From: a virus | DNA: 64,000 nt | Direction: 5' to 3' (one strand) | Virus record (IMG/VR): IMGVR_UViG_2786546475_000019 | Coordinates: 974-64,973 of that record | Part shown: positions 1-64,000 of the stretch, piece by piece | Position numbering within the stretch: the first letter of the stretch is position 1 | How the letters are laid out: each line of letters opens with the position of its first letter | Position numbers and translations under genes: made by a program | Notes under the pieces: model-generated | What the model saw: the letters and a program-made list of their open reading frames with translations, nothing else | Told to the model about the DNA's origin: nothing | The model's database searches: none

Positions 1-2
1 AA

Positions 3-87
3 GGACCATGGACCAAGGACAAAATGATAAATCTGGAACTGGACCCCGGACCCGGACAGGCCGACCAAGGACCGTGGACCGTGGACC
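3..87 (+). repeat. array of seven same-orientation GGACC pentamers, including GGACCGT x3 at 69-89
   Basis: GGACC starts at 3,10,41,48,69,76,83; non-coding window edge. Confidence 0.8.
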
Positions 88-131
88 ATGTTGACAGCAC
101 CTAACATGTTCGCCATCTTTGGTCGGCCTGT

Positions 132-188
132 CCGCCCCAGCAAAAAGCCGGTTGATGTTTTGCCGCCCCAGGTGAAGGCCGGTTGTTG
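132..188 (+). repeat. two imperfect ~26-nt direct repeats (CCGCCCCAG...GCCGGTTG), period 31 nt
   Basis: CCGCCCCAG at 132 and 163; GCCGGTTG follows each. Confidence 0.6.
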
Positions 189-214
189 GGAGGTCGATCC
201 AGGTTATCATGTGG

Positions 215-262
215 GTGTTCAATTTTGCAACACCGACAAAAAAGTGTTGCAAAATTGAACAC
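215..262. repeat. perfect 19-bp inverted repeat GTGTTCAATTTTGCAACAC / GTGTTGCAAAATTGAACAC with 10-nt spacer
   Basis: arms 215-233 and 244-262 are exact reverse complements. Confidence 0.9.
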
Positions 263-357
263 CCCCCTGAAAGTGGGGTGTGCGGTATCGCACACCCCCT
301 GAAAGTGGGGTGTGCGATACCGCACGTGCGGAACCGCACAGTGAGCGGTATCGCTCA
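260..357. repeat. ~32-nt tandem duplication containing a perfect 18-bp inverted repeat (281-298 / 307-324, 8-nt loop), plus palindromes GTGCGG-AA-CCGCAC and TGAGCG-GTAT-CGCTCA
   Basis: TGCGGTATCGCACACCCC versus GGGGTGTGCGATACCGCA; GCGGTATCGC or its complement at 282, 314 and 345 (spacing 32 and 31). Confidence 0.9.
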
Positions 358-685
358 GCTCAACTGCCCTATATTAGATACTTCGGTGTAGTCAATTTGA
401 CTACATGATAGATCGGCGATTTTGCCTAAATCCAAGGCATCGCTGCCCACGGTATAGGCACAAGGATATTAGACGGTAAAAACCGACATATTGTGAGCTT
501 TCCAGATCGCTTTCCCGAAAACTAAGTGTCCAGTAACTATTTCAAAGTATTTTCACGCGGGGAAAACCGATGAATGGGAGCCGCAGACAGCGTGCCTAAA
601 ATTCAGGCAGGTATAATTGGGGCGTTCCAAGCGAACACGGGCAAGCCAAGCCAAATTCGGCACGCTTGTCAAGTTCCACGGGACT

Positions 686-792
686 CGCTACACTGTATGC
701 TGTAGCGTTTGATCTTTGACAATTTGGTTTCTAGTTGGCGGTTAAACTCGCTACGCGGTCCAAATATCGCGGACCACGTAGCGAGTTTAACC
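686..792. repeat. 7-bp hairpin (686-707) and a long inverted repeat with 22-nt arms and one mismatch (740-761 / 771-792); both share the ACTCGCTAC/GTAGCGAGT core
   Basis: GGTTAAACTCGCTACGCGGTCC versus GGACCACGTAGCGAGTTTAACC. Confidence 0.85.
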
Positions 793-793
793 G

Positions 794-826
794 GGCTTGA
801 ACGGTGACAGGTTCAAGCCTATTTCA
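794..826 (+). terminator. hairpin GGCTTGAAC-N8-GTTCAAGCC followed by TATTTCATT; weak terminator-like element just upstream of the 856 gene
   Basis: perfect 9-bp stem at 794-802 / 811-819; the T tract is poor. Confidence 0.3.
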
Positions 827-855
827 TTAAATCCTTATTTGGAAGGAATACCACT

Positions 856-2217
856 ATGTCACAAGAATCTAAACTTACCTCTGTTTTGTCGCTGCATTTC
901 GATTTTGACGCGAAGTCTTTACTTTGCGGCATGAATCCCGGTTCAGATCGATACTTGACGCCAAACCCGGTTCAATCGCTAGTAGATAGCTTATTTGCTG
1001 GTTGGAATAGCCAGGAAAGCTTGAAAGCCATCACTAATGGCAATCTCGCTAAAATCGATCCGCGATTCACTAAAGCGGACGACGTAGCTAGTTTCGCTGC
1101 TAAACAGCGTCAAACTTTCCGTTCTGAATTCAGACCGGGGACAGACTTGTGGGCAGCTCTTTGCGGCAAGTCTGACAAGTTCATCGCCATTGGACCAGCA
1201 CCTGCAAAGGGGCAGCCTGATGAACGTTTAAAGATTCCCGTTGAATCGATCTACGCGGTCCTTAATCTTTGGTGCGGTACCAAAGCGAATGGCATGACCG
1301 TATCGGGCAACAGGCGTATGCTTGCGCTACTGTTTGTTCTGGCCCTTGAATATGCGGAAGCATTCGCGGAAGCATTAGGGGCAGGGAAAACGAACGAAGA
1401 CGCGGAAGCTGTTGCTAAAAAGACAGTGAAAGCTCATCGGATTCCCGTAGTATTCAAATCGTGGGACACGTTCCAAGATTTGACTAGCGAGCAAATTGCG
1501 GACAATGAACGGGTTCACCAGTCCAACTATACGGAATTGGATCAGGTACGTTTGGCCGTTAAGATCAAACGCGAAGACTGGGGACTGTCCAAGCGGGATA
1601 TCGCTCGACAGATTCCGGGTTTGCGGACCGTAGCCAAAAAGACTGGCGAACTACGCATTAACCAGCGTAGGGCGTCCAATGCAACGGATCGTGCCGATCT
1701 TGTCATCTATGCCGATGACGGGCTGGATATGAACGTCATGGACCGGTTGACCACGGACAACGTAGAAAGCTACGTTGAAGGTGGACCGATTCCAGTGAAA
1801 CGGATCGCTTTCGAACACGTTCCCTTCCTCATCGACGCTACCAAAGAGTACAGCAGTACCCACGCTGCTATTCTTAAAGCGGTTTACCCTGATGCTGTTT
1901 TCAGTGAAGGGGAGGCTATTGGCATCGATGCCGATTCTAAAGCTTTGGAACGCTATTTTCGGTATATTATCGAACATAGCGGTTCAGCGAAACAAGCTTT
2001 GACGATCAAGCAATTACGCGATGCGATCACAAAAATTCCGTCGTCCAAAGACGTGGAAGTATCGCTACGCAAGCTGTACGAAGTGATTGCCGCTGGCGAT
2101 CCAAACGCACTAGCGTTACCAGCTTTGAAAGCTTCAGCGTGGGCCACAATTGTGGATCGCGAAGCGGAAGCGGAAGCGGAAGCGGAAGCGGAAGCGGAAG
2201 CGGAATCCGCCAACTAG
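856..2217 (+). CDS. hypothetical protein; weak ParB/Srx-like signature (MTVSGNRRMLAL); C-terminal (Glu-Ala)7 tail
   Basis: 453-aa ORF, GGAAGGAA RBS-like sequence upstream; flanked by repeat arrays. Confidence 0.55.
   Translation: MSQESKLTSVLSLHFDFDAKSLLCGMNPGSDRYLTPNPVQSLVDSLFAGWNSQESLKAITNGNLAKIDPRFTKADDVASFAAKQRQTFRSEFRPGTDLWAALCGKSDKFIAIGPAPAKGQPDERLKIPVESIYAVLNLWCGTKANGMTVSGNRRMLALLFVLALEYAEAFAEALGAGKTNEDAEAVAKKTVKAHRIPVVFKSWDTFQDLTSEQIADNERVHQSNYTELDQVRLAVKIKREDWGLSKRDIARQIPGLRTVAKKTGELRINQRRASNATDRADLVIYADDGLDMNVMDRLTTDNVESYVEGGPIPVKRIAFEHVPFLIDATKEYSSTHAAILKAVYPDAVFSEGEAIGIDADSKALERYFRYIIEHSGSAKQALTIKQLRDAITKIPSSKDVEVSLRKLYEVIAAGDPNALALPALKASAWATIVDREAEAEAEAEAEAEAESAN
2161..2202 (+). 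repeat. (GAAGCG)x7 hexanucleotide microsatellite encoding (EA)7
   Basis: seven exact tandem units at the 3' end of the 856..2217 CDS. Confidence 0.95.
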
Positions 2218-2232
2218 AAACCCTTAGCCGCG

Positions 2233-2263
2233 GACCGGTCCAATTTGGACCGGTCTATTTTTA
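2233..2263 (+). terminator. rho-independent terminator candidate
   Basis: GACCGGTCC-AATTT-GGACCGGTC (9-bp stem) followed by TATTTTTA, 16 nt after the stop codon. Confidence 0.7.
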
Positions 2264-2273
2264 TGCCCTTGGA

Positions 2274-2333
2274 ATATCAACTAGCTGCACGCAATATCAA
2301 ATAGCTGCACGCAATATCAACTAGCTGCACGCA
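2274..2333 (+). repeat. three tandem 20-bp iterons AATATCAA(C/A)TAGCTGCACGC
   Basis: units at 2274, 2294 and 2314; one substitution in the middle unit. Confidence 0.9.
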
Positions 2334-2430
2334 AACCCGGTAGGGGTTTATCACAAGTCGTTGCACCCAGGAACAATACCGGGGTCCGTCGCCCTTAACG
2401 CGACGACACAAGCATGATATTTTGTGCCAC

Positions 2431-2577
2431 GGTCCCCGGACCTAGCTACTCGGACCTAGCTACTCGGACCATGCACCCTGATCCACGGACCATGATCCAC
2501 GGACCACGGACCAAGCTACTTAGGCCAAAACACAATGATACTGGGGTAGGGGTTCAGAATCCGCCGGTCCGTGGACC
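2431..2577 (+). repeat. GGACC/GGTCC array (7 GGACC, 2 GGTCC) with tandem 14-mers GGACCTAGCTACTC x2 and GATCCACGGACCA(T/C) x2, ending in the palindrome GGTCCGTGGACC
   Basis: tandem units at 2438/2452 and 2480/2494; palindrome at 2566-2577. Confidence 0.85.
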
Positions 2578-2612
2578 AAAGAACTTCATTAACGTTTCCT
2601 CTGAAAATTATT

Positions 2613-2676
2613 TTCTGAATTTTTTCAGAATTAGGGGCAATCCGTCCTGCCCTCATTCGTATCTATAGGGAAGTCC
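2613..2676 (+). promoter_or_regulatory. promoter-like module A1: palindrome TTCTGAA-N4-TTCAGAA, then TTTTCA-N6-GGGGCAATCC-N11-CATTCGTATCTATAGGGAAGTCC
   Basis: one of three copies with identical geometry (others at 59266-59322 + and 58653-58708 -); 12 nt before ATG 2688. Confidence 0.6.
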
Positions 2677-2687
2677 ACCTACTGATA

Positions 2688-3257
2688 ATGATAATGACAA
2701 GAAAACTTTATCCAGCATTACCTGATCACCCTGAGTACCGTTGCAAGTCCACGGCTCAAAACAAACATTGTACGTTTCTATCATGTGACGGACTTCGCAA
2801 ACTGAATCTGTACGACGATCCAAGGCAATCTGATAAATGTCCCAAGCACGCCGGACGACCACCAAGTAAACAAACAGCTTTGGCAAAGTACATGGACACC
2901 CATCCTCATGAGGTGGGTTATCATTTGCCGGACCAAGCACCAAAGGTGCATTCCCAATCCCGAAGTGTCGCCGAAGAACTTCACATTCTCCGCACACTTC
3001 TTCAAAACACCCTGAACCAATGCAATACGTCGCTCGACTTACTCGCTAACACTGAGCGAATGACAGTCTTAAGTGATAAGATTGCTAACTTGATAAAAAC
3101 TGACGTATTCCTCGAAGAAAAAACAAAGAACTCCTTGACGCGGGACCAAATCATGGCCGTGCTCTCGGAGATACAACAAGTGATAACTCGGCATTGTTCG
3201 CCGGAGCAGGTCGCACTGATCCGTCAAGACTTCCAAGAACTAACCATTCCTGACTAA
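2688..3257 (+). CDS. hypothetical protein, first gene of the rightward structural operon
   Basis: 189-aa ORF directly downstream of module A1. Confidence 0.6.
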   Translation: MIMTRKLYPALPDHPEYRCKSTAQNKHCTFLSCDGLRKLNLYDDPRQSDKCPKHAGRPPSKQTALAKYMDTHPHEVGYHLPDQAPKVHSQSRSVAEELHILRTLLQNTLNQCNTSLDLLANTERMTVLSDKIANLIKTDVFLEEKTKNSLTRDQIMAVLSEIQQVITRHCSPEQVALIRQDFQELTIPD

Positions 3258-3268
3258 CCTCAGTTACT

Positions 3269-3574
3269 ATGCCAAGTCACATAAATCCAAATCGCATCAA
3301 ATCAGAGACGATGTTCGCCGGAGCACAGAACATCAACATTATCACTACGGAATCCAGCGTCACGCTCCGTGCTCCAGATGATACAACTCAATCGCTCACG
3401 CCAACCGGAACCCATCCAAATAAAGTAATCTCAGCAACCCTCGATCAAGCAGGTTTCTACACCGTAGACGGTCACATTGGAAAAGTCCTTGTGCTTGTTT
3501 CCACTTATGATGAAACCTACGGAGCTGCTTACAGAGGAACGGGACTCACCCCAGTAGTAGGCCAAGACGCCTAA
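3269..3574 (+). CDS. hypothetical protein
   Basis: 101-aa ORF, co-oriented and tightly spaced. Confidence 0.5.
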   Translation: MPSHINPNRIKSETMFAGAQNINIITTESSVTLRAPDDTTQSLTPTGTHPNKVISATLDQAGFYTVDGHIGKVLVLVSTYDETYGAAYRGTGLTPVVGQDA

Positions 3575-3585
3575 CCAAACAAACC

Positions 3586-5217
3586 ATGTCATACGCAGAC
3601 GAAACAACAGCAAAAGCAGCCGTAGCAAATGCCATTGGCAACGCAACAAGCGTCGATCCAGTGAGCAATACGGAACATGCTGACGTTCTTGATAATTTGA
3701 TCGAGAACATCTTCGCCGCTGATGGTATCACTGTGTATTTCGCCGAACCTCTGTCGGGACTTGGCGATGACGGCGACGTCACAATCTACGAAAACAAAAT
3801 CTACTCGAAAGCTGCCGGAACATGGTCCGAGGAACTTGAATTAACAAGCTGGACTTTCAATACTGCTGATCCTCCCACGTCCACGTCTCACACTTATGCA
3901 ATCTCGACAACCGGCCAATTATACGTAAACGTCGCCGGAACATGGACCTTGCAGCAGTTATCATTAGGCAAATACAAAGGTGCTCACTCAACCACCACAA
4001 AGTATTACGCCAATGATATTATCCTCTACTCAGGGGAATTGCAGTACGCTAACAGCACGCACAATCCTAAGACATATGACGCCGCAGACTGGACTTCGCT
4101 ACCTACTGCGTCATCAACCCACGTACTCCACGATGATATCTCAACACTTCCTTCCTCCCCGGACGGTTACACGCTTGAACTATATGACGGGATCGGCGAG
4201 GGGATGCTCTTTGAGCGGGTATCAAGTGCGTGGGTTTACCGAACACAGACAACAACTCCAGTTGTTGACCTAACCTCTGGCAACGCTTCAACGATTGCAG
4301 CATATTTGTCCGCTGGTCAAATATATCGGTACAATTTAACGACAGGCGAACCATACTACGTTGATAACGCCGGAGCACGGACCTCGCTTCCTCCAATCCA
4401 AACCGCCGTAACAGCCCTACCGTCAATTGTAGACGGTCCCGATCTATTGGTTTGGACCACGGACCCTGACGGGCATCGAGCGTACTTTAAAGGAGCTTCC
4501 GCGTACCAGAAGCTCCCACTTGTCCCAAGTATCCAAGAGTCCGATCAATCACTTTCGGAGAATCGGGAACTAGCGTACAACGCCCGAACACTATCATTCG
4601 ACGGTGACGGCACATTCCGCTTCGGAGACTTAAGCGACAACACCGACGGATATTATGCGGCCTTCAACTCCGGTGCGTTACAGTGGGCCAATGCTACACC
4701 GGAAACGAACCTCACGTCCATCACCCCTACCATTGTCAATTCGCAAAACCTAGCTCTGGTAAACGACGGCACTAGCAACAGTTTCACGTTGAAATACGCA
4801 GGAAGCCAAGATCAAGACTTTACGTTTCCAGCAGATCTTCCAGCTTTAGGTAATATTCTGGAAGTCACGGGCCTTGCAACAAGTTCCATTGTAGTAGGCT
4901 GGCGTAAGCCCGTAAAAGACTGGTTCACGCTAACCTCAGCCACCCCAACTGTGACAGTTGACGGCAATGATAGCAAACGCTTTAAACTTGACCCTGGGCA
5001 CACTCCAATTACAATTGCTTTCACTAATTGTGAGCAACATGATTTTGTTCTCCTCAAGATACGAGGTCACGCTACAAACTCAGTGTCAATGCCTGCCGGA
5101 GCAGACGGTGACGTTTTCTCTCTTAGTACGGATGATACAAAAGCAACTTTAGTCACAGCTATCATTGATGGTTCCGCCATCCATCTTGGCGTAATGAGGG
5201 ACGTATCATGGGCTTAG
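3586..5217 (+). CDS. putative tail fibre / receptor-binding protein
   Basis: 543 aa, Thr/Ser/Gly/Tyr-rich repetitive beta-type composition; adjacent to a beta-helix protein. Confidence 0.45.
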   Translation: MSYADETTAKAAVANAIGNATSVDPVSNTEHADVLDNLIENIFAADGITVYFAEPLSGLGDDGDVTIYENKIYSKAAGTWSEELELTSWTFNTADPPTSTSHTYAISTTGQLYVNVAGTWTLQQLSLGKYKGAHSTTTKYYANDIILYSGELQYANSTHNPKTYDAADWTSLPTASSTHVLHDDISTLPSSPDGYTLELYDGIGEGMLFERVSSAWVYRTQTTTPVVDLTSGNASTIAAYLSAGQIYRYNLTTGEPYYVDNAGARTSLPPIQTAVTALPSIVDGPDLLVWTTDPDGHRAYFKGASAYQKLPLVPSIQESDQSLSENRELAYNARTLSFDGDGTFRFGDLSDNTDGYYAAFNSGALQWANATPETNLTSITPTIVNSQNLALVNDGTSNSFTLKYAGSQDQDFTFPADLPALGNILEVTGLATSSIVVGWRKPVKDWFTLTSATPTVTVDGNDSKRFKLDPGHTPITIAFTNCEQHDFVLLKIRGHATNSVSMPAGADGDVFSLSTDDTKATLVTAIIDGSAIHLGVMRDVSWA

Positions 5218-7058
5218 GATTAGGATTAAACATGGGCTTGTTTCCTTTACCATCGGTTAAAGCAACATTGGACAACCGTCCTTTGTTCACGTCGCTTGCA
5301 TTTTTGCAATGGCGTCGCGATATAGTAACTGCAAAAGAACGCCCCACGTATTGGATCCCTCAAACAGAGTATTACGTCAGTGAATCGACCGGTAACGACG
5401 CTAACGCTGGAACAGAAGTCGCCCCTTGGCAAACACTTGAAAAAGCTCAACAAGTTCTTGACGCTTTGTCTGATGAATCGTATACCGTTATACGGCTCAA
5501 ACGTGGTGATACTTGGGAAGAAGAAGGAACTGTTTTAGCGGTAGACGGAAACTCGTGCTTACTGCGACTGACAAAGACGTTCAGCGGGATCAGTTCTTAC
5601 GGGTCCGGTGACCTGCCGTTTATCAATCAATTTGCTACCAAATACACGTCGGGTTGGACTGTTCACAGTGGGAACGTCTACGTCCGATCGGAAGCCAATG
5701 ATATTGTTAGCGTTCGGCTAACAACTGATCGCCTTGTACCTTTTTACGACGCCACAGACGCTACAGATTGTGCTACCGATATTGCTGACACAAACGGCTC
5801 ATATTTTTATGATGCGACTGGCAACAACTTATATGTCAACCTTGGCGGTACTGATCCGAATACAGTAACGATTGAAGCTGCAATTTCTAATGATGACACA
5901 GTTGAAGCGGTAGCACATGGTTGTTTCATCGAGAACATTCGGCTCGACGGCACGTTAAAAAGAACAACAAGGGACGAGCAGGCGGGTATCCGTTTAAATA
6001 TCAATGGCAGTGAAGTCGCAAGAATCGAGAACTGTGAAGCGTATTATGGTTCGTCTCACCTGATACACCAGAACGGTTTAACCGGGACTGGCGGCATCGG
6101 TATTATCAAGAATTGCAAAGCTGGCTATTCGCTCTGGAATACTGGCGGAAACACGATTTTCAATTCATACACATTAGGCGGCGATCAAGAGACTTATGTC
6201 CAAGACTGCGAGGTTCCTTATGGAACATTACCAGGTCACGAGTGGACGTCGACTAACTCAGCACACGATGCTTTAGATGGTTCAGCGTTTTATTGTCATG
6301 CTGGTGGCGGGGCAAACACTGGGTTTATCCTCGTCGATGGGATGAAGTGCGACCATGATAACGCTTGGGGTCCGCAAGAAGGGTCTTACAATGGTAGTGC
6401 TCCAGCAGCAGCAACAATCGAAGACGCCAAGGTAGTTGTCTTCGGAGAGGTCGTAGATAACAGCCGACTTGGGTTGCGATGTTTCCGATTATCACCTGCG
6501 AACGGAGTTGGAATTTGCAACACGTACACAGGAGGCTACGGCACCGATAGAAATTACCGAGCACTTTCAGCAACAAACCAAAGCGGCTTTATGTTTAATT
6601 GTCGCTTCGACGTTTCTCTCCCTGCTGGACTATTTAACGCTCACGGATTCTGGAACGGTTCTGGAACGTCAAATGTAAGCTGGTTCTTTAACCGTTTTAT
6701 CCAACGAGCTTCTCACGGATCGCATGATCTTGCGTTTAATTATGACTCCGTTTCTACATGGCCTGACAGCACGCTTTACAACAACGTTATCGCTCGCGTT
6801 GGAACCTATGATAACTCGGTCGCTATGTATAACGGCACTCCCGATTCCAACAACAATGCTCTGTATCAATTCAAAGGGGCGAACGCAGGAGCAAACTCAA
6901 TTGACATTACAACCGAGGCCGAAGCGGTTCAAGACACAGCAAATGTTGATACTTACGGTACATGGGAAGCTGCAAATACAGCAATCGGAGTTGTGCCTGA
7001 GTACGACAGGCTTCTGAACCCGCGAACAGCAACAACAAGCATTGGAGATTTGGCGTAA
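5208..7058 (+). CDS. right-handed beta-helix (pectate-lyase fold) tailspike / depolymerase-like protein
   Basis: N-terminal STGNDANAGTEVAPWQTLEKA motif typical of parallel beta-helix proteins; Asn/Gly-rich repeats; ATG overlaps the upstream stop. Confidence 0.55.
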   Translation: MGLGLGLNMGLFPLPSVKATLDNRPLFTSLAFLQWRRDIVTAKERPTYWIPQTEYYVSESTGNDANAGTEVAPWQTLEKAQQVLDALSDESYTVIRLKRGDTWEEEGTVLAVDGNSCLLRLTKTFSGISSYGSGDLPFINQFATKYTSGWTVHSGNVYVRSEANDIVSVRLTTDRLVPFYDATDATDCATDIADTNGSYFYDATGNNLYVNLGGTDPNTVTIEAAISNDDTVEAVAHGCFIENIRLDGTLKRTTRDEQAGIRLNINGSEVARIENCEAYYGSSHLIHQNGLTGTGGIGIIKNCKAGYSLWNTGGNTIFNSYTLGGDQETYVQDCEVPYGTLPGHEWTSTNSAHDALDGSAFYCHAGGGANTGFILVDGMKCDHDNAWGPQEGSYNGSAPAAATIEDAKVVVFGEVVDNSRLGLRCFRLSPANGVGICNTYTGGYGTDRNYRALSATNQSGFMFNCRFDVSLPAGLFNAHGFWNGSGTSNVSWFFNRFIQRASHGSHDLAFNYDSVSTWPDSTLYNNVIARVGTYDNSVAMYNGTPDSNNNALYQFKGANAGANSIDITTEAEAVQDTANVDTYGTWEAANTAIGVVPEYDRLLNPRTATTSIGDLA

Positions 7059-7309
7059 TGCTACTAAACATAACTGATAAACACGGTGTCACTGTGGGTG
7101 TTGTTGAAGCAGACACCTTGGAGAAAGCTTCCAAGCTCGCAAGAGATCACGTCACCAAGTTGGTAGATCCTCCTGCTCCTGACGGCACTCCAGGCATGAA
7201 GTACCCTAAGACTGAAAGCTCTGATTTGTTCATCGCATTCTTCCGAGAAGAAACTGATAAGCGACCAATATTGAAATTCAAATTCAAGCCACTTGATGTG
7301 ATCAAGTAG
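7058..7309 (+). CDS. hypothetical protein
   Basis: 83-aa ORF; TAATG overlap with the upstream gene. Confidence 0.5.
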   Translation: MLLNITDKHGVTVGVVEADTLEKASKLARDHVTKLVDPPAPDGTPGMKYPKTESSDLFIAFFREETDKRPILKFKFKPLDVIK

Positions 7310-7320
7310 TTAATAGACCA

Positions 7321-8034
7321 ATGAAAGAAATTTTAGATTCACTATCACTAATCGGGCTGTTTGTGCTATCCATCGTAACGATCATGCATTTCGTACAGCT
7401 TGACAATCGAGGCGAGTGGATGCGACAAGTGCAAGAAAATTTTGACTACGGACAGCGATGCAGCTTGCACGATTTGAAGCAAACCATCAAAGCAAACAAT
7501 TTAATAGAGCCTGATTTTGCACCGCGTCCTCCAGTCCCTGAACCGTTTTGGCGAGAAACTACAACGTCTGCAAAATCAGACACCTGCCCACATTGTAATG
7601 TACCAATGAGATTTTTTGATTGTGTTGGAACCGTTCGGGCGTGGCGTATTATCATCGCACATTCTCTGATCAGTGCGATGTATCTGGGTATTGCGTTTTT
7701 CCGTTTTCTTCCGGCTGGAATGGAAGCACGAACGCAAACGGAACGAGTTGTTTGGTATTCGCTCGCGTTTATCTTCCCGTTTTGCTGGGCTGCGGGATAC
7801 GGGACGACGATACTCGCCGGCTGGTTTCCTGCTTTGGCGTACTTTTTGAAAGAATCAGCGTGCTACGTTGACGCTGCATTTTGTGTTACTTTTCTATGGT
7901 CGACGCGAAATCAAAATTTGGTTTCGGTTACTGTTGATAGTTTTCGAGACGAAATTGAAGACATTGTCAACAACGAAGACTCTGACTTATCTCACGGCGA
8001 CCGCATTCAGCAGATTCGAGACTCTTTGCAATGA
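7321..8034 (+). CDS. multi-pass membrane protein
   Basis: several hydrophobic segments; CPHCN motif. Confidence 0.5.
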   Translation: MKEILDSLSLIGLFVLSIVTIMHFVQLDNRGEWMRQVQENFDYGQRCSLHDLKQTIKANNLIEPDFAPRPPVPEPFWRETTTSAKSDTCPHCNVPMRFFDCVGTVRAWRIIIAHSLISAMYLGIAFFRFLPAGMEARTQTERVVWYSLAFIFPFCWAAGYGTTILAGWFPALAYFLKESACYVDAAFCVTFLWSTRNQNLVSVTVDSFRDEIEDIVNNEDSDLSHGDRIQQIRDSLQ

Positions 8035-8408
8035 ATATCTGGCTCTTGATGCAAGAATCGACAGCCCCTGGAATGCCTGCATGGGTGGGGTTCGTCACTG
8101 GTACGGGAGGTGGTCTAGTGATGGCAATTTTCGGACTGATTGCGTTGTGGAAGCGAATGATCTTCAAGGAAACACAGTACGAAAAACGGCTCGAAACGAA
8201 AGACAAAGAAGTCAATCAAATCGGGCGAGAGTTCGTTGAACTATCGATAAAGATGTTGGAACGGGACGAAAAAAACCGGGAAAACGATAAGGCAATCCGC
8301 GATGGTTTCGACAGACTAATTGAGCACGTTAAAACCGACTCACTTAAAATGGAGAATTGGCGGAAAGAGGTGGATCGAATATTGGCACAGCTGGTACCCC
8401 GTAAGTAA
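8031..8408 (+). CDS. membrane-anchored coiled-coil protein
   Basis: N-terminal TM (FVTGTGGGLVMAIFGLIALW) followed by a charged helical region; ATGA overlap. Confidence 0.5.
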   Translation: MNIWLLMQESTAPGMPAWVGFVTGTGGGLVMAIFGLIALWKRMIFKETQYEKRLETKDKEVNQIGREFVELSIKMLERDEKNRENDKAIRDGFDRLIEHVKTDSLKMENWRKEVDRILAQLVPRK

Positions 8409-8430
8409 AACGCAAAACAAAAGAGAACAA

Positions 8431-9531
8431 ATGACGAATTTAAGAACCCTGCTGCTGCTTCTAACAATTGTTGTTTTTCCGTCCATTTGTATCGGACAAG
8501 AGGGTCCAGATATCACTCAATGGCTGAAAGACAAGATCGCGAACCACGAACCTATCAAGTTGGAGCGTGGCGATTACTTCATTACAGAAACGATCAAGCT
8601 TCCAGGCAAGTACGGATCTTCGATTGAGGGTGTCGGTGTGGCTGCTGCTCACTTGTCTTCTGCAAACCCATACAATTGGCAGTCGACACGCATCTTCTGG
8701 CGTGGTGAACCGAATGAAGCCATGTTTCGGGCAGATGGATCGAATCAAACATTTAAAAACCTCACTCTTGTCGGCAAGCCAAGCTACAACGGCTCGACAG
8801 TTGAGGGCGTCGTCGGCGTGAAAGTCTTAAAAGCTCGCGGGCTTGGAACAGGCAAGCATCGATTCGAAAGTGTTTGGTTCCAGAACTTACACTACGGAAC
8901 ACAATGGGGTGAGTCTGCTACAGGGGCAGGTGCAAATTGCGACGAATCGTATTTTGACTCTTGTACATTCATGCAATGCCATTCAGCGACACGGTACGAG
9001 CACAGCCAAGCACTCGGCTTTACGTACATGAATTGTGTCTATAAGCAAGTTGAACGGTGTCATGATATTCAAGCCGGTGGGCATATCACAGCGTACAAGT
9101 GTTTCGTATCACAACCACCAAGCGGCAAGAAAGTTAACTTCTTTCACTTCACCGATGAAGCACAACGACGATATCGTATTGGAACATCGGCTGGAATGAT
9201 CACAGCTTACAATCTTAAGGTGGATTATCAATCAAAAGAAAACTTCCGAGCAGTCTGGATGGACAGCGACGTGAACGGTGTAACGATCACGTTCCGAGAT
9301 TGCCAAGTATCATTCACGGACTACGGCAAGGAACTATTCATCAAGGCAGGTGGTCCTGCAAAGATCGTCATTGATAACTGTCGCTTTCCCGGATATACAA
9401 CCTCACGCTACCAATTGAATACAGATGATCGTGGATTGACGCCAACGATGCAACGACCAACGATGGAATATATTCCACGAGCGATCGATACGGACCCTGT
9501 TCCTTCACCTACACCTATCGGACAAGGCTAA
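8431..9531 (+). CDS. secreted beta-helix-like protein
   Basis: start moved to ATG 8431, giving a signal-like MTNLRTLLLLLTIVVFPSICIGQ; GDYFITETIKLPGKYGSSIEGVG resembles the pectate_lyase_3 N-terminus. Confidence 0.5.
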   Translation: MTNLRTLLLLLTIVVFPSICIGQEGPDITQWLKDKIANHEPIKLERGDYFITETIKLPGKYGSSIEGVGVAAAHLSSANPYNWQSTRIFWRGEPNEAMFRADGSNQTFKNLTLVGKPSYNGSTVEGVVGVKVLKARGLGTGKHRFESVWFQNLHYGTQWGESATGAGANCDESYFDSCTFMQCHSATRYEHSQALGFTYMNCVYKQVERCHDIQAGGHITAYKCFVSQPPSGKKVNFFHFTDEAQRRYRIGTSAGMITAYNLKVDYQSKENFRAVWMDSDVNGVTITFRDCQVSFTDYGKELFIKAGGPAKIVIDNCRFPGYTTSRYQLNTDDRGLTPTMQRPTMEYIPRAIDTDPVPSPTPIGQG

Positions 9532-10265
9532 TGGATTGGACTGTAGCTGTAACTGCTTTAATTGCTTCTTTGCTTGGTTCCGGGGCTACTGGTGGTGCGA
9601 TTGCTGCGTACTTCAAATTTCGTACAAACCAGCAAGCTGTAAAATATGAACAGCAAGAAGTGTTATTCAAACAGATAATGGAGAACGCGAACCGAGCAAC
9701 GGCAAGAGTTGATATCTTGCTCAACGAACTTGCGAAACGCGACGAAGCCATCACTGAACGCAACACTAAAATTGGACAGCTCCAAAACGAAGTTCACGCC
9801 CTATCCGAAAAGGTCGATCGGCTCCGCAAGCAGATTAAACAAATGGAGTCTAACCGAATAGCCTACGACACCATGCACGTAGTCGAAGGTATGATGGACA
9901 CGTTCCCGTTCCCAGCTTGGCTACACTCAGTTGGCGAGAATAAATGGTACGTCAACGACGCATATTGCAAAGCATTTGGAATACACCGCGACACGTTCTG
10001 GCAAGGGGTAAACATCTTGGCGATGTACCCCGCTGAAATTGCGGCAAAGTACGTTCAACATGATATGAAAGTGGTAGAGTCCAATATGGGTTCGCTGTTT
10101 ACCGAGCAAGTCAGCAAAAACGTGATGCAACACGATCCACAATCTGAATTTGAGTGTGACATTTACAAGATGCCAATTGTAGCAGGCGGGAAAAGATACA
10201 TTTTCGGGCTGGCAAAGCTTGGGCATGACGTATGGGGCAACAAACTAGCAACTATTTCAGACTAA
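9531..10265 (+). CDS. TM anchor, coiled coil and PAS-like domain protein
   Basis: N-terminal TM, heptad region (ITERNTKIGQLQNEVHALSEKVDRLRKQIKQME), C-terminal PAS-like pattern (WYVNDAYCKAFGIHRDTFWQGVNILAMYPAE). Confidence 0.45.
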   Translation: MDWTVAVTALIASLLGSGATGGAIAAYFKFRTNQQAVKYEQQEVLFKQIMENANRATARVDILLNELAKRDEAITERNTKIGQLQNEVHALSEKVDRLRKQIKQMESNRIAYDTMHVVEGMMDTFPFPAWLHSVGENKWYVNDAYCKAFGIHRDTFWQGVNILAMYPAEIAAKYVQHDMKVVESNMGSLFTEQVSKNVMQHDPQSEFECDIYKMPIVAGGKRYIFGLAKLGHDVWGNKLATISD

Positions 10266-10274
10266 GGTGATAAA

Positions 10275-10526
10275 ATGAATACCGTTATTATGGGGGTAAC
10301 AGTTAGTTGGAAAACTACTGTTGCTGCAATTCTTTCCTCTCTGGCTGCTATTTTTATGGTGCTAGCTGCTTATTTTGATGGCGACCCAGCCACGATCCCT
10401 AATTGGGAAACTGCAGCAATTGCCGTGTTGGCAATCGGCCAAATGATTATTGGGGTTTTTACTAAGGACAATGATAAGTCCACTGAAGACCATAAACTTC
10501 CTCGTAAACGATTGAGGACAAAATAA
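10275..10526 (+). CDS. small two-TM protein, holin-like
   Basis: 83 aa, two hydrophobic helices and a basic C-terminus (KLPRKRLRTK). Confidence 0.4.
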   Translation: MNTVIMGVTVSWKTTVAAILSSLAAIFMVLAAYFDGDPATIPNWETAAIAVLAIGQMIIGVFTKDNDKSTEDHKLPRKRLRTK

Positions 10527-11554
10527 TGGCTACTACCAAAACATTACTTCAAGGCTTTGACGGGCGGGAAGACTTTCGTGATATGCTTCGCGAAATGCGA
10601 ACGGCTGCCCTTCGGTCTTGGGACATTACTCTTGCAATACGTATTCGCAAAGTTCTTCGAAACAATAAACTGTTTGAAAAAGTCTACGACCATGCAACTG
10701 TAACTTCGGCTCAAGCTCTACTTGATAGTCCACGGCTCTCGGAATTTGGCGATGGGGAGTTTGGCAAATGGTTCCTCGATTGGTTCAAGAACGGTGGGGC
10801 TCAAGCTATCATTGAGTTCATTCGAGCATTGCTCCCGTTGTTTGGAGCTTTTATGAGCGTTCTGTTACCGCTTCTTATCACTTTGTCTTTGTGTGCCACG
10901 GCCCAAGGTCAAAGTATCAAAGGAGCCGAAACTGCTAAACCGGGATCGCTCGTTGTCTTAACGCCGGTGGATGCTGACGATGTTCGAACAGTTTGGAACT
11001 TGAATTACCCCGAACAATTCGAGGAGTATGCAGAAGAAAACGGCAAGCTTTTCATTGCAATGCCGTCAAAAACAATTTCGTTTTCACTTCTGGTGATTCC
11101 AAACGATACAACACTCCCAATTCGTAACCTACGTCATACAGTTTCTCCGTCTGACGCTCCAGTGGTTCCGGGCCCCGGTCCTGATCCAGTAGTGCCGAAA
11201 CCTCCAGAGATTGACGTAACTCAATCTCCAATTTATCAATTTGTCAAGAACAGTTTTGAGAGTATCCCGGACCCTAATAAGCGAGAAAGGGCCGGTAAGC
11301 TTGCAAAATCCTTTGGCATCATTTGTGCTCAAATCAAGAATAAAGAAATTACAACAGTCAACGACCTCTTGACTGATATTCGAGAGGCTAACCTGAAAGA
11401 TTGGCCCGAAGACTCTAGGCAACTGTGGACCTCTTTCCGTAACGGTATGGCTCGCCAGTTTGATACTTTGGAAGACGCTGGGGAGTTGGAGACCGTTGAC
11501 GATTTCTACCTTCATTTGAAAGCAATTCAAGTCGCTCTTGAGGAGTCAGTTTAA
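10526..11554 (+). CDS. hypothetical protein with a central TM segment and a Pro-rich linker
   Basis: 342-aa ORF; TAATG overlap. Confidence 0.5.
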   Translation: MATTKTLLQGFDGREDFRDMLREMRTAALRSWDITLAIRIRKVLRNNKLFEKVYDHATVTSAQALLDSPRLSEFGDGEFGKWFLDWFKNGGAQAIIEFIRALLPLFGAFMSVLLPLLITLSLCATAQGQSIKGAETAKPGSLVVLTPVDADDVRTVWNLNYPEQFEEYAEENGKLFIAMPSKTISFSLLVIPNDTTLPIRNLRHTVSPSDAPVVPGPGPDPVVPKPPEIDVTQSPIYQFVKNSFESIPDPNKRERAGKLAKSFGIICAQIKNKEITTVNDLLTDIREANLKDWPEDSRQLWTSFRNGMARQFDTLEDAGELETVDDFYLHLKAIQVALEESV

Positions 11555-12492
11555 TGTACCCAATTCGTAGATTACCCGACGACCTTATCGTCAGTGAAGG
11601 GTTAACAGCTAAACAAATCAAAAGACAAGACGTTGGCTGGGATGAAATTGATCTCCAGCTTGATAAAGCTTTTGGCCGAGAAAATGAAAACCGATGCCCG
11701 ATTTTTATTGCAGACACCGGTCTTCCTGAACATCCAGATATTCCTAAAGCCCAAGAAGCTTGGAATTTTACCGACGACCCTTCTGTTGTGGATTTGAACT
11801 TCCACAGCACTTGGATCAATGGTAAGATGACGGCGTACAACAATGATATTGGGTACGAAGGTATTTGCCCTGAGGATACTCCAGTATTCATACTTAAAGT
11901 CTTGAACAATCAGGGTTCTGGTTGGCGTATGCTTCAAGCAATGCGTAAAGCGTTAGATTTCTGGGTCAACCATCCTAAACGTCGCTCAGGGGAGTGGGTT
12001 GCGGCAGTTTATAATATGAGTTACGGGGGTGGCGGCTATTCACAAGATGAACAAATTTTGTTTAAGGATATGATAAAAGAGAACATTCTTCCGTTTGCTG
12101 CCAGCGGCAATGAAGGACGTTCGGCTCCCTCATTCCCTGCGAAATATGAAGGAGTTCTATCAGTTGGAGCTTATGACCCTCAACGAGAGAAAGCAAGCTT
12201 TACTAATTACGGCCCGTGGACTGATTTTGTTGCTCCCGGCGTCAACGTCCCTTCCACAATCGGCAAAAACAAGTACGGCCCATATAGTGGGACGTCAATG
12301 GCTTGCCCAATTAAAGCAGCGTGTGCCGCTAATTTTATCAGCTCTCGCCCTAATGATAAATGGATGCATGATGTTCCAGGTTATCAAGAAGCTGTACAAC
12401 CGTATATGGAGAATCTGCCCGGCACTTGGGATGGAGACGGAGTATTCCTTCCCGCAAAAGGAACAGTTCGCAACAAATACTTTTTCTGGTAA
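11554..12492 (+). CDS. subtilisin-like serine protease (peptidase S8)
   Basis: Asp motif IFIADTGL, His motif FHSTWINGK, oxyanion YNMSYGGGG, Ser motif YSGTSMACPIKAA; no signal peptide. Confidence 0.8.
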   Translation: MYPIRRLPDDLIVSEGLTAKQIKRQDVGWDEIDLQLDKAFGRENENRCPIFIADTGLPEHPDIPKAQEAWNFTDDPSVVDLNFHSTWINGKMTAYNNDIGYEGICPEDTPVFILKVLNNQGSGWRMLQAMRKALDFWVNHPKRRSGEWVAAVYNMSYGGGGYSQDEQILFKDMIKENILPFAASGNEGRSAPSFPAKYEGVLSVGAYDPQREKASFTNYGPWTDFVAPGVNVPSTIGKNKYGPYSGTSMACPIKAACAANFISSRPNDKWMHDVPGYQEAVQPYMENLPGTWDGDGVFLPAKGTVRNKYFFW

Positions 12493-12502
12493 AGGAGATC
12501 CC

Positions 12503-12961
12503 ATGAGATCACTACTATTATCAATGCTGACTTTGTCACTTGTTTGTTTTATTTCGTCTATTGGAACAGCAAGCACTCCGCTTACGTTTCAAGACGCTTT
12601 CAACCCCTGCCCTAACGGAGTGTGTCCAACTCCAGTACAAGGCGTCACGGTTCGCAAACCTTTGCTTCGCCCACAAACCACGATCTATGAAGCTTGGGAC
12701 GCGACACAAGGAGTTGTTCAATATTCCCAACCAGTGATAATTTCACAAGGAGTTGTTGAACAATTCACCGCCCCAGTCCAAGAGGTTATGACTACGGAAG
12801 TCGTTTACGAGTACACAACTTTATCAAACGCCATGTACTCGCAATGTGCGACTGCCAATATGGCAGTCGATATTCAACGACGGCGACGTAACTTGGTAAC
12901 GGCGTGGCGACAAAGACCTGGACTATTTGGATGGCGTAAACGACGAGGGCTATGTCAATGA
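12503..12961 (+). CDS. small secreted protein
   Basis: start moved to ATG 12503 (AAGGAG RBS at 12492); signal-like MRSLLLSMLTLSLVCFISSIGTAS; basic C-terminus. Confidence 0.5.
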   Translation: MRSLLLSMLTLSLVCFISSIGTASTPLTFQDAFNPCPNGVCPTPVQGVTVRKPLLRPQTTIYEAWDATQGVVQYSQPVIISQGVVEQFTAPVQEVMTTEVVYEYTTLSNAMYSQCATANMAVDIQRRRRNLVTAWRQRPGLFGWRKRRGLCQ

Positions 12962-13218
12962 ATCCAGTAGCTCACACCCTTCGATTGATATCAGTGACAG
13001 CAACAGCCGAAACTCTTAAGAGCCAAAACGATTTGTTCCACGGAGCTTCGGAAATTCGAGTGACCCCTGCTGCTGATATTACAATGAAGGATTTGCAGAC
13101 GGGAGCTTCTGTTACATTAACTTCCGGCCAAACACATTCCCTACCTGCCGCTAACGTTGCGACAGAATTTCAATTCACCACAAGTGGAGCCGAAGTGTTC
13201 CAAGTTTACTCCGCATGA
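12952..13218 (+). CDS. hypothetical protein
   Basis: 88-aa ORF immediately upstream of the terminase. Confidence 0.45.
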   Translation: MSMNPVAHTLRLISVTATAETLKSQNDLFHGASEIRVTPAADITMKDLQTGASVTLTSGQTHSLPAANVATEFQFTTSGAEVFQVYSA

Positions 13219-14894
13219 TAACTGAACTGTTTGACCATTTAGCCGAAAGCTTAACCCACAGCACAATCACAAATTGTGCTCAGTGGGCGTTAGAGCGTAG
13301 GGTTATGGGACGACCGTTCGAGGGCCCATGGAATTTTAAATTATTTCCGTGGTTATACACTCCGCACGTTTCCAACCATCCATTTCGGTTGGCATTGAAA
13401 GGTGCTCAATTAGGGTTTACAGAGTGGGCAATTAACGAAGCTTTTTACGCTATTGATCATAAGCGTTCAAATGTTTTATATTGTCTGCCTACAAAGGGCA
13501 ACGCGGGTGACTTTTCAACCACCCGCTTCAACCCTGCCCTAGCCCTTAGCCCCTATATCGCGAACTTGTTCTCTGGTGCAGATAATGTATCATTGAAGAC
13601 GGCAGGTTCTCGGTCACTGTATATTAGGGGTTCAAAGGCTAGAGCAGACTTGAAGTCTTTGCCAATTACTGTTTTGATACTTGACGAAATTGATGAAATG
13701 CCTAAAGAGTCAATCTCTCTAGCTCATCATCGTCTTGATGGACAAGCCGTAGGTTCAACTTCATTGCTTGAATTATCAACTCCTACTCTACCTGATATGG
13801 GGATTGACGCTGAGTACAAATTATCAAACCAGATGATTTACGTATTCCAGTGCCCAGGATGTAGCAAGTATATTGACTTGCAATACCCTAGGAATTTTAA
13901 GCTAACTGCTACGCGAATGAACGATCCTGACATTGAAAAGAGTTATTTCTTTTGTCACGAGTGTGATTACGTAATAGACCACGAAGCCAAACCAGAGATT
14001 TTTAAATGCAAGGAAATGGGCGGCACGGGTCACTACAGACCGCAAGTAAAATATGCTGACCGAGAAGGGTACTATGTAAATCAAATGTACTCCTCGGCCA
14101 AAGGCGGAACGCCAATTGAGTGGGCTAAAGCCGTAATACTTGCAGAAACAAATCCGTCAAAAGAACAAGAGCTTTGGAACTCTAAAGTTGGTAAAGGCCA
14201 TGCAACAGAGAACGCAAAGCTAGAAGAAGGAGTCTTAGAGCAGCATAAGCGAAACTACACTATTGCCGACTACGAACTCCATGATAATCGTATTAGAACA
14301 ATTGGGTGTGATGTTGGAGCAGTTTGCGATTTAGTGTGCTTAGAGTGGACGTGGGAGTCTGATCTTGGCCTGCCTAATGATAGATACCGTCCTCGACTGG
14401 TAGGTGAATTATCATTGCCCCGATCTTCGGAAGATGCCCGAGCCATTTTGGACTACTTCCGAAAGATGAACGCTCATATGTTTGTTATGGATTCCGAACC
14501 TGAAAGTCGTTTTGCTCGACAAGTCATCAATTTGCTAGGCGACTATGGGTTCATGTGTGATTATGGGAAAGGATACAAAGCAGGACAAGTTAATGTTAAA
14601 GAAGAAGATGGCTTTATCACTGTAAATCGAACTACATGGTTGGATATAACTATGTCTCGATTCACAGCTGCTAACAAAGACGGAACAGATTTACCTAGCG
14701 ACATAAGCGAACGATTCCTTCAACATATGACAGCCCCTGCTAGATATTACAAAGATGATGCAAATGGCGACCCCATAGCTATTTACAAAAATGAAAAAGC
14801 GGATCACTTGTTTCATGCGTGGACCTACGCTGAGATAGGATTGCCTCTTTACTTCCTAACAGCCGAAGGCGAAGATATCGATGTTATCTTTTAG
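13215..14894 (+). CDS. terL: terminase large subunit, GpA-like
   Basis: LKGAQLGFTEWAINEAFYAIDH...LYCLPTKGNAGDFSTTRFNPAL and zinc-ribbon FQCPGCSKYIDL resemble the lambda GpA family; followed by a portal-sized ORF. Confidence 0.75.
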   Translation: MITELFDHLAESLTHSTITNCAQWALERRVMGRPFEGPWNFKLFPWLYTPHVSNHPFRLALKGAQLGFTEWAINEAFYAIDHKRSNVLYCLPTKGNAGDFSTTRFNPALALSPYIANLFSGADNVSLKTAGSRSLYIRGSKARADLKSLPITVLILDEIDEMPKESISLAHHRLDGQAVGSTSLLELSTPTLPDMGIDAEYKLSNQMIYVFQCPGCSKYIDLQYPRNFKLTATRMNDPDIEKSYFFCHECDYVIDHEAKPEIFKCKEMGGTGHYRPQVKYADREGYYVNQMYSSAKGGTPIEWAKAVILAETNPSKEQELWNSKVGKGHATENAKLEEGVLEQHKRNYTIADYELHDNRIRTIGCDVGAVCDLVCLEWTWESDLGLPNDRYRPRLVGELSLPRSSEDARAILDYFRKMNAHMFVMDSEPESRFARQVINLLGDYGFMCDYGKGYKAGQVNVKEEDGFITVNRTTWLDITMSRFTAANKDGTDLPSDISERFLQHMTAPARYYKDDANGDPIAIYKNEKADHLFHAWTYAEIGLPLYFLTAEGEDIDVIF

Positions 14895-16407
14895 AAACAC
14901 TTCCGACTCGTTCAACTTTGATTTGAATATTACCAAATGGTATGAAGCTTATTATGGCGGGTATCAATTCATTGATAAATATCTGTACCAACAATCAAGC
15001 GAAAAGACAACTGAATTTGAGATACGTAAAAAGATTGCGTACAACCCTCCAGTATTGCAAAACGAGGTAGATCGTATTTTAAGAGCCGTCCAAGAACGTT
15101 TGCACTTGGTCAAACGGCGTAACGGCTCTCGAACCTATCAACAAATGGTAGCAGGAGAGAACGGCGGAGTAGATTATTTTGAGACCAACATGAATTTGTT
15201 TATGGCGGATCAAGTTCTACTTCACTTACTGATAGGCGGCGGGTGTGGAATCTTTATTGATAATTACGGCCCCGAAGATTTAACGTTTGAAGGGAACACT
15301 CACCCGTTCCTTCGAGTAGTTCCTCGTTACAAAATCACGCAAATGGAATACGGAGCTAATCGACAATTTGATAAAGTTTGTTTTGAAAATTTCAAATTTG
15401 AACGAGATTCAGACGGTCAACTTTGGTACACAGTTTACGACACGGACCCCGAAAAAGAGAAAGAGATCGATACACAAGGCCAATTGGAACTAAGCCGTAT
15501 TCCTTTTGTGTGGATTGAAATGCCACGACCCTTGTTGCGAGATGCAGCTGATATGCAAATTGCTTTGTTGAACCAACACTCAACTGAGCTTGAGTTCGCT
15601 ACCAAGTACAACTTTCCAATTTATTACGAGTACACGTCTCCTCGCGGTGGCGGAGACGTGCGTGATAAAAATCGAGAAATTGAACTTACCAAAACAAAAG
15701 GACGTAAAGTTAAACAAGGTTCTGGCCCTCCAGGTTATGTTACCCCGCCAACTGAAAATTTGGACGCGTCCATGCGTAAGAGTGAGCAGATCACTCAATT
15801 GATAAAAGACACTATCAATTCGAACATGGAAGAAAATAAAGAGGATGGTCAAAGCGGCTTGTCCTCATTGGGTCGCTTAATGGAGCGAGCGGAAAATGAA
15901 GTAGCCACGCTTCTAGAAGAATATATCAATGAAGGCGGACAAGCAAGAGTTTGTTACCCAAAAGTGTTCACCCTTCAAACGGTTGAAGAACGAACAGCTG
16001 AAGCTGAACTGTTTGAAAAAATGAGCAATTGCGTACCATCCAAAACGTTTCGAATGGTAACGCATAAGCAAAAAGCAGAAACGCTACTTGGCCCTGTTCT
16101 AACTACCGAAGAACTTGATGTTATATTCAAAGAGATCGAAGAAGCTCCGGCTTCGTGTGTAAACCCTGAAATGCTTTTAAAGCTTCTAGAAAAAGGAGCT
16201 TTGACTACTCATTTAGTTAATGAAATTCTTGGGTATCCTGCTGACGAAGCAGATAAAGCTTTGGAGCAACTTGCTGACCGAATGGCCGTCACTGTGGTAG
16301 CTCAAAGCAAAGCTAAAGAAGTTCAAAGTGATAGTTTACCAGACGACGCTCGACAAGCTCAACGCGGCGAGCAAGATGTTCCTAATGATATTGGAGAGCC
16401 TACCTAA
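14881..16407 (+). CDS. portal protein
   Basis: 508 aa, directly after terL with an overlap; acidic C-terminus; called by synteny. Confidence 0.6.
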   Translation: MLSFRNTSDSFNFDLNITKWYEAYYGGYQFIDKYLYQQSSEKTTEFEIRKKIAYNPPVLQNEVDRILRAVQERLHLVKRRNGSRTYQQMVAGENGGVDYFETNMNLFMADQVLLHLLIGGGCGIFIDNYGPEDLTFEGNTHPFLRVVPRYKITQMEYGANRQFDKVCFENFKFERDSDGQLWYTVYDTDPEKEKEIDTQGQLELSRIPFVWIEMPRPLLRDAADMQIALLNQHSTELEFATKYNFPIYYEYTSPRGGGDVRDKNREIELTKTKGRKVKQGSGPPGYVTPPTENLDASMRKSEQITQLIKDTINSNMEENKEDGQSGLSSLGRLMERAENEVATLLEEYINEGGQARVCYPKVFTLQTVEERTAEAELFEKMSNCVPSKTFRMVTHKQKAETLLGPVLTTEELDVIFKEIEEAPASCVNPEMLLKLLEKGALTTHLVNEILGYPADEADKALEQLADRMAVTVVAQSKAKEVQSDSLPDDARQAQRGEQDVPNDIGEPT

Positions 16408-16859
16408 TGTACGGAACAATTGCAGAAGCTGATATTTATTTCACAACAAAACAATTTGATAACTTGAACGTCTGGCGAGACGCTCTAGACACTGATAAAA
16501 CAATCGCGTTAACTCAAGCCGCTCTACAGATTGATGGTTTGAAATACGCAACGGATACTCCATCTGGCCAAGAACATAAGTTTCCCTTGACGGGCCAAGA
16601 TGCAGTACCTACTAACGTAAAATATGCAGCGTATGAGATTGCTCGTGCGTTGCTATTTGGTGCGGACCCCAATCAAGATGATGAACTTCTTGACGCATCG
16701 GGAATTACTTTAGGAGAAATGCAAGTTTCCAAAGACCTAAAGTATATCTCAAGGGCGAAAGACAATGGAATTTCTTCTGCTGTCGCTTTTAAGTTTTTAT
16801 TACCGTACCTTATCAGTGACGATTACATTGATATTGTACGAGACCAACCCTCTGTTTAG
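16407..16859 (+). CDS. head-tail connector / gp6-like adaptor
   Basis: N-terminal YGTIAEADIYF...W...ALTQAALQID pattern common in connector proteins; position after the portal. Confidence 0.4.
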   Translation: MYGTIAEADIYFTTKQFDNLNVWRDALDTDKTIALTQAALQIDGLKYATDTPSGQEHKFPLTGQDAVPTNVKYAAYEIARALLFGADPNQDDELLDASGITLGEMQVSKDLKYISRAKDNGISSAVAFKFLLPYLISDDYIDIVRDQPSV

Positions 16860-16871
16860 AAAGAGAGATTT

Positions 16872-17738
16872 ATGTTTGTTCCATTTTATCAACGCTTTCA
16901 ACTACCATTTTTGAATGTTGACGACGGTGCTGGCGGTTCTGGTGGCAGCAGCGAAGGTGATACTGGAGAAGGTGATACTGGAGAAGGAGGCTCTTTTGAA
17001 CCTATCACTTCTCAAGATCAACTAAACCGTGTCATCGGTTCGCGAATTGCTAAAGTCAAAACGCAAGCTGAGAAGCTACAGAGTCAACTGGAAGCTGTAA
17101 AGCAAGAGAAGCGTGCAACTCTTGAACACTTGAAAGAGCTTGAACAAAATCATTCGTTAAGTGAAGAACAACGAGAGAAGAATCGGTCAAAAATCCAAGA
17201 ACTCGAAAACTCTCTAATGACAGAGAAAGAACGAGCTGAAAAAAGGGCCAAAGAACTCTCTACAAAACATCAAAAAGAGTTGAAAGCTCTGGAAGATGAA
17301 AAAGACACTTGGCGGTCTCGTTATGAAAATTCAAGCATTGAACGTGCTATCAAAGACGCGGCTCTTGAACATGGAGCTAAAGTTCCAAACCAGATTTTTA
17401 GTATGCTTCGCGGCAACACGAAACTGGAAGAAATTGTTGAAGATGGGCAAGCAACTGGCAGGTTCCAATCTGTGACTACTATCATGGGTTACGGAGAAGA
17501 TGGAGAAAATGTTACAGATTTCACTTTGCCAACCGCAGAAGCAATTGCTAAGATGCGGGAAGATGGCTTGAATGATAATCTGTTCGACTCCAAACAAAAA
17601 GCTGGAACTGGTCGAGGCGGACGAACCGGGACTCAACGATACACCGCAGATCGTCCACCTGTTCCTGCCGATTTCGGCGGAGATATGGACGCTTTCAAAG
17701 ACGCTTACGACGACTGGCGTAAGAAATTTTTAACTTAA
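16872..17738 (+). CDS. scaffolding protein
   Basis: 288 aa, highly charged coiled coil, between portal and capsid genes. Confidence 0.6.
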   Translation: MFVPFYQRFQLPFLNVDDGAGGSGGSSEGDTGEGDTGEGGSFEPITSQDQLNRVIGSRIAKVKTQAEKLQSQLEAVKQEKRATLEHLKELEQNHSLSEEQREKNRSKIQELENSLMTEKERAEKRAKELSTKHQKELKALEDEKDTWRSRYENSSIERAIKDAALEHGAKVPNQIFSMLRGNTKLEEIVEDGQATGRFQSVTTIMGYGEDGENVTDFTLPTAEAIAKMREDGLNDNLFDSKQKAGTGRGGRTGTQRYTADRPPVPADFGGDMDAFKDAYDDWRKKFLT

Positions 17739-17757
17739 ACACTACAGGAGATGAAGT

Positions 17758-19122
17758 ATGGCTTCGCCTAACGATGCGTTGATTCCTGAGCTATGGGCCC
17801 AGGAAGCTATTAACTTGATGTGGGAAAATTTCCTTTTCGGGCAATTGTTCCACACCGAATTCAAAAACCAAATTGCTGTTGCTGGCGACGTGGTTAACAC
17901 CTCTCGACCTGTTCGGATGCGTGCTCACCGTAAGAACAGCGACATTCAAACTATCAATGACCAAACCGCACGTTCAACTAATATCAAAGTTGAACTGAAC
18001 CAGCAAATTTACGTTTCGTTCTTGCTGGGTTCACGGGACCGGTCTTTGAGTTTTGTTGACTTGACAAGCAAGTATCTTGTCGAAGCGATGCAAGCTCAAA
18101 TCCGAATGATCGATCGCTCGATTGCTGGACACATTGCATTGTTCTTGGCCAACGCAGTTGGTACTTCAGGAACTATCAGTGCGTCTAACGCTTACAACCA
18201 ACTCACGTTGGCTCGTAAGAAACTGAACGATTACAATGTTCCTGAGCCAAACCGTCGGTTTGTCTTTGGCAATCGTTCGGATATCGCGTTCTTGCAAGAT
18301 GATCGCTTTATCAATAGCGATTACAACGGCATGGGCGGTACAGCGGTTCGCGAAGCGTATCTTGGTCGAACTCTCGGCTTTGATATGTTCCGTTCGCCAA
18401 ACTTGCCTATGGCTGAGAACTGCCCTCAACAGTCGCCAACGACTGTTGACGGAGCGGCAGCAGCAGGAGCTACGACTATTGACGTAGCAACTGGTACAGC
18501 CCCAGCTGTGAACTCGTACATCGAGATCGCAGGGGAAGGTTCTCCAAACTTGGTCACGGGAGTTTCAACTGATACTCTCACCTTGAAGCGTCCTCTGCGT
18601 AACGCCGTTGCTGACGGTGCCGCAGTCAAGATTTTCTCTCAAGGTGCTGTGAATAACGCAGCAGGCCACGATGCTGGTGATAACTTTGACGCCAAGGCAA
18701 ACGGTTACGCTGCTAACTGGGCCGAGGACATTGCTGTTGACGGTAACGTCCCAGCAGTTGGTCAAATTATCTCGTTTGCTTCGCATGACGCCGAGTACGT
18801 TGTTGTGAATCTCGAAGGTAGCAACATTCTTTTGGATCGCCCATTGGAAGCTGCAATCGATGACAATGACACTGTTGCTTTGGCTGGTGACTTCGAATTG
18901 AACTTCGCGTTTAACCCGAAAGCTATCGGTATCATTTCCCGTCCATTGGCTGTGGAGATGGAAGGAACTGGCGTCCGTTCAGCAATCGCCGAAGGTTATG
19001 GCTTTGGTGTTCGCGTGGATATCGGTTTTGACGGGACCAAGCAAGCACAACGTGTGACCATCAGCTCGTTGCTCGGTCTCAAGCAGTTGGATGAAGAACG
19101 CGGAGTACCTCTCCTTGCGTAA
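17758..19122 (+). CDS. major capsid protein
   Basis: 454 aa, GGAG RBS, directly after the scaffold; Ala/Gly/Val-rich. Confidence 0.7.
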   Translation: MASPNDALIPELWAQEAINLMWENFLFGQLFHTEFKNQIAVAGDVVNTSRPVRMRAHRKNSDIQTINDQTARSTNIKVELNQQIYVSFLLGSRDRSLSFVDLTSKYLVEAMQAQIRMIDRSIAGHIALFLANAVGTSGTISASNAYNQLTLARKKLNDYNVPEPNRRFVFGNRSDIAFLQDDRFINSDYNGMGGTAVREAYLGRTLGFDMFRSPNLPMAENCPQQSPTTVDGAAAAGATTIDVATGTAPAVNSYIEIAGEGSPNLVTGVSTDTLTLKRPLRNAVADGAAVKIFSQGAVNNAAGHDAGDNFDAKANGYAANWAEDIAVDGNVPAVGQIISFASHDAEYVVVNLEGSNILLDRPLEAAIDDNDTVALAGDFELNFAFNPKAIGIISRPLAVEMEGTGVRSAIAEGYGFGVRVDIGFDGTKQAQRVTISSLLGLKQLDEERGVPLLA

Positions 19123-19546
19123 TCAACGGCAAAGAATTGATAGGCTGCTGTATGCTCTGCAAAGGGCGTACAGTCAGCCCTGTCATTACGTGACAGTTAC
19201 TGGGGTGTCAACTGATTATGATACTGGAGCTATCTCCACTTCACAATCTGTGACACTTCATCCGCAGACTATCACGTTCCGTTCTAAATACGCACAGGAG
19301 CGACTTGCTAGCATTGGCCAATTATCATCTGGAGTTGAAGTCGCAGAACGAATGTTCGTTTTTCGAGGAAGCTCTTGGGAAGTAAACGAAAATGACTTTA
19401 TTGTGTATAACGGTAAAGCATTTGAGATTATTTCACATGATAACTTGGACGGAGCTGGCATGAGCTTTGCAACTAAATCCACTCAAAATGCGACTTTTAG
19501 CTTGTCTAAAACACACAGAGTGAGTGTTTATGTCTACGCAACTTAA
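19091..19546 (+). CDS. hypothetical head/tail completion protein (start uncertain)
   Basis: 151-aa ORF overlapping the capsid gene by 32 nt; an alternative TTG at 19115 has GGAG upstream. Confidence 0.4.
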   Translation: MKNAEYLSLRNQRQRIDRLLYALQRAYSQPCHYVTVTGVSTDYDTGAISTSQSVTLHPQTITFRSKYAQERLASIGQLSSGVEVAERMFVFRGSSWEVNENDFIVYNGKAFEIISHDNLDGAGMSFATKSTQNATFSLSKTHRVSVYVYAT

Positions 19547-19976
19547 CGAAGTCTGGACCAAAGCTATCAAGCGGCGAGTCAATTTAGTTTGGCAGCCGAA
19601 ATTGGTAAATGTTTTAGTCCCAGAAGAACAACGACACTCCAAGGACTATAGTTCTTGGTTTGAAGTTAGAGTAGTCAATTTGCGATTTCGTGAACTCACT
19701 CACGGTTGTTGGAGAGCGAGTTTTGAAATCAGCATTTTAGTTATCTCTCCTGAGAGTGATAACATTTACACCCACGACGAAAGATCAGGTAAGGCAGCTT
19801 CCACAATGGTGGGCTGTTTTACCTTTTCGTCGGCGGGACTCGTACACTTTCAAAGAGTGCGAGAAGACGACGTGCAGATTCGAAACTTAGCTCGAAGGAG
19901 CCAAGGGTCGATTATTTTTGATTACGAAGTGATAGCCAAATACCAAGGAGATTTTGAGCATGGCCAGATCACCTAA
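19524..19976 (+). CDS. hypothetical virion protein
   Basis: 150-aa ORF in the morphogenesis block. Confidence 0.45.
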   Translation: MFMSTQLNEVWTKAIKRRVNLVWQPKLVNVLVPEEQRHSKDYSSWFEVRVVNLRFRELTHGCWRASFEISILVISPESDNIYTHDERSGKAASTMVGCFTFSSAGLVHFQRVREDDVQIRNLARRSQGSIIFDYEVIAKYQGDFEHGQIT

Positions 19977-20463
19977 GATCGATTTGAAAAATGCTACCAT
20001 CAAGTTTCTTGACGGTACTGCTGTGACTCCACAAGAGTTGGAGTTGAAAGTTGATGATGGAAACATTACGTTCCAAAGTCAACGTGAAATTGAATACGTC
20101 CTTAATCGAGGCAAACTTGATTCAACGCGAGAAGGGGACGAAGTCCCAATGTCCGTAAGTATCAACTTGCGATGGGACGAAATTCGAGCCTCAACCGCTG
20201 ATTCTCATATGTCACCATATGAGTTTATCACTGGAGAGAATAAAGGATCAGCTGTTGTTTCAACAGGAGCTGATTGTGAACCGCTTGCCATTGATATCCA
20301 AGTTGTCTTGGGCCTCGACGCTTGTAGCGGTTCAAATGTTGAAGACGAAACAATCGTCTTTACTCAATTCCGTTACGAGTCTATTGACGGCGATGCATCT
20401 AACGGCACGTTGTCCGTGCAAGGACGATGCAATGCTAAACACCCAACTTCAACACGAGGGTAA
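19954..20463 (+). CDS. putative major tail (tube) protein
   Basis: 169 aa; ATIKFLDGT...LELKVDDGNITF...RGKLDSTREGDEVPMSVSINLRW resembles tail-tube patterns; position upstream of chaperone and tape measure. Confidence 0.5.
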   Translation: MSMARSPKIDLKNATIKFLDGTAVTPQELELKVDDGNITFQSQREIEYVLNRGKLDSTREGDEVPMSVSINLRWDEIRASTADSHMSPYEFITGENKGSAVVSTGADCEPLAIDIQVVLGLDACSGSNVEDETIVFTQFRYESIDGDASNGTLSVQGRCNAKHPTSTRG

Positions 20464-21054
20464 TTGATGAAAATCAAGGGAACCAAACTTGGACCAGTGG
20501 GACGTCACCCTATCACTTTGTTTTTTACGGATAAAAAACTTGTGGTATGGGTGAAGCCCATTTCTGATGAAAGTGAACTACACGCAGTCTATCCAGCTCC
20601 TCAACCTCCAACTGTTACAAAACGAGGGCAGGAGCCAGTTCAGGATTTCAAAGATCCACGCTACTTGGAAGCTGCGAAAAAATATAATGAAATTCATACT
20701 ACTTGGATGCTTTGGCATTCTTTGGTAAATGCCACTTTGGACGAAGCCGGAGAGCAGCCAGCAGGTATTGAATTTGAAACTATCAAGTTGGAAGAACCTG
20801 AAACTCTTCTCAACATTGATAAAGAATTGCACGAAGTAATGACTAGCTTGACGGTCATGAAAGTGTTCAATGATATTATGCGAGCTAATGCACCTTCTGA
20901 AAAGACTTTTGATGAATCTCTTGAAGCTTTTCAACTAGCTCGTCAAGCGGGCGGACAGTCTTCATTCCTGAAGGACGAACCGGAGACTACGGAGCTTGGC
21001 GAGCGTGCGAGCGAGCGGGAATCGGATTCCCCGGAATTGGCGGAAAGTCAGTAA
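20464..21054 (+). CDS. putative tail assembly chaperone
   Basis: 196 aa, acidic C-terminus, between the tube and tape measure genes. Confidence 0.4.
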   Translation: MMKIKGTKLGPVGRHPITLFFTDKKLVVWVKPISDESELHAVYPAPQPPTVTKRGQEPVQDFKDPRYLEAAKKYNEIHTTWMLWHSLVNATLDEAGEQPAGIEFETIKLEEPETLLNIDKELHEVMTSLTVMKVFNDIMRANAPSEKTFDESLEAFQLARQAGGQSSFLKDEPETTELGERASERESDSPELAESQ

Positions 21055-21191
21055 ATTGGGACGATCTTACTTGCTGGGAGCAGGAAAGATTATTAGCTTA
21101 CGATTTAGTCCGAGCAAAAGACGAGCAATTGAAAGATGCTGAATTTCTCAAAAAACTTGCCCAGCTTACGATTAGATCGAAGTTTAGCTAA
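20925..21191 (+). other. start-less 88-codon open frame (-1 relative to 20464..21054), a possible chaperone frameshift extension
   Basis: covers the otherwise unexplained 81-nt gap 21055-21135; contains no ATG/GTG/TTG; no canonical slippery heptamer found. Confidence 0.25.
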
Positions 21192-21633
21192 TAAGACTTT
21201 TCGACGAGTTGCCGCCCAAGTTTGGAGAGAGTCTGCACGGGAATGGTTAAGGAGTATCATTGAAAACGTTCCAGTGGAGACTGGAATGGCCCGTGCGACT
21301 CTCATCCCTTTGGGTGAGTATTTGAATAATGTTGGAGGATTATCATTTTCAGCTACGCGACGACCTTACTACTCTAAACTAGAAGGTGGCGTTCAAAGCA
21401 TTGACTTAGGTATTGACTACACTGAATTTGAAATAGATGATGACGCATTAGACGGAACATTAAAGTTAATTTGGAACCCTCACACAATTCACTATTGGGT
21501 CGCGGGCTACTACAAAGGTAACGCAACTCCAGGTCCAGAGCTTCTTGATAACGCTGAATCTGTTTTCGAAGAAGCGTTTCAGACAAGAATGGACAAACGA
21601 CTTCCTGCTGCTCTTGACGAACTCATTAAGTAA
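21136..21633 (+). CDS. HK97 gp10-like tail-completion protein
   Basis: IIENVPVETGMARATLIP resembles the PV(D/E)TG-LR motif of the gp10 family. Confidence 0.4.
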   Translation: MLNFSKNLPSLRLDRSLANKTFRRVAAQVWRESAREWLRSIIENVPVETGMARATLIPLGEYLNNVGGLSFSATRRPYYSKLEGGVQSIDLGIDYTEFEIDDDALDGTLKLIWNPHTIHYWVAGYYKGNATPGPELLDNAESVFEEAFQTRMDKRLPAALDELIK

Positions 21634-21641
21634 GGATTGCA

Positions 21642-24600
21642 ATGGCCAAGCAATACGATATTGATACCCAACCTGCGATTAAAAGTCTCGCTGATTTAAC
21701 ATCAATGGTAGGGAAGCTGACTAAAAAGTCAGAAACTTATAATGATAGGCAACGTACCGCGAACCGAGCACTTAAAACTGCTGGGGATCGCCTTGTTACG
21801 TTTAAAGATAATGTCAAGCACGCTGCTTCCGGTGTTCGATCTTTGAACACGGCTCTTGACAAAATGGACACAACCAATGATAATTTCAACAAATTAAATA
21901 CGGCTGCTGGTGTTTTAGGCCGAAGACTAGATAGCTTAGAGACTAAAGCCGGAACTACTATCATTCGGTTGGGGGAATTACGCACAGCCGCAGGTCGAGC
22001 AGCAGGGGCTTTGGAGCGTGAAAAGAAAATCATTGGAGAGTTAAACAGCTCTCTAAGTCAAATGAACCAACGCTTCAAGCGTATGGTTCAAATCTTTGAT
22101 GATAAGAACCAAAAGTTGAATCTGCAACAAAGGGCAATGCTGGCAGACGCTAGAGCCATGGGCCAAGGTACTAAGTCTGCTAACCTGCTCTCTCGTACTT
22201 TGCGACGATTGAGAGATATTGTCGGAACGTTCGCAGGATATGGAGCTTTGTTCCTTATCACTAACGAGCTACGTCAATCCATTGGTTCCGCAAAAGAATA
22301 CGCTAAAGCCATTTCCGAGATTAGAACAATCTCGGACCGAGCTGCAGTCTCCAGTCAAGAGTGGACCAATAAGCTTTTAGAACAGTCTAATGCGTATGGC
22401 TTTACGTTTCTGGATCAAGCCGAAGCTGCGTATCAATCTCTTTCGAATCAGGTCACCAACGCTGGTGATACTTTTGCTTTCTTGCGGTCAGAAGCTGCTT
22501 TGTCTATGGTAGCAGTTTCTTCGTTGGAAGCTGCAACTAACTCAACAACTGCTACATTGAACGCGTTTGGAGACTCGGCAGGAGCTGCTAGTCGCGTGAA
22601 CGCAATTCTGTTTAAGACGGTTGAAGAAGGTCGTATCCGCTTGGAAGACATGGCGAATACAATTGGTCGTGTTTCGATTCTATCATCCCAACTTAACATT
22701 AGCTTTACGGAACAACAAGCTGCTTTGACTCAACTAACAAAGCTTGGTGTACGGACCGAAGAAGCTATGACATTGTTGCGTAACGTCGAACTTAAATTGT
22801 TGAAGCCGTCGGAACGAATGTCTGAGCTGTTCAAAGAGTGGGGCTTTACCTCAGGTCAAGCAGCAGTTGAGACGTTAGGATTGGCTGGCGTCATGGAGAA
22901 GTTTGTCGAAACTGCTAAACAAAATGGCGACGTAGCCGCAGAGCTGGGTGATATTTTCAATCGCTTGAGGGCTATTGTCGGTGTCGCTGGTTTGACTCAA
23001 GCCTCATTAACTGAGGAAATGGAGAAGTTTGAGAACGCGTCGGAAAGTGCTTTAGGTGCTTTCTTGGAGCGAATTAACTCAATTGATACTAGAGCTAATC
23101 GCCAAATTCAACAGTTTAAGAATACGTTTGTTTCGGAGTTTGGGGCTCCTATTCTTAAAGTTCTTGTTGAGACCGCCGAAGGTATGGGCGGCATGGAAGC
23201 TGCAACAATTCAATTGATTCGCAACTTGAAACAGCTAGTGACAATTGGCGGAACTGTAGCCACGGCCCTTGGCGTCTTGGCCACAGGTCGTGGAGTTTAC
23301 GCCCAAGTTACGTACTGGACTAACCAGTACCGGATTGCCACTCTAGCAAATACAGCGGCTTTGTCGGCGGAACAAGTGGCATTAGTTCAAGCGTCAAGGG
23401 CTCGGATTGCCTACGCTTTGACTTCGCTAGGTGTGGCGGGGGGCGTAGCGTTAATTGCATATCAAATATATCAAGCCACTCAAGCTCACGAAGACTACGC
23501 GTCAAGTGTAAGACAAGCTGCTGCTGAGTTCCGTAACAACTTTGGACCGGACGGGCTTAAAGCTTATGAAACGCTTAATGTCGAAATCAACAACACTACC
23601 GAAGCAGCTCTAAAGCAAACACGAGCAATGCGTAGGGCCTTTGGAGAAAGTGCCGCCGCTATTACTCGCAACTTGAACGCGTTAGAAGCGGCAAATGATA
23701 GTACCATTAACGCACTAGACGAATCTATCTCCGCCTACGTTGATAAGATGGAGTCTAAGTTCCAGAAGATTCTTCGGGAAAGTGCCAAGATTTCAGCCAA
23801 GCTAGCTAATAATATTGCTCAAGGTACAGCGGCCACACAACAAGTTGATCTTAGCTTACGTGTGCGTCGACAAGTATCTAATATCAACCAAGGTGCTGAC
23901 CCTTTAATGGGGTACAAAAAGCTGTTCAAGCAGCTTGAGGCTGAGGCTTTTGCAGCTCTTGATAAAGGAGATAAACAACGAGCAGATAATCTGTTTGCAG
24001 AAGTTGACAAGCTAGTTTCTGAGTATCGCAAACGATACACTAATATTAAAGCTCCGACGCTCCCTATTCCAACTATTCCTGCGAACGCTACGCCGATGAT
24101 GCGTAGGCGATATCGAGGATACATTGAAAACATCAAAAAGCAAAATGCTGAGATTAAGAAAGCAACTGCTGATGATAAAGCGGAACTTAACCGAAAATTT
24201 GAAGAAGGTCAAATTAAGTTTTATCAACGACGTAATGATAAAATCAAAGAATACATTGAACTTCTTAAGAAACAAAAAGCTGCCGAGGATAAAGCTCGTG
24301 AAGTAATGACTCAAAAGTTTAAAACTTTTGAAAATATTTTCGAACAAGTTGATGAAGCTAAGACGGGAGACGAAGTTCGATCTCTTACTAATAAATTCAA
24401 AACAGCTTCCGCTGGTGTTCTGGACCCAACGGAACGTCTTAAGTTTATTCGGGACTTGAACCAGAAAGCCCTCGCTTTAGACGAGAAAGCAGAGATTGAG
24501 CGTAAACGAGTTCTGGTTGCACGGGCCAAAGAAACCCAAGAGGCGTACTTAAAGACTCGCGACGAATTGATAAAACGTCAAGAAGAAGCTCGACGTAAGC

Positions 24601-25241
24601 TCAATGAGTCCTTGACTATTAACTTAACAGACGGGGAGTTTGCAGATCGGTTTGCTAATAAAGATAAAGCGTTACAAACCATAATTAAAGACGCCCAAAA
24701 ACAAATTAGGCGATCCAAAGCTAGGTTAACTCCGGGTTGGCTTGTAAAGGAAGACAGCATTAGAGCGGAGAAGTTGACTCTGCGAGAAGCTGAACAGACT
24801 TTAAAAAGGGCTATGGCTCAACAAAAAACTCTTAAAGATCTTTATCGCCAAGTTAAGGACTTTAACCTCAAGCCTACTGATAAAAAAGCCGAAGCTTTGA
24901 TGGATACTTTAGGTAACCTTCCAGGTTTCGAAAAGTTTACTAATAAGATTGGGCAAGCAGCTGATGAAGTGAACCGGTTACGTAACCTTTCGCTCCAACC
25001 ATTTGATTTGAAAATTGACGCTGACGCCAGTTTGGAAACAATTCGAAAATTGCAGAAAAATATAGACATGTTGCGAGAAGGGTTGGAGTTGACACCAATT
25101 AATTTTGCTCCGCTTCAACAACCTACTACTCAAAACAACATTACGTTCAACGTATCTCCGGGCCAAGGACCAGATGCTTTGGTGGCGGACGTTACTGATA
25201 AAATTTACGATGCCTTTAGACGAGGATTGATAAACGTATGA
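21642..25241 (+). CDS. tail tape measure protein
   Basis: 1199 aa, long coiled-coil/helical regions with a central hydrophobic Gly/Ala-rich segment; canonical position. Confidence 0.85.
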   Translation: MAKQYDIDTQPAIKSLADLTSMVGKLTKKSETYNDRQRTANRALKTAGDRLVTFKDNVKHAASGVRSLNTALDKMDTTNDNFNKLNTAAGVLGRRLDSLETKAGTTIIRLGELRTAAGRAAGALEREKKIIGELNSSLSQMNQRFKRMVQIFDDKNQKLNLQQRAMLADARAMGQGTKSANLLSRTLRRLRDIVGTFAGYGALFLITNELRQSIGSAKEYAKAISEIRTISDRAAVSSQEWTNKLLEQSNAYGFTFLDQAEAAYQSLSNQVTNAGDTFAFLRSEAALSMVAVSSLEAATNSTTATLNAFGDSAGAASRVNAILFKTVEEGRIRLEDMANTIGRVSILSSQLNISFTEQQAALTQLTKLGVRTEEAMTLLRNVELKLLKPSERMSELFKEWGFTSGQAAVETLGLAGVMEKFVETAKQNGDVAAELGDIFNRLRAIVGVAGLTQASLTEEMEKFENASESALGAFLERINSIDTRANRQIQQFKNTFVSEFGAPILKVLVETAEGMGGMEAATIQLIRNLKQLVTIGGTVATALGVLATGRGVYAQVTYWTNQYRIATLANTAALSAEQVALVQASRARIAYALTSLGVAGGVALIAYQIYQATQAHEDYASSVRQAAAEFRNNFGPDGLKAYETLNVEINNTTEAALKQTRAMRRAFGESAAAITRNLNALEAANDSTINALDESISAYVDKMESKFQKILRESAKISAKLANNIAQGTAATQQVDLSLRVRRQVSNINQGADPLMGYKKLFKQLEAEAFAALDKGDKQRADNLFAEVDKLVSEYRKRYTNIKAPTLPIPTIPANATPMMRRRYRGYIENIKKQNAEIKKATADDKAELNRKFEEGQIKFYQRRNDKIKEYIELLKKQKAAEDKAREVMTQKFKTFENIFEQVDEAKTGDEVRSLTNKFKTASAGVLDPTERLKFIRDLNQKALALDEKAEIERKRVLVARAKETQEAYLKTRDELIKRQEEARRKLNESLTINLTDGEFADRFANKDKALQTIIKDAQKQIRRSKARLTPGWLVKEDSIRAEKLTLREAEQTLKRAMAQQKTLKDLYRQVKDFNLKPTDKKAEALMDTLGNLPGFEKFTNKIGQAADEVNRLRNLSLQPFDLKIDADASLETIRKLQKNIDMLREGLELTPINFAPLQQPTTQNNITFNVSPGQGPDALVADVTDKIYDAFRRGLINV

Positions 25242-25564
25242 TATTTGCCTTGGAAACTATCACGGATCTTTATGGTCACTTGTTGTCCGCCCCAATGTTG
25301 TGCGGATTGATTACAGAGGAATTACCGACCTCATCAGATTCATGGGCCCTGAAGCCTTGGACTGCATCACAAGAGAAATCAATAGACGGTTCAGTCGTAG
25401 ACGATAAAATTATTTTTGATGATGTGTCGTTTACCTTGGAGTCTAACATCAAGGGCTTCTATATTCGTCATGCGTCTCGTTTGATATTTACAGACACTTT
25501 GGACCTTGGTTCAGAAACTGAATTTACCGTGTCGCCCCAATTCTCAATTATCAACGTGAGCTAA
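25238..25564 (+). CDS. hypothetical tail protein
   Basis: 108-aa ORF; ATGA overlap with the tape measure gene. Confidence 0.5.
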   Translation: MIFALETITDLYGHLLSAPMLCGLITEELPTSSDSWALKPWTASQEKSIDGSVVDDKIIFDDVSFTLESNIKGFYIRHASRLIFTDTLDLGSETEFTVSPQFSIINVS

Positions 25565-25567
25565 CTC

Positions 25568-25921
25568 ATGTCTTGCCTAACTGAACGAGCAAACGATGTA
25601 TTGTTTGGAGCAACATCTGTTCGCAAACCTGAGTTTAATAATCAAAATCAATATGATAAAATGGTGGACGAGTACCGTACTCCAAACGGTCCCACCATTT
25701 TTATTGACCAAGATTGTTTAGAAGATAAACACGATCTTAGATTCCACCAACAAGATTGGACCACGATCTTTGAATTTTGGCTAGCAAACAAAGGCATCAT
25801 TTTTACGTACACTGACCATCACGATATTGAACACAATGCTTTGTTTCGGCGAGGTCCCCGTATCGTAGAGAAGCACGACGATTGTACGTACAACGTTCAA
25901 GTGGAGTTGCAGTATGTTTAG
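25568..25921 (+). CDS. hypothetical tail protein
   Basis: 117-aa ORF in the tail block. Confidence 0.5.
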   Translation: MSCLTERANDVLFGATSVRKPEFNNQNQYDKMVDEYRTPNGPTIFIDQDCLEDKHDLRFHQQDWTTIFEFWLANKGIIFTYTDHHDIEHNALFRRGPRIVEKHDDCTYNVQVELQYV

Positions 25922-26231
25922 TATTGATGGAATTGACGTTCCGATGCCAAAACGAGGGAACTCGTTTGAAGATACAACGCAAATTATCATCCAGCAAACT
26001 GAGGATGATAGTGTCCACACGCAAATCAAAGATGGTGAAATTATTCGCCAGATGCAGTGTGAAGTTCCAAATGATGTTTACGACCAAATAAAAACTAAGA
26101 GAGGCACAGAAGTAGCTTTAATCTTTGACGACTATTCGGAAAATGTCACAATGATGTTTGACGCATCCCCTAACTTCCAACGCACTCTTTGGAATGTGAG
26201 TTTTACTTTCTATGAGAAATATAGCAGTTAA
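25914..26231 (+). CDS. hypothetical tail protein
   Basis: 105-aa ORF, overlapping neighbours. Confidence 0.5.
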   Translation: MFSIDGIDVPMPKRGNSFEDTTQIIIQQTEDDSVHTQIKDGEIIRQMQCEVPNDVYDQIKTKRGTEVALIFDDYSENVTMMFDASPNFQRTLWNVSFTFYEKYSS

Positions 26232-28899
26232 CCAATACGGCCATTCTTCAAAGATTGAAATTGATTTGAATGGCATGTTATACGAACCTCTTAAAATTGG
26301 TACACTGTCTCAAACCAGTGTAAACGCCACCCGTGATGTTGCAACTATTGAAGTTGTACTTCACGGTACTATTGATATTGCTTTTGAAGCTCCGTGTGCT
26401 GTAAAGTATAACGGAGAAATTTTATTTAAGGGCATTGTTGATACTCCGATTCGGCAAGAACGAGGCGTAACCAAATTCCGAGTTATTCAACAAGTGGAAG
26501 CAGAGGAAGTTGGCTTTGCTCCAGAAGAAAGTGAACTTGACTTGATAAATGAGTTCACTCCGTGGCCTATGGGTTTCGGAAGTCCGGTATACGCTAAGAC
26601 CGTCAAGGTCCGTAAACAACCTACAACCAGCACTGAGACTAACATCTGTTTGATAAATCTTGAGCTAGTTGAACGACGCGACCAGCTTCTAGACGCAATA
26701 AATCGTGGGTTATTTATCATTAACTATTGGCGAACTGCTGCGGATAAGCAAGTCAATCCTAATGCTGAAACAACATTAAACCAATACATTGCAGTTCTCA
26801 CTACAGGAGAAGCTCAAAATATCCTCTGGGCTGAAGCTCGTAATTTGCTTCAACAACGTCAAGATGATCTGAACAAACATCCAAACGACATTGATACGCT
26901 AACTGAATTTTACAATCAGCAAGATGAAGTAGCTTCTTTAAGTGATACTATTAACGCTTTGCTTCAAAGCAAAGTAACGCTAGAGGACCATATACAGTTC
27001 CTACGCTTCATGGCTCGTATGAAGCGATATGCAGTTGATAACATGCTTAAGATTTGGAAGCAGCTTCGCATATGGACTTACGAGTATTTTGAGCTTGCGT
27101 TACAAATCTGTGAACAAGAACGGTGTGCTCAACCTGTTCATTACGTTGAAGACTCTAGGGACTTTCCTCAGAACACTGATGTTGATGTTCGGATCAATGA
27201 CTTCATTTTTACTGTCCAGTTCGACGGTAAAAAGATGACAGGTATCAGTGGCCCGAACCCTGAACAAGAGAACCTAACAGTTAGCCCACATCGAGAGGAC
27301 GATGCTCCGTGTTCCGAGTACGAGTTTTTCAACGGTGTCAACGTATTTTACACTCCCGCTATCGGCCTAGAAAATACTTGGTGTTTGGTCAAAGACACCA
27401 GCGACAATTATCACGTTATCTACGTCGAGAAGCAAGAAGATGATAAGTGCACGTTTCGAGTTGTTCCATGGTCCGGGGAGCGTTTTAAACAAGCACAGTC
27501 TCAATCTCTTGAAGCGGCAACTTTACAGTTAGCCGACGCTCCAATTTATGATATTTTAAGAGACGGAGTAAACTCGTCTCTTTACCAAAGTCAAGCGTTT
27601 AATCCTAATACATGGCTTGACCGTAAATCAGCTGACTACATTCAAGCTATCGCTCCGTTGTCAAATCCCGGACCAGACGTTCGTCGAAACATTGCTATGC
27701 TGGTCCACTTAAAGAAGTTTGATAACCTTAACGGTTTAGTGATTCCGGACCCTCAGCCTAGGGACATTTACACTATCATTGGGGAAGATATTGCTAGCAT
27801 TGAGCAAGTAGCCTCCCGTCCGTTACCTTCTTGGTATGACTATAATTTGATACCAGAAGAACTTCCTGAATTAGAAAACTGGGAAGCTCCTCCCGGCACC
27901 GAAGTCACAATGGACACTTGTGAAATTTACGCCATTAACACAATTCAATCTCAAGTTCATGGAGTTTATGCTTATTTCACGGATCGAGATAAGAAAAGTT
28001 TACGGGCCCTTCCTGAAAGTTATTATGAGATTGAGACAGAGGACTTAGGCACGTTACGTCCAACTCTTTTAAAGCTTCGGCGACCTTTGCCAAGTAATTG
28101 GGATAAAGAGATTTACGCCACCTACACGTCCAAAGTTGGACCAAACGTGGCAGATATCTTACGATACATTATCAATAAGTACACTGATAAAACACCAAAT
28201 TCGTCTTTTGATACTGTCAAAGAGTACCTCGTAAACTACCCTGCTAACTTTGTAGTGTATGATCGTCCTGACGCTCTTTCGCTGATAAATCGTATTTGTC
28301 GCGAAGCTCGCTGTGCGGTCACGTTAAGAGACGACCAGTTCCACTTGACTTACCTTTCCCGAGTTCCAGGCTCTGACGGCATTGGATTCACTTCTAGCAC
28401 TGTGTTGAAGAAATCACGCTCAGTAAGAGTTTCTAAAGTTGAAGATATTATCACTCGGTACAATGTTACGTGGACGCCGAACGGACTGCCCATTGAACCT
28501 GAGAAGCTTGTCTTGCGACATAATGTTGGCAAGTACGGGTTAAAAGATAATGACTACGATTTCCTGATTTATGACCAGTATGACTTGGTGCATAAAACAA
28601 TTAACTTCTGGTTGATTCGCAACTCAGAAATTTATCAATTTTGGAAAGGCAATTTAACAATTGGTGGCATCAACTATCAATTGCTTGATGAGCTGTCTAA
28701 TGGCGTTGGAACGGGTAGAGTACAGTCTTGGGAATACGCTCATGATACTCGGACCGTTACTGTTGAAGTAAACACTGGAATTCCTTACAACGAAGACGCG
28801 GTAAATCAATATTACTGGCCGTCTCAAATTGATGCTGAACTTATCTGGCCAAATGAAGCTGACACCACTGGAGTAACAGGAACAATCGAATGCCCGTAG
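26212..28899 (+). CDS. large distal tail / tail-tip protein
   Basis: 895 aa, downstream of the tape measure. Confidence 0.55.
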   Translation: MRNIAVNQYGHSSKIEIDLNGMLYEPLKIGTLSQTSVNATRDVATIEVVLHGTIDIAFEAPCAVKYNGEILFKGIVDTPIRQERGVTKFRVIQQVEAEEVGFAPEESELDLINEFTPWPMGFGSPVYAKTVKVRKQPTTSTETNICLINLELVERRDQLLDAINRGLFIINYWRTAADKQVNPNAETTLNQYIAVLTTGEAQNILWAEARNLLQQRQDDLNKHPNDIDTLTEFYNQQDEVASLSDTINALLQSKVTLEDHIQFLRFMARMKRYAVDNMLKIWKQLRIWTYEYFELALQICEQERCAQPVHYVEDSRDFPQNTDVDVRINDFIFTVQFDGKKMTGISGPNPEQENLTVSPHREDDAPCSEYEFFNGVNVFYTPAIGLENTWCLVKDTSDNYHVIYVEKQEDDKCTFRVVPWSGERFKQAQSQSLEAATLQLADAPIYDILRDGVNSSLYQSQAFNPNTWLDRKSADYIQAIAPLSNPGPDVRRNIAMLVHLKKFDNLNGLVIPDPQPRDIYTIIGEDIASIEQVASRPLPSWYDYNLIPEELPELENWEAPPGTEVTMDTCEIYAINTIQSQVHGVYAYFTDRDKKSLRALPESYYEIETEDLGTLRPTLLKLRRPLPSNWDKEIYATYTSKVGPNVADILRYIINKYTDKTPNSSFDTVKEYLVNYPANFVVYDRPDALSLINRICREARCAVTLRDDQFHLTYLSRVPGSDGIGFTSSTVLKKSRSVRVSKVEDIITRYNVTWTPNGLPIEPEKLVLRHNVGKYGLKDNDYDFLIYDQYDLVHKTINFWLIRNSEIYQFWKGNLTIGGINYQLLDELSNGVGTGRVQSWEYAHDTRTVTVEVNTGIPYNEDAVNQYYWPSQIDAELIWPNEADTTGVTGTIECP

Positions 28900-29705
28900 A
28901 AGACCGTAAACCTAGTGACCTGTCTGATGAATTTCCTGAACGAATTTTTCCAAATTTAAAACCGCCTGGAACTATTCGAACTGAACGAATAGGTCTCCCA
29001 AAACAAGACGCGTTCTACAACGACACTACCGAAGATCCGTACACAGATGATAGGTTGTTGTCGGAAGTTGGGGTCGTTGTTAAAAAGAACAGTAATGCCG
29101 TTTACGTAGTCCATACTCAAAATGGCGTTCAACGTACTTCGTTAGCTTTGGACCCAAATCGAGAATATCAAATTGGACGGGAAGTAGTTTTACAGCCGCC
29201 CCGATTAGAAGGGGATGACTGGCTTATCATTGGTGAGACTCGTCAACGAGAGAGTGAGTATGTAATTTGGAAAGCTCGCCATAATGGAACGTCCTATGCT
29301 TTCCAAGCTGACCCAATGAAAGAATCCCATTTGGAGCTAGACGGAGCTGACTGGAAACGATTTGCTACGGTCCTTGGCTCAACAATGACGCTACCTCCAG
29401 GTTGGTATGATATTTCAATCAACGTTAAGAGCCTAGGCAGCTCTCTGCTAGTTGTTGATATGACGCAAGTTGGTGGAGATCAAGGAAGCGACTCAGCCCC
29501 AGCTTCATGGACATATGACGTGGAACACAATGGCACGGAGCTTGCTACAGATTACGACCCTGTGAGCGGTAACATTTATAAACGTCCATCTATTGGCCAA
29601 CTAAGTGTAGCAACCAAGGGTATCTGGGCAGCAGGAGCTATTGTTTGGTGTAACGAAGCTTTGGTTGGTGGCGACTGTGACGATCTTGTAGGATGGGAAG
29701 GGTAA
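28890..29705 (+). CDS. hypothetical tail-associated protein
   Basis: 271-aa ORF overlapping its neighbours. Confidence 0.5.
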   Translation: MPVEDRKPSDLSDEFPERIFPNLKPPGTIRTERIGLPKQDAFYNDTTEDPYTDDRLLSEVGVVVKKNSNAVYVVHTQNGVQRTSLALDPNREYQIGREVVLQPPRLEGDDWLIIGETRQRESEYVIWKARHNGTSYAFQADPMKESHLELDGADWKRFATVLGSTMTLPPGWYDISINVKSLGSSLLVVDMTQVGGDQGSDSAPASWTYDVEHNGTELATDYDPVSGNIYKRPSIGQLSVATKGIWAAGAIVWCNEALVGGDCDDLVGWEG

Positions 29706-30379
29706 TGAAGAAGTCAATCGTATTGGTAGCAGTTGGCCCCATGTTCCAATTCTATCAACAGTATACTAAACGCCGCTTTGAAGCTTACGCTGATAAAATA
29801 GGAGCTGAGTTAATAGTCCTAACTGGCATCACTCAAAAGTGGTGGGGTTTAGAGAAATACCGAGTGTCTAAACTTGAACTAACTGGCCCAACAGTTTACA
29901 TTGATGTAGACGTTTTGATTCAAAGTTGGGCTAGAGACATTTTTGAACTTTATCAACCGGGGAAAGTTGGGATTTATGACGACTACCCCGAAGCTAGAGA
30001 AGCTCAACCGGGAAACGACTGGGCTCCCCGTGAATGGTCGGAAATGATGCAGTACCAACACATCGATGACCCTTTTAGGGAGCGACTTTTAAATAGCGGG
30101 GTAGTGCTTTTTGATAAAGAGACCCAACATATTTGGAACCCGCCGCCTTTTCGATTTAAGCCTAGGCATTGTGCGGAACAGTTCTGGATTGATTATCAAG
30201 TCGGTGACAACTGGTTCCCGTTGCCTAGGGAATTCAACCATCAACATTGGACTAAAAGCTTTGCTACCTCGTTTCATAAAAGCGATTTTGTGCACTTGTC
30301 CGCCTGCAAGAATCGAGAATATTGGATCGCTAAATACGAGCACCTTTTAGATAGGAGCCAACCTTATGACAACAATTGA
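29693..30379 (+). CDS. GT8-like glycosyltransferase
   Basis: VYIDVDVLI (DxD) and LLNSGVVLFDKE resemble glycosyltransferase family 8 motifs. Confidence 0.45.
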   Translation: MGRVMKKSIVLVAVGPMFQFYQQYTKRRFEAYADKIGAELIVLTGITQKWWGLEKYRVSKLELTGPTVYIDVDVLIQSWARDIFELYQPGKVGIYDDYPEAREAQPGNDWAPREWSEMMQYQHIDDPFRERLLNSGVVLFDKETQHIWNPPPFRFKPRHCAEQFWIDYQVGDNWFPLPREFNHQHWTKSFATSFHKSDFVHLSACKNREYWIAKYEHLLDRSQPYDNN

Positions 30380-30527
30380 TATTTCAGATATGACGTTTGA
30401 AATTAACTCGGATGGAAGCATCTCAATTCGATTCTTTAGCTCTACGACGTTTTCTATCAATTTGCTTGATGGAGTAGACGGCGATGAAGCAGTTGTATCT
30501 GTCACTCGAAAGAAACAAATGGATTAG
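30366..30527 (+). CDS. small hypothetical protein (53 aa)
   Basis: ATG 30366 overlaps the upstream stop; fills the gap before 30531; below the track size cutoff. Confidence 0.3.
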   Translation: MTTIDISDMTFEINSDGSISIRFFSSTTFSINLLDGVDGDEAVVSVTRKKQMD

Positions 30528-30530
30528 AAA

Positions 30531-31748
30531 ATGCCTAAATTTACGCTTCTTGATTTTGCGGAAACAGAGACTCAAAGAAAATACGTAAAAGAGTATTTAG
30601 CTGTAAGGTCAATGCAAAAAGTAGCTGATACTTTTTCAGTCAGTAGGCCCGCAGTTTCCAAGTGTTTGAAAAGAGTTCGAGCGTTAGCTATTGTTCAAGG
30701 ATGGGACCCGGACCGTGGGTTTGATAAACCTGTAGCTACTAATCAAATAGCTCACGGAATTAGTAGCTATTACAATTCCGAAGGAGTTAAAACTCAAGAA
30801 TGGGTCAAGTCTTCTCTGAATCTTGATAAACTCAAAGATTTGATGAACGCCCTAGTGGGAGAGTTTAAGAAAGATATTAAACCGATTCGTCCTACAAAGA
30901 TCCTGAAACGAGCTAAATTTTCAGAAGACGCTATTACGTTTTATTTAAAAGGAGATGCTCACTTAGGACTACTTTCCTCCAAAGAGCTTACAGGAGTAGA
31001 AAACCACACTCTGGATTTAGGGATTCAGGTTAATAAAGCAGCTACCGCCAATTTGATAGATCGAGCAGCTCCAACTAAAATTGGAGTTTTAGTGAATTTA
31101 GGAGACGTCCTACACGCTAATGATAGCTCTGGCTTGACTCCTCGGAACCGCCATAAGCTGGACACTCATCTTAATTTTACAGAAGTTGCTCGCGGTCTTA
31201 GAAAATTGCTCTTGTGGGAAGTGGCTCAAGCTTTAAGTAAACACAAAGAAGTTTGGGTAGTTAACGTGAAAGGCAATCATGACCCGGACCCTGCAATCTG
31301 GATCAACGAAATTCTTGAAACAAAATATGAGAATGAACCAAGAGTTAAAATTATTCCCAACGCTCAACCTATCATTCCTTTAGCTTTTGGGGACTCTGCT
31401 GTTTTCTTAAGGCACGGAGACAAAGCCCCTCACTCTAGGGCGTATGAAGTTATTACGTCACATGAGGAGTATTCAGAAGTTTTCTGTAACGCTCGCCCTG
31501 CAAACACCTACGTGTGGTCCGGACATATACATCATGAAACCAAGAAAGAAATTGGTAAAACTAAGATTGAAACGTTCCCAAGCTTAGCTCCAATTGATTT
31601 ACACCACGCTCAATCGTTGTACGGAGCTTCCCGTTCAATGGTAAGTATTGAGATACATGAAGAATACGGAGAGATTGCTAGACGAACTTGTAACCATCGT
31701 ATGGCTAAAGAGTTAATTCGAACTTACGCAATTACTTCGGGTATTTAA
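30531..31748 (+). CDS. HTH domain fused to a calcineurin-like metallophosphoesterase
   Basis: N-terminal MQKVADTFSVSRPAVSKCLKRVR (HTH); phosphoesterase motifs KGDAHLG, NLGDVLHAND, VKGNHD, LRHGD, SGHIHH. Confidence 0.6.
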   Translation: MPKFTLLDFAETETQRKYVKEYLAVRSMQKVADTFSVSRPAVSKCLKRVRALAIVQGWDPDRGFDKPVATNQIAHGISSYYNSEGVKTQEWVKSSLNLDKLKDLMNALVGEFKKDIKPIRPTKILKRAKFSEDAITFYLKGDAHLGLLSSKELTGVENHTLDLGIQVNKAATANLIDRAAPTKIGVLVNLGDVLHANDSSGLTPRNRHKLDTHLNFTEVARGLRKLLLWEVAQALSKHKEVWVVNVKGNHDPDPAIWINEILETKYENEPRVKIIPNAQPIIPLAFGDSAVFLRHGDKAPHSRAYEVITSHEEYSEVFCNARPANTYVWSGHIHHETKKEIGKTKIETFPSLAPIDLHHAQSLYGASRSMVSIEIHEEYGEIARRTCNHRMAKELIRTYAITSGI

Positions 31749-32255
31749 ATGATACTTCAATGGCTTTCTGATCTGCTTCAAATGTTCACGGACCTCGTTC
31801 CTCGGCCTTTGATTGTGCGGGCTGACGAGGAGCTAGTATCATTTGTCTTTGGTAAATACACTAGGAAGCTTGGGCCAGGTTGGTACATTTCTTGGCCAGC
31901 TTTTGAAGAATTAGAAGTAGTTCAAGTCAAAAGAGATTTTGTTTCTCGCCAACAGAAATTTTGTAAAAACGGCATCACTTATGCTTATTCTTGGCAAGTG
32001 CCTTACGAAATTACTGATGCCTTAAAGATGGTAGTTAACACGTACGACTACCAAGAGACAATTGCTGATTTTGTAGAAGTGTCTTTAGCGGAGTGTTGGC
32101 AAAACTTTGGACCTGCCGAAATTTGTAACCTTGAAACACAAGATAAAGTGTTTGATAAAGTTCGCGGTATTTTGGAAGAGTACGGGGTTGAAATTAAAGC
32201 GTTTCGTATCACCTCGCACTCCGAAGTAATTGCTTTATCCATTTGGGAGAAATAA
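31749..32255 (+). CDS. SPFH/band-7-like protein
   Basis: VRADEELVSFVFGKYTRKLGPGWYISWPAFEELEVVQV matches the N-terminal SPFH pattern. Confidence 0.4.
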   Translation: MILQWLSDLLQMFTDLVPRPLIVRADEELVSFVFGKYTRKLGPGWYISWPAFEELEVVQVKRDFVSRQQKFCKNGITYAYSWQVPYEITDALKMVVNTYDYQETIADFVEVSLAECWQNFGPAEICNLETQDKVFDKVRGILEEYGVEIKAFRITSHSEVIALSIWEK

Positions 32256-33403
32256 TGCCTTTTCTATTTCGTAACGGCCGCTTAGTTTATCAAGACGGCA
32301 AAGCAGTAGTTAGCGACGATACTACAGAGTGCGTCTGTTGTGATCAAATTGGAGAAGATCCTTGTACGTGTGCCGGGCTCCCTGATGCTATTTACGTCTA
32401 CGCTTACGACCGTTGGGCTTTGCAATATGATAGCTTTAGACCCATGTGGACGTGGGATGAATTCTTGTTTGAGAGGCAAACTGATACAACGTGGGAGAGC
32501 GTGGAGCTTGAAACTCTTAGGTGTGACGGAAGTAACTACTTAACGTGGGACGGCGTTGGATTGTTGCAAGGCCCGGGAAATAGTAATCTTGTTTGTGGGT
32601 GTGATCTTTTTGCAAGTCGTCAACCTTATTATGGGTATTATCGAATAGAGGAGTGCCACCCTGATTTCCAATCTTTTAACGCAACAAATCCTACTAGACC
32701 AATTCCTTGTCCTATTGAGAATCAAAATGATTTCGGGTATTCTATCAGTCGCACACTTAGCGGCTTATTCTTGGGATTTGAAGAATCGTATCTAGGGGGA
32801 GGGACTGGATACGATGGCGGCGAGAGCGGAGCCGGTAAACAATACGGCTACGGTCCATGGCAACGAACCTTGGGAAATGTTCAACGACCTGCGTTCCGGG
32901 ACCCATGTTTAGATTATCCTCCGTGGTTAGGAGCTACAGCTTACGGACCTTCGGCCTATGGAGCAGGGAGCATTGATTTTGACGAGTGTTACTCTCTTGA
33001 GTATTTAGAAGGTCCTTCTGAGACGTACCCTCAAGATTGGCAATATACTTGGGCTTTTGGTTGGAGTCAAGCGGAAGCTCCTAACATTGCCAAGTTTCTA
33101 AATTTGATAATTAAAGGCGATGGTACGCTATCTGTTATCTTCCACCGAGGCGTGCCTAATACAACTCACGCGTACGGCAAACCAATTATGTCGCCCCTGA
33201 ATCCTTTAGAAATTTGGGGAGGTACTGCTACAGGATACGACTTCAATGATAGCTCTCCACAAACTTTTGATATTGAAGTAAAGCGACATGGAATATATGT
33301 CACGCCTTTACCGATGACATACACTTTTACGATTCTTCAACAGAATCCGACAATTGATACTCCAGGCCCAACATCGATTTACACAGGGAGTTTTGAAGCA
33401 TGA
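32255..33403 (+). CDS. hypothetical protein (Cys-rich N-terminus)
   Basis: start moved to ATG 32255 (TAATG overlap); the track start at 32243 is TTG. Confidence 0.5.
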   Translation: MPFLFRNGRLVYQDGKAVVSDDTTECVCCDQIGEDPCTCAGLPDAIYVYAYDRWALQYDSFRPMWTWDEFLFERQTDTTWESVELETLRCDGSNYLTWDGVGLLQGPGNSNLVCGCDLFASRQPYYGYYRIEECHPDFQSFNATNPTRPIPCPIENQNDFGYSISRTLSGLFLGFEESYLGGGTGYDGGESGAGKQYGYGPWQRTLGNVQRPAFRDPCLDYPPWLGATAYGPSAYGAGSIDFDECYSLEYLEGPSETYPQDWQYTWAFGWSQAEAPNIAKFLNLIIKGDGTLSVIFHRGVPNTTHAYGKPIMSPLNPLEIWGGTATGYDFNDSSPQTFDIEVKRHGIYVTPLPMTYTFTILQQNPTIDTPGPTSIYTGSFEA

Positions 33404-33612
33404 GCCAAAGCCAACTTGAAGCTTACGCCAGACAACGTAAGTTTAGGCCCAAGATGGAAAATGTTCAAATTTGTGAACAGTGCGACCACTTAATACGTGA
33501 TCGCTACTGTTCCAAATTTGGCAAGTGTCCTGACGCTCAAAAAGATTTCTTTAAAGCCCTTGAACGAAGTAAATGTCCTTTAGAGAAATTTCCGTCGCAG
33601 CTCAGCGAATAG
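33400..33612 (+). CDS. small Cys-rich protein, last gene of the rightward arm
   Basis: 70 aa, CEQCDH...C...C; 3' end overlaps the convergent gene by 33 nt. Confidence 0.45.
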   Translation: MSQSQLEAYARQRKFRPKMENVQICEQCDHLIRDRYCSKFGKCPDAQKDFFKALERSKCPLEKFPSQLSE

Positions 33613-33996
33613 AATTCTAACTTGCTTAGGAGTTAACTCTAACAAACGCCCGATTTCCGAATACGTATAGTATTGAAGTCGTAAACTTACAGCCCATCGC
33701 TCCTCGACAGTTAGCCTATCTAGGTCAAACTGATCGAGGAATTCTTCTGCACTTCTTGATAATTCTTCAATATCGCCTAACGCTTCGGTATCATTGTTTG
33801 TTTGCATTTTCTTTCGACGACGGTAAGCGTCAATACCTCTCGACCGTAGTAAGGTTCTTAAGTGTGAGATGAATTTCTTTTCCTCAACTAGCTCATGATA
33901 ATTCTCCCACGCTTGTAAAAATTCCAAAGATAGCGAGCAGTCAAATTTAGTTTCAAACTCTCGCAACAAGTAAACATAATCGTCGATCCTTCGCAT
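33580..33996 (-). CDS. sigma-70 region-4-like HTH protein (minimal ECF/LuxR-type)
   Basis: LTVEERWAVSLRLQYYTYSEIGRLLELTPKQVRILFAELRRKF matches the region 4.2 pattern. Confidence 0.5.
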   Translation of the reverse strand: MRRIDDYVYLLREFETKFDCSLSLEFLQAWENYHELVEEKKFISHLRTLLRSRGIDAYRRRKKMQTNNDTEALGDIEELSRSAEEFLDQFDLDRLTVEERWAVSLRLQYYTYSEIGRLLELTPKQVRILFAELRRKFL

Positions 33997-34005
33997 GATA
34001 GTCTC

Positions 34006-34593
34006 CTACACTGCTGTTAAGTCTAGCCAACACAATTTTTTGTAAATTTTAGCAGTCAACAACGTATCATAAAGAGCGTCATGCAAACTAGCTTGATCGT
34101 AAGGAATGTCCAAAGCTTTGGCTAATGAGCTAAGCTTCACATCTGGGAACAATGGCTTATGGCCCCGAAGCTCACATCTATCATTGATAAAGTGAGCATA
34201 ATCCATGGTGTCTCTACAGAACCCGTGGAAGTGGAGTCCATAAGTTGCCGACCCATATAGTTTCTCCAACATAGGCCTATCAAAATCTTTGTAGTTGTGT
34301 CCAACTGGCAAGATTCTAGACCATTCCGCTGAGAAGTTTAACCGTTCAACCCAGTCTTCAAACGCATCCATTGCTTGGTCCTGAGTCAATCCATGGATGC
34401 TGGCTTTAGCTGCGTAGGGCGAAGTGATATTTACTTCTGGTTTTATCAACCACTGAACCGCTAGATGTTCAACAGGATCAAGATTATCATTAAGAGGAAT
34501 CATAGCAACTTGCCAGACCTCATCTAGCTCTACATCCGTTCCTGTCGTCTCAGTATCAATGCAGACTAACAAACTTCCTTTATGGTTTAACAT
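34006..34593 (-). CDS. DEDDh 3'-5' exonuclease (DnaQ-like)
   Basis: ExoI CIDTETTG, ExoII GHNYKDFDRPML, ExoIII HDALYDTL. Confidence 0.8.
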   Translation of the reverse strand: MLNHKGSLLVCIDTETTGTDVELDEVWQVAMIPLNDNLDPVEHLAVQWLIKPEVNITSPYAAKASIHGLTQDQAMDAFEDWVERLNFSAEWSRILPVGHNYKDFDRPMLEKLYGSATYGLHFHGFCRDTMDYAHFINDRCELRGHKPLFPDVKLSSLAKALDIPYDQASLHDALYDTLLTAKIYKKLCWLDLTAV

Positions 34594-35230
34594 TTTCTAG
34601 GCCCCCAGAATTAAGACCTTTGATAGACTTAGCCAGTTTTAGGGTCTTCGCAATCAAATCCTGAATGCTTCCATCATTTTCCAAAATGAAAGTTGCACGC
34701 TCCTTGAACCGTCCAACATCTTCGGAGACGTGCTCAGGTTTAGGAGGAATCTTGCCCGGACGTTCAAGATAAATTGTAACATCGAACAAATCAAACTCGT
34801 TATCAAACCTAACGTCGTCAGCCAAGAATGAATTTGACCCCATGAAATTTAAAACGCCTCGGACGTGAGCGTCCTTATTAAGCGTTCGAACAATCCCCGT
34901 CCCAAAATATTGCATCAACATTCGAGGAGTCTGCATGATAGGATGGTCCCAATGAGCCACTCGTTCAATTCCTCGAAGCGAAACTCCGCTACGTGTTTGG
35001 AAATGGAGACAAAACTTACGAATAACTCTGGGCCCGATTACTCGTTCATTGATGCGAATGCCTTTGAAGAAACTTTCAAGCCAGAAACATCGCTCCAAAC
35101 CAAAAGTCAAAGACAACGCACTTTTCAAATGTTTAGCCAACGGATGATAGTAAAGCTCTAGCTCTTGGGTAAGAACTTGAGCCACGAGACTTTTTCCACT
35201 TCCTTTGTAGCCAATGATACCTACTCTCAT
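34580..35230 (-). CDS. deoxynucleoside monophosphate kinase (T5-type)
   Basis: P-loop GYKGSGKS, RMLMQYFGTGIVR, ADDVRFDNE, ILENDGSIQDL resemble phage dNMP kinases. Confidence 0.7.
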   Translation of the reverse strand: MRVGIIGYKGSGKSLVAQVLTQELELYYHPLAKHLKSALSLTFGLERCFWLESFFKGIRINERVIGPRVIRKFCLHFQTRSGVSLRGIERVAHWDHPIMQTPRMLMQYFGTGIVRTLNKDAHVRGVLNFMGSNSFLADDVRFDNEFDLFDVTIYLERPGKIPPKPEHVSEDVGRFKERATFILENDGSIQDLIAKTLKLAKSIKGLNSGGLENVKP

Positions 35231-35655
35231 TCTTTTTCTCCTTTTTCTGGATTACCGAAACAGTTGTAACAAATACCTTCTACTAAGCAATAAGCTTCAC
35301 AATCCCCGCAATGTTCGCCAAGGTCTGTAGGAATACCATGATATTCGATAGGCTTATTGTGCTCTGTTGCGTAGTCCAACTCAGCTTGAACGCCGATTGA
35401 TTGTCTCCAACCCCACTGAGTTAGAACTATCAAAGATTCACAAAAGCTCAAATACTCTAAGTCAATCTTTTCCCAAAAGTCCCAAGTGGTGGCCACGTTG
35501 GACATATGTTTCTGAAGCTCATGACTGTGAGTAATAGGGCTGTAAACGTTGGTCCCATTCTGAACCAAACGGGCCGCGTACCTTGTGACTACTCCAAACC
35601 GATGGTCTATCATTCGAGAATCAGAGTGAGTGTAAGGGGTAGCTAAATATATCAT
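35227..35655 (-). CDS. DUF1937 / nucleoside 2-deoxyribosyltransferase-like protein with a Cys-rich tail
   Basis: MIYLATPYTHSD...VYSPITHSHEL pattern; C-terminal CGDCEAYC..CYNC. Confidence 0.45.
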   Translation of the reverse strand: MIYLATPYTHSDSRMIDHRFGVVTRYAARLVQNGTNVYSPITHSHELQKHMSNVATTWDFWEKIDLEYLSFCESLIVLTQWGWRQSIGVQAELDYATEHNKPIEYHGIPTDLGEHCGDCEAYCLVEGICYNCFGNPEKGEKE

Positions 35656-36347
35656 TTGCTTCTCCGGTTAGCTTGATAATTTGCGATTGAAAACCCACGA
35701 GGAGTCATACTACGAATCTCTTTTACGTTAGGGTGTGATCCTCCAATTTTACCATATTGCCGGGAGTATCCATCTTCTGGTATCACTTTCTTTTTAGGCG
35801 GCATCTTAAACCCGCCACCTGTCCACAGGTATGTTTCCTTCGGGTACGCGTCCCGTGGAGCAATATATTGTGGCCAAGTAGGGTGTTCATCATCTTCTGG
35901 TAAGTACCCACCGTATTCGTACGGGTGAAACTTGTAATCTGGTTTACGCCACAAAGATGATAGTCTCGATTTAGGATTCTCAATGAACCACGGACATTGC
36001 AACTCTGTGAAAACGCGACGACACCAGATAGCGTAACGTGCAGCTTTGTATTGGAAGTCTGGATCGTGGCCTTCTTTCGAGGGCCAGTGAATAATTCCAG
36101 AGACTGCCAAGTCGGTACAAACAGGGAACGCCGCCCCAAATACCACTTCCTTTCCTTGAAAAGTATCAATGATACGCCTAACTTGTTCCAGGTCGTGAAG
36201 GTCAGCCTTGTGGAAATGAATCACGTTGTCCCCGATCCGTTGTCGATGATCTACGTGCTTTATATCGTAAGCATGACATTCGTAACCTGCTCTGGCCCAA
36301 GGATGAAGTAACACCCCGGAGTGATCGTACAAGCTTAAAACTATCAT
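35652..36347 (-). CDS. C5-cytosine-methyltransferase-like protein (short, divergent)
   Basis: FPVCTDLAVSG (PC motif IV-like), FIENP (motif VI-like), RSMTPRGFSIA (motif X-like); motif I degenerate (LYDHSG). Confidence 0.4.
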   Translation of the reverse strand: MIVLSLYDHSGVLLHPWARAGYECHAYDIKHVDHRQRIGDNVIHFHKADLHDLEQVRRIIDTFQGKEVVFGAAFPVCTDLAVSGIIHWPSKEGHDPDFQYKAARYAIWCRRVFTELQCPWFIENPKSRLSSLWRKPDYKFHPYEYGGYLPEDDEHPTWPQYIAPRDAYPKETYLWTGGGFKMPPKKKVIPEDGYSRQYGKIGGSHPNVKEIRSMTPRGFSIANYQANRRSK

Positions 36348-37168
36348 ACGGCCACGTCACCTTTGATAGCCGGATGGGGATTGTAACCTTCAAGAATAAT
36401 ATCTTCCCACCGAAGTGATAAAATATTCTCCAAAGGAGATAACACCGGATCAGCTTGCCTTGCAAAACGAAGCTTTGGAGCTTCTTTAGCTGGGCGTCTC
36501 AACTGTAGGTTGACTTGATCTACGTGGTTGTTGTAGATATGAGCGTCGCCAAACGTATGGTAATACGTCTTGGGTTTAAGGTCCGTGGCCCACGCCAAAA
36601 TGTACATAAGCAACACGTAGGATGCAATGTTAAACGGAACGCCAAGAAACATATCAGCAGAGCGTTGATACATTTTCAAGGACAGTTCTCCATTTGATAC
36701 GTAGCATTGGAAAAACATATGGCACGGCGGTAAGGCCGCATCTCCACCTGGAAGGTGATGTTTTGGGTGCCAAGCAGAGCAAATAACTCGTCGGCTGTTT
36801 GGAGACTCAGTTAGGCAATCAAGCACGTACTGAATCTGATCTACGCCGTTGAAGTCTCTCCACATCTTCCCATACACCGGACCAAGCTCTCCGGCAGCGT
36901 CTGCCCATTCGTCCCAGATATGAACATTCAGGTCTTGTAACGATTTGATATTTGTCTCTCCTCGAAGAAACCACATCAGTTCCTCAAATACCAACCGCAA
37001 AGGTACAAACTTTGTAGTGAGCAATGGGAAGTGACTACTGATTGTTCCGTAAATTTGAGGGCCGAATAGACGAATTGTTCCGGTCCCTGTTCTATCATCA
37101 TGTGTTTCTCCGTGGAGCAAAACACTTTTAAGTAATGACAGATACTGTTGTTCTAACGCTGAATACAT
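36344..37168 (-). CDS. thyA: thymidylate synthase ThyA
   Basis: DRTGTGT, LPPCH, YQRSADMFLGVPFNIASY, C-terminal PHPAIKGDVAV; Asn of FNIAS retained (dUMP type). Confidence 0.9.
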   Translation of the reverse strand: MYSALEQQYLSLLKSVLLHGETHDDRTGTGTIRLFGPQIYGTISSHFPLLTTKFVPLRLVFEELMWFLRGETNIKSLQDLNVHIWDEWADAAGELGPVYGKMWRDFNGVDQIQYVLDCLTESPNSRRVICSAWHPKHHLPGGDAALPPCHMFFQCYVSNGELSLKMYQRSADMFLGVPFNIASYVLLMYILAWATDLKPKTYYHTFGDAHIYNNHVDQVNLQLRRPAKEAPKLRFARQADPVLSPLENILSLRWEDIILEGYNPHPAIKGDVAV

Positions 37169-37320
37169 TAAGTGCTCCTTTGTTTTAGGTACGTGTCTAA
37201 GGTAATTACTGCTGCTTCAATAGTAGACTTCTCCTGTTCAAATTCTTTCAATAGGATCTCCTGATGATCTTTGGAAAGAATTATCAATGAATTTCTAGTT
37301 CTGATTTTTTTTTTTTTGAC
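37168..37320 (-). other. start-less 50-codon frame opening one codon before the A13 run and ending in TAATG on the thyA start
   Basis: no ATG/GTG in frame; would be fused to 37295..37573 if the run were A12. Confidence 0.35.
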
Positions 37321-37573
37321 CTATTTTAACTGCCAGTATTAAATCTTCAACGTTCCAGGCGTCAGTTTCAATACCAGTAAATGATAGTTTTCGATTCTCA
37401 GGACCGGTATAAATTACTCCGCCCAAGTCATAGATCATATTAGATCTGAATGTTGCACTGTCTGGTGTAACATTGTAGACTCGCTCGCAATGAAGAATCC
37501 GTTCACAAGCCGTAGCCCAATCCGAACACCATTGGTTAACAACTACTTCATCTTGGAAATTGATAAATACCAT
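37295..37573 (-). CDS. hypothetical protein ending in a poly-Lys tract encoded by A13
   Basis: 92-aa ORF; 3' end GGT CAA AAA AAA AAA AAT CAG AAC TAG. Confidence 0.5.
   Translation of the reverse strand: MVFINFQDEVVVNQWCSDWATACERILHCERVYNVTPDSATFRSNMIYDLGGVIYTGPENRKLSFTGIETDAWNVEDLILAVKIGQKKKNQN
37305..37317 (-). repeat. 13-nt homopolymer (A13 on the coding strand)
   Basis: T13 on the + strand at 37305-37317. Confidence 0.95.
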
Positions 37574-37585
37574 AAACAGCCTTTC

Positions 37586-38236
37586 TTAAACCATATTCAA
37601 AGTAATTGGAGGTTTGTCGCTTTTTAAAAGTTTAGCTAGCTTTTCTAACGCTCGCTTTTCAAGTTGACGAACTCTTTCTCGCGAGATATTAAGAGTTTCC
37701 CCAATAGTCTTAAGAGGAATCCCTTGGGCTCGTAGCCTCAAAACTAAAGCATCTCGACTATTTAACTCAAGAAAAGCTTTTTCTAGAGCAATAAGCTCCT
37801 CTTGCCATTCTATCAAATCCCTATCAAGACATTCTAAAGGTGTAACAGGGTTATTAAATAGCCCGTGTAAGGTTTGAAACATTGGAGCACGAGCTATAGC
37901 AGCTTTAGCTCTGTCAAGATGAGCTGGATTTGGAGATACTTTAATTAACTCCACCTTGGTTTTCATGTAAGTTATCATTCGTTGTTTCACCCACGGAGTG
38001 GCGTAAGTTGAAAACTGATAACCTTTACTAGGGTCAAATTTTTTGACCGCCTGACATAACCCACTCATTCCTTCTTGAATTAAATCGTCTAAATCAAGCT
38101 TAGAATTTTTCTTGGCAAAAGACACCGCTATCTTGATAACCAATCCTTGATTATCTAACACTAACCGATTGAGTGCTTCATCAGCTTCCTTTCTAGCAGA
38201 ATGATATTTTTGTAATAACTCGTCATTAGTATCCAC
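37586..38236 (-). CDS. sigma-70 family RNA polymerase sigma factor (group-3-like)
   Basis: region 2 DDLIQEGMSGLCQAVKKFDPSKGYQFSTYATPWVKQRM; region 4.2 TIGETLNISRERVRQLEKRALEKL. Confidence 0.85.
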   Translation of the reverse strand: MDTNDELLQKYHSARKEADEALNRLVLDNQGLVIKIAVSFAKKNSKLDLDDLIQEGMSGLCQAVKKFDPSKGYQFSTYATPWVKQRMITYMKTKVELIKVSPNPAHLDRAKAAIARAPMFQTLHGLFNNPVTPLECLDRDLIEWQEELIALEKAFLELNSRDALVLRLRAQGIPLKTIGETLNISRERVRQLEKRALEKLAKLLKSDKPPITLNMV

Positions 38237-38239
38237 AGT

Positions 38240-38425
38240 TCACTCACAATCTAAAGGGAATTGTTCATGTATTTCCAAACTCACAACCAACTTCCCACAC
38301 TTAGGACAACGAACCGACTGTTTTCTTTTCTTGAGCCGATGCTCAAGCTCCTGTTTTGTTGACCGTTGTTCAGCGGGAAAAGTTGTTTTGACTACCACAG
38401 GCTCCGGGGTTTCATTTACGTCCAT
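38240..38425 (-). CDS. small zinc-ribbon protein
   Basis: 61 aa, CPKCGK motif. Confidence 0.45.
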   Translation of the reverse strand: MDVNETPEPVVVKTTFPAEQRSTKQELEHRLKKRKQSVRCPKCGKLVVSLEIHEQFPLDCE

Positions 38426-38805
38426 AAGTCAACCAAATGTTCAGGAACAGGTTGTAGCTCTCCGTTACGTTCAATCAAAACGCTTCCAGGGCAAACTGTG
38501 TAAACTCTATCACCATAGTCAAGTATAGCATGTTCACTAACGGAACAGTGACAAACCGGACAGAGCCACTCGCCATCAATGTTAGGGTGACGAAAATGTC
38601 TCAACGAGCTGTCGTCCTTCAACGTGTTAAAATGTTTCACGAACCCGCCAAGCTTGATCTCTGCTACGGCTTTCGGGTAATTGAGTTCGAGTAGCTCATC
38701 TTGTGTCAGTGTCACGACCTGACCACGTTTAAATGGTCCACGGTCCGCGAAGCGACCATTGAAATAATGAGCACCTGCCGCTGATAGTTTTACTTTGAAA
38801 TTCAT
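38416..38805 (-). CDS. hypothetical protein (CPVCHC motif)
   Basis: 129-aa ORF, overlapping neighbours. Confidence 0.5.
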   Translation of the reverse strand: MNFKVKLSAAGAHYFNGRFADRGPFKRGQVVTLTQDELLELNYPKAVAEIKLGGFVKHFNTLKDDSSLRHFRHPNIDGEWLCPVCHCSVSEHAILDYGDRVYTVCPGSVLIERNGELQPVPEHLVDLWT

Positions 38806-39149
38806 TTCAAAACCTCGTTACACCACTCTTCCAAATCATTCACCCAACGTCCAGCTAAGTTGAACACAAACCATAAATGATACCACTTATGGTCTTTACC
38901 TAACTGCGTTTCGAAAGCTTCCTTCCACCACTCACTTGGTATCTGAAAATTACCCCATCGAGGCGTTTCGTCTCTTGCCCAGCGTTCAAGAACTGTTTGC
39001 ACGGTCCGTGCTACTTGCTTCAAGGAGTCTTCTTCGAATCCTTTCACACTTGCGACAAGTAAATCACGAAGTGATAATCCGTTGTCTTTTGCAAGCTCCT
39101 GAATCTTTTTGCGAGCTACTTCAGACATTTCAATTTTTAATGTTGGCAT
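38802..39149 (-). CDS. possible ribbon-helix-helix DNA-binding protein
   Basis: N-terminal LKIEMSEVARKKIQELAKDNGLSLRDLLVASV has a strand-helix-helix pattern. Confidence 0.3.
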   Translation of the reverse strand: MPTLKIEMSEVARKKIQELAKDNGLSLRDLLVASVKGFEEDSLKQVARTVQTVLERWARDETPRWGNFQIPSEWWKEAFETQLGKDHKWYHLWFVFNLAGRWVNDLEEWCNEVLK

Positions 39150-39327
39150 TCATTTTCTCCGATACGAAAATATAGATTGTACGAAACGTTAGACTAACAG
39201 TCACAAACCAAAGCACAATGAACGTAGGAAATGAGTGCCAAGCTTTCATATCACAGTGATGTAAGAAATATGCCAACAAATACCCCGAAGCAATTGTTAA
39301 TAGGCTAAATAATATCACTTTTACCAT
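39130..39327 (-). CDS. small membrane protein
   Basis: 65 aa, two hydrophobic helices. Confidence 0.45.
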   Translation of the reverse strand: MVKVILFSLLTIASGYLLAYFLHHCDMKAWHSFPTFIVLWFVTVSLTFRTIYIFVSEKMNANIKN

Positions 39328-39682
39328 CCGGTTTCTCCGTATTTGATAACAATATTGCAGTCCGCGTAACGCCGCCTATGGTCCACGTATTAGGGAGTAG
39401 CTCAATAAGCTCCTCTGCAATCTCTTGCATCTCCTCTTTATCAATGCTATTTGAAGTTACAAGAATATCAACGCCATGGTCGTAGACCATGTTTCGCCCG
39501 CAGAATGAACAGTTTTCGGCCATATAAGCGTAGACTATTTGGAAAGGAGAAAGATCTTCAACAGTGATATAAACGTTGTAGGTGTCAATACTGATACTCA
39601 AAGATTGAGCATCTTCAATATCAGACAATGCTTCACGTAACTTGCCTGCCGTTAAAGTCTTATCTTCTAGTTTCATCTTCAT
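39305..39682 (-). CDS. hypothetical protein
   Basis: 125-aa ORF, ATGA overlap upstream. Confidence 0.5.
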   Translation of the reverse strand: MKMKLEDKTLTAGKLREALSDIEDAQSLSISIDTYNVYITVEDLSPFQIVYAYMAENCSFCGRNMVYDHGVDILVTSNSIDKEEMQEIAEELIELLPNTWTIGGVTRTAILLSNTEKPDGKSDII

Positions 39683-40206
39683 AGGTCCCCGTCCTTTCGG
39701 TTGTTTGATTCTTCGACGGTAAAACCTTTCTTGTACCGTCCTTCAAGTTTGTTTCGATTCATTTGTAGCACTTCTTCAAGTGTTGAGCCAATTGTTTGAG
39801 CGGCTTCCCGTATGTAGCCTATTAAAAGGCCATGACACCGTTTCACAAGTTCTCGGTCAAAAGGCAGACCTTGATAAAAGACTTTCTTTTTATGTTCTGC
39901 CAATGTTTCGAGGGTTTCTAAAATGCTGTCCCCACTATCTACCCATATCTCGAACGGCTCAATATCAATTGACGCCGCAAGCAGCAAAACGTAGAACAAC
40001 ATATCGCCAAGCTCAAGTTTAATATGTCGAGCGTCGTCCGTGTTCCTCGTTTCAAAGAACTCAGCCACGATCCCATCAACAGCAGTCGCGAATCGCGGAA
40101 CGTCGACCTCTTTATGAAGGTTCCTTTGAGCTTCAAAATACTCGTGAAGATCGCTTGATTGAGGTGATAATTTTTCGTTAATAAAGTTAAGATGTTCTTT
40201 AAACAT
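39679..40206 (-). CDS. MazG-like nucleoside triphosphate pyrophosphohydrolase
   Basis: AEFFE...KLELGDMLFYVLLLA resembles MazG E-x2-E / ELGD motifs. Confidence 0.55.
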   Translation of the reverse strand: MFKEHLNFINEKLSPQSSDLHEYFEAQRNLHKEVDVPRFATAVDGIVAEFFETRNTDDARHIKLELGDMLFYVLLLAASIDIEPFEIWVDSGDSILETLETLAEHKKKVFYQGLPFDRELVKRCHGLLIGYIREAAQTIGSTLEEVLQMNRNKLEGRYKKGFTVEESNNRKDGDL

Positions 40207-40216
40207 TGTTTCTCCT

Positions 40217-40426
40217 TTAGGCAGAACCTAAACCTTTCCCACAAATGGCACACTCAATAGTATCATACAACCAGCCCGGAATGATAATTACAAGCCGTTT
40301 CTTGTACTTAGGGCCGCAGCATTCCTTTCTTGATTTAATTTGTTTAACTTCCTTGTTGGTAGCCTCTCGAACTTTCGATGATAGGACGTGTCCTGCGAAA
40401 CGTTCCGTAACTATTTCGACTTTCAT
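40217..40426 (-). CDS. small zinc-ribbon protein
   Basis: 69 aa, CCGP...CAICGK. Confidence 0.45.
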   Translation of the reverse strand: MKVEIVTERFAGHVLSSKVREATNKEVKQIKSRKECCGPKYKKRLVIIIPGWLYDTIECAICGKGLGSA

Positions 40427-40710
40427 TCTTGCTCCCCGAGTGCGAAGCCAAGCTCTTGGTACCGGCTAACACGTTCTTCTGCGGATCCACCACTGAAAAC
40501 TACTCTATTTTCTGTCTTGAAAATACTGCCGGTCCAAGTAAGATTTTCAATCTTAACTGTTACTTCTTCGTCTAACTCAAGCAACAAACCTTCAAAAGGT
40601 TGAAACGGTAGCTCATACAGCAAACTTAAACTCCCATGATACTTACTCACATACCTTCCGTTAAGGTCCTTATTCTCTTGTAAGTGAACTTTAATTAGAA
40701 TATGATACAT
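40423..40710 (-). CDS. hypothetical protein
   Basis: 95-aa ORF, ATGA overlap. Confidence 0.5.
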   Translation of the reverse strand: MYHILIKVHLQENKDLNGRYVSKYHGSLSLLYELPFQPFEGLLLELDEEVTVKIENLTWTGSIFKTENRVVFSGGSAEERVSRYQELGFALGEQE

Positions 40711-41024
40711 TACTTCTGCTCCTCGAAATGCTTAGATGGAAAACGATGCCAGCCAAATAATAACCGCTCCATGTTCCGTGGTTCGTCGATCTCAGCAACC
40801 GGACGAGCACCACCGACCGTGGTGAACTGGACGTACATACACTTCTTACGCTTATACCCAATACACAGATGGCCTTTCAACCGTTTGATAGGTCCACGGT
40901 ACATGTAGTATTTGGTGCGACTGAGCCGCCGGAACCGTTTCGTTAACCTTTCCATGACTGTTCCCAAGCGTGCAACGCTTTGAGCAAGTTCCTCAGTTGA
41001 ACAACTTAAAAGGTTATTTATCAT
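40710..41024 (-). CDS. hypothetical basic protein
   Basis: 104-aa ORF. Confidence 0.5.
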   Translation of the reverse strand: MINNLLSCSTEELAQSVARLGTVMERLTKRFRRLSRTKYYMYRGPIKRLKGHLCIGYKRKKCMYVQFTTVGGARPVAEIDEPRNMERLLFGWHRFPSKHFEEQK

Positions 41025-41377
41025 TTGTTAAACTCCTCAATATATTTTATCAACTCAGGTGTCGGTTCTGCAACAATAATCGGTAACATTAGTCCGATCT
41101 CACTGATACTTCGAGCCAACGTTTCAACATAATCTTGAGGTGCGACCCGTATAGGGTTTGGTGTTAGCTCGATATCTTCAATTTTCAAAACTTTTTGAGT
41201 CCGATTATCCGGCCCACGAACCACGTAACATTTGATAGAGTCGTACCCTACCAACTTACACGCTTCCAATCTTGCGTTGCCGCCAAGGACCACGTACTTT
41301 TTCTTAAGTTTGAAGCCTGGAGTCGAAAGCACACAAGCCGCAGCTCCGAGGGCCGCCATAAATTCTCTACGTTCCAT
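41021..41377 (-). CDS. ParB/Srx-like domain protein with apparently swapped motif order and a Tat-like N-terminus
   Basis: YVVLGGNARLEACKLVGYDSIKCYVV (GxxR box) precedes IEDIELTPNPIRV...LARSISEIGLMLPIIV; N-terminal ERREFMAALGAAACV. Confidence 0.35.
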   Translation of the reverse strand: MERREFMAALGAAACVLSTPGFKLKKKYVVLGGNARLEACKLVGYDSIKCYVVRGPDNRTQKVLKIEDIELTPNPIRVAPQDYVETLARSISEIGLMLPIIVAEPTPELIKYIEEFNK

Positions 41378-41567
41378 TTTTCTTCCAAATAAATACTGTA
41401 TATTTGTCCGGGTCCGTCACGTACGAAGCGAACCCTTTCTCAATCGCCTCTTTCTCTCGCTTTTTCTTCCCAGCATACTCGCCGAAAGCGTAACAAATGA
41501 ATCCGACTGCGGAAACAAGGCAAACGGCTGACGCAATCAACGGTGGAATAATCCTAGGGTCTATCAT
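41367..41567 (-). CDS. small membrane protein
   Basis: 66 aa, N-terminal TM. Confidence 0.45.
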   Translation of the reverse strand: MIDPRIIPPLIASAVCLVSAVGFICYAFGEYAGKKKREKEAIEKGFASYVTDPDKYTVFIWKKNGT

Positions 41568-42001
41568 TTGTTAACCTCACAAGTGAACCGGATACCGTTT
41601 GGAGCACAAAGATCTCGCAACTCAGCGAGGGTTGTATCCTCCCTAATAGATAATCCATTCCCACCCGCATCGTGAACCGCCTTCGTGAGCGAGTCCATGA
41701 ACTCTCGCTCGGGGTCCGGCTTGACTCGGAGGATGTAGAAATCCTCTGGTGAAAAAGGAGCACGCGAAATCATATCGCTCCAGTTTCGCCAACCATGTGG
41801 TTTGATTTTGACTTCAAGATTACCTTGAAGGTACGCTGCCCACAACTCTTTTTGTTCAGGCGGTATCACTCGGTAACGATTTGCTGACCAATCAGGGGGA
41901 CAAACGAGGGTCCAATCTTGCCCATCGAGTGATGACCATACCTTAACATCTTGATGGTCGGCCCACATCTTTATGTAGTCAGCGTGTCTGTGTCTAGCCA
42001 T
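41564..42001 (-). CDS. hypothetical protein, paralog of 45794..46369
   Basis: shared N-terminal H(R/K)HAD-I--WA----VW...YR-I-PE-KE-W--YL-G-LE pattern. Confidence 0.55.
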   Translation of the reverse strand: MARHRHADYIKMWADHQDVKVWSSLDGQDWTLVCPPDWSANRYRVIPPEQKELWAAYLQGNLEVKIKPHGWRNWSDMISRAPFSPEDFYILRVKPDPEREFMDSLTKAVHDAGGNGLSIREDTTLAELRDLCAPNGIRFTCEVNK

Positions 42002-42086
42002 TTTTCCAATTCTCCCACTCTTGATAACATTTGGTCATGAACGGTTGGAACTGTTCCAACGCTCTTTGTTCTTCAATGGATATCAT
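41994..42086 (-). CDS. tiny coupled ORF (30 aa)
   Basis: ATGA overlap with the DHH gene stop and ATGGCTAG overlap with the next start; fills the 81-nt gap. Confidence 0.3.
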   Translation of the reverse strand: MISIEEQRALEQFQPFMTKCYQEWENWKNG

Positions 42087-42991
42087 AACATCAACTCCCG
42101 CTCGAAACCAGCTGCATTTTCGTGCCCGCCACCATTGTAGAACTCGGCCACGGTTCTTGCTTTAATGTAACACTCTGCCGTAGACCGGATGCTGTACCGG
42201 TATTTCTTGGCAACGCCATCGTAGAACCAAGACATTGCTGGTTTACCAGTAAGGTTGCAAATCTCATGAAGCAAGTCACTGATAATATCTCCGTGAGTGT
42301 TGTTAAGACACGGAAGGAATCCAAATGGAGTCACGACTCCTGTGAGAATAGCCCCGTCCTCACCTACTGTTCTTTTTAGAATCCCTTTGATTTTATGGGC
42401 CAAATACTCATTGATAACTTTACCTTTATCGATAAGCTCAGAAATATCAAGCTCGGCCCATACTCCAAAATTCCAGTCCGTGGCCCGAAGGGCACGGTCC
42501 ACGTTAATGGTTGCGGGGTATTTCCAATTCCAAAGATCACGATCTTCGGTATATTGAACGAGAGCTTCAACATTCCCGCTCCCCATGGAACAGTTCATAA
42601 ACTCCCAAGTAAGTCTAGCCCCGGACTTCTCCATATTCAACTTGATAAACAACTTATGTTTCTGGATGATAGTTTCTTGCCCACTCTCTTGGATATCGTA
42701 ACCTGTCGCTTCTTTAGCTTGAGTTATCAATTTCTCAACCGCAGATTTATGGTGATCTAAGACCACAACCTGATCAAAATTCCGAGCGTATTGTTCCAGC
42801 ACTTCCAAGTCATAGCTGAAATCAACAATATACAGCTGGTTGCCTTGTGCTTCTGGAGCAGGTTGCCCGTAATGCACTGGAAGGTATTCAGTGAAATCTT
42901 CCCCATGTTTCATCCAAAGAACATAGGCTGAGCAGAATCCATCCAAACAACTGGCATGGTAAATGATAGTTACGTCTTGAGTGTTAGGCAT
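42083..42991 (-). CDS. DHH/DHHA1 family phosphoesterase (NrnA/RecJ-like)
   Basis: IIYHASCLDG, VVLDHHKS, GGGHENAAGF. Confidence 0.75.
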   Translation of the reverse strand: MPNTQDVTIIYHASCLDGFCSAYVLWMKHGEDFTEYLPVHYGQPAPEAQGNQLYIVDFSYDLEVLEQYARNFDQVVVLDHHKSAVEKLITQAKEATGYDIQESGQETIIQKHKLFIKLNMEKSGARLTWEFMNCSMGSGNVEALVQYTEDRDLWNWKYPATINVDRALRATDWNFGVWAELDISELIDKGKVINEYLAHKIKGILKRTVGEDGAILTGVVTPFGFLPCLNNTHGDIISDLLHEICNLTGKPAMSWFYDGVAKKYRYSIRSTAECYIKARTVAEFYNGGGHENAAGFERELML

Positions 42992-43442
42992 TTGTTACTA
43001 CTTTCACGTTAGGTTTAAGAATATTTCTCCAAGCTTCGGGAACACGTCCCGCGTGCCAAACATTGTTACAAATGTAACAAATATCATCTCCTTCGAAACG
43101 AAGGACTCGGCCTCCGAAACCAAGAAAGTGGTCCGTGCCCCACTCCATTGGTACATAGTAAGCGTGATAATTTTGATCGACTATCACTTGGGCCATTCGG
43201 TCGTACCAAAAGTTACAACTGAAACAGAGCTTACGGGTCCTCATATCATCTTTGCAACTGTACGTCAAAGAGATGCACTTGCCGCACTTACAACAAGGCT
43301 CTTCTAAGATATTTTGGTTCCCCCGAAGCTTTTCCTCAGTATCAAAGCCGCCAACTCGTGAACTTTGGAAAGAGGGCGGCTCAATGGATTCAACAATTTT
43401 ACCGTCGACTAGCCAGAATGTAGCCACTTTAAGAGAGTTCAT
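42984..43442 (-). CDS. Cys-rich hypothetical protein
   Basis: 152 aa with several CxxC pairs. Confidence 0.5.
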   Translation of the reverse strand: MNSLKVATFWLVDGKIVESIEPPSFQSSRVGGFDTEEKLRGNQNILEEPCCKCGKCISLTYSCKDDMRTRKLCFSCNFWYDRMAQVIVDQNYHAYYVPMEWGTDHFLGFGGRVLRFEGDDICYICNNVWHAGRVPEAWRNILKPNVKVVTNA

Positions 43443-43693
43443 CGCTTTTTCTTTCTTTTTGGAGGTTTAGTAGCTTTCTTTGCTTCCGTTACTAAAACGA
43501 AAGCATAAATTTGCACCACTTCATCTGGAGTATGGGGACCTGTAGTGCTTTTATCAGGGTGACGTAACCTGTAATCTGGAAGCAGTTTGTACTTCCGCTT
43601 ACGCAACCCTTTCAAAGCTTTGTGCAACGGTGAATTTTTGATAGTTCCGGTTACTTTTCCAGGGTCTCCGACGTAGTTTACTTTAACTTTCAT
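43439..43693 (-). CDS. small basic protein
   Basis: 84 aa, C-terminal KKATKPPKRKKKR. Confidence 0.45.
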   Translation of the reverse strand: MKVKVNYVGDPGKVTGTIKNSPLHKALKGLRKRKYKLLPDYRLRHPDKSTTGPHTPDEVVQIYAFVLVTEAKKATKPPKRKKKR

Positions 43694-43911
43694 CGTATTT
43701 CAATCTCTCCCATCATAAGAAGTTCTTCTAGCCCAAACACTTCATCTTCCCCACAACTGGTACAGTGATAGTTTCGAGCGTCTGGCTCACAATAATCATC
43801 CGCAGGCTCCTCGCACTTGCGACAGAAACCGTGTCCGCCTTCCATAGACATCTCAGTGTATTCAGTTTCAGTTAATTCAATCATAGCTTTCCTTTCAAAT
43901 GAAGTAGCCAT
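43690..43911 (-). CDS. small zinc-ribbon protein
   Basis: 73 aa, CRKCEEP...CTSCGED. Confidence 0.45.
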   Translation of the reverse strand: MATSFERKAMIELTETEYTEMSMEGGHGFCRKCEEPADDYCEPDARNYHCTSCGEDEVFGLEELLMMGEIEIR

Positions 43912-44387
43912 TCCGGCTCAGTAGTTCCAACGTATCCCATACCTTTGCCAAGAATCTTGTCTTGATAATAATACCATCGGTATGAGAAGATACAGTCTTC
44001 GAAATCTCCGGCCAAGCCTTTATAATATCCAGGCATAGCCAAGTTTGGAGGAGTAAGAGGGCCACGTCGTATGTAACACGGAGATTGATAAAGATACCCA
44101 ACCCGGTTCCATACTTCATGTAAAGCTAACCCTCTCTTATCCCGCTCCTTCAACAACGCTATCATATGCTTCAAAGTCCATTGATAATTTGAATCAGTGG
44201 AACGAACCCATTGAGTTGACGGGTGATTTGCGAAGCATGGTTTACACATTCCTTGACGCCAAAGTCCAACTTCGTCATGTGCCGTTGATAACATTTGGGC
44301 ACACTCAATCGGCATTTTTGTTAAATGGTCCGTGGCCATGTAGCTAGCTGCAAGGACCGGGTCCATATCAAGGAAGAAAACATTCAC
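43881..44387 (-). CDS. conserved phage protein of unknown function
   Basis: N-terminal FFLDMDPVLAASYMATDHLTKMPIECAQMLSTAH recalls a widespread phage/virus family I cannot name with confidence. Confidence 0.5.
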   Translation of the reverse strand: MNVFFLDMDPVLAASYMATDHLTKMPIECAQMLSTAHDEVGLWRQGMCKPCFANHPSTQWVRSTDSNYQWTLKHMIALLKERDKRGLALHEVWNRVGYLYQSPCYIRRGPLTPPNLAMPGYYKGLAGDFEDCIFSYRWYYYQDKILGKGMGYVGTTEPEWLLHLKGKL

Positions 44388-44770
44388 GCCCCAAGTCCAA
44401 GCGATTTGATGGAAGCCCTTTTGAGTGCTGTCAAGGTAACAACACGTCCAAGTAGCTTGGAAAGTGTTTCTTCGAAGTTATCAAGTTGCTCCGATAATTT
44501 GTATTCGAAGCCGTTCAAAAGTATCACTTCTTCCAAGTTCTCAGAAACCCAAGAATTTAAGTCTTGGTCTTTCACAAGATACTTACCGTCTTGAATCGTT
44601 AACTTGCCATTGATAGTTGGGCCTTTCAATTCGTCTCGCCAAATTTTCACGTTTTCAGGAGCGGTTATGTTAATTGAAGCAGCTCCTGATCCTGCATCAA
44701 AGATTGTTACCCGAACGTCGTTCCCAATTGTAAATGATTGCGACGCCCAGCGTTTAAGAGTTAACGCCAT
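44384..44770 (-). CDS. hypothetical protein
   Basis: 128-aa ORF. Confidence 0.5.
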   Translation of the reverse strand: MALTLKRWASQSFTIGNDVRVTIFDAGSGAASINITAPENVKIWRDELKGPTINGKLTIQDGKYLVKDQDLNSWVSENLEEVILLNGFEYKLSEQLDNFEETLSKLLGRVVTLTALKRASIKSLGLGA

Positions 44771-44790
44771 GATAAGCTCCTAGTATTTCC

Positions 44791-45816
44791 TTAAAGTGTG
44801 ACTGTGAATGTTTCCGAAGCCCGTGTGACTGCCGTATATCGCCAACGGACCGGGCTCCAAAGGTCGCATTGTTCATCTACAATATGAACGTGCTCCCACT
44901 CAGAACCTTGTGATTTGTGTGTTGTAATAGCGTAAGCGTGATCAATTGCAAGCAGCCCTTTTGGAAAGGCATCATACAAATCACGCTGGTTCATGGACCG
45001 TCCAATCGAATCCAAGCCTACGTCGCTAATTGTATCATCTTCAAAAGTGACGTTAGCTACCATATCGTCATGCCATTTGTTCACTTTTCGAATGACCTTA
45101 ACCATTCCGTTGTAGAATGGTGGGTCATTTTTCAAAATGATAATTGGCCGCCCTGGAATCAAAGGGTTTGAAGGGTTGTCGTGGAGTTCCCGATTCAAAG
45201 AGTGACGAGTTTTATTAAACCCGCACAAAATGATCTTATCACCGGGCGTGGACCTGTACCATGATACAGGGTCCGTGTCCGCTACGAAACGATCTGAATA
45301 TTTGCCCGACGCTCGAACATACATGGACTCCTGAATGATAGGGTTGTCTGCTGCTTGCCGATGAATCGTGGACAACTCTACATCAAGGTCAAGCATCAAA
45401 TTTGGATTCTTACCGACTGGCTCCAACTGTCCATGATCTCCGGTGAGTATCACTTTCATGTTGTAACTCAGAAGGTCTTCCCAAAGCCGTTGATTCACGG
45501 TGCTTGCTTCGTCAATGTAGAAGTAAGTCCCAAGAATATCTTTCTTTGGCTTCTTGAAGAATCTCATACTCTTTCTATCAAATCGATAGATTGTGCTATG
45601 AATTGTTTGAGCTTTCTTTACTCCTTTCTTACGCAACTGCTCAACGGCCTTACCCATAAAAGCACAAGGGACTCCTCCGGGTTTACGTCGCAATATCTCT
45701 TGGGCAATCGTAGTCTTCCCAGTACCGGCGTACCCGCCAATACGGAAGACTTGCTGACTGGAACTAAGAGCTGTGTTGATTACAGACTCTTGTTCAGGCG
45801 TTAGAATTATCATCAT
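44791..45816 (-). CDS. RecD/Dda-like SF1 helicase
   Basis: Walker A GGYAGTGKTT, IDEASTV, LTGDHGQLEPV, AITTHKSQGSEW. Confidence 0.8.
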   Translation of the reverse strand: MMIILTPEQESVINTALSSSQQVFRIGGYAGTGKTTIAQEILRRKPGGVPCAFMGKAVEQLRKKGVKKAQTIHSTIYRFDRKSMRFFKKPKKDILGTYFYIDEASTVNQRLWEDLLSYNMKVILTGDHGQLEPVGKNPNLMLDLDVELSTIHRQAADNPIIQESMYVRASGKYSDRFVADTDPVSWYRSTPGDKIILCGFNKTRHSLNRELHDNPSNPLIPGRPIIILKNDPPFYNGMVKVIRKVNKWHDDMVANVTFEDDTISDVGLDSIGRSMNQRDLYDAFPKGLLAIDHAYAITTHKSQGSEWEHVHIVDEQCDLWSPVRWRYTAVTRASETFTVTL

Positions 45817-46369
45817 TGAACCTTTCTAGAAACTCAGGGGCACAGACCGTGGGTCGTGTGTCTTCGAAATCCGTAACACTCAGTGGGAGGCCGAAACCAA
45901 TTGCCCCGTCGAAAGGGTAGTATGCTGCAATGTAACTTTTAAGATAGCCGAACGTCTGTATCGGCTCCGACTTTCCCGCGTATCGATACCCATGTTTCAC
46001 GAAGCAATTGATAACATCAATGGCTTCTTGCGACGTGTTGCACTCGACTTGGAATCCTGACAACCAAACGTTCGCCTTACGTGCACGTCGGAAGTGTTCA
46101 GGTTTAGTCACTGAAAAGATCGGCGGCTCTTTGTCCGTCCACGGCCTCCACTGGTTGTCCAAGATTGAATAATACTCAAGCTCGCCGTCGAGGTACACCG
46201 ACCACGCCTCTTTATACTCAGGTAAGATGGTGCGGTATTCTTGGTCGAGAGCCCAGTTCGGGTTAACAGGAATAAAAGCCCAAGGGCTAGTAGACGTCCT
46301 AGTCCAAACTTCTGCTTCTTGGTTCAGGGCCCATTTGATAATTTCGTCTGCATGTTTGTGTTTCATCAC
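45794..46369 (-). CDS. hypothetical protein, paralog of 41564..42001
   Basis: MMKHKHADEIIKWALNQEAEVW...YRTILPEYKEAWSVYLDGELE. Confidence 0.55.
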   Translation of the reverse strand: MMKHKHADEIIKWALNQEAEVWTRTSTSPWAFIPVNPNWALDQEYRTILPEYKEAWSVYLDGELEYYSILDNQWRPWTDKEPPIFSVTKPEHFRRARKANVWLSGFQVECNTSQEAIDVINCFVKHGYRYAGKSEPIQTFGYLKSYIAAYYPFDGAIGFGLPLSVTDFEDTRPTVCAPEFLERFNDDNSNA

Positions 46370-46998
46370 TCAACTCCTCCAAATAAATTGTCTTGACACG
46401 TTTGACACAAGCCACTGATTTGATATTCGCGGATACTGGCTTCGTCTTCGAAATTGTCAGCAATGTTCCCACACCCAATGGGGCTTGGCACACATTGAGC
46501 TTGTTTGATACAACGCCTACGGTCCTTGCCCAACTGTTTAGTTAAAGCTGCTTCAATTGCTTCGTCTTTAACGGTAGGCGTATACCGTTTGATAAACTTT
46601 TCGACTTTCTCCAAGTTATCACGCCATTCAAAATTTCCTAAATACCAAAACGTATTTTTAGGGCAATCTTCTGTCCCGTAAAATGCCCACAATCCTTCTA
46701 GTCGCCCGGAACGACATTGATCAATAGCGTTTTCAAAAGCGTTCAAATCATCAAAGTCAAAGTCCAAGAACTTAGCCCTTGACTCACAGTCCCAAATTAC
46801 GGAAGTGGTTAACCGCTTCTCCGCTATTTTTTGGATAGTACAGGTCGCGGCACAGCCTATACAAATGCCTTCTCGTTGAGCACCCCAAGACCCCATATAC
46901 ACTTCAAAGTCCGGGGCTTTATCAAATTCTTTTAGCGAGTCAACCATGACTTGCAACGCGTCGATTGGAGTGGGGACTATTTCTTTGATACTTTTCAT
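46366..46998 (-). CDS. hypothetical protein
   Basis: 210-aa ORF, ATGA overlap. Confidence 0.5.
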   Translation of the reverse strand: MKSIKEIVPTPIDALQVMVDSLKEFDKAPDFEVYMGSWGAQREGICIGCAATCTIQKIAEKRLTTSVIWDCESRAKFLDFDFDDLNAFENAIDQCRSGRLEGLWAFYGTEDCPKNTFWYLGNFEWRDNLEKVEKFIKRYTPTVKDEAIEAALTKQLGKDRRRCIKQAQCVPSPIGCGNIADNFEDEASIREYQISGLCQTCQDNLFGGVE

Positions 46999-47576
46999 AA
47001 TGATAATGCCTTAATGATAAGGGACGCTCGGATAGTTTCTGCTTCAATTTGAGCTTTTTTAAGCTCTTTCTCGTAGGTTCGCTTGGTCCGGGACCCTAGC
47101 CCCTGTTCCAAGTCCCAATAACGAGGGGTTACGTACTCCATTACAGACGTGGCAAATTGGCTTTCAGCTTCACACTCTAAAGCAATTTGTGCTTGGTCGC
47201 CTTGAGCCGAGTAGCCTAAGTATAAAAAGTCTTCTTTAGCCGCCCGGAAAGCAGCGACTCGTATGCACATTTTCATCGCATTGATAATATGAGACTGTTC
47301 CATATCCTCAATGTTAATGCTTTTGCCTCCTTTCATAATCCAGGTCGGTTTACGTAAATACTTGGAAGCGTGAGCACTTTTCACTGTGGAGCGTACTCGA
47401 CTGTTCCAAATCTCTAAATACGTCTTTTGAAGGTAACCCGCTTTTCGAAGTTTTTCCTCAAGCTGGCGAAGCTTTTTATCAATGTGACGATGTTTTGTAG
47501 CTCGTCTGGAGTCATCACTATGTTCGTAAGTTACGTCAAAAGTGTTGAGTAACTCTTTGTACTCCTCTAAACTCAT
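46995..47576 (-). CDS. hypothetical protein
   Basis: start moved to ATG 47576 (AAGGAG RBS, ATGA overlap with the upstream stop). Confidence 0.5.
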   Translation of the reverse strand: MSLEEYKELLNTFDVTYEHSDDSRRATKHRHIDKKLRQLEEKLRKAGYLQKTYLEIWNSRVRSTVKSAHASKYLRKPTWIMKGGKSINIEDMEQSHIINAMKMCIRVAAFRAAKEDFLYLGYSAQGDQAQIALECEAESQFATSVMEYVTPRYWDLEQGLGSRTKRTYEKELKKAQIEAETIRASLIIKALSL

Positions 47577-47993
47577 GATATCTCCTTTTGGTTGTACCTG
47601 GCCCATATTTTTTTCATTTTATCAACTGGAACATCTCCAATGAAAAGAAAACGAATGCTGAGAGATAATTGAATCATGTCCCACGAAACTTTCTCTCCAT
47701 CGTCGAACTCAATCATAGGCTCTAAAGACCCATGATCGTTAAGAAAAATACCGACATATGTGGCCCTCGTAACTTTATCAATGTCTCCATATTGATTGAA
47801 CCATGTGAACTTTTTATCACGTACCGCATCCACTTGGTGCGTGGCCAAGAACTCGACTTCGGGTACTGTTTTAAGGTTCTTGAAAGGTACACCTGCGTGA
47901 CAAAGGGCTTTCTTCCCGTCAACAATGATAAAATCTCCTGTAAATGGAAGGTTACGAAAAATCCGTGATTTCAGTTATTGCGTATTTTTTCAT
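47573..47993 (-). CDS. hypothetical protein interrupted by a 1-nt frame change at a T5 run (A5 on + at 47957-47961)
   Basis: the 13-codon ORF from ATG 47993 (TAATG-coupled) and the start-less upstream extension of 47573..47848 join into one 139-aa reading (MKKYAITEITDFRNLPFTGDFIIVDGKK...) if one T is removed. Confidence 0.45.
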
Positions 47994-48277
47994 TACGAGT
48001 CTCCTAAAAAGAATTTATGGCTTATTTTATCATCAAGAATGTTTTCGACTTCTTCCCAAGTTGTAATTCCTTGGTATCCTCGTCCGTCGTACTCAAGAAC
48101 AACGTCTCCAAAGGTTAAGTCCCACGTGAACTCAAGCACGGCCCACACTCCATCTGCGTACTGGCACAGAAAAGAGCCTTGTTGCAAAGGACATTTTCCA
48201 TCAAGGAAAGAAGCGGCTTGCTCTGTAAAATCGGAGTCTTGGTTTTTAACAAAGTCAAGTAATGTATCAAAGTTCAT
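47993..48277 (-). CDS. hypothetical protein
   Basis: 94-aa ORF. Confidence 0.5.
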   Translation of the reverse strand: MNFDTLLDFVKNQDSDFTEQAASFLDGKCPLQQGSFLCQYADGVWAVLEFTWDLTFGDVVLEYDGRGYQGITTWEEVENILDDKISHKFFLGDS

Positions 48278-48281
48278 TTTT

Positions 48282-48650
48282 TTATCCTTGTGGAAAATAA
48301 TGATTTAAAAAAGGTTCCAAGGCCCGGGCACAACGAGCACATGAGTGTTCCCAGTCCCCGTTATCACTTAACTCCCCGTGGCCTACTTGATACGTGCCGT
48401 TAGTATGGAGCGTCACTTGGCAACGTCCGCCACACTCAATACCGATACTCTTGTTGTGAGATTTGATAATCTCATCAGCGATCTCGTAACACGGAGCTTC
48501 AACAACAATGTACGTATCAGGGGCGTTGACCATTACTACTACTACTGCGTAAGATTTACGCCCCATTCCCCGCTCATTAACACCTAGCCGCCACTCCAGA
48601 GAGCAGGCTTTTTCTTGAAGAAAACGTAATCGTTTCAAAGCTCCATTCAT
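48282..48650 (-). CDS. hypothetical protein
   Basis: 122-aa ORF. Confidence 0.5.
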   Translation of the reverse strand: MNGALKRLRFLQEKACSLEWRLGVNERGMGRKSYAVVVVMVNAPDTYIVVEAPCYEIADEIIKSHNKSIGIECGGRCQVTLHTNGTYQVGHGELSDNGDWEHSCARCARALEPFLNHYFPQG

Positions 48651-48850
48651 ACCACGCTCCTTGTTGCTTTAGTTTCATCTCCAAGGCCCACGACAGGAAC
48701 TATCAATTCCCCGTTTGGGACAGGGACCGTGACTTCTTCTGGCAATTCAAACCAGTAGTTATAGTGTCGTCCACAAGGGAATTCCACTTTGATAGCTACC
48801 TTAGCTACTGAATCCCTTGTACTTTCTTTGATTCCTTCTTGGGTAATCAT
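48647..48850 (-). CDS. hypothetical protein
   Basis: 67-aa ORF, ATGA overlap downstream. Confidence 0.45.
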   Translation of the reverse strand: MITQEGIKESTRDSVAKVAIKVEFPCGRHYNYWFELPEEVTVPVPNGELIVPVVGLGDETKATRSVV

Positions 48851-48910
48851 TGTTAAACTTTCTGTAAAGTGAGTATAGTCCGTAAATAAACACTAATAAG
48901 TAAAGCATCC

Positions 48911-48944
48911 TGCTCCCCTTTGCTCCCCTTTGCTCCCCTTTGCT
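48911..48944. repeat. 10-bp tandem repeat TGCTCCCCTT x3.4 (AAGGGGAGCA on the - strand)
   Basis: exact units at 48911, 48921 and 48931 in a 101-nt intergenic gap. Confidence 0.9.
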
Positions 48945-48951
48945 TCATTCG

Positions 48952-49341
48952 CTAGTTAAGACCTGGAAATGTACCCATGATACTTCCAAAGTGTTCCAAA
49001 CCCCCTAGCCCCAAGTAGTACCGCTCCACATCGATATCTAATAAATGATAGTGTGCGTTGTACAGCTCTAAATAATCTAAATATCGTTTGATAATTTCAG
49101 CTTGTGTCTCTCCTTTACAAAGAGACTCACGACTTATTGCATATACGTAACGATATATTCCCTTATTCTTAGGGACTGGGTTCTCCCATAAATGTTGTTG
49201 CACGTAATCTACGCCTAGAAGCACTAGGCTGTCAACGTACGTGCAAGTATCAGCGTCCATCTTATGTCCAATGATACTGAGATGTAGCTTTAGGTCCATC
49301 TCCAAAGCCCATGGACCTACTTGCTTTTGCCATTCGGTCAT
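48952..49341 (-). CDS. hypothetical protein
   Basis: 129-aa ORF, GGAGAG RBS. Confidence 0.5.
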   Translation of the reverse strand: MTEWQKQVGPWALEMDLKLHLSIIGHKMDADTCTYVDSLVLLGVDYVQQHLWENPVPKNKGIYRYVYAISRESLCKGETQAEIIKRYLDYLELYNAHYHLLDIDVERYYLGLGGLEHFGSIMGTFPGLN

Positions 49342-49508
49342 TTGTCTCTCCGTACAGGTAGATGGTAATATTGGCCGTGTTCTTCAAACAAACATCTGAT
49401 AAAAATGTTCACTTTTGACATTTCTGTCCACGGCCCTTTAGAGGCCATCCAAATTACAAAAAGTCCGGCCCCCAATATTAAAGCCATTGATAAAGCTTTG
49501 TGTTTCAT
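49338..49508 (-). CDS. small membrane protein (56 aa)
   Basis: start moved to ATG 49508, behind the conserved GAAAGGAATATCATG of cassette B1; hydrophobic LSMALILGAGLFVIWMA. Confidence 0.45.
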   Translation of the reverse strand: MKHKALSMALILGAGLFVIWMASKGPWTEMSKVNIFIRCLFEEHGQYYHLPVRRDK

Positions 49509-49527
49509 GATATTCCTTTCTAAACAA

Positions 49528-49578
49528 GTAAACAACGGTCCACGCTCCATGATACTTGGAGCGTGGTACGTTGGCTAC
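49528..49578 (-). promoter_or_regulatory. intergenic stem-loop cassette B1
   Basis: - strand GTAGCCAACGTACC-ACGCTCCA-AGTATCA-TGGAGCGT-GGACCGTTGTTTAC; starts 9 nt after the upstream stop. Confidence 0.7.
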
Positions 49579-49586
49579 TCTTACCG

Positions 49587-50147
49587 TTAGGTAGACTCAA
49601 ACGTTACGATATCCGGGTCTTGTAGCCCTCCGCCTAAGTCGGAAGCTTTCAACTCAAATTCGTAATTAACTCCACGGAACCCCGTGAAGTTATCACCGAC
49701 CCAGCCGTCGAAAGTGAACTCAACCCGCACCGTGACAGTAGGAGCGGGAATAGCTACTTCCTCAATGAATACGTCGGTCCAGCCTTGACCGCCAGAACCT
49801 CCATTAAGCGGGTTAGTGTTGTTTCCCCAATTCATAGGAAATTTTATAGTTTCCGTCACGCTCACGGGACCATTTGGGCCTTCTACCACGACAGTGTGGT
49901 CAACCATTTGATAAGTTCTCACGTGAACTGCAAGCCACTCCAAACGATTGTCAACCCACCAAGTTGCAGTTAAGTTAACTTTTGTAACGTCCCCGGCTGA
50001 GACTTCCGTGACTCCCATTGAGGCGGAGCTGTAGTAGTCTCCGGAAGTGCCGTGCACCGGGTTGTTGCCGCCTCCGCCTACTTGACCGTAAGCAGTTGTT
50101 GCTACGAGCAACAGAATAGTAAACAACACAAGTGATAAAATACGCAT
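49587..50147 (-). CDS. secreted protein
   Basis: signal-like MRILSLVLFTILLLVATTAYGQ; AAGGAG RBS. Confidence 0.55.
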   Translation of the reverse strand: MRILSLVLFTILLLVATTAYGQVGGGGNNPVHGTSGDYYSSASMGVTEVSAGDVTKVNLTATWWVDNRLEWLAVHVRTYQMVDHTVVVEGPNGPVSVTETIKFPMNWGNNTNPLNGGSGGQGWTDVFIEEVAIPAPTVTVRVEFTFDGWVGDNFTGFRGVNYEFELKASDLGGGLQDPDIVTFEST

Positions 50148-50176
50148 AGTCTCTCCTTAAAAGAGTAAAGATTTGT

Positions 50177-50188
50177 GGTCCGTGGACC
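50177..50188. promoter_or_regulatory. palindrome GGTCCGTGGACC (identical 12-mer at 2566-2577)
   Basis: lies in the 42-nt gap between two - strand genes. Confidence 0.5.
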
Positions 50189-50189
50189 A

Positions 50190-50981
50190 TCATTTAGTAG
50201 GACGACACAATGCTCGTGTCTTCCAGTAGTTGAAGCTACGTTCCAACTCTTTGACGAACGCTTCCGCATCCATCTGAGTATCAGTGCCGCCGTCGCTGCC
50301 GAAGTGGTTGTGCAGCAACGTTTCAGGTTTCATCGGAGCATTCAGGTCTTCTAAGTCCACCCCAGCGTTGACTGAGATGATATTCCACCGCCCGTAGGCT
50401 TGTTCTCCGCTCTCATAGAGCACGTCTCGATGATAAAGGACGACTTCGACGTGGCAGGCGGCGGCCTTATTTACGCCGTCCAAGTATTCATGCCGACGTG
50501 GCGACTCGCCGTCACGTCGTGGCTTATACTCCACGATCAAAGTATCATTGTTCCGAAGCTTACGAATAGGGCAATAAACCCCGTTCGCGTCAATCGGAAC
50601 GATGATAACTCCGTCTCTATAGCCGGGACGCTGCTCGTGAAATCGGGCTTGTACCTGTTCAACGAGCACTTCGTCTGAGAACTTCCAGTGGGAGAACTCA
50701 CTATTGGCTGTCTGCCGACTAACGAAGTCGTGGACCGCTACGTCTGGAGCTGGGTTGCTCCAGTTCTGTTGCGTAACCTGCAACACGGTGGGTTCTCCAT
50801 TAGGGTGGATCGCCGCTTTGTCCCTTGGCTCGTAGTCATAAATGAAGGTATCTCCGTCCGAGGATTGAAGGGCATTACGCCCCGATCCATCTTCTTCTGC
50901 GTCGCCGTAGGGGACGTAGCCGTTTTTAAGAAGTATGATAAATTCGTCGTTACTTAACATTTGTTGGTTGTCAGTTTTCAT
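50190..50981 (-). CDS. hypothetical protein
   Basis: start moved to ATG 50981 behind AACAGGAGAGCGAG, the same RBS block as at 51730. Confidence 0.5.
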   Translation of the reverse strand: MKTDNQQMLSNDEFIILLKNGYVPYGDAEEDGSGRNALQSSDGDTFIYDYEPRDKAAIHPNGEPTVLQVTQQNWSNPAPDVAVHDFVSRQTANSEFSHWKFSDEVLVEQVQARFHEQRPGYRDGVIIVPIDANGVYCPIRKLRNNDTLIVEYKPRRDGESPRRHEYLDGVNKAAACHVEVVLYHRDVLYESGEQAYGRWNIISVNAGVDLEDLNAPMKPETLLHNHFGSDGGTDTQMDAEAFVKELERSFNYWKTRALCRPTK

Positions 50982-50998
50982 CTCGCTCTCCTGTTTAT

Positions 50999-51283
50999 TT
51001 AACAAGCTTTCCATTCAGCAATAAGTTTAGCAGCTTCGGGTGAGACTTTCACCCACTGTTTCACTGAAATGTCCTCATGGGTTTCAACAGCTGCCGTGAT
51101 ACGTGTGTTGGTCTTCGGACCATTAGCCGCTAAGCCAAAGAGTCCACCGCACTCAGAACTCCAGTAAAGGACCATTCGAGCGTTTCGCAATTTGATAGGC
51201 TTTCCAGCTTCGGGGTCTTTGTCCGCCATACCGATTATAACGGCTCGTCCGTTTTCCCCGCAACAAACTAGATACATCGACAT
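50999..51283 (-). CDS. hypothetical protein
   Basis: 94-aa ORF. Confidence 0.5.
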   Translation of the reverse strand: MSMYLVCCGENGRAVIIGMADKDPEAGKPIKLRNARMVLYWSSECGGLFGLAANGPKTNTRITAAVETHEDISVKQWVKVSPEAAKLIAEWKAC

Positions 51284-51284
51284 T

Positions 51285-51629
51285 TCAGTCTCCTCTTATC
51301 AATTGATAAATTTCTTTGTAAGTATGTACTGGCATATTATACTTGTCCGCTATATCCTGCCAGTTCTCTTCCCACCAGCTAAAAGAATGACACTGACCCC
51401 CAACTTTCAACACTCCAAAGTCTTGGTTGACTTCTACTTTGCGGCCGTGTAAAATTCCGAGTGTTATCAGTTTGCCGTAGCCGTAGCCGTAGCCGTAGCC
51501 GTAGCCGTCGCCGTCGCCGTAGCCGTCGCCGTAGCCGTAGCCGTAGCCGTAGCCGTCGCCGTAGCCGTAGCCGGTCCCGTAGCCGGTCCCGTAGCCGGTC
51601 CCGTAGCCGTCGCCGTGGTTACTTAACAT
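51285..51629 (-). CDS. protein with an N-terminal Gly-Tyr(-Asp/Thr) repeat region
   Basis: GDGYGTGYGTGYGTGYGYGDGYGYGYGYGDGYGDGDGYGYGYGYGYG followed by a ~60-aa non-repetitive domain. Confidence 0.55.
   Translation of the reverse strand: MLSNHGDGYGTGYGTGYGTGYGYGDGYGYGYGYGDGYGDGDGYGYGYGYGYGKLITLGILHGRKVEVNQDFGVLKVGGQCHSFSWWEENWQDIADKYNMPVHTYKEIYQLIRGD
51474..51616. repeat. hexanucleotide microsatellite (GCCGTA/GCCGTC/GCCGGTCCCGTA variants) encoding the GY repeats
   Basis: about 143 nt of near-perfect 6-nt periodicity. Confidence 0.9.
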
Positions 51630-51640
51630 TTGATAGTTCC

Positions 51641-51730
51641 TTATAAATGATCAACTTTGGTCTTTGCTTCACGCGGACCGATGTACGGTTCCAACGTAAA
51701 TAAGTCATTGATATTTTCACATAGTTTCAT
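51641..51730 (-). CDS. tiny coupled ORF (29 aa)
   Basis: ATGA overlap with the TraR/DksA stop; preceded by AACAGGAGAGCAAG, nearly identical to the RBS block of 50190..50981. Confidence 0.35.
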   Translation of the reverse strand: MKLCENINDLFTLEPYIGPREAKTKVDHL

Positions 51731-51933
51731 CTTGCTCTCCTGTTTGCTCGCTTAGCGAGTCGTTGAGTTTCAGGATCGTCCGGAAGTATCACTAGCGATC
51801 CTGCGGTCTTATGGCCGTACACCATGTACCCTGTAGCACGCTCCGTGGTGCTACAGGTTGCACACGTCATTGTGTGCGGAAGTACCTCTAAGCGTTCACT
51901 ATCAATTTGTGTTTTGCAGTTTATGCAGTTCAC
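51727..51933 (-). CDS. TraR/DksA-family C4 zinc-finger protein
   Basis: CINCKTQIDSERLEVLPHTMTCATC. Confidence 0.55.
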   Translation of the reverse strand: MNCINCKTQIDSERLEVLPHTMTCATCSTTERATGYMVYGHKTAGSLVILPDDPETQRLAKRANRRAR

Positions 51934-52178
51934 TCTTGCTCCTTCCAGAACTTGATATTTTTGACAACCCCTTCGGCGAGGTCAGCGATAGAATCTATCA
52001 CTTCTCGCTCACAACCGGGAATGGTGTAGAAGTAATTAAACTCCCCACCCTCGGTGAAGGTAACAAGTTGCGTGAAGCGACCCTTGTTTATCTTGGACAA
52101 GTGCCAGTAGACTTCGCGAACGCCTTCGTTAAGAAAAATGTAACAGGGAGTTTCGCCAATGACTTTAGTTTCGTACAT
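51930..52178 (-). CDS. hypothetical protein
   Basis: start moved to ATG 52178 behind GAAAGGATTATCATG (same RBS block as the B cassettes). Confidence 0.45.
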   Translation of the reverse strand: MYETKVIGETPCYIFLNEGVREVYWHLSKINKGRFTQLVTFTEGGEFNYFYTIPGCEREVIDSIADLAEGVVKNIKFWKEQE

Positions 52179-52188
52179 GATAATCCTT

Positions 52189-52518
52189 TCAGATTGAGTA
52201 AGTGCGAGATTGAAGTGCTTGTTTCGGTTCACGGCCCTTGTACTTAGTTCCAGGCTGCTCGAACCACGTTCCACGTGAGATGTGAATATCCAAGTCAAGA
52301 TATTCATACTTCGGGACGTTATAATAGTCTGCTAAGTCGTAAACGTCCAGATTATCAAGATCTGGAATTGGTCGCAACGTAATATGCGACAGTACGTAAG
52401 CCGCCACATTACGTTGCTTACGCTTGAGCGTTGGGTTAGCCGCTTGGACCGTGGCCCACAGCCGCTCAAAAGACTCTAGAGTTGGACACAACTCAATGAT
52501 AGATACTCTCTTAGACAT
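52189..52518 (-). CDS. hypothetical protein
   Basis: start moved to ATG 52518 (ATGTCTAA overlap with the upstream stop). Confidence 0.45.
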   Translation of the reverse strand: MSKRVSIIELCPTLESFERLWATVQAANPTLKRKQRNVAAYVLSHITLRPIPDLDNLDVYDLADYYNVPKYEYLDLDIHISRGTWFEQPGTKYKGREPKQALQSRTYSI

Positions 52519-53062
52519 TGGCCACGGCTCCCATCTTAAGAACCTTGGCACACATTGCCAACAATTTGGCGTGGTGTCGGGGAGCTTCAACATGGTTCTC
52601 GAACCATGAATCATCCGCCCCACATGGTAGCTTGACTCCCCCGGCTCGGAAGTATTGATAATTGTGCCGTGCGACACGGGCATTGTCCCGTGCATTGAGC
52701 AAGCACTCCCGTCTCGTGGCCCGTGGCGGACGAAGATGGTCGAATTTCATCAAAAGAACGCTATCAATGGAAGATTTCCCGCATCCTGCGTCTCGCAGCG
52801 TGCGAATATCATCCGCTGCGGCTTTGCGAGCGGTTCGAACCCACTCAATATGGGCCAGAGCTTCCCGATAAAGGTCGATCTGTTCGCTGATCCAGTAGCC
52901 AAGGGTGGCCTCAAAATCATGGAGAGTTACTTGATAGTCCAGAGTTCCGACCCAACGTAGCGGGGTGCCTGGAATGTAAGCTTTGTAGTCGTGGCCGGAA
53001 GCCTCGACCTCGACAGGCAAATCGTTGACGTAGAACATTCCAAGAGGTTGCATAGCTTTCAT
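52511..53062 (-). CDS. hypothetical protein
   Basis: start moved to ATG 53062 behind cassette B2. Confidence 0.5.
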   Translation of the reverse strand: MKAMQPLGMFYVNDLPVEVEASGHDYKAYIPGTPLRWVGTLDYQVTLHDFEATLGYWISEQIDLYREALAHIEWVRTARKAAADDIRTLRDAGCGKSSIDSVLLMKFDHLRPPRATRRECLLNARDNARVARHNYQYFRAGGVKLPCGADDSWFENHVEAPRHHAKLLAMCAKVLKMGAVANV

Positions 53063-53087
53063 GATAATCCTTTCAAGTGAGAAAAAA

Positions 53088-53134
53088 GTAAACAACGGTC
53101 CCTGCACCTCACGAGTGCATGGTACGTTGGCTAC
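53088..53134 (-). promoter_or_regulatory. intergenic stem-loop cassette B2
   Basis: - strand GTAGCCAACGTACC-ATGCAC-TCGTGAG-GTGCAG-GGACCGTTGTTTAC, then TTTTTTCTCACTTGAAAGGATTATCATG. Confidence 0.7.
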
Positions 53135-53144
53135 TGGCTTGCTA

Positions 53145-53570
53145 CTAAACAATTGCCCTCTGATTCAGTTCAGGAACAACAGTGTGAGCTATCAATATCC
53201 CAAGCTTGACGCCCCAGTTGACGAGTCTTTGATAAGCTTCGTCCAGCTCCGCCAACGTCTTATATTTAAGGGTCAGCCCGCTGATTAGCAAAGGCTCACC
53301 GTCGCGAGTCGCTCGCAACACGCATTTCCCGTCCCCGGTTGTGATAGAAAAGCTGCATTTATCAGCTAGTCGTAGCTGCGGTATGCCAACCATGTTCAAT
53401 TTTCGTCGAACGTATTGGCGAGCCGCCTGGGAGTCCGTAGCATACGTGACCTTGAGGTGCTCAATAATTTGTTGAGTGTCGGACGTGCCATACAGCTCCT
53501 GAAGTCGCTGATCGGTCTCAAACATCAGAAGTTGCTCGATGAAATTCCAAGTCGTGTGATTGTTAATCAT
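53145..53570 (-). CDS. hypothetical protein
   Basis: 141-aa ORF behind cassette B3. Confidence 0.5.
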   Translation of the reverse strand: MINNHTTWNFIEQLLMFETDQRLQELYGTSDTQQIIEHLKVTYATDSQAARQYVRRKLNMVGIPQLRLADKCSFSITTGDGKCVLRATRDGEPLLISGLTLKYKTLAELDEAYQRLVNWGVKLGILIAHTVVPELNQRAIV

Positions 53571-53591
53571 GATAATCCTTTCAAGAAATTA

Positions 53592-53638
53592 GTAAACAAC
53601 GGTCCATGCACCTCATGGGTGCACGGTACGTCAGCTAC
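53592..53638 (-). promoter_or_regulatory. intergenic stem-loop cassette B3
   Basis: - strand GTAGCTGACGTACC-GTGCACC-CATGA-GGTGCAT-GGACCGTTGTTTAC. Confidence 0.7.
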
Positions 53639-53645
53639 CAACTAC

Positions 53646-54014
53646 TTATACTTCAGTCCGCCACTTAAGCCAGAATTCCAACATAGCGTTAAAGTTGTGG
53701 TAAGTCCCGTCGTCTTCGACGTTATGATAATCTTCAAGGTCCAACGGGGCGAACTCCTCAAGTGTCTCACGCAACGGTCTGACGGTGTGTGAACCATTCG
53801 TTGAGTAAGAATATGAAACTTCCGTTAACGCCTCACATCGCACAATAAAGGTTTCGAAAGTTTTCTCAAGCCGAGATTGGAGCCTGCGATCTTTGATTTC
53901 TCGAACTATCAGTACCGGGGTTCCTGGTCCTTTGACCAATAACCCTTTCTTGATTTCGATTCGGTTCTCTTTGACTTCTCGACAGATTTTGAACAACATA
54001 GACTTAGCTTTCAT
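53646..54014 (-). CDS. hypothetical protein
   Basis: 122-aa ORF behind cassette B4. Confidence 0.5.
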   Translation of the reverse strand: MKAKSMLFKICREVKENRIEIKKGLLVKGPGTPVLIVREIKDRRLQSRLEKTFETFIVRCEALTEVSYSYSTNGSHTVRPLRETLEEFAPLDLEDYHNVEDDGTYHNFNAMLEFWLKWRTEV

Positions 54015-54038
54015 GATAATCCTTTCAAGTGAGAAACA

Positions 54039-54085
54039 GTAAACAACGGTCCGGGCTACCCGTGGGCAGCACGGTACGTTGGCTA
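54039..54085 (-). promoter_or_regulatory. intergenic stem-loop cassette B4
   Basis: - strand TAGCCAACGTACC-GTGCTGCCCACGGGTAGCCC-GGACCGTTGTTTAC. Confidence 0.7.
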
Positions 54086-54093
54086 TTGATAGA

Positions 54094-54113
54094 CCTAGGC
54101 CCGAAGGCCCAGG
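54094..54113 (-). promoter_or_regulatory. stable hairpin with a UUCG tetraloop in - sense (CCUGGGCC-UUCG-GGCCUAGG)
   Basis: 8-bp stem; the single non-Watson-Crick pair is G-U in - sense but A-C in + sense. Confidence 0.55.
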
Positions 54114-54168
54114 ATTAAATCCAGATTGTCAAAGATCAAAATTATCATTTGTGTCCCGCCACTGGCGG

Positions 54169-54284
54169 AAATGATATGATAGCTTACAGACCTACGGTCA
54201 ATCTATTCTATACTTAATATCGGCAATTGGGAAGTAAGAAAATAGATTATTTTTGAAAATAATCAAAACTTTATCATATCATTT
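54169..54284. promoter_or_regulatory. operator pair AAATGATATGATA (54169-54181) / TATCATATCATTT (54272-54284) bracketing the palindrome GATTATTTT-TG-AAAATAATC (54245-54264)
   Basis: exact reverse-complement 13-mers; the identical pair occurs at 59227/59347. Confidence 0.7.
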
Positions 54285-54285
54285 T

Positions 54286-54627
54286 TTACACTGTTTCCTT
54301 CTCAATGATAATCCCATTGATTTCGAATTGGTTCGTGACCATATGCCAATGCATATCATTATACAGGAACCGATAGCAAGTTCTCCGATACCTGAACTCG
54401 TGACTAGGCCCATGGGCCGTGTACTCGGGTGTAGGCCATTTATCAATGTACCCTGTTAGAGACACGGACCTTTCATCTGGAAAAAAGAATTCAGGCTCTT
54501 GGACCTTGATCAATTCATCGTTGGACAAGTTACGGAGCCAAAGCCTATCTTCATCAAGATGATAATTTGCCTGCCACTCAAACCAAGCTTCAAACTCAGT
54601 CATGAAACAGTATGGGTTTCTGTTCAT
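54286..54627 (-). CDS. hypothetical protein
   Basis: start moved to ATG 54627 (GGGAG RBS, 1 nt after the methylase stop). Confidence 0.5.
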   Translation of the reverse strand: MNRNPYCFMTEFEAWFEWQANYHLDEDRLWLRNLSNDELIKVQEPEFFFPDERSVSLTGYIDKWPTPEYTAHGPSHEFRYRRTCYRFLYNDMHWHMVTNQFEINGIIIEKETV

Positions 54628-54628
54628 G

Positions 54629-55396
54629 TTAACTCCCAAGAATATAAAGTGCTTCAACCACGGAAGATCGAATCTCGCCAGCAGATTGATAGATTCGATA
54701 CTCGTACTTTTCAGTCCATTCCTGAGCTTCCAAGTATGTGTTCTTGTAGTGATTGATAACAACAGTGCCTTGTCGGTCCTTGGCCCACGAAACAATTTCC
54801 TCAAGCGAGATCAGATCGAACCCTTGTGTCTCATCGTAAGGCGGGTCCAAGTAGAATAACGCATCGACACTATCATATGAAGCTAGCTTCTTCCAGTCCC
54901 AATTCTCGATTTGCCACTTGCTAATACGAGCACGAAGCAGGGGCCAGATTCTCATTTTACTGGCTACATTCGGCTGCTTCTGTGAGAAGTTGCGAGCGTA
55001 GTTAAGCCTCCGCCCCAAGTAAGACATAACCGCTGTCACGTACCACTTTGCTGCACGCTTCACGGGGTTACTTGATAGCTGCCAAGTCTTTTTGCAATGC
55101 AACCATTCTTCTTCGGAAGAAGGATGATACTTTTTAAGTTCTTCGACAAGCTCCTCGTAGTGGTTACGGAACGCTCGATAGAAGTCAATGATCCCGGAGT
55201 CTTTATCATTAAACACCATGTACGGGAACTGAGCCACGTTCAATGATACCATTCCTGTCCCGCCAAACACGTCAATAAATTTCTTGTGCGTGTCTCGCAT
55301 GTGGTTCAGAATAGGAAGAATATGTTGCAAGGCCCGTGCCTTAGACCCTATCATTCGAAACGGAGCTTCACGTTTCTTGAAGTCTTTATCAGTCAT
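54629..55396 (-). CDS. dam: Dam-type N6-adenine DNA methyltransferase
   Basis: MIGSKARAL...FIDVFGGTGMV (SAM binding) and YLDPPY catalytic motif. Confidence 0.8.
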   Translation of the reverse strand: MTDKDFKKREAPFRMIGSKARALQHILPILNHMRDTHKKFIDVFGGTGMVSLNVAQFPYMVFNDKDSGIIDFYRAFRNHYEELVEELKKYHPSSEEEWLHCKKTWQLSSNPVKRAAKWYVTAVMSYLGRRLNYARNFSQKQPNVASKMRIWPLLRARISKWQIENWDWKKLASYDSVDALFYLDPPYDETQGFDLISLEEIVSWAKDRQGTVVINHYKNTYLEAQEWTEKYEYRIYQSAGEIRSSVVEALYILGS

Positions 55397-55581
55397 CCTA
55401 GTATCTCCAAGAGAACATTTAATTGGTCAGCACACGTCCGATACCCTTGTCGCTCGGCTTCGCGACGGTTTTCAAACTCCTGACCTTCTGGAGACCCATC
55501 AACTATTTCAGGTCGAGCCCCTTTCTCTCGCCACTTCTCAATCAACGCTTCTAAAACTTCTCGCTTGATACTTTTAGTCAT
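55393..55581 (-). CDS. small hypothetical protein
   Basis: start moved to ATG 55581 (GGGAGGAAAG RBS, ATGA overlap). Confidence 0.45.
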   Translation of the reverse strand: MTKSIKREVLEALIEKWREKGARPEIVDGSPEGQEFENRREAERQGYRTCADQLNVLLEILG

Positions 55582-55976
55582 ACGACTTTCCTCCCGTGTG
55601 TTAATGTAATTGTTTCGCCAGTTTGGGTAGTCTCTGTCCACGTCTTAGACCACGGACCTCGAATTGATAGCATCCACCCTTTGCCCTCGACCTTATGGTT
55701 CAGCTCGTGAGGTGTGTACTTTACTCGGAACTTTTTATACTCCCGTGGCCAGCCGTAAATACAGTCAAAGTCGTCCGGTTTCCGAACAAACTCCGTGGCC
55801 CATCCCATTAGGAGCATGGTCCATGCATTGAACGCATGGGTGTGGAAGTTCCGTTCAGCAGCACCGCCCTTCACTCGAAGCAGAACGATTGAGAACAAAC
55901 ATTTGATTTCAATGATAAAGAACCCTGTTACGTTGGACTTTGGTCCACCATCTTTACGCCATGATAATAACCTCAT
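55578..55976 (-). CDS. hypothetical protein
   Basis: 132-aa ORF. Confidence 0.5.
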   Translation of the reverse strand: MRLLSWRKDGGPKSNVTGFFIIEIKCLFSIVLLRVKGGAAERNFHTHAFNAWTMLLMGWATEFVRKPDDFDCIYGWPREYKKFRVKYTPHELNHKVEGKGWMLSIRGPWSKTWTETTQTGETITLTHGRKVV

Positions 55977-55979
55977 AGT

Positions 55980-58586
55980 TTAAGTTGCCCTTTCTCCCTT
56001 AATCGTTTCCCTTTTAACACCGTCTGGAGTTTCAACAAAACGAAACCCGTTGTCTTTCGGAGCTTCATACGAGAAGCGAACATTGTAGATACATGTCTTT
56101 TGCATCTCGTCAATAGCTATCAAATACATTTCCGCTAGGTTCTGTTCGAACTTCTTACGATTTGCTCGCCCCCCGTCGTCCATGTAGTTCTTATACAGAA
56201 GTTGAAGCTCCACTTTTGATCCAGGCTGTTCTTGGAGCACGGACCGTGCAAAGAGTTCAACGTCGGTTCGGTTCAAGTCCGCAGCTTGCTCTTTATCAAC
56301 CGTATCCACAACAGGAACATTCAAACGCCCCTGAGTTGGCGGTATTTGATACGCTAACAAGGCATACAGAAACGCGGGAGCTTGAGCTTCCAGTTGTTCC
56401 AAAAGAAGTTTCTTTGGAATAACTTTATCTGGCTTCTTGGGTACATTGATAACCGTGATTCGGGTGTCTCCGGGAAGTATCGGACAGAACTCACGATTGT
56501 TCGCGGTGTGAATCCAATGCGACGTATTAGGTATCATGTAAGCGGGCTTGCCTTTTGTGTTGACTGAGATTACTTTGGACGTAACATAGTCTTTAACTTT
56601 TTGATAAACAGTGGAGTCCGAGTTCAAGTTAATCTCCTCAAGAACGCAAAGCACCGCCCCAGCAAGTTCACTGTTGAACGAGCTGACTAACGCGTTCTCC
56701 GCTCGAACGACACCGGGACTAAACAACAATGATAATGCTTCATGCAAAATCGACTTCCCGGTGTCTTGCTCCGTGGAATACAAAAACAGAAACGGCAAAG
56801 GTTCAAACGGTTGTTGTATCAATGACGCGACCCACGCAAACAGATAGTCGTGTCCTTTGCAAATACCGTTCTCCGTGAACCAATTATCCTTACGAACGTA
56901 TTGATCTAGAGAGTGTCCGATATGGTCCAGAATCTTCATCCAAAGATCAAAGTTTCCTTCTTCTGGAGTGTGTCGCAGTTGAGCAGCTCCCCGATTCCAT
57001 AAACGATTACCCGGATATTCAGACTCAAAGGGTCGTGAAACAATGTTCCAGGGCTTCATGATAGCTTCACCCTGCATCTGCTGAATCTCTTTAGTGTTCA
57101 TTCCTTGGCTTTTGAGACCGAGCGTCAGGTTGGCGATCGGTTCTTCGATCCAACCGTTATCATGCGTCTCAATAGCCCAACCGGCGTCCACGCTACCCAT
57201 AATCATGTGACGAATCTGCGTATTCGTGTCCACGTCATACGGGCTACCAGTACGAGACTCTTTTATCACTTTCAACCAACGTGTTCCTTTTGCGATCCAA
57301 CCTTCAATGCCGCCTGGGTCGCCTTTGATTTTCGGAATCTCAATTTTAAGCTTGTTTTCCTTTAGCTGAGTGACAGTTGCTTGACGAGCTATCAATACTT
57401 CGTCAATGGCTTGCATTTCATGTTGCTGGAAAAGCTTAGTCAATTTATGAGCAGGAAGCACCATTCCTTTTTTATCATCTTCTAACGCTCCTGAATCTTT
57501 CACCAAGGTCCAAAGCGGTGGAACATAATTCAAATACGTGCGAGTCCATCCGTTCTTCGTGGTCCACGATTCATGTTCCTTGGCTTCGTTGCCATATCGG
57601 TACACGGCCCATGCTCCGTGTGGAAGCGGATACGCGAAGCAGTTCTGTTTGTGGAGATCAGTTCCGTCACTGATAGTCTGGAAATCGCCTTTAAACCCGA
57701 GTTCTTTGGAAGCTTGCTCCAATAGTTTAGTGTGCGTGATAAACATCTTTCCTTCCGCGTTCCAGTAACCAAACGCGGAGTTGTTATTCATCCACTCAAG
57801 CAAACGCTCATGTTCTTCTTCAAGCGTCACGGACTGTTTGTGCTTGATAATTTCTTCCATACGGTCATCAGCATAAGAGTGTTTCTTCTTACCGCTCACG
57901 ACGCCAATATGATCTCGCCATCCCAGCGGCTCTTTGATATGGGCCTCAGCTTCCTTAATAATTTGAAAGCCGTTCTCTCCCGTTTTCCGTGACCATACCC
58001 ACATATTACAACCGAAAACATCAACTGCAAGGTCAAAGTCGAAACCAGTCTCAAGACATAGTTGACTCAGAACGCCGCGAGCAAGAGCAGCGTGTTCTGC
58101 CCGACTTGTCGTAGTGATAAGGTCTTCAAAGAAAACATATAAGTGGTAGCCAGCTCCACTTTTAGATCGTTGTACTCGCACCCAAGGTACGTTACACGCT
58201 CGTTGTTGAATATCAAGTAGATCAGTCTGCGTTAGCTTGTGCTTGTGCCGAGCTGAGTGGCCCACGATACCGTCAAAGTCGAAAGCAACATATCGCGAGA
58301 TGCATTGCCCAAAGTCCCACCCCGATAAACCAACCATTGAGGCGTGATCTTCCAGGCTGAACTTGATATTTCCTTCATCGTATTTGCCATCAATTCGAAA
58401 ATTCTTCCAGACTTGAACACCGTCAGTCCACTCCCGGTAGGTCCGACCTTTGTATTCCTTATCAACAGGCTCGCCGCCATCAGCGGCTACGTTTACTTGA
58501 ACTTCCATTGTAGGCGAGTATAACGCCGCCATGTGGGGTTCTGCGTTATCACGCAAGAATCGTTCTAAAGCTTCACTTTTACGCAT
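55980..58586 (-). CDS. AEP primase-polymerase fused to an SF3 (D5/P4-type) helicase
   Basis: VAFDFDGIV and SKSGAGYHLYVFF (AEP motifs); Walker A STEQDTGKS in the C-terminal half; start set to ATG 58586 (GAGG RBS), track start 58592 is TTG. Confidence 0.8.
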   Translation of the reverse strand: MRKSEALERFLRDNAEPHMAALYSPTMEVQVNVAADGGEPVDKEYKGRTYREWTDGVQVWKNFRIDGKYDEGNIKFSLEDHASMVGLSGWDFGQCISRYVAFDFDGIVGHSARHKHKLTQTDLLDIQQRACNVPWVRVQRSKSGAGYHLYVFFEDLITTTSRAEHAALARGVLSQLCLETGFDFDLAVDVFGCNMWVWSRKTGENGFQIIKEAEAHIKEPLGWRDHIGVVSGKKKHSYADDRMEEIIKHKQSVTLEEEHERLLEWMNNNSAFGYWNAEGKMFITHTKLLEQASKELGFKGDFQTISDGTDLHKQNCFAYPLPHGAWAVYRYGNEAKEHESWTTKNGWTRTYLNYVPPLWTLVKDSGALEDDKKGMVLPAHKLTKLFQQHEMQAIDEVLIARQATVTQLKENKLKIEIPKIKGDPGGIEGWIAKGTRWLKVIKESRTGSPYDVDTNTQIRHMIMGSVDAGWAIETHDNGWIEEPIANLTLGLKSQGMNTKEIQQMQGEAIMKPWNIVSRPFESEYPGNRLWNRGAAQLRHTPEEGNFDLWMKILDHIGHSLDQYVRKDNWFTENGICKGHDYLFAWVASLIQQPFEPLPFLFLYSTEQDTGKSILHEALSLLFSPGVVRAENALVSSFNSELAGAVLCVLEEINLNSDSTVYQKVKDYVTSKVISVNTKGKPAYMIPNTSHWIHTANNREFCPILPGDTRITVINVPKKPDKVIPKKLLLEQLEAQAPAFLYALLAYQIPPTQGRLNVPVVDTVDKEQAADLNRTDVELFARSVLQEQPGSKVELQLLYKNYMDDGGRANRKKFEQNLAEMYLIAIDEMQKTCIYNVRFSYEAPKDNGFRFVETPDGVKRETIKGERAT

Positions 58587-58603
58587 TAACAAACCTCATT
58601 AAC

Positions 58604-58618
58604 AAATTGATATCATTT
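58604..58618. promoter_or_regulatory. near-palindromic operator-like site AAATTGATATCATTT in the primase leader
   Basis: related to the AAATGATA / TATCATTT half-sites. Confidence 0.45.
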
Positions 58619-58652
58619 TCGATAACAGATTCGAGAAAGCCCGAAACAACCA

Positions 58653-58708
58653 GACTTCACCCTATAGCTACGAGTGGCGGGATATCGGATTGCCCCACAA
58701 AATGAAAA
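58653..58708 (-). promoter_or_regulatory. promoter-like module A3
   Basis: - strand TTTTCA-TTTTGT-GGGGCAATCC-GATATCCCGCC-ACTCGTAGCTATAGGGTGAAGTC, about 70 nt upstream of ATG 58586. Confidence 0.6.
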
Positions 58709-58793
58709 TAAATCGAGTTAATGGAAATTGATACGAAACTTTAATGACGTTTCCAGTGCAGCGTTATCATTATTCTCTCACGTACGCGAAGCC

Positions 58794-58932
58794 ATTAACG
58801 TTTTTGATACTCAAACCTTTAATTTAAGCTTCTACTTCTTATGGGTACGAGGTGAAAGTAAAATATAGTAGTAGTGTAAATATTATAAGGATTTCAGCCG
58901 CTCAGGCGAGCTTCTGATAAGAAAACGTTAAT
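58794..58932. repeat. 11-bp inverted repeat ATTAACGTTTT / AAAACGTTAAT flanking a very AT-rich stretch
   Basis: arms at 58794-58804 and 58922-58932; related TTTTACGTTAAAT at 58941. Confidence 0.7.
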
Positions 58933-59017
58933 GAGCCAAATTTTACGTTAAATTGGTATGTTTCGACGGGAATTGATACCGTCTCACTGCTCTCCTCCCG
59001 AACCTTGCATCTTGGCT

Positions 59018-59058
59018 CACGCTACACGTATCACGCTACACGTATCACGCTACACGTA
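59018..59058 (+). repeat. tandem 14-mer CACGCTACACGTAT x2.9
   Basis: units at 59018, 59032 and 59046; followed by ACGT/CGCGTG-rich repeats up to 59225. Confidence 0.9.
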
Positions 59059-59142
59059 CGCGTAGCACGTGGGTACGTGCCAGGGCCAAAGACCTTGAGT
59101 TCTCTTTTAAGTCTCGGAACTGACGTGTAAATTAGTAAGCGG

Positions 59143-59169
59143 TTATCATTTTGCGTGAGCAAATGATAA
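59143..59169. promoter_or_regulatory. inverted repeat TTATCATTT-N9-AAATGATAA
   Basis: perfect 9-bp arms. Confidence 0.6.
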
Positions 59170-59226
59170 TTCTCGCGTGCTCCCGCGTGTCCCGCACGTG
59201 CGACTATTTAAATACGCGACGTGCGT

Positions 59227-59359
59227 AAATGATATGATACATGGTTTTCAAAATACTTGAAAATATTTTCAAAATACGGGGCAATCCTGCCCGGTTTTAT
59301 TCGTAGCTATAGGGGGAAAGTAGACTGTTTTACTTTCCAAAACGACTATCATATCATTT
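59227..59359. promoter_or_regulatory. operator pair AAATGATATGATA (59227-59239) / TATCATATCATTT (59347-59359) bracketing module A2
   Basis: exact 13-mers identical to the 54169/54272 pair. Confidence 0.7.
59257..59322 (+). promoter_or_regulatory. promoter-like module A2: palindrome TTGAAAATATTTTCAA, then TTTTCA-N6-GGGGCAATCC-N11-TATTCGTAGCTATAGGGGGAAAGT
   Basis: same 29-nt spacing from GGGG to CTATAGGG as A1 and A3. Confidence 0.6.
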
Positions 59360-59374
59360 GTGGAGAAGTCCAAC

Positions 59375-60403
59375 ATGGCAGAAGAAACTCAAGCTACCGA
59401 AACTATCATTTCAGAAGGATTGACTCAAGAGCAGTTCGAATCCGTGGGTAGCGACATTCAGGCGATTTCTATCAATGAGATCACCGTCCCTGAAGTTAAG
59501 CTTCGTGGCGTGAACACCGAAGGGGAAGAATACTTGGAACTCAAGGATTCTATCAAATCGCAAGGACTGTTGCAGAACATTACTGTACGTCCCGTCGAAA
59601 TCGCTGGCAAGCAAGGCTACGAACTTATCACTGGGCTCCAGCGATATACTGCTTGCAAGGAACTCGGACATGAGACTATCGACGCTCGTGTGAAAGAAAT
59701 GTCCGAGCAAGAAGCTTGGTTGTGGATGATCCACGAAAACACTCAACGTGTTACGCAAAAAGCGTCAGATATCACCAAGCTCTTGAAGCGTCTGATCGCC
59801 AAAGATCCAACGATGTCTATTCCACGACTCGCGAAGCTTTTGTCGAAGTCCGTGCCCCAAGTACAGAACTATCTGGCACTTGATAAACTGACCGACGAGG
59901 CAAAGGAATTGGTCGATGATGAAACCATCGGTTTGACCAACGCAGTTGCTCTCGCCAAGCTCCCACCTGAGGAGCAGGAAGACTTGCTTGCTGACGCGTC
60001 AACAATGACCGTTGCTGAATTTGTTCCACTTGTAAACGAACGAAAAGAAAAGGTTGATCAAGCCAATCGTGAAGCTCGTGAACAGGAAAAGAACACGTTT
60101 TCTCCGAAACCAAAAGCTCGCAAGAAAGACGATCTCGTCACCGAGCTTGGAATTATCATGGGCACGGAGACTGGCACTTCGCTTCTTATGGAGTGCTTGA
60201 ACGGTCAGGATGTTGATACTTCCAACCAGAATGTCAAGGCAGTTATCACTCAGACAATGGAGTGGGTCCTGAACCTTGATCCAGCGTCCGTCGACGCTCA
60301 ACGAGCGAAATGGGAAGACGCCAAAAAGAAGCGGGAAGAACGAGAAAAAGCGAAAGCTGCCGCTCGTGCCGAACGTGAAAAGGCGAAAGCCCTGGAAATC
60401 TAA
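59375..60403 (+). CDS. ParB-like N-terminal domain protein
   Basis: LKDSIKSQGLLQNITVRPV...YELITGLQRYTACKELGHETIDARV; start set to ATG 59375 (GGAG RBS), track start 59360 is GTG; Lys/Glu/Ala-rich C-terminus. Confidence 0.75.
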   Translation: MAEETQATETIISEGLTQEQFESVGSDIQAISINEITVPEVKLRGVNTEGEEYLELKDSIKSQGLLQNITVRPVEIAGKQGYELITGLQRYTACKELGHETIDARVKEMSEQEAWLWMIHENTQRVTQKASDITKLLKRLIAKDPTMSIPRLAKLLSKSVPQVQNYLALDKLTDEAKELVDDETIGLTNAVALAKLPPEEQEDLLADASTMTVAEFVPLVNERKEKVDQANREAREQEKNTFSPKPKARKKDDLVTELGIIMGTETGTSLLMECLNGQDVDTSNQNVKAVITQTMEWVLNLDPASVDAQRAKWEDAKKKREEREKAKAAARAEREKAKALEI

Positions 60404-60412
60404 ATTGATAGT

Positions 60413-60474
60413 TTCAATTTAGTTTCAATTTAGATTCCATCTGATACTTCAATTTTAAACTTCAACTTCAATTT
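60413..60474 (+). repeat. four exact TTCAATTT octamers plus one TTCAAC in 62 nt
   Basis: octamers at 60413, 60424, 60448 and 60467; intergenic, downstream of the ParB-like gene. Confidence 0.8.
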
Positions 60475-60487
60475 AAAAGGACATTTT

Positions 60488-61156
60488 ATGTCTCAACTTG
60501 CACAGCTCAAGAAAAAAGTTTCCAACAAACCTGATCCTCAAGAACGTAACTTGATAACATCCGGCTCTAACATGCCGTACGTCAAGTTGTGTGGCTCAAG
60601 CACCACGCTTGTGAAGCAGGGTATCATTCCAATGGGGCATCACTCCCTAACGGAAGGTCAGAATCACATTGACCTTGGAAACGAGTTTCTTGCTGCGTTT
60701 ATTTCAAATCGTCCAAAAGCCGTTCACTACGGCGAAGATTTGACTATCAGTTATGATCCGACGAAACCTGAGTTTCAGGAGATTATGAAGAAAGCTGATT
60801 TGGGTGGACAAGCCGCTCGTGGGTATTCCTACGGTTACGAGTTTCTTCTATACTTGCCAGAGCAAAACAAAATGGCAACGTATCATTTTGGAAATCCCAC
60901 GGCTCGCCAGTCAACTGATGCGATCCTTGCATTGTTTGACGACCACAACTTCTTCATGGCGACGGTCAGCTCCACACTGATCGAGCGGAAAGGCAATTCA
61001 TGGCACGGTCCTGTAGTCAAATACTACGAGAACCCTGTTGAAATGCCAAAGTTTGATGCTGAAACTGTTCAAGCTTCCATTGAGAAGTTTGATAATCCTG
61101 TCCCATTGATCGGTACCGAAGTGGCTACTGACGAAGTGGCAAACGATCTTGAGTAA
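60488..61156 (+). CDS. hypothetical protein
   Basis: 222-aa ORF, AAAGGA RBS. Confidence 0.55.
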   Translation: MSQLAQLKKKVSNKPDPQERNLITSGSNMPYVKLCGSSTTLVKQGIIPMGHHSLTEGQNHIDLGNEFLAAFISNRPKAVHYGEDLTISYDPTKPEFQEIMKKADLGGQAARGYSYGYEFLLYLPEQNKMATYHFGNPTARQSTDAILALFDDHNFFMATVSSTLIERKGNSWHGPVVKYYENPVEMPKFDAETVQASIEKFDNPVPLIGTEVATDEVANDLE

Positions 61157-61442
61157 GCGACCAAAGTGGGAGTTCTTTGAACCTCAAAAATTCAAAAAGC
61201 TTCTATACGAAGCAGACCAGACTGATTTGTCTGGTCTGCATTCGCTTACTGATATTTCACAACATTACGGCGAGCGTAATAGACACCACTATTACGCTCT
61301 CGTTTTCGTTTGTGACATTGAGGAAATAACTCGTATTGCCCCACACGTCAACGTAACAATCTGTACGGTCGTTGATAAAAAGTATTATTGTTTGGCCTCA
61401 GGAAGTAAAGAATCATGGATCAAGCTCGGTTACATGAAATAA
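61149..61442 (+). CDS. hypothetical protein
   Basis: 97-aa ORF overlapping both neighbours. Confidence 0.45.
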   Translation: MSKRPKWEFFEPQKFKKLLYEADQTDLSGLHSLTDISQHYGERNRHHYYALVFVCDIEEITRIAPHVNVTICTVVDKKYYCLASGSKESWIKLGYMK

Positions 61443-63412
61443 GAAATTCACACAAAGGGATAAACGTCATCCGCCCCAGCTTAATGAGTAAGCTGGCAGA
61501 AGGTCCAGTACGTCTAAAGCTCACGTACCAAGGCCGACGTTATCCTATGACGTTCAACATCAACAGCGATGCCACTGAAATATCAATTAAGTTCCCCTTC
61601 TCAAGAAAAGGGCTTGAGCTGGTCAAGACTCGCTTCGGGGGACGTAAATGGGACAAAACCAATGAGCGTTGGACCATGCCGCTCACAATGCGTAACTTGT
61701 TCCTAATGGACCTACTCTCAGGAGGCAAACCTCATTTAAATTGGCGTCGTGAGGAAGACTACACCGACTTTATCAAAGAGTTCTGGGCTCAACGAGATAA
61801 ACCTTTCGAGTGTGAATTGTTTCAACATCAGATTGAAATGATAAATCTTGCTCTCAACTCTCGACACGTAATCCTGGCCGCAGATATGGGCCTTGGCAAA
61901 ACGTTAACGGCAATCGTTGTTATGGAGATTCTAGGAATTCCCAAGTGTACTTGGGTGGCTCCTAATGCTCCGTTAGCTCAAGCAAAGAACGAGTTTCGAG
62001 ATTGGCGAACACTGACTCAGGCTCGGTGGCTCACGTATCGTGGAGCCGTAAAATGGCAAAACGAATACACTGGTAAAGCTCCGAAAGCTTTTATCATTGA
62101 CGAATCTGCCTACATTAAAAACAAATCACAACGAACAGATGCTTGTTTGTACATTGCCGACTGCGTACGAGAGGAGCATGGCCTGGACTCATTAATCCTG
62201 CTCCTGTCGGGTAAACCAGCTCCTAAGTCCCCACCTGATTGGTTTAACCAAGTGGAAGCAATTTGTCCCGGAGCTATCAACGAGAATTCAAAATATACTC
62301 TTGAACGTCGCTTAGGTCTTTGGAAACAATCTGAATACGGCGAGTTCCAAGAACTTGTTACTTGGTATGATAACGAAGATAAGTGTGCCCATTGCGGGGA
62401 GATTAAACTTCACCCTAACCATCAAGAGCTTGACTTCGAAGAATTTATTCGTCACGGCTCTACTGGCGAACTAGCCACGTATGAGCGTCACGAATTCCAA
62501 CCGTCGGTAAACGAAGTTATCAAGTTCGGTCAACGGCTTAATGGCTTTTGTGGTGTGTGGCAAAAAGAAGATTGCACTGACTTGCCGCCAAAGCAATTCC
62601 ACGTGGAACAACTCGTTGTTACTCCTGAAATGTTGAACTTAGCTAAGTCTTACATGGCGAAAGCAACATCAGGTTCCGAGTCTTTGATATTTTTACGAAC
62701 ATTATCTGATGGTTTTGTTTACCAGAAGATACCAACCGATCAACTTGCTGTATGCCAAGGGTGTCATGGCGAAAAGCAAGTCGAAATGATAGACCCTGAC
62801 ACTAACGAAACGTTTTGGGCTGATTGTCACACGTGCCACGGTGAAGGATCAGTGCCGCTTATTGAACGAGTCTATCAAACGTACCCAACACCTAAGTTGG
62901 ATTACTTACACAAGTTACTTGAACTTCATAAGGAGACTGGACGATTTGTGACATTTGCAGCTTTCCAAGCATCAGTAGACATCATTACCAACTTTGCATT
63001 GCAAAAGAATTGGCAAGTGATACAAGCTGATGGGCGAGGCTGGATGTTCCACAAAGGTATTGATAACGTTGCTAAGATGAAGAAAGGGGAAATGCTAGAT
63101 TACTTCCAGAAAGGCCCGGACGACCGCGTATTATTCGTAGGTCAACCCGGAGCTGCTGGTAGTGGATTGACATTGCATCGCTCACCCGGAGTCTTCTTTT
63201 ACTCCAATGATAACGTACCGAATAACCGGTTTCAAGCTATTGATCGAGTTCATCGTATTGGTATGCGTGACGATGGTGGTCACGTCTACGATTGTTTGTG
63301 TTTACCGTCGGATAAACGTATTTTGTCCACGTTAAATAATTCAGAACGATTATCATCTATTACTCTTGACCAGTTGAAGAAGGATTATGAGCACTACCAC
63401 CCCACAAATTGA
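61415..63412 (+). CDS. SNF2-family helicase with an inserted DnaJ-type zinc finger
   Basis: ADMGLGKTLTAI (motif I), IIDESAYIKN (motif II), GAAGSGLTLH and QAIDRVHRIGM (motifs V/VI); CQGCHGEK...CHTCHGEG. Confidence 0.75.
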   Translation: MDQARLHEIRNSHKGINVIRPSLMSKLAEGPVRLKLTYQGRRYPMTFNINSDATEISIKFPFSRKGLELVKTRFGGRKWDKTNERWTMPLTMRNLFLMDLLSGGKPHLNWRREEDYTDFIKEFWAQRDKPFECELFQHQIEMINLALNSRHVILAADMGLGKTLTAIVVMEILGIPKCTWVAPNAPLAQAKNEFRDWRTLTQARWLTYRGAVKWQNEYTGKAPKAFIIDESAYIKNKSQRTDACLYIADCVREEHGLDSLILLLSGKPAPKSPPDWFNQVEAICPGAINENSKYTLERRLGLWKQSEYGEFQELVTWYDNEDKCAHCGEIKLHPNHQELDFEEFIRHGSTGELATYERHEFQPSVNEVIKFGQRLNGFCGVWQKEDCTDLPPKQFHVEQLVVTPEMLNLAKSYMAKATSGSESLIFLRTLSDGFVYQKIPTDQLAVCQGCHGEKQVEMIDPDTNETFWADCHTCHGEGSVPLIERVYQTYPTPKLDYLHKLLELHKETGRFVTFAAFQASVDIITNFALQKNWQVIQADGRGWMFHKGIDNVAKMKKGEMLDYFQKGPDDRVLFVGQPGAAGSGLTLHRSPGVFFYSNDNVPNNRFQAIDRVHRIGMRDDGGHVYDCLCLPSDKRILSTLNNSERLSSITLDQLKKDYEHYHPTN

Positions 63413-64000
63413 AATGATTCCGTTAAGCGACATCTATTCAGATGATTCGTTTAACTGTCGTCAAAAATTTAAAGATCGCGAAGTCAGAGGACTTTCCCGA
63501 AGTATCAAAGCTAAGGGATTGTTTACTCCGATTATCGTTCGACCAAAGCCCGGACCTAATGGTGAGAAATACACTATTGTCGCGGGACACCGTCGTAAAC
63601 GAGCCACGGAGCTTGCAGGCCAAACCCATATTCAAGCTATCGTTAAGAACCTTACGGACGACGAAGCTCGAAATATCAATTTGAAAGAGAACTTGGAACG
63701 CCAAGATTTGACACTTTGGCAAGAAGTGAAAGCTCTTGAGTGGTATCGAGATCAACAACTGAACGTCTTTCAAATTATGGACCGTATCAATCAAACAGAA
63801 GCGTGGATTGAGAACCGGCTTCTCGTTCTTCGGATGCCTGCGGGGGTTCAAGAAATGGTTGAAATGGGTCACTTAACTTTAGGCCATATTCGAAGCTTGA
63901 AAAAGTTTATGAATCGTCCTGACTTGCTTGGAAAGTATGCAGCCAAGCTATCAGAGCGGTACGCTTTGGGCAACAAAAACGTCACTCTTGCCCACATTCT
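63387..64000 (+). CDS. ParB-like nuclease domain protein (3' partial, runs off the window)
   Basis: my own translation from ATG 63387 has no stop to 64000: LSRSIKAKGLFTPIIVRP...YTIVAGHRRKRATELAG; absent from the track because it has no stop. Confidence 0.7.
   Translation, partial: MSTTTPQIEMIPLSDIYSDDSFNCRQKFKDREVRGLSRSIKAKGLFTPIIVRPKPGPNGEKYTIVAGHRRKRATELAGQTHIQAIVKNLTDDEARNINLKENLERQDLTLWQEVKALEWYRDQQLNVFQIMDRINQTEAWIENRLLVLRMPAGVQEMVEMGHLTLGHIRSLKKFMNRPDLLGKYAAKLSERYALGNKNVTLAHI

What the first reader, a model, noticed from the sequence alone, without database searches (positions are those of the whole stretch)
58709..59226. AT-rich, repeat-laden core of the divergent region: candidate replication origin next to the primase-helicase
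Several repeat elements lie between the two diverging promoter-like modules. GAAATTGATAC (58724) and GGAATTGATAC (58969) are direct repeats. ATTAACGTTTT (58794) and AAAACGTTAAT (58922) are an 11-bp inverted pair around a very AT-rich stretch. The tandem 14-mer CACGCTACACGTAT occurs x2.9 (59018-59058). CGCGTGCTCC / CGCGTGTCCC are 10-bp-phased repeats (59174-59193). An AT-rich unwinding region with iterons beside the initiator or primase gene is the classic origin layout. None of the track ORFs here is credible.
Basis: partly seen in the sequence, partly recalled or inferred. Interest (0 to 1): 0.55.

Follow-up and report, generated by a model that had tools for sequence, protein, structure and literature searches.

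The report
Repeat-rich spacer between divergent phage promoters
The flagged stretch is a non-coding, protein-binding-site-rich spacer inside the control region from which an uncultured 72-kb marine phage transcribes its replication genes in both directions; it may also hold the replication origin, but sequence evidence cannot show that, and another part of the genome looks at least as origin-like.

Summary
Every string is at the stated coordinates. Only part of it exceeds chance: the 14-mer TCACGCTACACGTA x3 does clearly, the 12-bp inverted pair has p~0.014, and the other two repeat pairs are chance-level. The region is not AT-rich overall (56.9% vs 55.1% for the window). Only 58794-58932 is moderately so (67.6%).

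It lies in the 782-bp gap between a primase-helicase (-) and an HTH-ParB (+). This divergent, AT-poorer-than-claimed but always AT-enriched gap is conserved in about 60 distant relatives as two inverted promoter modules plus palindromic operators. Here the modules are 553 bp apart, against about 60-200 bp usually, so the core is lineage-specific extra DNA.

Several core elements recur at other promoters of the same genome: the AAATGATA operators, CATTAACGTTT and CGCACGTGCG. My best reading (~0.45) is a cis-regulatory hub for the back-to-back promoters. An origin function (~0.3) is compatible. The cumulative GC-skew minimum falls here, but so does the gene-strand switch. There are no DnaA boxes or GATC sites, and the repeats are not conserved. 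A second non-coding region, at the circular junction, has a more classic iteron-plus-AT-rich layout.

Ordinary kind, interesting family context.

The parts
55980..58586 (-). Primase-helicase gene (868 aa from the ATG at 58586; weak AEP-like N-terminal hit plus DUF5906/D5-type SF3 helicase). First gene of the leftward transcription unit.
   Evidence: Pfam DUF5906 E=1.3e-15 and a sub-threshold AEP-TOTE hit (E=0.0099, 15.9 bits, below Pfam's 27-bit cut-off); PHROG 'DNA primase'. Identical protein P0001 in public assemblies.
58593..59374 (.). Whole 782-bp non-coding gap between the divergent primase-helicase and ParB genes. This is the conserved bidirectional control region of the replication module.
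   Evidence: No gene called in four assemblies. The synteny p222<-ParB | primase-> and a 270-790-bp gap, 5-15 GC points below its locus, are seen in about 60 relatives.
58604..58619 (.). 16-bp near-palindrome AAATTGATATCATTTT in the primase leader. Member of the AAATGATA/TATCATTT operator family.
   Evidence: (I12). AAATGATA occurs 5 times in the gap against 0.33 expected (Bonferroni p=0.018).
58660..58696 (-). Promoter-like module M1: GGGGCAATCC-N13-TCGTAGCTATAGGG, pointing at the primase gene.
   Evidence: One of only three copies in the 72-kb genome. The others are at 59278-59314 (+) and 2634-2670 (+).
58724..58734 (+). GAAATTGATAC, with its partner GGAATTGATAC at 58969-58979.
   Evidence: Present as stated but not beyond chance as a pair. 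AATTGATA occurs 3 times in the gap; not significant after correction.
58793..58804 (+). Left arm of the 12-bp inverted pair: CATTAACGTTTT.
   Evidence: I8; p~0.014. CATTAACGTTT also occurs at 2587, upstream of module M3. CATTAAC occurs 4 times in the gap against 0.19 expected.
58805..58921 (.). Moderately AT-rich (65%) 117-bp block between the inverted boxes. It would be the unwinding element if this is an origin.
   Evidence: within the top 3% of 117-nt windows, but less AT-rich than 54167-54360 and 60386-60530.
58922..58933 (+). Right arm of the inverted pair: AAAACGTTAATG.
59017..59058 (+). Exact tandem array TCACGCTACACGTA x3. It also reads as six CACG-phased heptads (CACGCTA/CACGTAT).
   Evidence: TRF score 84, 100% matches, and a period-7 row. 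Unique in the window. Far beyond shuffles.
59049..59080 (.). Two adjoining dyads. GCTACACGTACGCGTAGC is 16/18 palindromic and is formed by the last repeat unit plus an inverted half-unit. GCACGT-GGGT-ACGTGC follows it.
   Evidence: Read from the sequence. The words TACGCG, GCACGT/ACGTGC and CACGTG are enriched.
59143..59169 (.). Operator-type palindrome TTATCATTT-N9-AAATGATAA. It also scores as a sigma-70-like TTATCA-N16-GATAAT.
   Evidence: (I21).
59174..59226 (.). GC-rich block: CGCGTGCTCC/CGCGTGTCCC, the 10-bp palindrome CGCACGTGCG (59193-59202), ATTTAAAT, and ACGTGCG again at 59219.
   Evidence: The same CGCACGTGCG palindrome occurs only once more in the genome, at window 319-328, in the other large non-coding region.
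59227..59239 (+). AAATGATATGATA, the upstream member of an inverted operator pair that brackets module M2. Its partner TATCATATCATTT is at 59347-59359, 120 bp away.
   Evidence: (I1). The identical 13-mer pair brackets the promoter region at 54169-54181 / 54272-54284.
59278..59314 (+). Promoter-like module M2: GGGGCAATCC-N13-TCGTAGCTATAGGG, pointing at parB.
59347..59359 (+). TATCATATCATTT operator in the parB leader, just upstream of the GGAG Shine-Dalgarno sequence.
59375..60403 (+). ParB-family gene (342 aa; ParB_N plus HTH_ParB). First gene of the rightward replication unit.
   Evidence: Pfam and PHROGs. It aligns to Spo0J/ParB/Noc structures through the HTH, with the GERR box changed to GLQR.

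Best explanation
The core is a lineage-specific, expanded cis-regulatory spacer inside the conserved bidirectional control region of the phage's replication module.

Two copies of the phage's main promoter module (M1 leftward, M2 rightward) fire outward. They drive two of the genome's three large transcription units.

The DNA between and around the modules is packed with binding sites for phage DNA-binding proteins:
- AAATGATA/TATCATTT operator palindromes, which also bracket other promoters of this genome.
- CATTAACGTTT boxes, also found upstream of the third promoter module.
- A CGCACGTGCG dyad, also found in the other major non-coding region.
- A private array of ACGT-core half-sites: the 14-mer x3, ending in an 18-bp dyad.

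Proteins bound at these sites set the timing and level of replication-gene expression by occlusion or looping. The prime suspect is the adjacent HTH-ParB acting like KorB. An unidentified repressor is also possible.

Shown: the anatomy, the statistics, the recurrence of the motifs at other promoters, and the conservation of the architecture in relatives.
Inferred: that the modules are promoters (possibly read by the phage's own sigma factor), which protein binds which site, and the repression mechanism.

This reading does not exclude an origin function that overlaps it.
For: 1. The gap lies between two inverted copies of a 37-bp module that occurs only three times in the genome. Each copy sits 17-73 bp upstream of the first gene of a long co-oriented gene block. 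A phage sigma-70-family gene is present at 37586-38236.
2. In 37 of 54 distinct relatives the same gap carries an ATCAAATC palindrome near both gene starts (control sequence: 1 of 54). It also carries inverted TATA-containing modules. The window has the one-base variant TATCA-TATCA at the same positions.
3. The identical 13-mers AAATGATATGATA / TATCATATCATTT occur four times in 64 kb, as two inverted pairs. One pair brackets M2 and the other brackets the 54.2-kb promoter region. The core's 59143-59169 palindrome uses the same half-site.
4. CATTAACGTTT recurs upstream of M3, and CGCACGTGCG recurs at 319-328.
5. The modules are 553 bp apart here, against about 60-200 bp in most relatives. The core has no DNA or translated similarity to any relative. 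So the core is added DNA, not the conserved part.
6. ParB aligns with DNA-binding ParB/Noc proteins through the HTH. No ParA is encoded, which fits a regulatory rather than a partition role.
Against: - No binding, transcription-start or expression data exist.
- The 14-mer array, the strongest feature, has no second copy anywhere, so it is not explained by a shared-operator model.
- ParB recognition-helix type and operator type do not co-vary cleanly across relatives, so the binder is unidentified.
- A pure regulatory role does not obviously need 0.5 kb.
- Relatives repeatedly expand this gap with private repeat arrays (L080, L043, L023, L039, L040). That also fits a rapidly co-evolving initiator and origin.
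Confidence: 0.45

Rival explanations
1. Replication origin. The SF3 primase-helicase, possibly through a variable C-terminal DNA-binding region, binds the inverted CATTAACGTTTT boxes and/or the ACGT half-site array. It melts the 117-bp AT-rich block between them and primes bidirectional synthesis. Outward transcription from M1 and M2 may help opening.
For: - It is adjacent to the primase-helicase gene.
- Inverted boxes flank a 65% AT block next to a direct-repeat array.
- The cumulative GC-skew minimum (plateau 58.5-63 kb, detrended minimum 59,055) lies on the reconstructed circular genome at this place.
- The gap is long and AT-enriched in all relatives, and it is repeatedly expanded with lineage-specific repeats. 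One example is L080, with inverted TTACTGTTT groups around an A-rich centre.
- The primase's last ~65 residues are the non-conserved part (92% coverage).
Against: - The skew switch coincides with the gene-strand switch, so it does not discriminate.
- The AT block is only in the top 3% of windows, and three richer blocks exist.
- There is no DnaA box and no GATC site.
- Arrays are not conserved in relatives.
- The inverted box also sits upstream of the structural-gene promoter M3, which looks like a transcription-factor site.
- The junction region (genome 71.2-72.1 kb plus window 1-855) has a 71.5% AT block flanked by 28-30-mers and further arrays. That is a stronger origin look-alike.
Confidence: 0.3
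2. Centromere-like (parS) loading region for the adjacent ParB. The 16-18-bp dyads with a CACGTG/ACGT core nucleate ParB. ParB then spreads to organise or segregate the genome, as in a plasmid-prophage lifestyle.
For: - The ParB gene is immediately adjacent, with a Spo0J/Noc-type HTH.
- There are dyads of parS-like length with a CACGTG centre.
- A second CGCACGTGCG site lies in the other non-coding region.
Against: - No ParA/Walker ATPase is encoded next to ParB or anywhere scanned.
- The conserved downstream partner p222 has no Walker motif and no family hit.
- The ParB arginine box GERR is GLQR, so canonical CTP-dependent clamping is doubtful.
- No integrase or other sign of a plasmid-prophage lifestyle was found among the genes scanned.
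Confidence: 0.1
3. The core is transcribed as a non-coding RNA, or as a long structured leader, from a promoter inside it. Candidates are the leftward TTTTCA-N18-TATCAT at 59263-59234 and the TTATCA-N16-GATAAT at 59143-59170.
For: - The minus-strand RNA fold has z=-3.2, with 0 of 100 shuffles folding as well.
- There are sigma-70-like matches inside the core and a terminator-like hairpin at 59081-59097.
Against: - No Rfam match even at E<=1.
- The plus strand gives z=-1.6.
- The fold signal is what inverted DNA repeats would give anyway.
- No relatives are close enough to test covariation.
Confidence: 0.07
4. Largely functionless filler. This gap is a plasticity hot spot where DNA is inserted and decays, and the tandem array is a replication-slippage product.
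For: - Relatives carry unrelated inserts at this position, some with ORFs (L041, L054, L067) and some without (L040, L043, L057, L071).
- The core has no similarity to anything.
Against: - Several core motifs are shared with other regulatory regions of the same genome.
- The array is exact and ends in a dyad.
- The gap is identical in all four assemblies. However, the whole 55-64-kb stretch is invariant too, so this last point carries little weight.
Confidence: 0.08

Closest known systems
RK2/RP4 KorB with its OB operators (a ParB-family global regulator; PMC11790492)
   Same: A ParB_N plus HTH protein is encoded next to replication functions. Palindromic operators lie at several promoters of one replicon, at promoter-proximal and distal positions. 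The protein sits beside its own regulated promoter.
   Different: No KorA or IncC (ParA) partner was found. The GERR box is degenerate (GLQR). The operator sequence is unrelated to the OB site. Binding by this ParB is not shown, and covariation across relatives was inconclusive.
Origins next to SF3 primase-helicase genes: phage P4 alpha with ori/crr iterons, and SaPI/PICI pri-rep-ori (from my own knowledge; context also in PMC7581432 and PMC9371898)
   Same: The initiator-type primase-helicase gene lies directly beside a non-coding block with direct and inverted short repeats and an AT-richer stretch.
   Different: The P4 and SaPI repeats are proven initiator sites, and in SaPIs they lie 3' of rep. 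Here the block is 5' of the gene, between promoters. The repeat unit has a 14-bp (7-bp) phase. The AT block is modest. No function has been mapped.
Heptad operator/centromere arrays of the inc18 plasmid pSM19035 omega protein (WATCACW repeats; from my own knowledge)
   Same: There are contiguous 7-bp-phased units (TATCACG / CTACACG) in direct orientation, ending in an inverted unit, upstream of partition and replication-control genes. A similar CACGTAT x10 array lies in a divergent gap of an Azotobacter plasmid.
   Different: No ribbon-helix-helix protein was detected in this phage. Only every second heptad resembles WATCACW. Binding is untested.
Herpes simplex virus oriL, and the phage T7 primary origin (origins embedded in promoter regions of replication genes; from my own knowledge)
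   Same: Inverted sequence modules flank an AT-rich centre between divergently transcribed replication genes (oriL). An origin is coupled to phage-specific promoters (T7).
   Different: Here the symmetry is confined to the promoter modules and is not continuous through the centre. Transcription runs away from the AT block, not into it as in T7.

Membership tests
Iteron-type replication origin | Replication initiation maps to the element, or the element supports autonomous replication | not testable with these tools
   Needs marker-frequency sequencing, 2D gels or origin cloning.
Iteron-type replication origin | Several phased direct repeats that bind the initiator | tested here: inconclusive
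   An exact 14-mer x3 array is present and non-random. Binding is unknown. The 14/7-bp phase is atypical. Arrays are not conserved in relatives.
Iteron-type replication origin | A markedly AT-rich unwinding element beside the repeats | tested here: inconclusive
   58794-58932 is 67.6% AT against 55.1% background, within the top 3% of windows. The finding region as a whole is 56.9% AT. Richer blocks lie elsewhere.
Iteron-type replication origin | Strand-composition switch at the site, independent of gene orientation | tested here: inconclusive
   The cumulative GC-skew minimum plateau is at 58.5-63 kb on the 72,097-bp map, but gene orientation flips at the same place.
Iteron-type replication origin | Host-factor sites often present (DnaA boxes, GATC clusters) | tested here: not met
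   No TTATCCACA within 1 mismatch, and no GATC in 782 bp. These sites are not obligatory for phage origins.
ParABS centromere (parS) | A ParB with a DNA-binding domain encoded next to the site | tested here: met
   ParB_N plus HTH_ParB. Aligns to Spo0J/Noc through the HTH.
ParABS centromere (parS) | A partner ParA ATPase | tested here: not met
   No ParA/CbiA-type family in any scanned gene. p222 has no Walker motif.
ParABS centromere (parS) | An intact GERR arginine box for CTP-dependent clamping | tested here: not met
   GERRY aligns to GLQRY.
ParABS centromere (parS) | ~16-bp palindromic sites bound by ParB | tested here: inconclusive
   16-18-bp dyads exist (58604-58619, 59049-59066, 59065-59080, 59193-59202). 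Binding is untested.
Bidirectional promoter/operator control region | Back-to-back promoter elements directly upstream of divergent operons | tested here: met
   M1 and M2 are inverted copies of a module found three times in the genome, each heading a long gene block. Transcription starts are not measured.
Bidirectional promoter/operator control region | Repeated operator sites shared with other regulated promoters | tested here: met
   Identical AAATGATATGATA pairs lie at 59227/59347 and at 54169/54272. The half-site is enriched in the gap.
Bidirectional promoter/operator control region | Architecture conserved in related genomes | tested here: met
   ATCAAATC palindromes are present in 37 of 54 relatives' gaps, against 1 of 54 controls. 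Inverted TATA-containing modules are also present.

The most novel reading that the evidence does not exclude
The conserved ParB|primase gap may be the replication origin of this whole uncultured phage family. It would be of a promoter-embedded type. The SF3 primase-helicase would assemble head-to-head on inverted boxes that lie inside or beside two mirror-image promoters and flank an AT-rich centre. The HTH-ParB would bind operator palindromes at both edges and couple replication-gene expression to origin firing. In this phage the origin would have been enlarged by a private ACGT-heptad array that matches a diverged C-terminus of the initiator.
Probability: 0.25. Interest if true: 0.5.

Novelty: new member of a known kind. 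Interest (0 to 1): 0.3.

Why it matters
If the core is only a control region, it is an ordinary phage regulatory hub. It is still useful as an entry point to the transcription programme of a very abundant uncultured phage family. That family has more than 500 primase homologs on 60-75-kb contigs, spans 34-60% GC, and has no cultured member.

If the core is the origin, the family would gain a defined cis element for building replicons and for reading replication activity from metagenome coverage. It would also be an example of an origin placed between mirror-image promoters and flanked by sites for a ParB-type regulator.

Tried and rejected
- DNA similarity of the gap to 50,697 phage records: none.
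- DNA similarity to plasmids: only a 72-nt heptad-array match in an Azotobacter plasmid.
- Rfam at gathering threshold and at E<=1, and tRNA/tmRNA search: nothing.
- Small ORFs in the core: none credible.
- tblastx and short-word blastn of the core against 80 related loci: nothing. So the core is not a decayed copy of the genes inserted at this site in relatives.
- Close relatives for footprinting: none. The next primase is 43% identical. Single-protein scans of viral contigs found nothing. The promoter-module pattern has no match in viral, metagenome or genome collections.
- Strain variation: the four assemblies are identical over 55-64 kb, so there is no constraint signal.
- ParB recognition helix versus operator type across relatives: suggestive but not clean.
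- ACGT enrichment across relatives' gaps: not significant, so the ACGT cluster is private to this lineage.
- The 12-mer ACACGTATCACG at 51095: it lies inside a coding gene and is taken as chance.
- A continuous large palindrome through the gap centre in relatives: rejected. The symmetry is confined to ~40-70-bp modules.

Full report
CONTEXT

The window is 64 kb of an uncultured marine phage. The primase-helicase protein is identical to one found on TARA Oceans contigs of 71.4-72.3 kb. NCBI files one of these under an 'Acidobacteria bacterium' MAG. One scaffold runs across the ends of the others. This let me rebuild a 72,097-bp circular map. The linear contigs break inside a 30-bp tandem array.

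The phage has a tape-measure protein, a P22-type coat, a gpA-type terminase, DNA polymerase A, a ligase and thymidylate synthase. It also encodes a sigma-70-family protein and a CsrA homolog. No cultured phage is close. The best match is 29% identity over the helicase domain only.

The finding lies in the 782-bp gap between two genes. One is the primase-helicase (55980-58586, minus strand; DUF5906/D5-type helicase, with only a sub-threshold AEP-like hit at the N-terminus). The other is a ParB-family gene (59375-60403, plus strand; ParB_N plus HTH_ParB).

THE OBSERVATION

Every quoted string is at its stated coordinate. Their weight differs.

- The tandem array is exact: TCACGCTACACGTA x3.0 at 59017-59058. 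It is unique in the window and far outside the shuffle range.
- The inverted pair is 12 nt exact. Only 1.4% of 1000 shuffles reach that length with non-overlapping arms.
- The GAAATTGATAC pair is what chance gives. Outside the array the longest direct repeat is 9 nt, against a shuffle mean of 8.4.
- The CGCGTG pair is weak on its own. It does sit in a real cluster of ACGT-core words: ACGTGC 5 times against 0.32 expected, TACACGT 4 times against 0.04, and ACGT 13 times against about 4.

'AT-rich' is overstated. The flagged region is 56.9% AT and the window 55.1%. The left half (58794-58932) is 67.6% AT. The right half, which holds the arrays, is GC-rich. Three other places in the window are more AT-rich.

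There is no credible ORF, no Rfam family and no tRNA.

WHAT SURROUNDS THE CORE

A 37-bp module, GGGGCAATCC-N13-TCGTA[G/T]CTATAGGG, occurs exactly three times in the genome:
- 58660-58696, minus strand, facing the primase gene.
- 59278-59314, plus strand, facing parB.
- 2634-2670, plus strand, facing the structural genes.

Each copy heads one of the three long co-oriented gene blocks. The spacing GGCAAT-N16-CGTA resembles promoters read by ECF-type sigma factors. That resemblance is from my own knowledge. The phage does encode a sigma factor with regions 2 and 4, at 37586-38236. So the 'diverging promoter-like modules' are real, and the core is the 553 bp between them.

A second motif family is AAATGATA/TATCATTT. 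It occurs five times in the gap against 0.33 expected. Its members are:
- A 16-bp palindrome in the primase leader (58604-58619).
- The palindrome TTATCATTT-N9-AAATGATAA inside the core (59143-59169).
- The pair AAATGATATGATA (59227) / TATCATATCATTT (59347), which brackets M2.

The identical 13-mer pair brackets another promoter region at 54169/54272. More copies crowd the junction region.

The inverted-pair box CATTAACGTTT recurs at 2587, upstream of the third module. The 10-bp palindrome CGCACGTGCG (59193) recurs only at 319-328.

So several core elements belong to site families shared with other regulatory regions of the same genome. The 14-mer array is the exception. It is private to the core.

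RELATIVES

An alignment of 30 primase homologs (A1) retrieved 80 viral loci. Nearly all keep the order p222 <- ParB | primase ->.

The gap is 270-790 bp in most, with a median of about 430. It is 5-15 GC points below its locus, across hosts spanning 34-60% GC.

It has a mirror-image architecture:
- Near both gene starts there is an ATCAAATC-type palindrome. It is in 37 of 54 distinct gaps, against 1 of 54 control segments.
- Further in there are inverted 40-70-bp modules with TATA-type elements, up to 39 bp perfect.
- A GTAAGTC/TTACTGAC motif is present in 21 of 54 gaps and mostly faces outward.

The symmetry is confined to the modules and does not run through the centre.

The window's operator (TATCA-TATCA) is a one-base variant of the family's (AATCA-AATCA) at the same positions.

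The modules are usually about 60-200 bp apart, and here 553 bp. The core has no DNA or translated similarity to any relative. Tandem arrays are not a conserved feature. Several relatives do carry their own private arrays or long ORF-less expansions at this site: L080, L039, L023, L040, L043, L057 and L071.

ORIGIN TEST

On the circular map the cumulative GC skew peaks at 33.1 kb. It bottoms in a plateau from 58.5 to 63 kb. The raw minimum is at 61,602 and the detrended minimum at 59,055. But genes change strand at exactly those two places, so the test cannot separate replication from transcription.

The gap has no DnaA box and no GATC site.

A rival locus exists. The ~2-kb mostly non-coding junction region (genome 71.2-72.1 kb plus window 1-855) contains:
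- A 200-nt block of 71.5% AT, flanked by 28-30-mers sharing CCGCCCCAAG...CAGGTGAT.
- GACCATG x8.4.
- A 17-mer x4.4.
- Many AAATGATA sites.

The four assemblies are identical over 55-64 kb, so there is no constraint signal. No closer relatives could be found for footprinting.

INTERPRETATION

The best-supported reading (about 0.45) is a cis-regulatory hub. The core would be an expanded spacer in the family's conserved bidirectional control region, loaded with operator-type sites that control the two outward promoters.

The adjacent ParB is a plausible binder, in the manner of KorB. It aligns with Spo0J/Noc through the HTH. It has no ParA partner. Its GERR box is GLQR. However, recognition helix and operator type do not co-vary cleanly across relatives, so the assignment is inferred.

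An origin function (about 0.3) is compatible and could overlap. In its favour:
- Inverted boxes around an AT-richer block, next to a half-site array.
- The position beside an SF3 primase-helicase whose C-terminal ~65 residues are the non-conserved part.
- Recurrent private repeat expansions of this gap in relatives.

A parS centromere (0.1), a non-coding RNA or leader (0.07; minus-strand fold z=-3.2) and functionless filler (0.08) are less likely.

VERDICT

The interpretation cannot be decided from sequence. The feature is an ordinary kind of element, a phage control region and possible origin, in an interesting and uncharacterised phage family.

Noticed in passing
window 2634-2670 (+), 58660-58696 (-), 59278-59314 (+): The only three copies in the 72-kb genome of GGGGCAATCC-N13-TCGTA[G/T]CTATAGGG each head one of three long co-oriented gene blocks. 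The geometry GGCAAT-N16-CGTA looks ECF-sigma-like. The CTATAGGG end resembles T7-type start sites. No phage RNA polymerase was detected.
   Followed up: partly
window 37586-38236 (-); also 33580-33996 (-): A phage-encoded sigma-70-family protein (216 aa; Sigma70_r2 E=5e-18, r4 E=1e-12). A second small protein has a weak region-4 hit. These are candidate readers of the three promoter modules.
   Followed up: partly
window 54140-54290: This is the most AT-rich spot of the window (75% AT). It carries the same inverted operator pair AAATGATATGATA / TATCATATCATTT (54169, 54272; 103 bp apart) that brackets the parB promoter module (120 bp apart). That suggests a looping or clamping repressor acting at several promoters.
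   Followed up: partly
L086 19800-21500 (= genome 71.2-72.1 kb) and window 1-855: A ~2-kb mostly non-coding region at the circular junction. It has a 30-mer tandem array (contigs break here), a 28-mer x2.1 with the same CCGCCCCAAG...CAGGTGAT core on either side of a 200-nt 71.5% AT block, GACCATG x8.4, a 17-mer x4.4 (GTGTGCGGAACCGCACA), a 32-mer x2 (window 263-325), and many AAATGATA sites. It is a candidate origin and/or packaging site.
   Followed up: partly
window 1-100, 2437-2575; gene 44384-44770 (-): Dense GGACC repeats (AAGGACC, ATGGACC, CGGACC) flank the 453-aa gene. The phage also encodes a CsrA homolog (E=1e-9). If transcribed, A(N)GGA-rich arrays could act as a CsrB-like sponge or as a CsrA target. 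This is pure speculation and was not tested.
   Followed up: no
window 2273-2334: A 20-mer, AATATCAACTAGCTGCACGC, x3.1 lies between the 453-aa gene and the third promoter module.
   Followed up: no
window 60404-60487: The ParB-p222 intergenic spacer is more than 72% AT. It holds TAGTTTCAATT x2.6 followed by more TTCAA(T/C) units at about 11-bp phase. This is another repeat-laden gap and a possible bent-DNA or binding site.
   Followed up: no
window 59375-60403; 63387-64229 (runs past the window end; L001 4358-5200); 41021-41377 (-); 856-2217: The phage has several ParB-related proteins. One has an HTH (GERR changed to GLQR). A 280-aa one has ParB_N only. A 118-aa protein has a weak ParB_N hit. 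ParB proteins lacking a DNA-binding domain were recently shown to activate phage thymine dioxygenases (PMC13229309). A 132-aa protein next to the primase (55578-55976) hits a PHROG annotated 'cysteine dioxygenase'. No TET/JBP domain was detected.
   Followed up: partly
L005-L084, ParB|primase gaps: A family-wide operator: ATCAAATC palindromes (AAATCAAATCA-N-TGATTTGATTT) lie near both gene starts in 37 of 54 distinct relatives across 34-60% GC. A second motif, GTAAGTC/TTACTGAC, is in 21 of 54 and mostly faces outward.
   Followed up: partly
L043, gap positions 258-378, 790-838, 924-1217: One relative has a 1.6-kb ORF-less ParB|primase gap with GGGACCG x17 and x7 and a 49-mer x5.8. These are the same kind of GGACC array that in the window sits at the junction region instead.
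   Followed up: no
window 51474-51616 and 2161-2205: There are in-frame hexamer repeats inside ORFs: GCCGTA x23.8 (in ORF 51285-51629, minus strand) and GAAGCG x7.5 (an EA-repeat tail of the 453-aa protein).
   Followed up: no
L089 2950-3140 (Azotobacter chroococcum plasmid pAcX50e): A long 7-bp-phased array (CACGTAT x~10, flanked by TCATG/TCACG heptads) lies in a divergent gap upstream of an HU-family gene. It is the only database sequence resembling the core's array.
   Followed up: partly
window 58586-58600 and 58928-58948: Two six-codon mini-ORFs share the context GTTAATGAG. ATGAGGTTTGTTAATGCGTAA overlaps the primase start codon. ATGAGCCAAATTTTACGTTAA begins inside the right inverted box. 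This may be coincidence.
   Followed up: no

Follow-up and report, generated by a model that had tools for sequence, protein, structure and literature searches.

The 13-mer AAATGATATGATA occurs in exactly four exact copies within the 64-kb window, that is, the whole stretch of 64,000 nucleotides of phage DNA that was analysed, and the four copies are arranged as two inverted pairs. On balance, comparison of the sequences leads us to regard these 13-mers as putative sites of a phage-encoded DNA-binding protein controlling the promoters of the replication module, a ParB-type protein being the likeliest reader. The observation is real and functionally meaningful, and "operator" appears to be the best label for the putative sites; binding by a protein, its identity and its action by repression and looping are what we infer from it.

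The window is part of a ~72-kb marine phage contig, which was assembled independently from several Tara Oceans samples, and is divided into three blocks, namely a plus-strand structural block, 25 kb of small early genes on the minus strand and a replication module. The latter includes a primase-helicase gene on the minus strand, a divergent intergenic region of 780 nt, and a plus-strand series encoding, in this order, ParB1, a conserved 222-aa protein, an SNF2 helicase, ParB2, DNA polymerase A and a ligase. Together with the sigma factor, the early block contains genes for thymidylate synthase, dNMP kinase and MazG-like, CsrA-like and DksA/TraR zinc finger proteins. The phage is without cultured relatives and has almost no protein match among deposited phage records. 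The DNA between 53.5 and 61 kb gave no match against 50,697 phage records, the 543-aa product of 3586..5217 gave no tblastn match among the same 50,697 records, and primase and ParB gave remote matches only. No close relatives of ParB1 were found in IMG/VR or in the JGI metagenomes, and the scanning of 185,579 species genomes returned a single match, a MAG contig, and no evidence of a host or a prophage. The phage is probably virulent. The features discussed below are collected in Table 1.

Table 1. Putative regulatory sites, promoter-like copies and genes of the window (positions in nucleotides of the window)
Feature	Position	Strand	Context
13-mer AAATGATATGATA	59227..59239	+	5' of A2, at about -85 to -73 relative to the predicted start
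13-mer, inverted	59347..59359	-	between A2 and the ParB1 ribosome-binding site GGAG, which it abuts; begins 45 nt past the CGTA box
13-mer, left of second pair	54169..54181	+	intergenic, between two minus-strand genes
13-mer, right of second pair	54272..54284	-	abuts the stop codon of gene 54286..54627
Half-site AAATGATAA (TTATCATTT on + strand)	54143..54151	-	single; absent from the original prediction
Near-palindrome AAATTGATATCATTT	58604..58618	.	overlapping TGATA/TATCA; primase leader, 54 nt past the CGTA box of A3, just 5' of the ribosome-binding site and 18-32 nt upstream of the primase ATG 58586
Inverted half-sites TTATCATTT-N9-AAATGATAA	59143..59169	.	middle of the divergent intergenic region
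CTGATAATGATAATGA	2682..2697	+	TGATA unit twice, period 6 nt; 25 nt past the A1 CGTA box; overlaps ATG 2688
Promoter-like copy A1	2634..2670	+	points at gene 2688..3257
Promoter-like copy A2, GGGGCAAT-N16-CGTAGCTATAGGG	59278..59314	+	points at ParB1
Promoter-like copy A3	58660..58697	-	points at primase
Sigma factor (regions 2 and 4)	37586..38236	-	phage-encoded, early block
Primase-helicase	55980..58586	-	DUF5906, SF3-type; weak AEP match
ParB1	59375..60403	+	ParB N-terminal domain and ParB HTH; first gene 3' of the 59-kb 13-mer pair
ParB2	63387..64000	+	gene cut by the end of the window, the full contig giving 280 aa; GHRR and ENLER motifs

The 13-mer is composed of two tandem TGATA units and an AAA flank, and is therefore asymmetric with a period of 5 nt. 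The original prediction had described the two inverted pairs (54169/54272 and 59227/59347), with spacings of 103 and 120 nt, and three relatives of the 13-mer at 59143-59169, at 58604-58618 and over ATG 2688 (here 2682-2697), and all of these were recovered, the spacings being the start-to-start distances of the 54-kb and the 59-kb pair, respectively. It had also placed the four copies far beyond chance by reference to 4^13. This is the wrong null, since TGATA itself is over-represented 4.3-fold genome-wide, but the excess survived both Markov and shuffle nulls. The proposed count against shuffled controls gave 0 copies of AAATGATATGATA in 100 dinucleotide shuffles, compared with four in the window, and the expected number ranged from 0.002 (order-1 Markov) to 0.095 (order 6), the higher-order models including the four copies themselves and yet expecting <=0.1. 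When one or two mismatches were allowed just two extra matches appeared, both of them coding and unrelated. The 8-mer half-site AAATGATA had 27 matches in the window against 2.6 expected, and nine of these were intergenic, though intergenic DNA represents 5% of the window (3.4 kb).

The sequence enclosed by the 54-kb pair could not be aligned with that enclosed by the 59-kb pair, which indicates that conservation concerns the 13-mers themselves and rules out that the pairs are the remnant of a duplication. The two clusters are 5 kb apart, with the primase operon between them. In the left cluster the hairpin CCGCCACTGGCGG (54156-54168) separates the additional half-site from the facing 13-mer at 54169. 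The strain variants L001-L005 showed no difference in either regulatory region and, being identical there, carry no information on polymorphism. The pattern 13-mer-N90-120-13-mer had no exact match in IMG/VR or the JGI metagenomes.

The window contains three elements of one architecture, GGGGCAAT-N16-CGTA[G/T]CTATAGGG, with identical spacing (the consensus may also be written GGGGCAAT-N16-CGTAxCTATAGGG). A -35-like block followed after 16 nt by CGTA is what we take to be the layout of group-4 (ECF-type) sigma promoters, and from this we infer that copies A1-A3 are sigma-dependent and that the phage sigma factor is their reader. As anticipated for every promoter copy in the original prediction, a TGATA-repeat element was found 25-54 nt downstream of the CGTA box in all three, this being the inverted 13-mer at A2, AAATTGATATCATTT at A3 and CTGATAATGATAATGA at A1. 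The suggestion of a paired layout around a promoter was borne out for the 59-kb pair, which brackets A2 at roughly -79 and +41 from the predicted start. Between the members of the 54-kb pair there is no A-type promoter, and the gene strand has just a weak match of the sigma-70 type. The geometry of two operators around A2 is compatible with DNA looping, which would be plausible; the 120 bp correspond to 11.4 helical turns and the 103 bp to 9.8 turns, so that the two distances are not both whole turns.

The comparison with related phages was based on loci that included 46 further ones from a profile search of IMG/VR. The ParB1 homologues were ~35% identical at best and sited on contigs of 40-75 kb, and the synteny, with primase and ParB genes diverging from a common intergenic region, is shared by the window and its relatives. 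The ParB-upstream region of 40 of the 54 related loci contained TGAT[A/T]TGAT, and in 32 of these 40 all copies in the locus were confined to that intergenic region. The consensus of the relatives' element was TGATTTGATTTT; variants of TGATATGAT in L008, L010 and L022 have 12 of 13 bases as in the window's site, and a looser one is present in L028. In the loci inspected the element follows a CGTA/CGTT...TATAG box at a distance of 30-45 nt, and the start codon comes 50-95 nt after the element.

Two arrangements were recognized. In the first, one copy is located near the primase start and one 50-95 nt before the ParB start, each facing its gene, while the second consists of an inverted pair at each end together with palindromes by both start codons. 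These palindromes are of 14-15 bp (TGATT-N5-AATCA, TGATTTTAAAATCA), and the position of AAATTGATATCATTT in the window corresponds to theirs. In more distant relatives other repeats take the place of this element. Period-6 forms occupy the same positions in L017, L027 and L030 (TGATATTGATAT) and in L013 and L014 (TGATTTTGATTTT); L045 contains ATGATGA repeats where other loci have TGAT[A/T]TGAT, and L011 and L012 have unrelated repeats at the corresponding positions. In relatives with two copies, these are inverted, lie 300-450 nt apart and flank the whole divergent region. The variable orientation and arrangement fit the recognition of duplex DNA better than an RNA signal. As far as sequence comparison can tell, this cis-element evolves within the family as a whole and is tied to the two divergent promoters, and the earlier view of the sites as regulatory and connected with promoters is supported by three of three promoter copies and 40 of 54 related loci.

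No pentamer of the window is more over-represented than TGATA/TATCA, with 496 copies against 116 expected; TGATA is contained in all top 7-mers, and TGATAA is the top hexamer. That the 13-mer is a doublet of a genome-wide enriched pentamer had been missed in the first reading, as had a possible origin role. In coding DNA 411-441 copies were counted compared to 155-172 in synonymous-codon shuffles (2.6-fold), and an independent gene set gave z = 26 against such shuffles. The coding copies are without orientation bias (225 sense and 216 antisense, against 84 and 88 expected) and are enriched in every phase permitted by the stop codon TGA. The units are evenly spread over the genome, with no favoured pair spacing. 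Pairs of units no more than 12 nt apart number 14 in 64 kb, six of which are regulatory sites. Close doublets are depleted, 12 being found at 5-12 nt where ~29 were expected (p = 3e-4), and five of these 12 are regulatory doublets. Since single units are favoured everywhere and close pairs are depleted, the doublets seem to be largely reserved for control regions.

Similar words were found in the relatives. TGATTT, which ranks first of the 2080 hexamers in L025, occurs there 42 times where 5.4 would be expected, TGATAT/GATATC is the word of L026 and L027, GATTAA that of L028, L051 and L058, and TGATT that of L007. In 10 of 24 loci (binomial p = 5e-7) the TGATNN word that came top outside the intergenic region was the unit of the phage's own element; this unit ranks between 1 and 4 of 2080 hexamers in L025, L026, L027 and L051, and the relatives' own-unit words gave z values of 3.6-10 against synonymous shuffles. 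The match between the genome-wide word and each phage's own element suggests that the operator-like sites and the dispersed word share one reader, and the difference of the word between related phages favours a reader encoded by the phage.

The search for this reader reduced the list of candidates in the original prediction. The product of 30531..31748, thought to be an HTH regulator, belongs instead to a DNA-repair exonuclease family (phrog_704, E 6e-60), and that of 38802..39149, thought to be an RHH-like binder, had no family match, leaving the ParB-like proteins as the sole plausible binders of those listed. No classical repressor HTH was detected among 48 early proteins. A small protein encoded after primase was rejected as a candidate, as it is not conserved in the window. 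ParB1 matched PF02195 at 3e-14 and PF17762 at 4e-8, and its family profile matched Spo0J/Noc/KorB structures over the N-domain and HTH with E from 3e-28 to 1e-13; ParB2, whose HTH (..NQTEAWIENRL..) falls within the window, retains the canonical GxRR and ENLxR motifs. Judged by these matches and motifs, both are genuine ParB N-domain and HTH proteins.

The recognition helix of ParB1 showed no co-variation with the word: the window and L008 have the DNA motif in common and different ParB1 helices, and the helix of L028 is unlike those of L051 and L058. In ParB2, the residue aligned to the R of the canonical ParB HTH "KSR" is other than R in six of seven loci with a TGATA element compared with five of 19 others, a contrast with Fisher p = 0.02 that ignores phylogeny and comes from a small table with few independent lineages. 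This R position we presume to correspond to a specificity determinant that distinguishes ParB from Noc. The ParB2 sequence "GQSRGW" is confined to three phages with the GATTAA word, which span two ParB2 lineages; ParB2 of L068 is 52% identical to that of L006 and 43% to those of L079 and L086. By this weak HTH co-variation ParB2 would be the leading candidate binder, slightly ahead of ParB1. Full-text literature searches, which also covered phage ParB regulators, returned no description of the element.

The mechanism that we propose is the following. The 13-mer would be a strong composite site, read by a sequence-specific phage-encoded protein, most likely one of the two ParB/Noc/KorB-type proteins. 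The sites would act in the leaders of the replication operons, at ~+35 to +60 from the predicted starts of the ParB and primase promoters, with a period-6 variant over the start codon of gene 2688, a second 13-mer upstream of the ParB promoter at ~-79 and an equivalent inverted pair enclosing a second regulatory region 5 kb off. An occupied downstream site may block or tune transcription, including that of the binder's own gene, which would result in autoregulation, and cooperation between the two inverted members of a pair may come about through looping or clamp loading. The ~500 single TGATA units on both strands could represent weak sites for the reader of the 13-mer, the doublets being kept out of genes.

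ParB-family proteins located beside their own sites are known from KorB-OB of RK2, VirB and BisD, and KorB-type sites are dispersed, at promoters or distant from them, and serve autoregulation and long-range action (PMC11790492, PMC10770331, PMC12409273). Like KorB-OB, the phage possesses ParB N-domain and HTH proteins on a replicon with several copies of one short site. However, the OB site is palindromic, 13 bp long and found in 12 copies, whereas the phage has an asymmetric tandem doublet in distant inverted pairs and ~500 extra single units, with no KorA-like partner or ParA identified; a search of the window's early genes and of the relatives' annotated neighbourhoods for the ParA and KorA families was negative. 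More generally, the known ParB/Noc/KorB sites are palindromes of 13-16 bp, while those of the phage are tandem pentamers in pairs ~100 bp apart; the 13-mer is not a palindrome, and only 58604-58618 is near-palindromic in the window. The agreement with ParB-parS is partial, as the protein is present, the site is non-palindromic and no ParA was found.

P1 ParB reads asymmetric box A heptamers and box B hexamers in varied orientation and spacing, and the variable arrangements of the phage-family elements resemble P1 parS in this respect; P1 parS, however, is the sole centromere, is bent by IHF and has ParA as a partner, and the sites described here belong to the leaders behind promoters of a phage that is probably virulent. 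In the gal operon the identical operators OE and OI on either side of the promoter, ~114 bp apart, are held in a loop by GalR and HU, and the phage 13-mers are similar in layout, with one at about -79 and the other, 120 bp from it, at about +41, but the gal operators are palindromes read by a dimer of the LacI family and no such protein was found encoded in the phage early genes. The stoperators of cluster A mycobacteriophages (L5 gp71) and the dispersed operators of P1 C1 are asymmetric repressor sites of 13-17 bp, many per genome and not confined to promoters. Compared to these, which comprise 20-35 full sites oriented with transcription in temperate phages, the phage has four full sites, and its dispersed element is a 5-mer that is as good as evenly divided between sense (225) and antisense (216).

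A more far-reaching interpretation, which we offer as a tentative and rather doubtful possibility, is that a private "signature word" of 5-6 nt is written hundreds of times in each phage genome of the family, on either strand and also at synonymous positions within genes, and is read by ParB2 as an orphan protein of the ParB-CTPase type. The promoter doublets would then be loading or operator sites, and the dispersed units would let ParB2 coat or organise the phage DNA or mark it as self versus host. Phages commonly encode orphan proteins resembling ParB, for most of which no role has been established (PMC12704722). The present locus combines a conserved cis-element of replication promoters with a unit selected genome-wide and with two ParB-type proteins nearby, and it suggests, for a large family of uncultured phages from marine and other metagenomes, a regulatory grammar in the order promoter box, operator, ribosome-binding site. 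If the link to ParB were true, regulation of the ParB/KorB type would extend to virulent-type phages, accompanied by a genome-wide enrichment of an "own word" co-evolving with a phage protein. If the signature word were read as supposed, it would imply a new role for orphan phage ParB-like proteins and a new form of genome-wide self-marking.

A different function of the repeats, namely as replication-origin iterons bound by the SF3-type primase-helicase, any effect on transcription being secondary, is the most serious of the alternatives, although we consider it unlikely. Initiators of the SF3 kind do read short repeats, for example GAGGC pentamers in the case of SV40 T antigen, octamer iterons in that of P4 alpha and, between divergent promoters, 5-nt iterons in that of geminivirus Rep. 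The repeats of SF3-initiator systems form pentamer-scale tandem or inverted arrays between divergent promoters, beside the gene of the initiator, and combine origin firing with autorepression, and the phage's pentamer units likewise are found between divergent promoters and beside a primase-helicase gene. The sites flank the origin-like 780-nt divergent region, which would be where unwinding takes place, as do the widely spaced inverted copies of the two-copy relatives, and the two clusters of the window on either side of the primase operon could be explained if the 54-kb cluster were a second cis site, like ori and crr of satellite phage P4. The dispersed pentamers could in turn serve priming or helicase loading. 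A mild strand skew of TGATA also agrees with an origin, being 1.35:1 to the left of 59.3 kb regardless of gene orientation and 0.98 to the right, but on only 89 sites to the right it shows no clear inversion at the putative origin. On the other side is the doublet behind A1 at 2682, which follows a promoter of the structural module, far from any origin-like sequence and unlike the SF3-initiator origins. Furthermore, what is kept across the relatives is the distance from promoter box and ribosome-binding site, and the C-terminus of the primase showed no recognizable DNA-binding domain. To our knowledge, genome-wide enrichment of the unit has not been described for SF3-initiator systems.

The sites might themselves be promoters, that is, host sigma-70 extended -10 promoters forming two face-to-face pairs with transcriptional interference, of the kind known in phages P2 and 186; this appears improbable. 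TGATATGAT (TGaTATGAT) fits TGnTATnAT, the TATCAT of the complementary strand is also -10-like, and the copies in L008 and L010 each face the flanking gene ~55-75 nt before its start codon. Most relatives, however, have TGATTTGAT at this place, which is without the essential A at -11 and thus cannot be a -10 element, and many have back-to-back inverted copies or palindromes. A -35 match was found at none of the four copies in the window, the copy nearest ParB faces away from it, and that at 54169(+) would give antisense transcription only.

There is also a very slight probability that the inverted 13-mers close an RNA domain of ~100 nt, which might be a small RNA, a leader structure or a site of processing. 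In the predicted folds (z = -4.0 and -4.4) it is indeed the 13-mers that close the domain, and the inverted pair in each leader of the four-copy relatives gives a potential hairpin of 11-12 bp, but such a fold follows from the inverted repeat itself. Pairing requires neither the identity of the 13-mers between the two loci nor the near-identity in L008 and L010. The upstream arm would be outside the transcript if this starts from A2, and the arms are probably not co-transcribed. The two-copy relatives have no partner within one transcript, and the orientation to transcription varies. Finally, a genome-wide enrichment on both strands is a property of DNA.

Equally slight is the probability that the sites belong to a host factor such as Fur (GATAATGATAATCATTATC, or its 7-1-7 unit TGATAAT) or IHF (WATCAANNNNTTR). 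The site at 2682-2697 agrees at 15 of 19 positions with the consensus of the classical Fur box, TGATAA is the top hexamer, and some relatives' copies (YAATGATTTGATT) fit the IHF consensus. On the other hand, the 13-mer has a period of 5 nt and not 6, only 2682-2697 resembles the Fur box in either its 19-bp form GATAATGATAATCATTATC or its 7-1-7 form TGATAATnATTATCA, and the IHF consensus leaves the conserved TGAT unexplained. For both factors, the word varies among related phages (TGATTT, TGATAT, GATTAA) following the element of each, and it co-varies weakly with a phage protein. Sites for CRP/FNR and CodY, compared by their consensus sequences, were rejected on the period and the variation between phages, and an invertible promoter by the single orientation in five independent assemblies and by the relatives' copies, which flank the whole divergent region; no recombinase was present among ~60 products scanned (the early genes and a few others, with at most a minor part of the structural module at ~3.3-30.4 kb).

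The resemblance of the divergent intergenic region to an origin comes from other repeats in it, namely three copies of CACGCTACACGTAT at 59018-59059 as tandem 14-mers, GC-rich CGCGYG inverted repeats and AT-rich palindromes.

The TGATA/TATCA pentamer, the five-base unit from which the 13-mer is built in tandem, was counted 496 times in the whole window (1-64000), 116 copies being expected. Both gene strands were enriched for TGATA (z = 26 against synonymous shuffles), and the XGATA words with X = A, C or G were depleted to about 0.6; these observations span the window and the part of L001, a strain variant, that reaches beyond it. Left of the divergent region between the primase-helicase and ParB1 genes (window 1-59300) the ratio of top- to bottom-strand TGATA was 1.35, independent of gene orientation; right of it (59301-70403, with L001; 89 sites) the ratio was about 1.0. 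The related phages showed enrichment of words of their own, namely TGATTT, TGATAT and GATTAA. The mean gap between TGATA sites was 129 nt and the longest stretch devoid of them was 1869 nt (window 405-2274), spanning gene 856..2217 and its upstream region. This segment may be a recent acquisition.

The features recognized in the window are collected below, among them the genes of a sigma factor and of further early proteins.

Positions and character of the genes and repeated elements
Feature	Position	Remarks
Sigma factor, phage-encoded	37586-38236(-)	regions 2 and 4
Sigma region-4-like protein	33580-33996	early gene; weak match
Third ParB_N-like protein	41021-41377	early gene; weak match
CsrA-like protein	44384-44770	early gene
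DksA/TraR-type zinc finger	51727-51933	early gene
GGGGCAAT-N16-CGTAxCTATAGGG	2634-2670, 58660-58697, 59278-59314	three copies, exact spacing
Tandem 14-mers CACGCTACACGTAT	59018-59059	three; mid divergent region
CGCGTG/CGCACG cluster	59170-59226	GC-rich; mid divergent region
Hairpin CCGCCACTGGCGG	54156-54168	flanked by inverted half-site and 13-mer
23-nt element TTTGATCTTTGACAAT[T/C]TGG..	708-730(+), 54118-54140(-)	two copies, 91% identical
Leader cassette, repeated	49522-49579, 53053-53135, 53561-53638, 54005-54087	precedes four minus-strand genes
20-nt direct repeats AATATCAACTAGCTGCACGCAA	2273-2334	three; upstream of gene 2414..2668
(GCCGTA)n-type repeat, long	51444-51634	within gene 51285..51629

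The layout of the three GGGGCAAT copies resembles a promoter of the ECF type, and kindred boxes, TTGCAC-N17-CGTA/CGTT..TATAG, were found in the relatives upstream of ParB and primase. The middle of the divergent region, with its 14-mers and GC-rich cluster, looks like an origin, and comparable CGCGYG inverted repeats occupy the corresponding place in the relatives. The minus-strand reading of the hairpin near the 54-kb 13-mer is CCGCCAGTGG, identical to the core of a lambda operator; the match is probably a coincidence.

Both copies of the 23-nt element have the same orientation to their downstream genes, and each is followed by hairpins. In the leader cassette a hairpin, whose stem changes are compensated, is followed by GACCGTTGTTTACT and then by AAAGGATTATCATG, which comprises the ribosome-binding site and start codon. 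A TATCA lies inside each of the 20-nt direct repeats, and gene 51285..51629 would encode a Gly/Tyr-rich repeat protein.

Several words were rare in the whole window: GCGC occurred twice for about 353 copies expected (and not at all in another 6.4 kb of contig sequence), ATTAAT 4 times against 43 and CTCTTC 5 times against 37. GTTTA was avoided in two related loci, L007 (1 against 31 expected) and L006 (11 against 55). This pattern looks like restriction avoidance.
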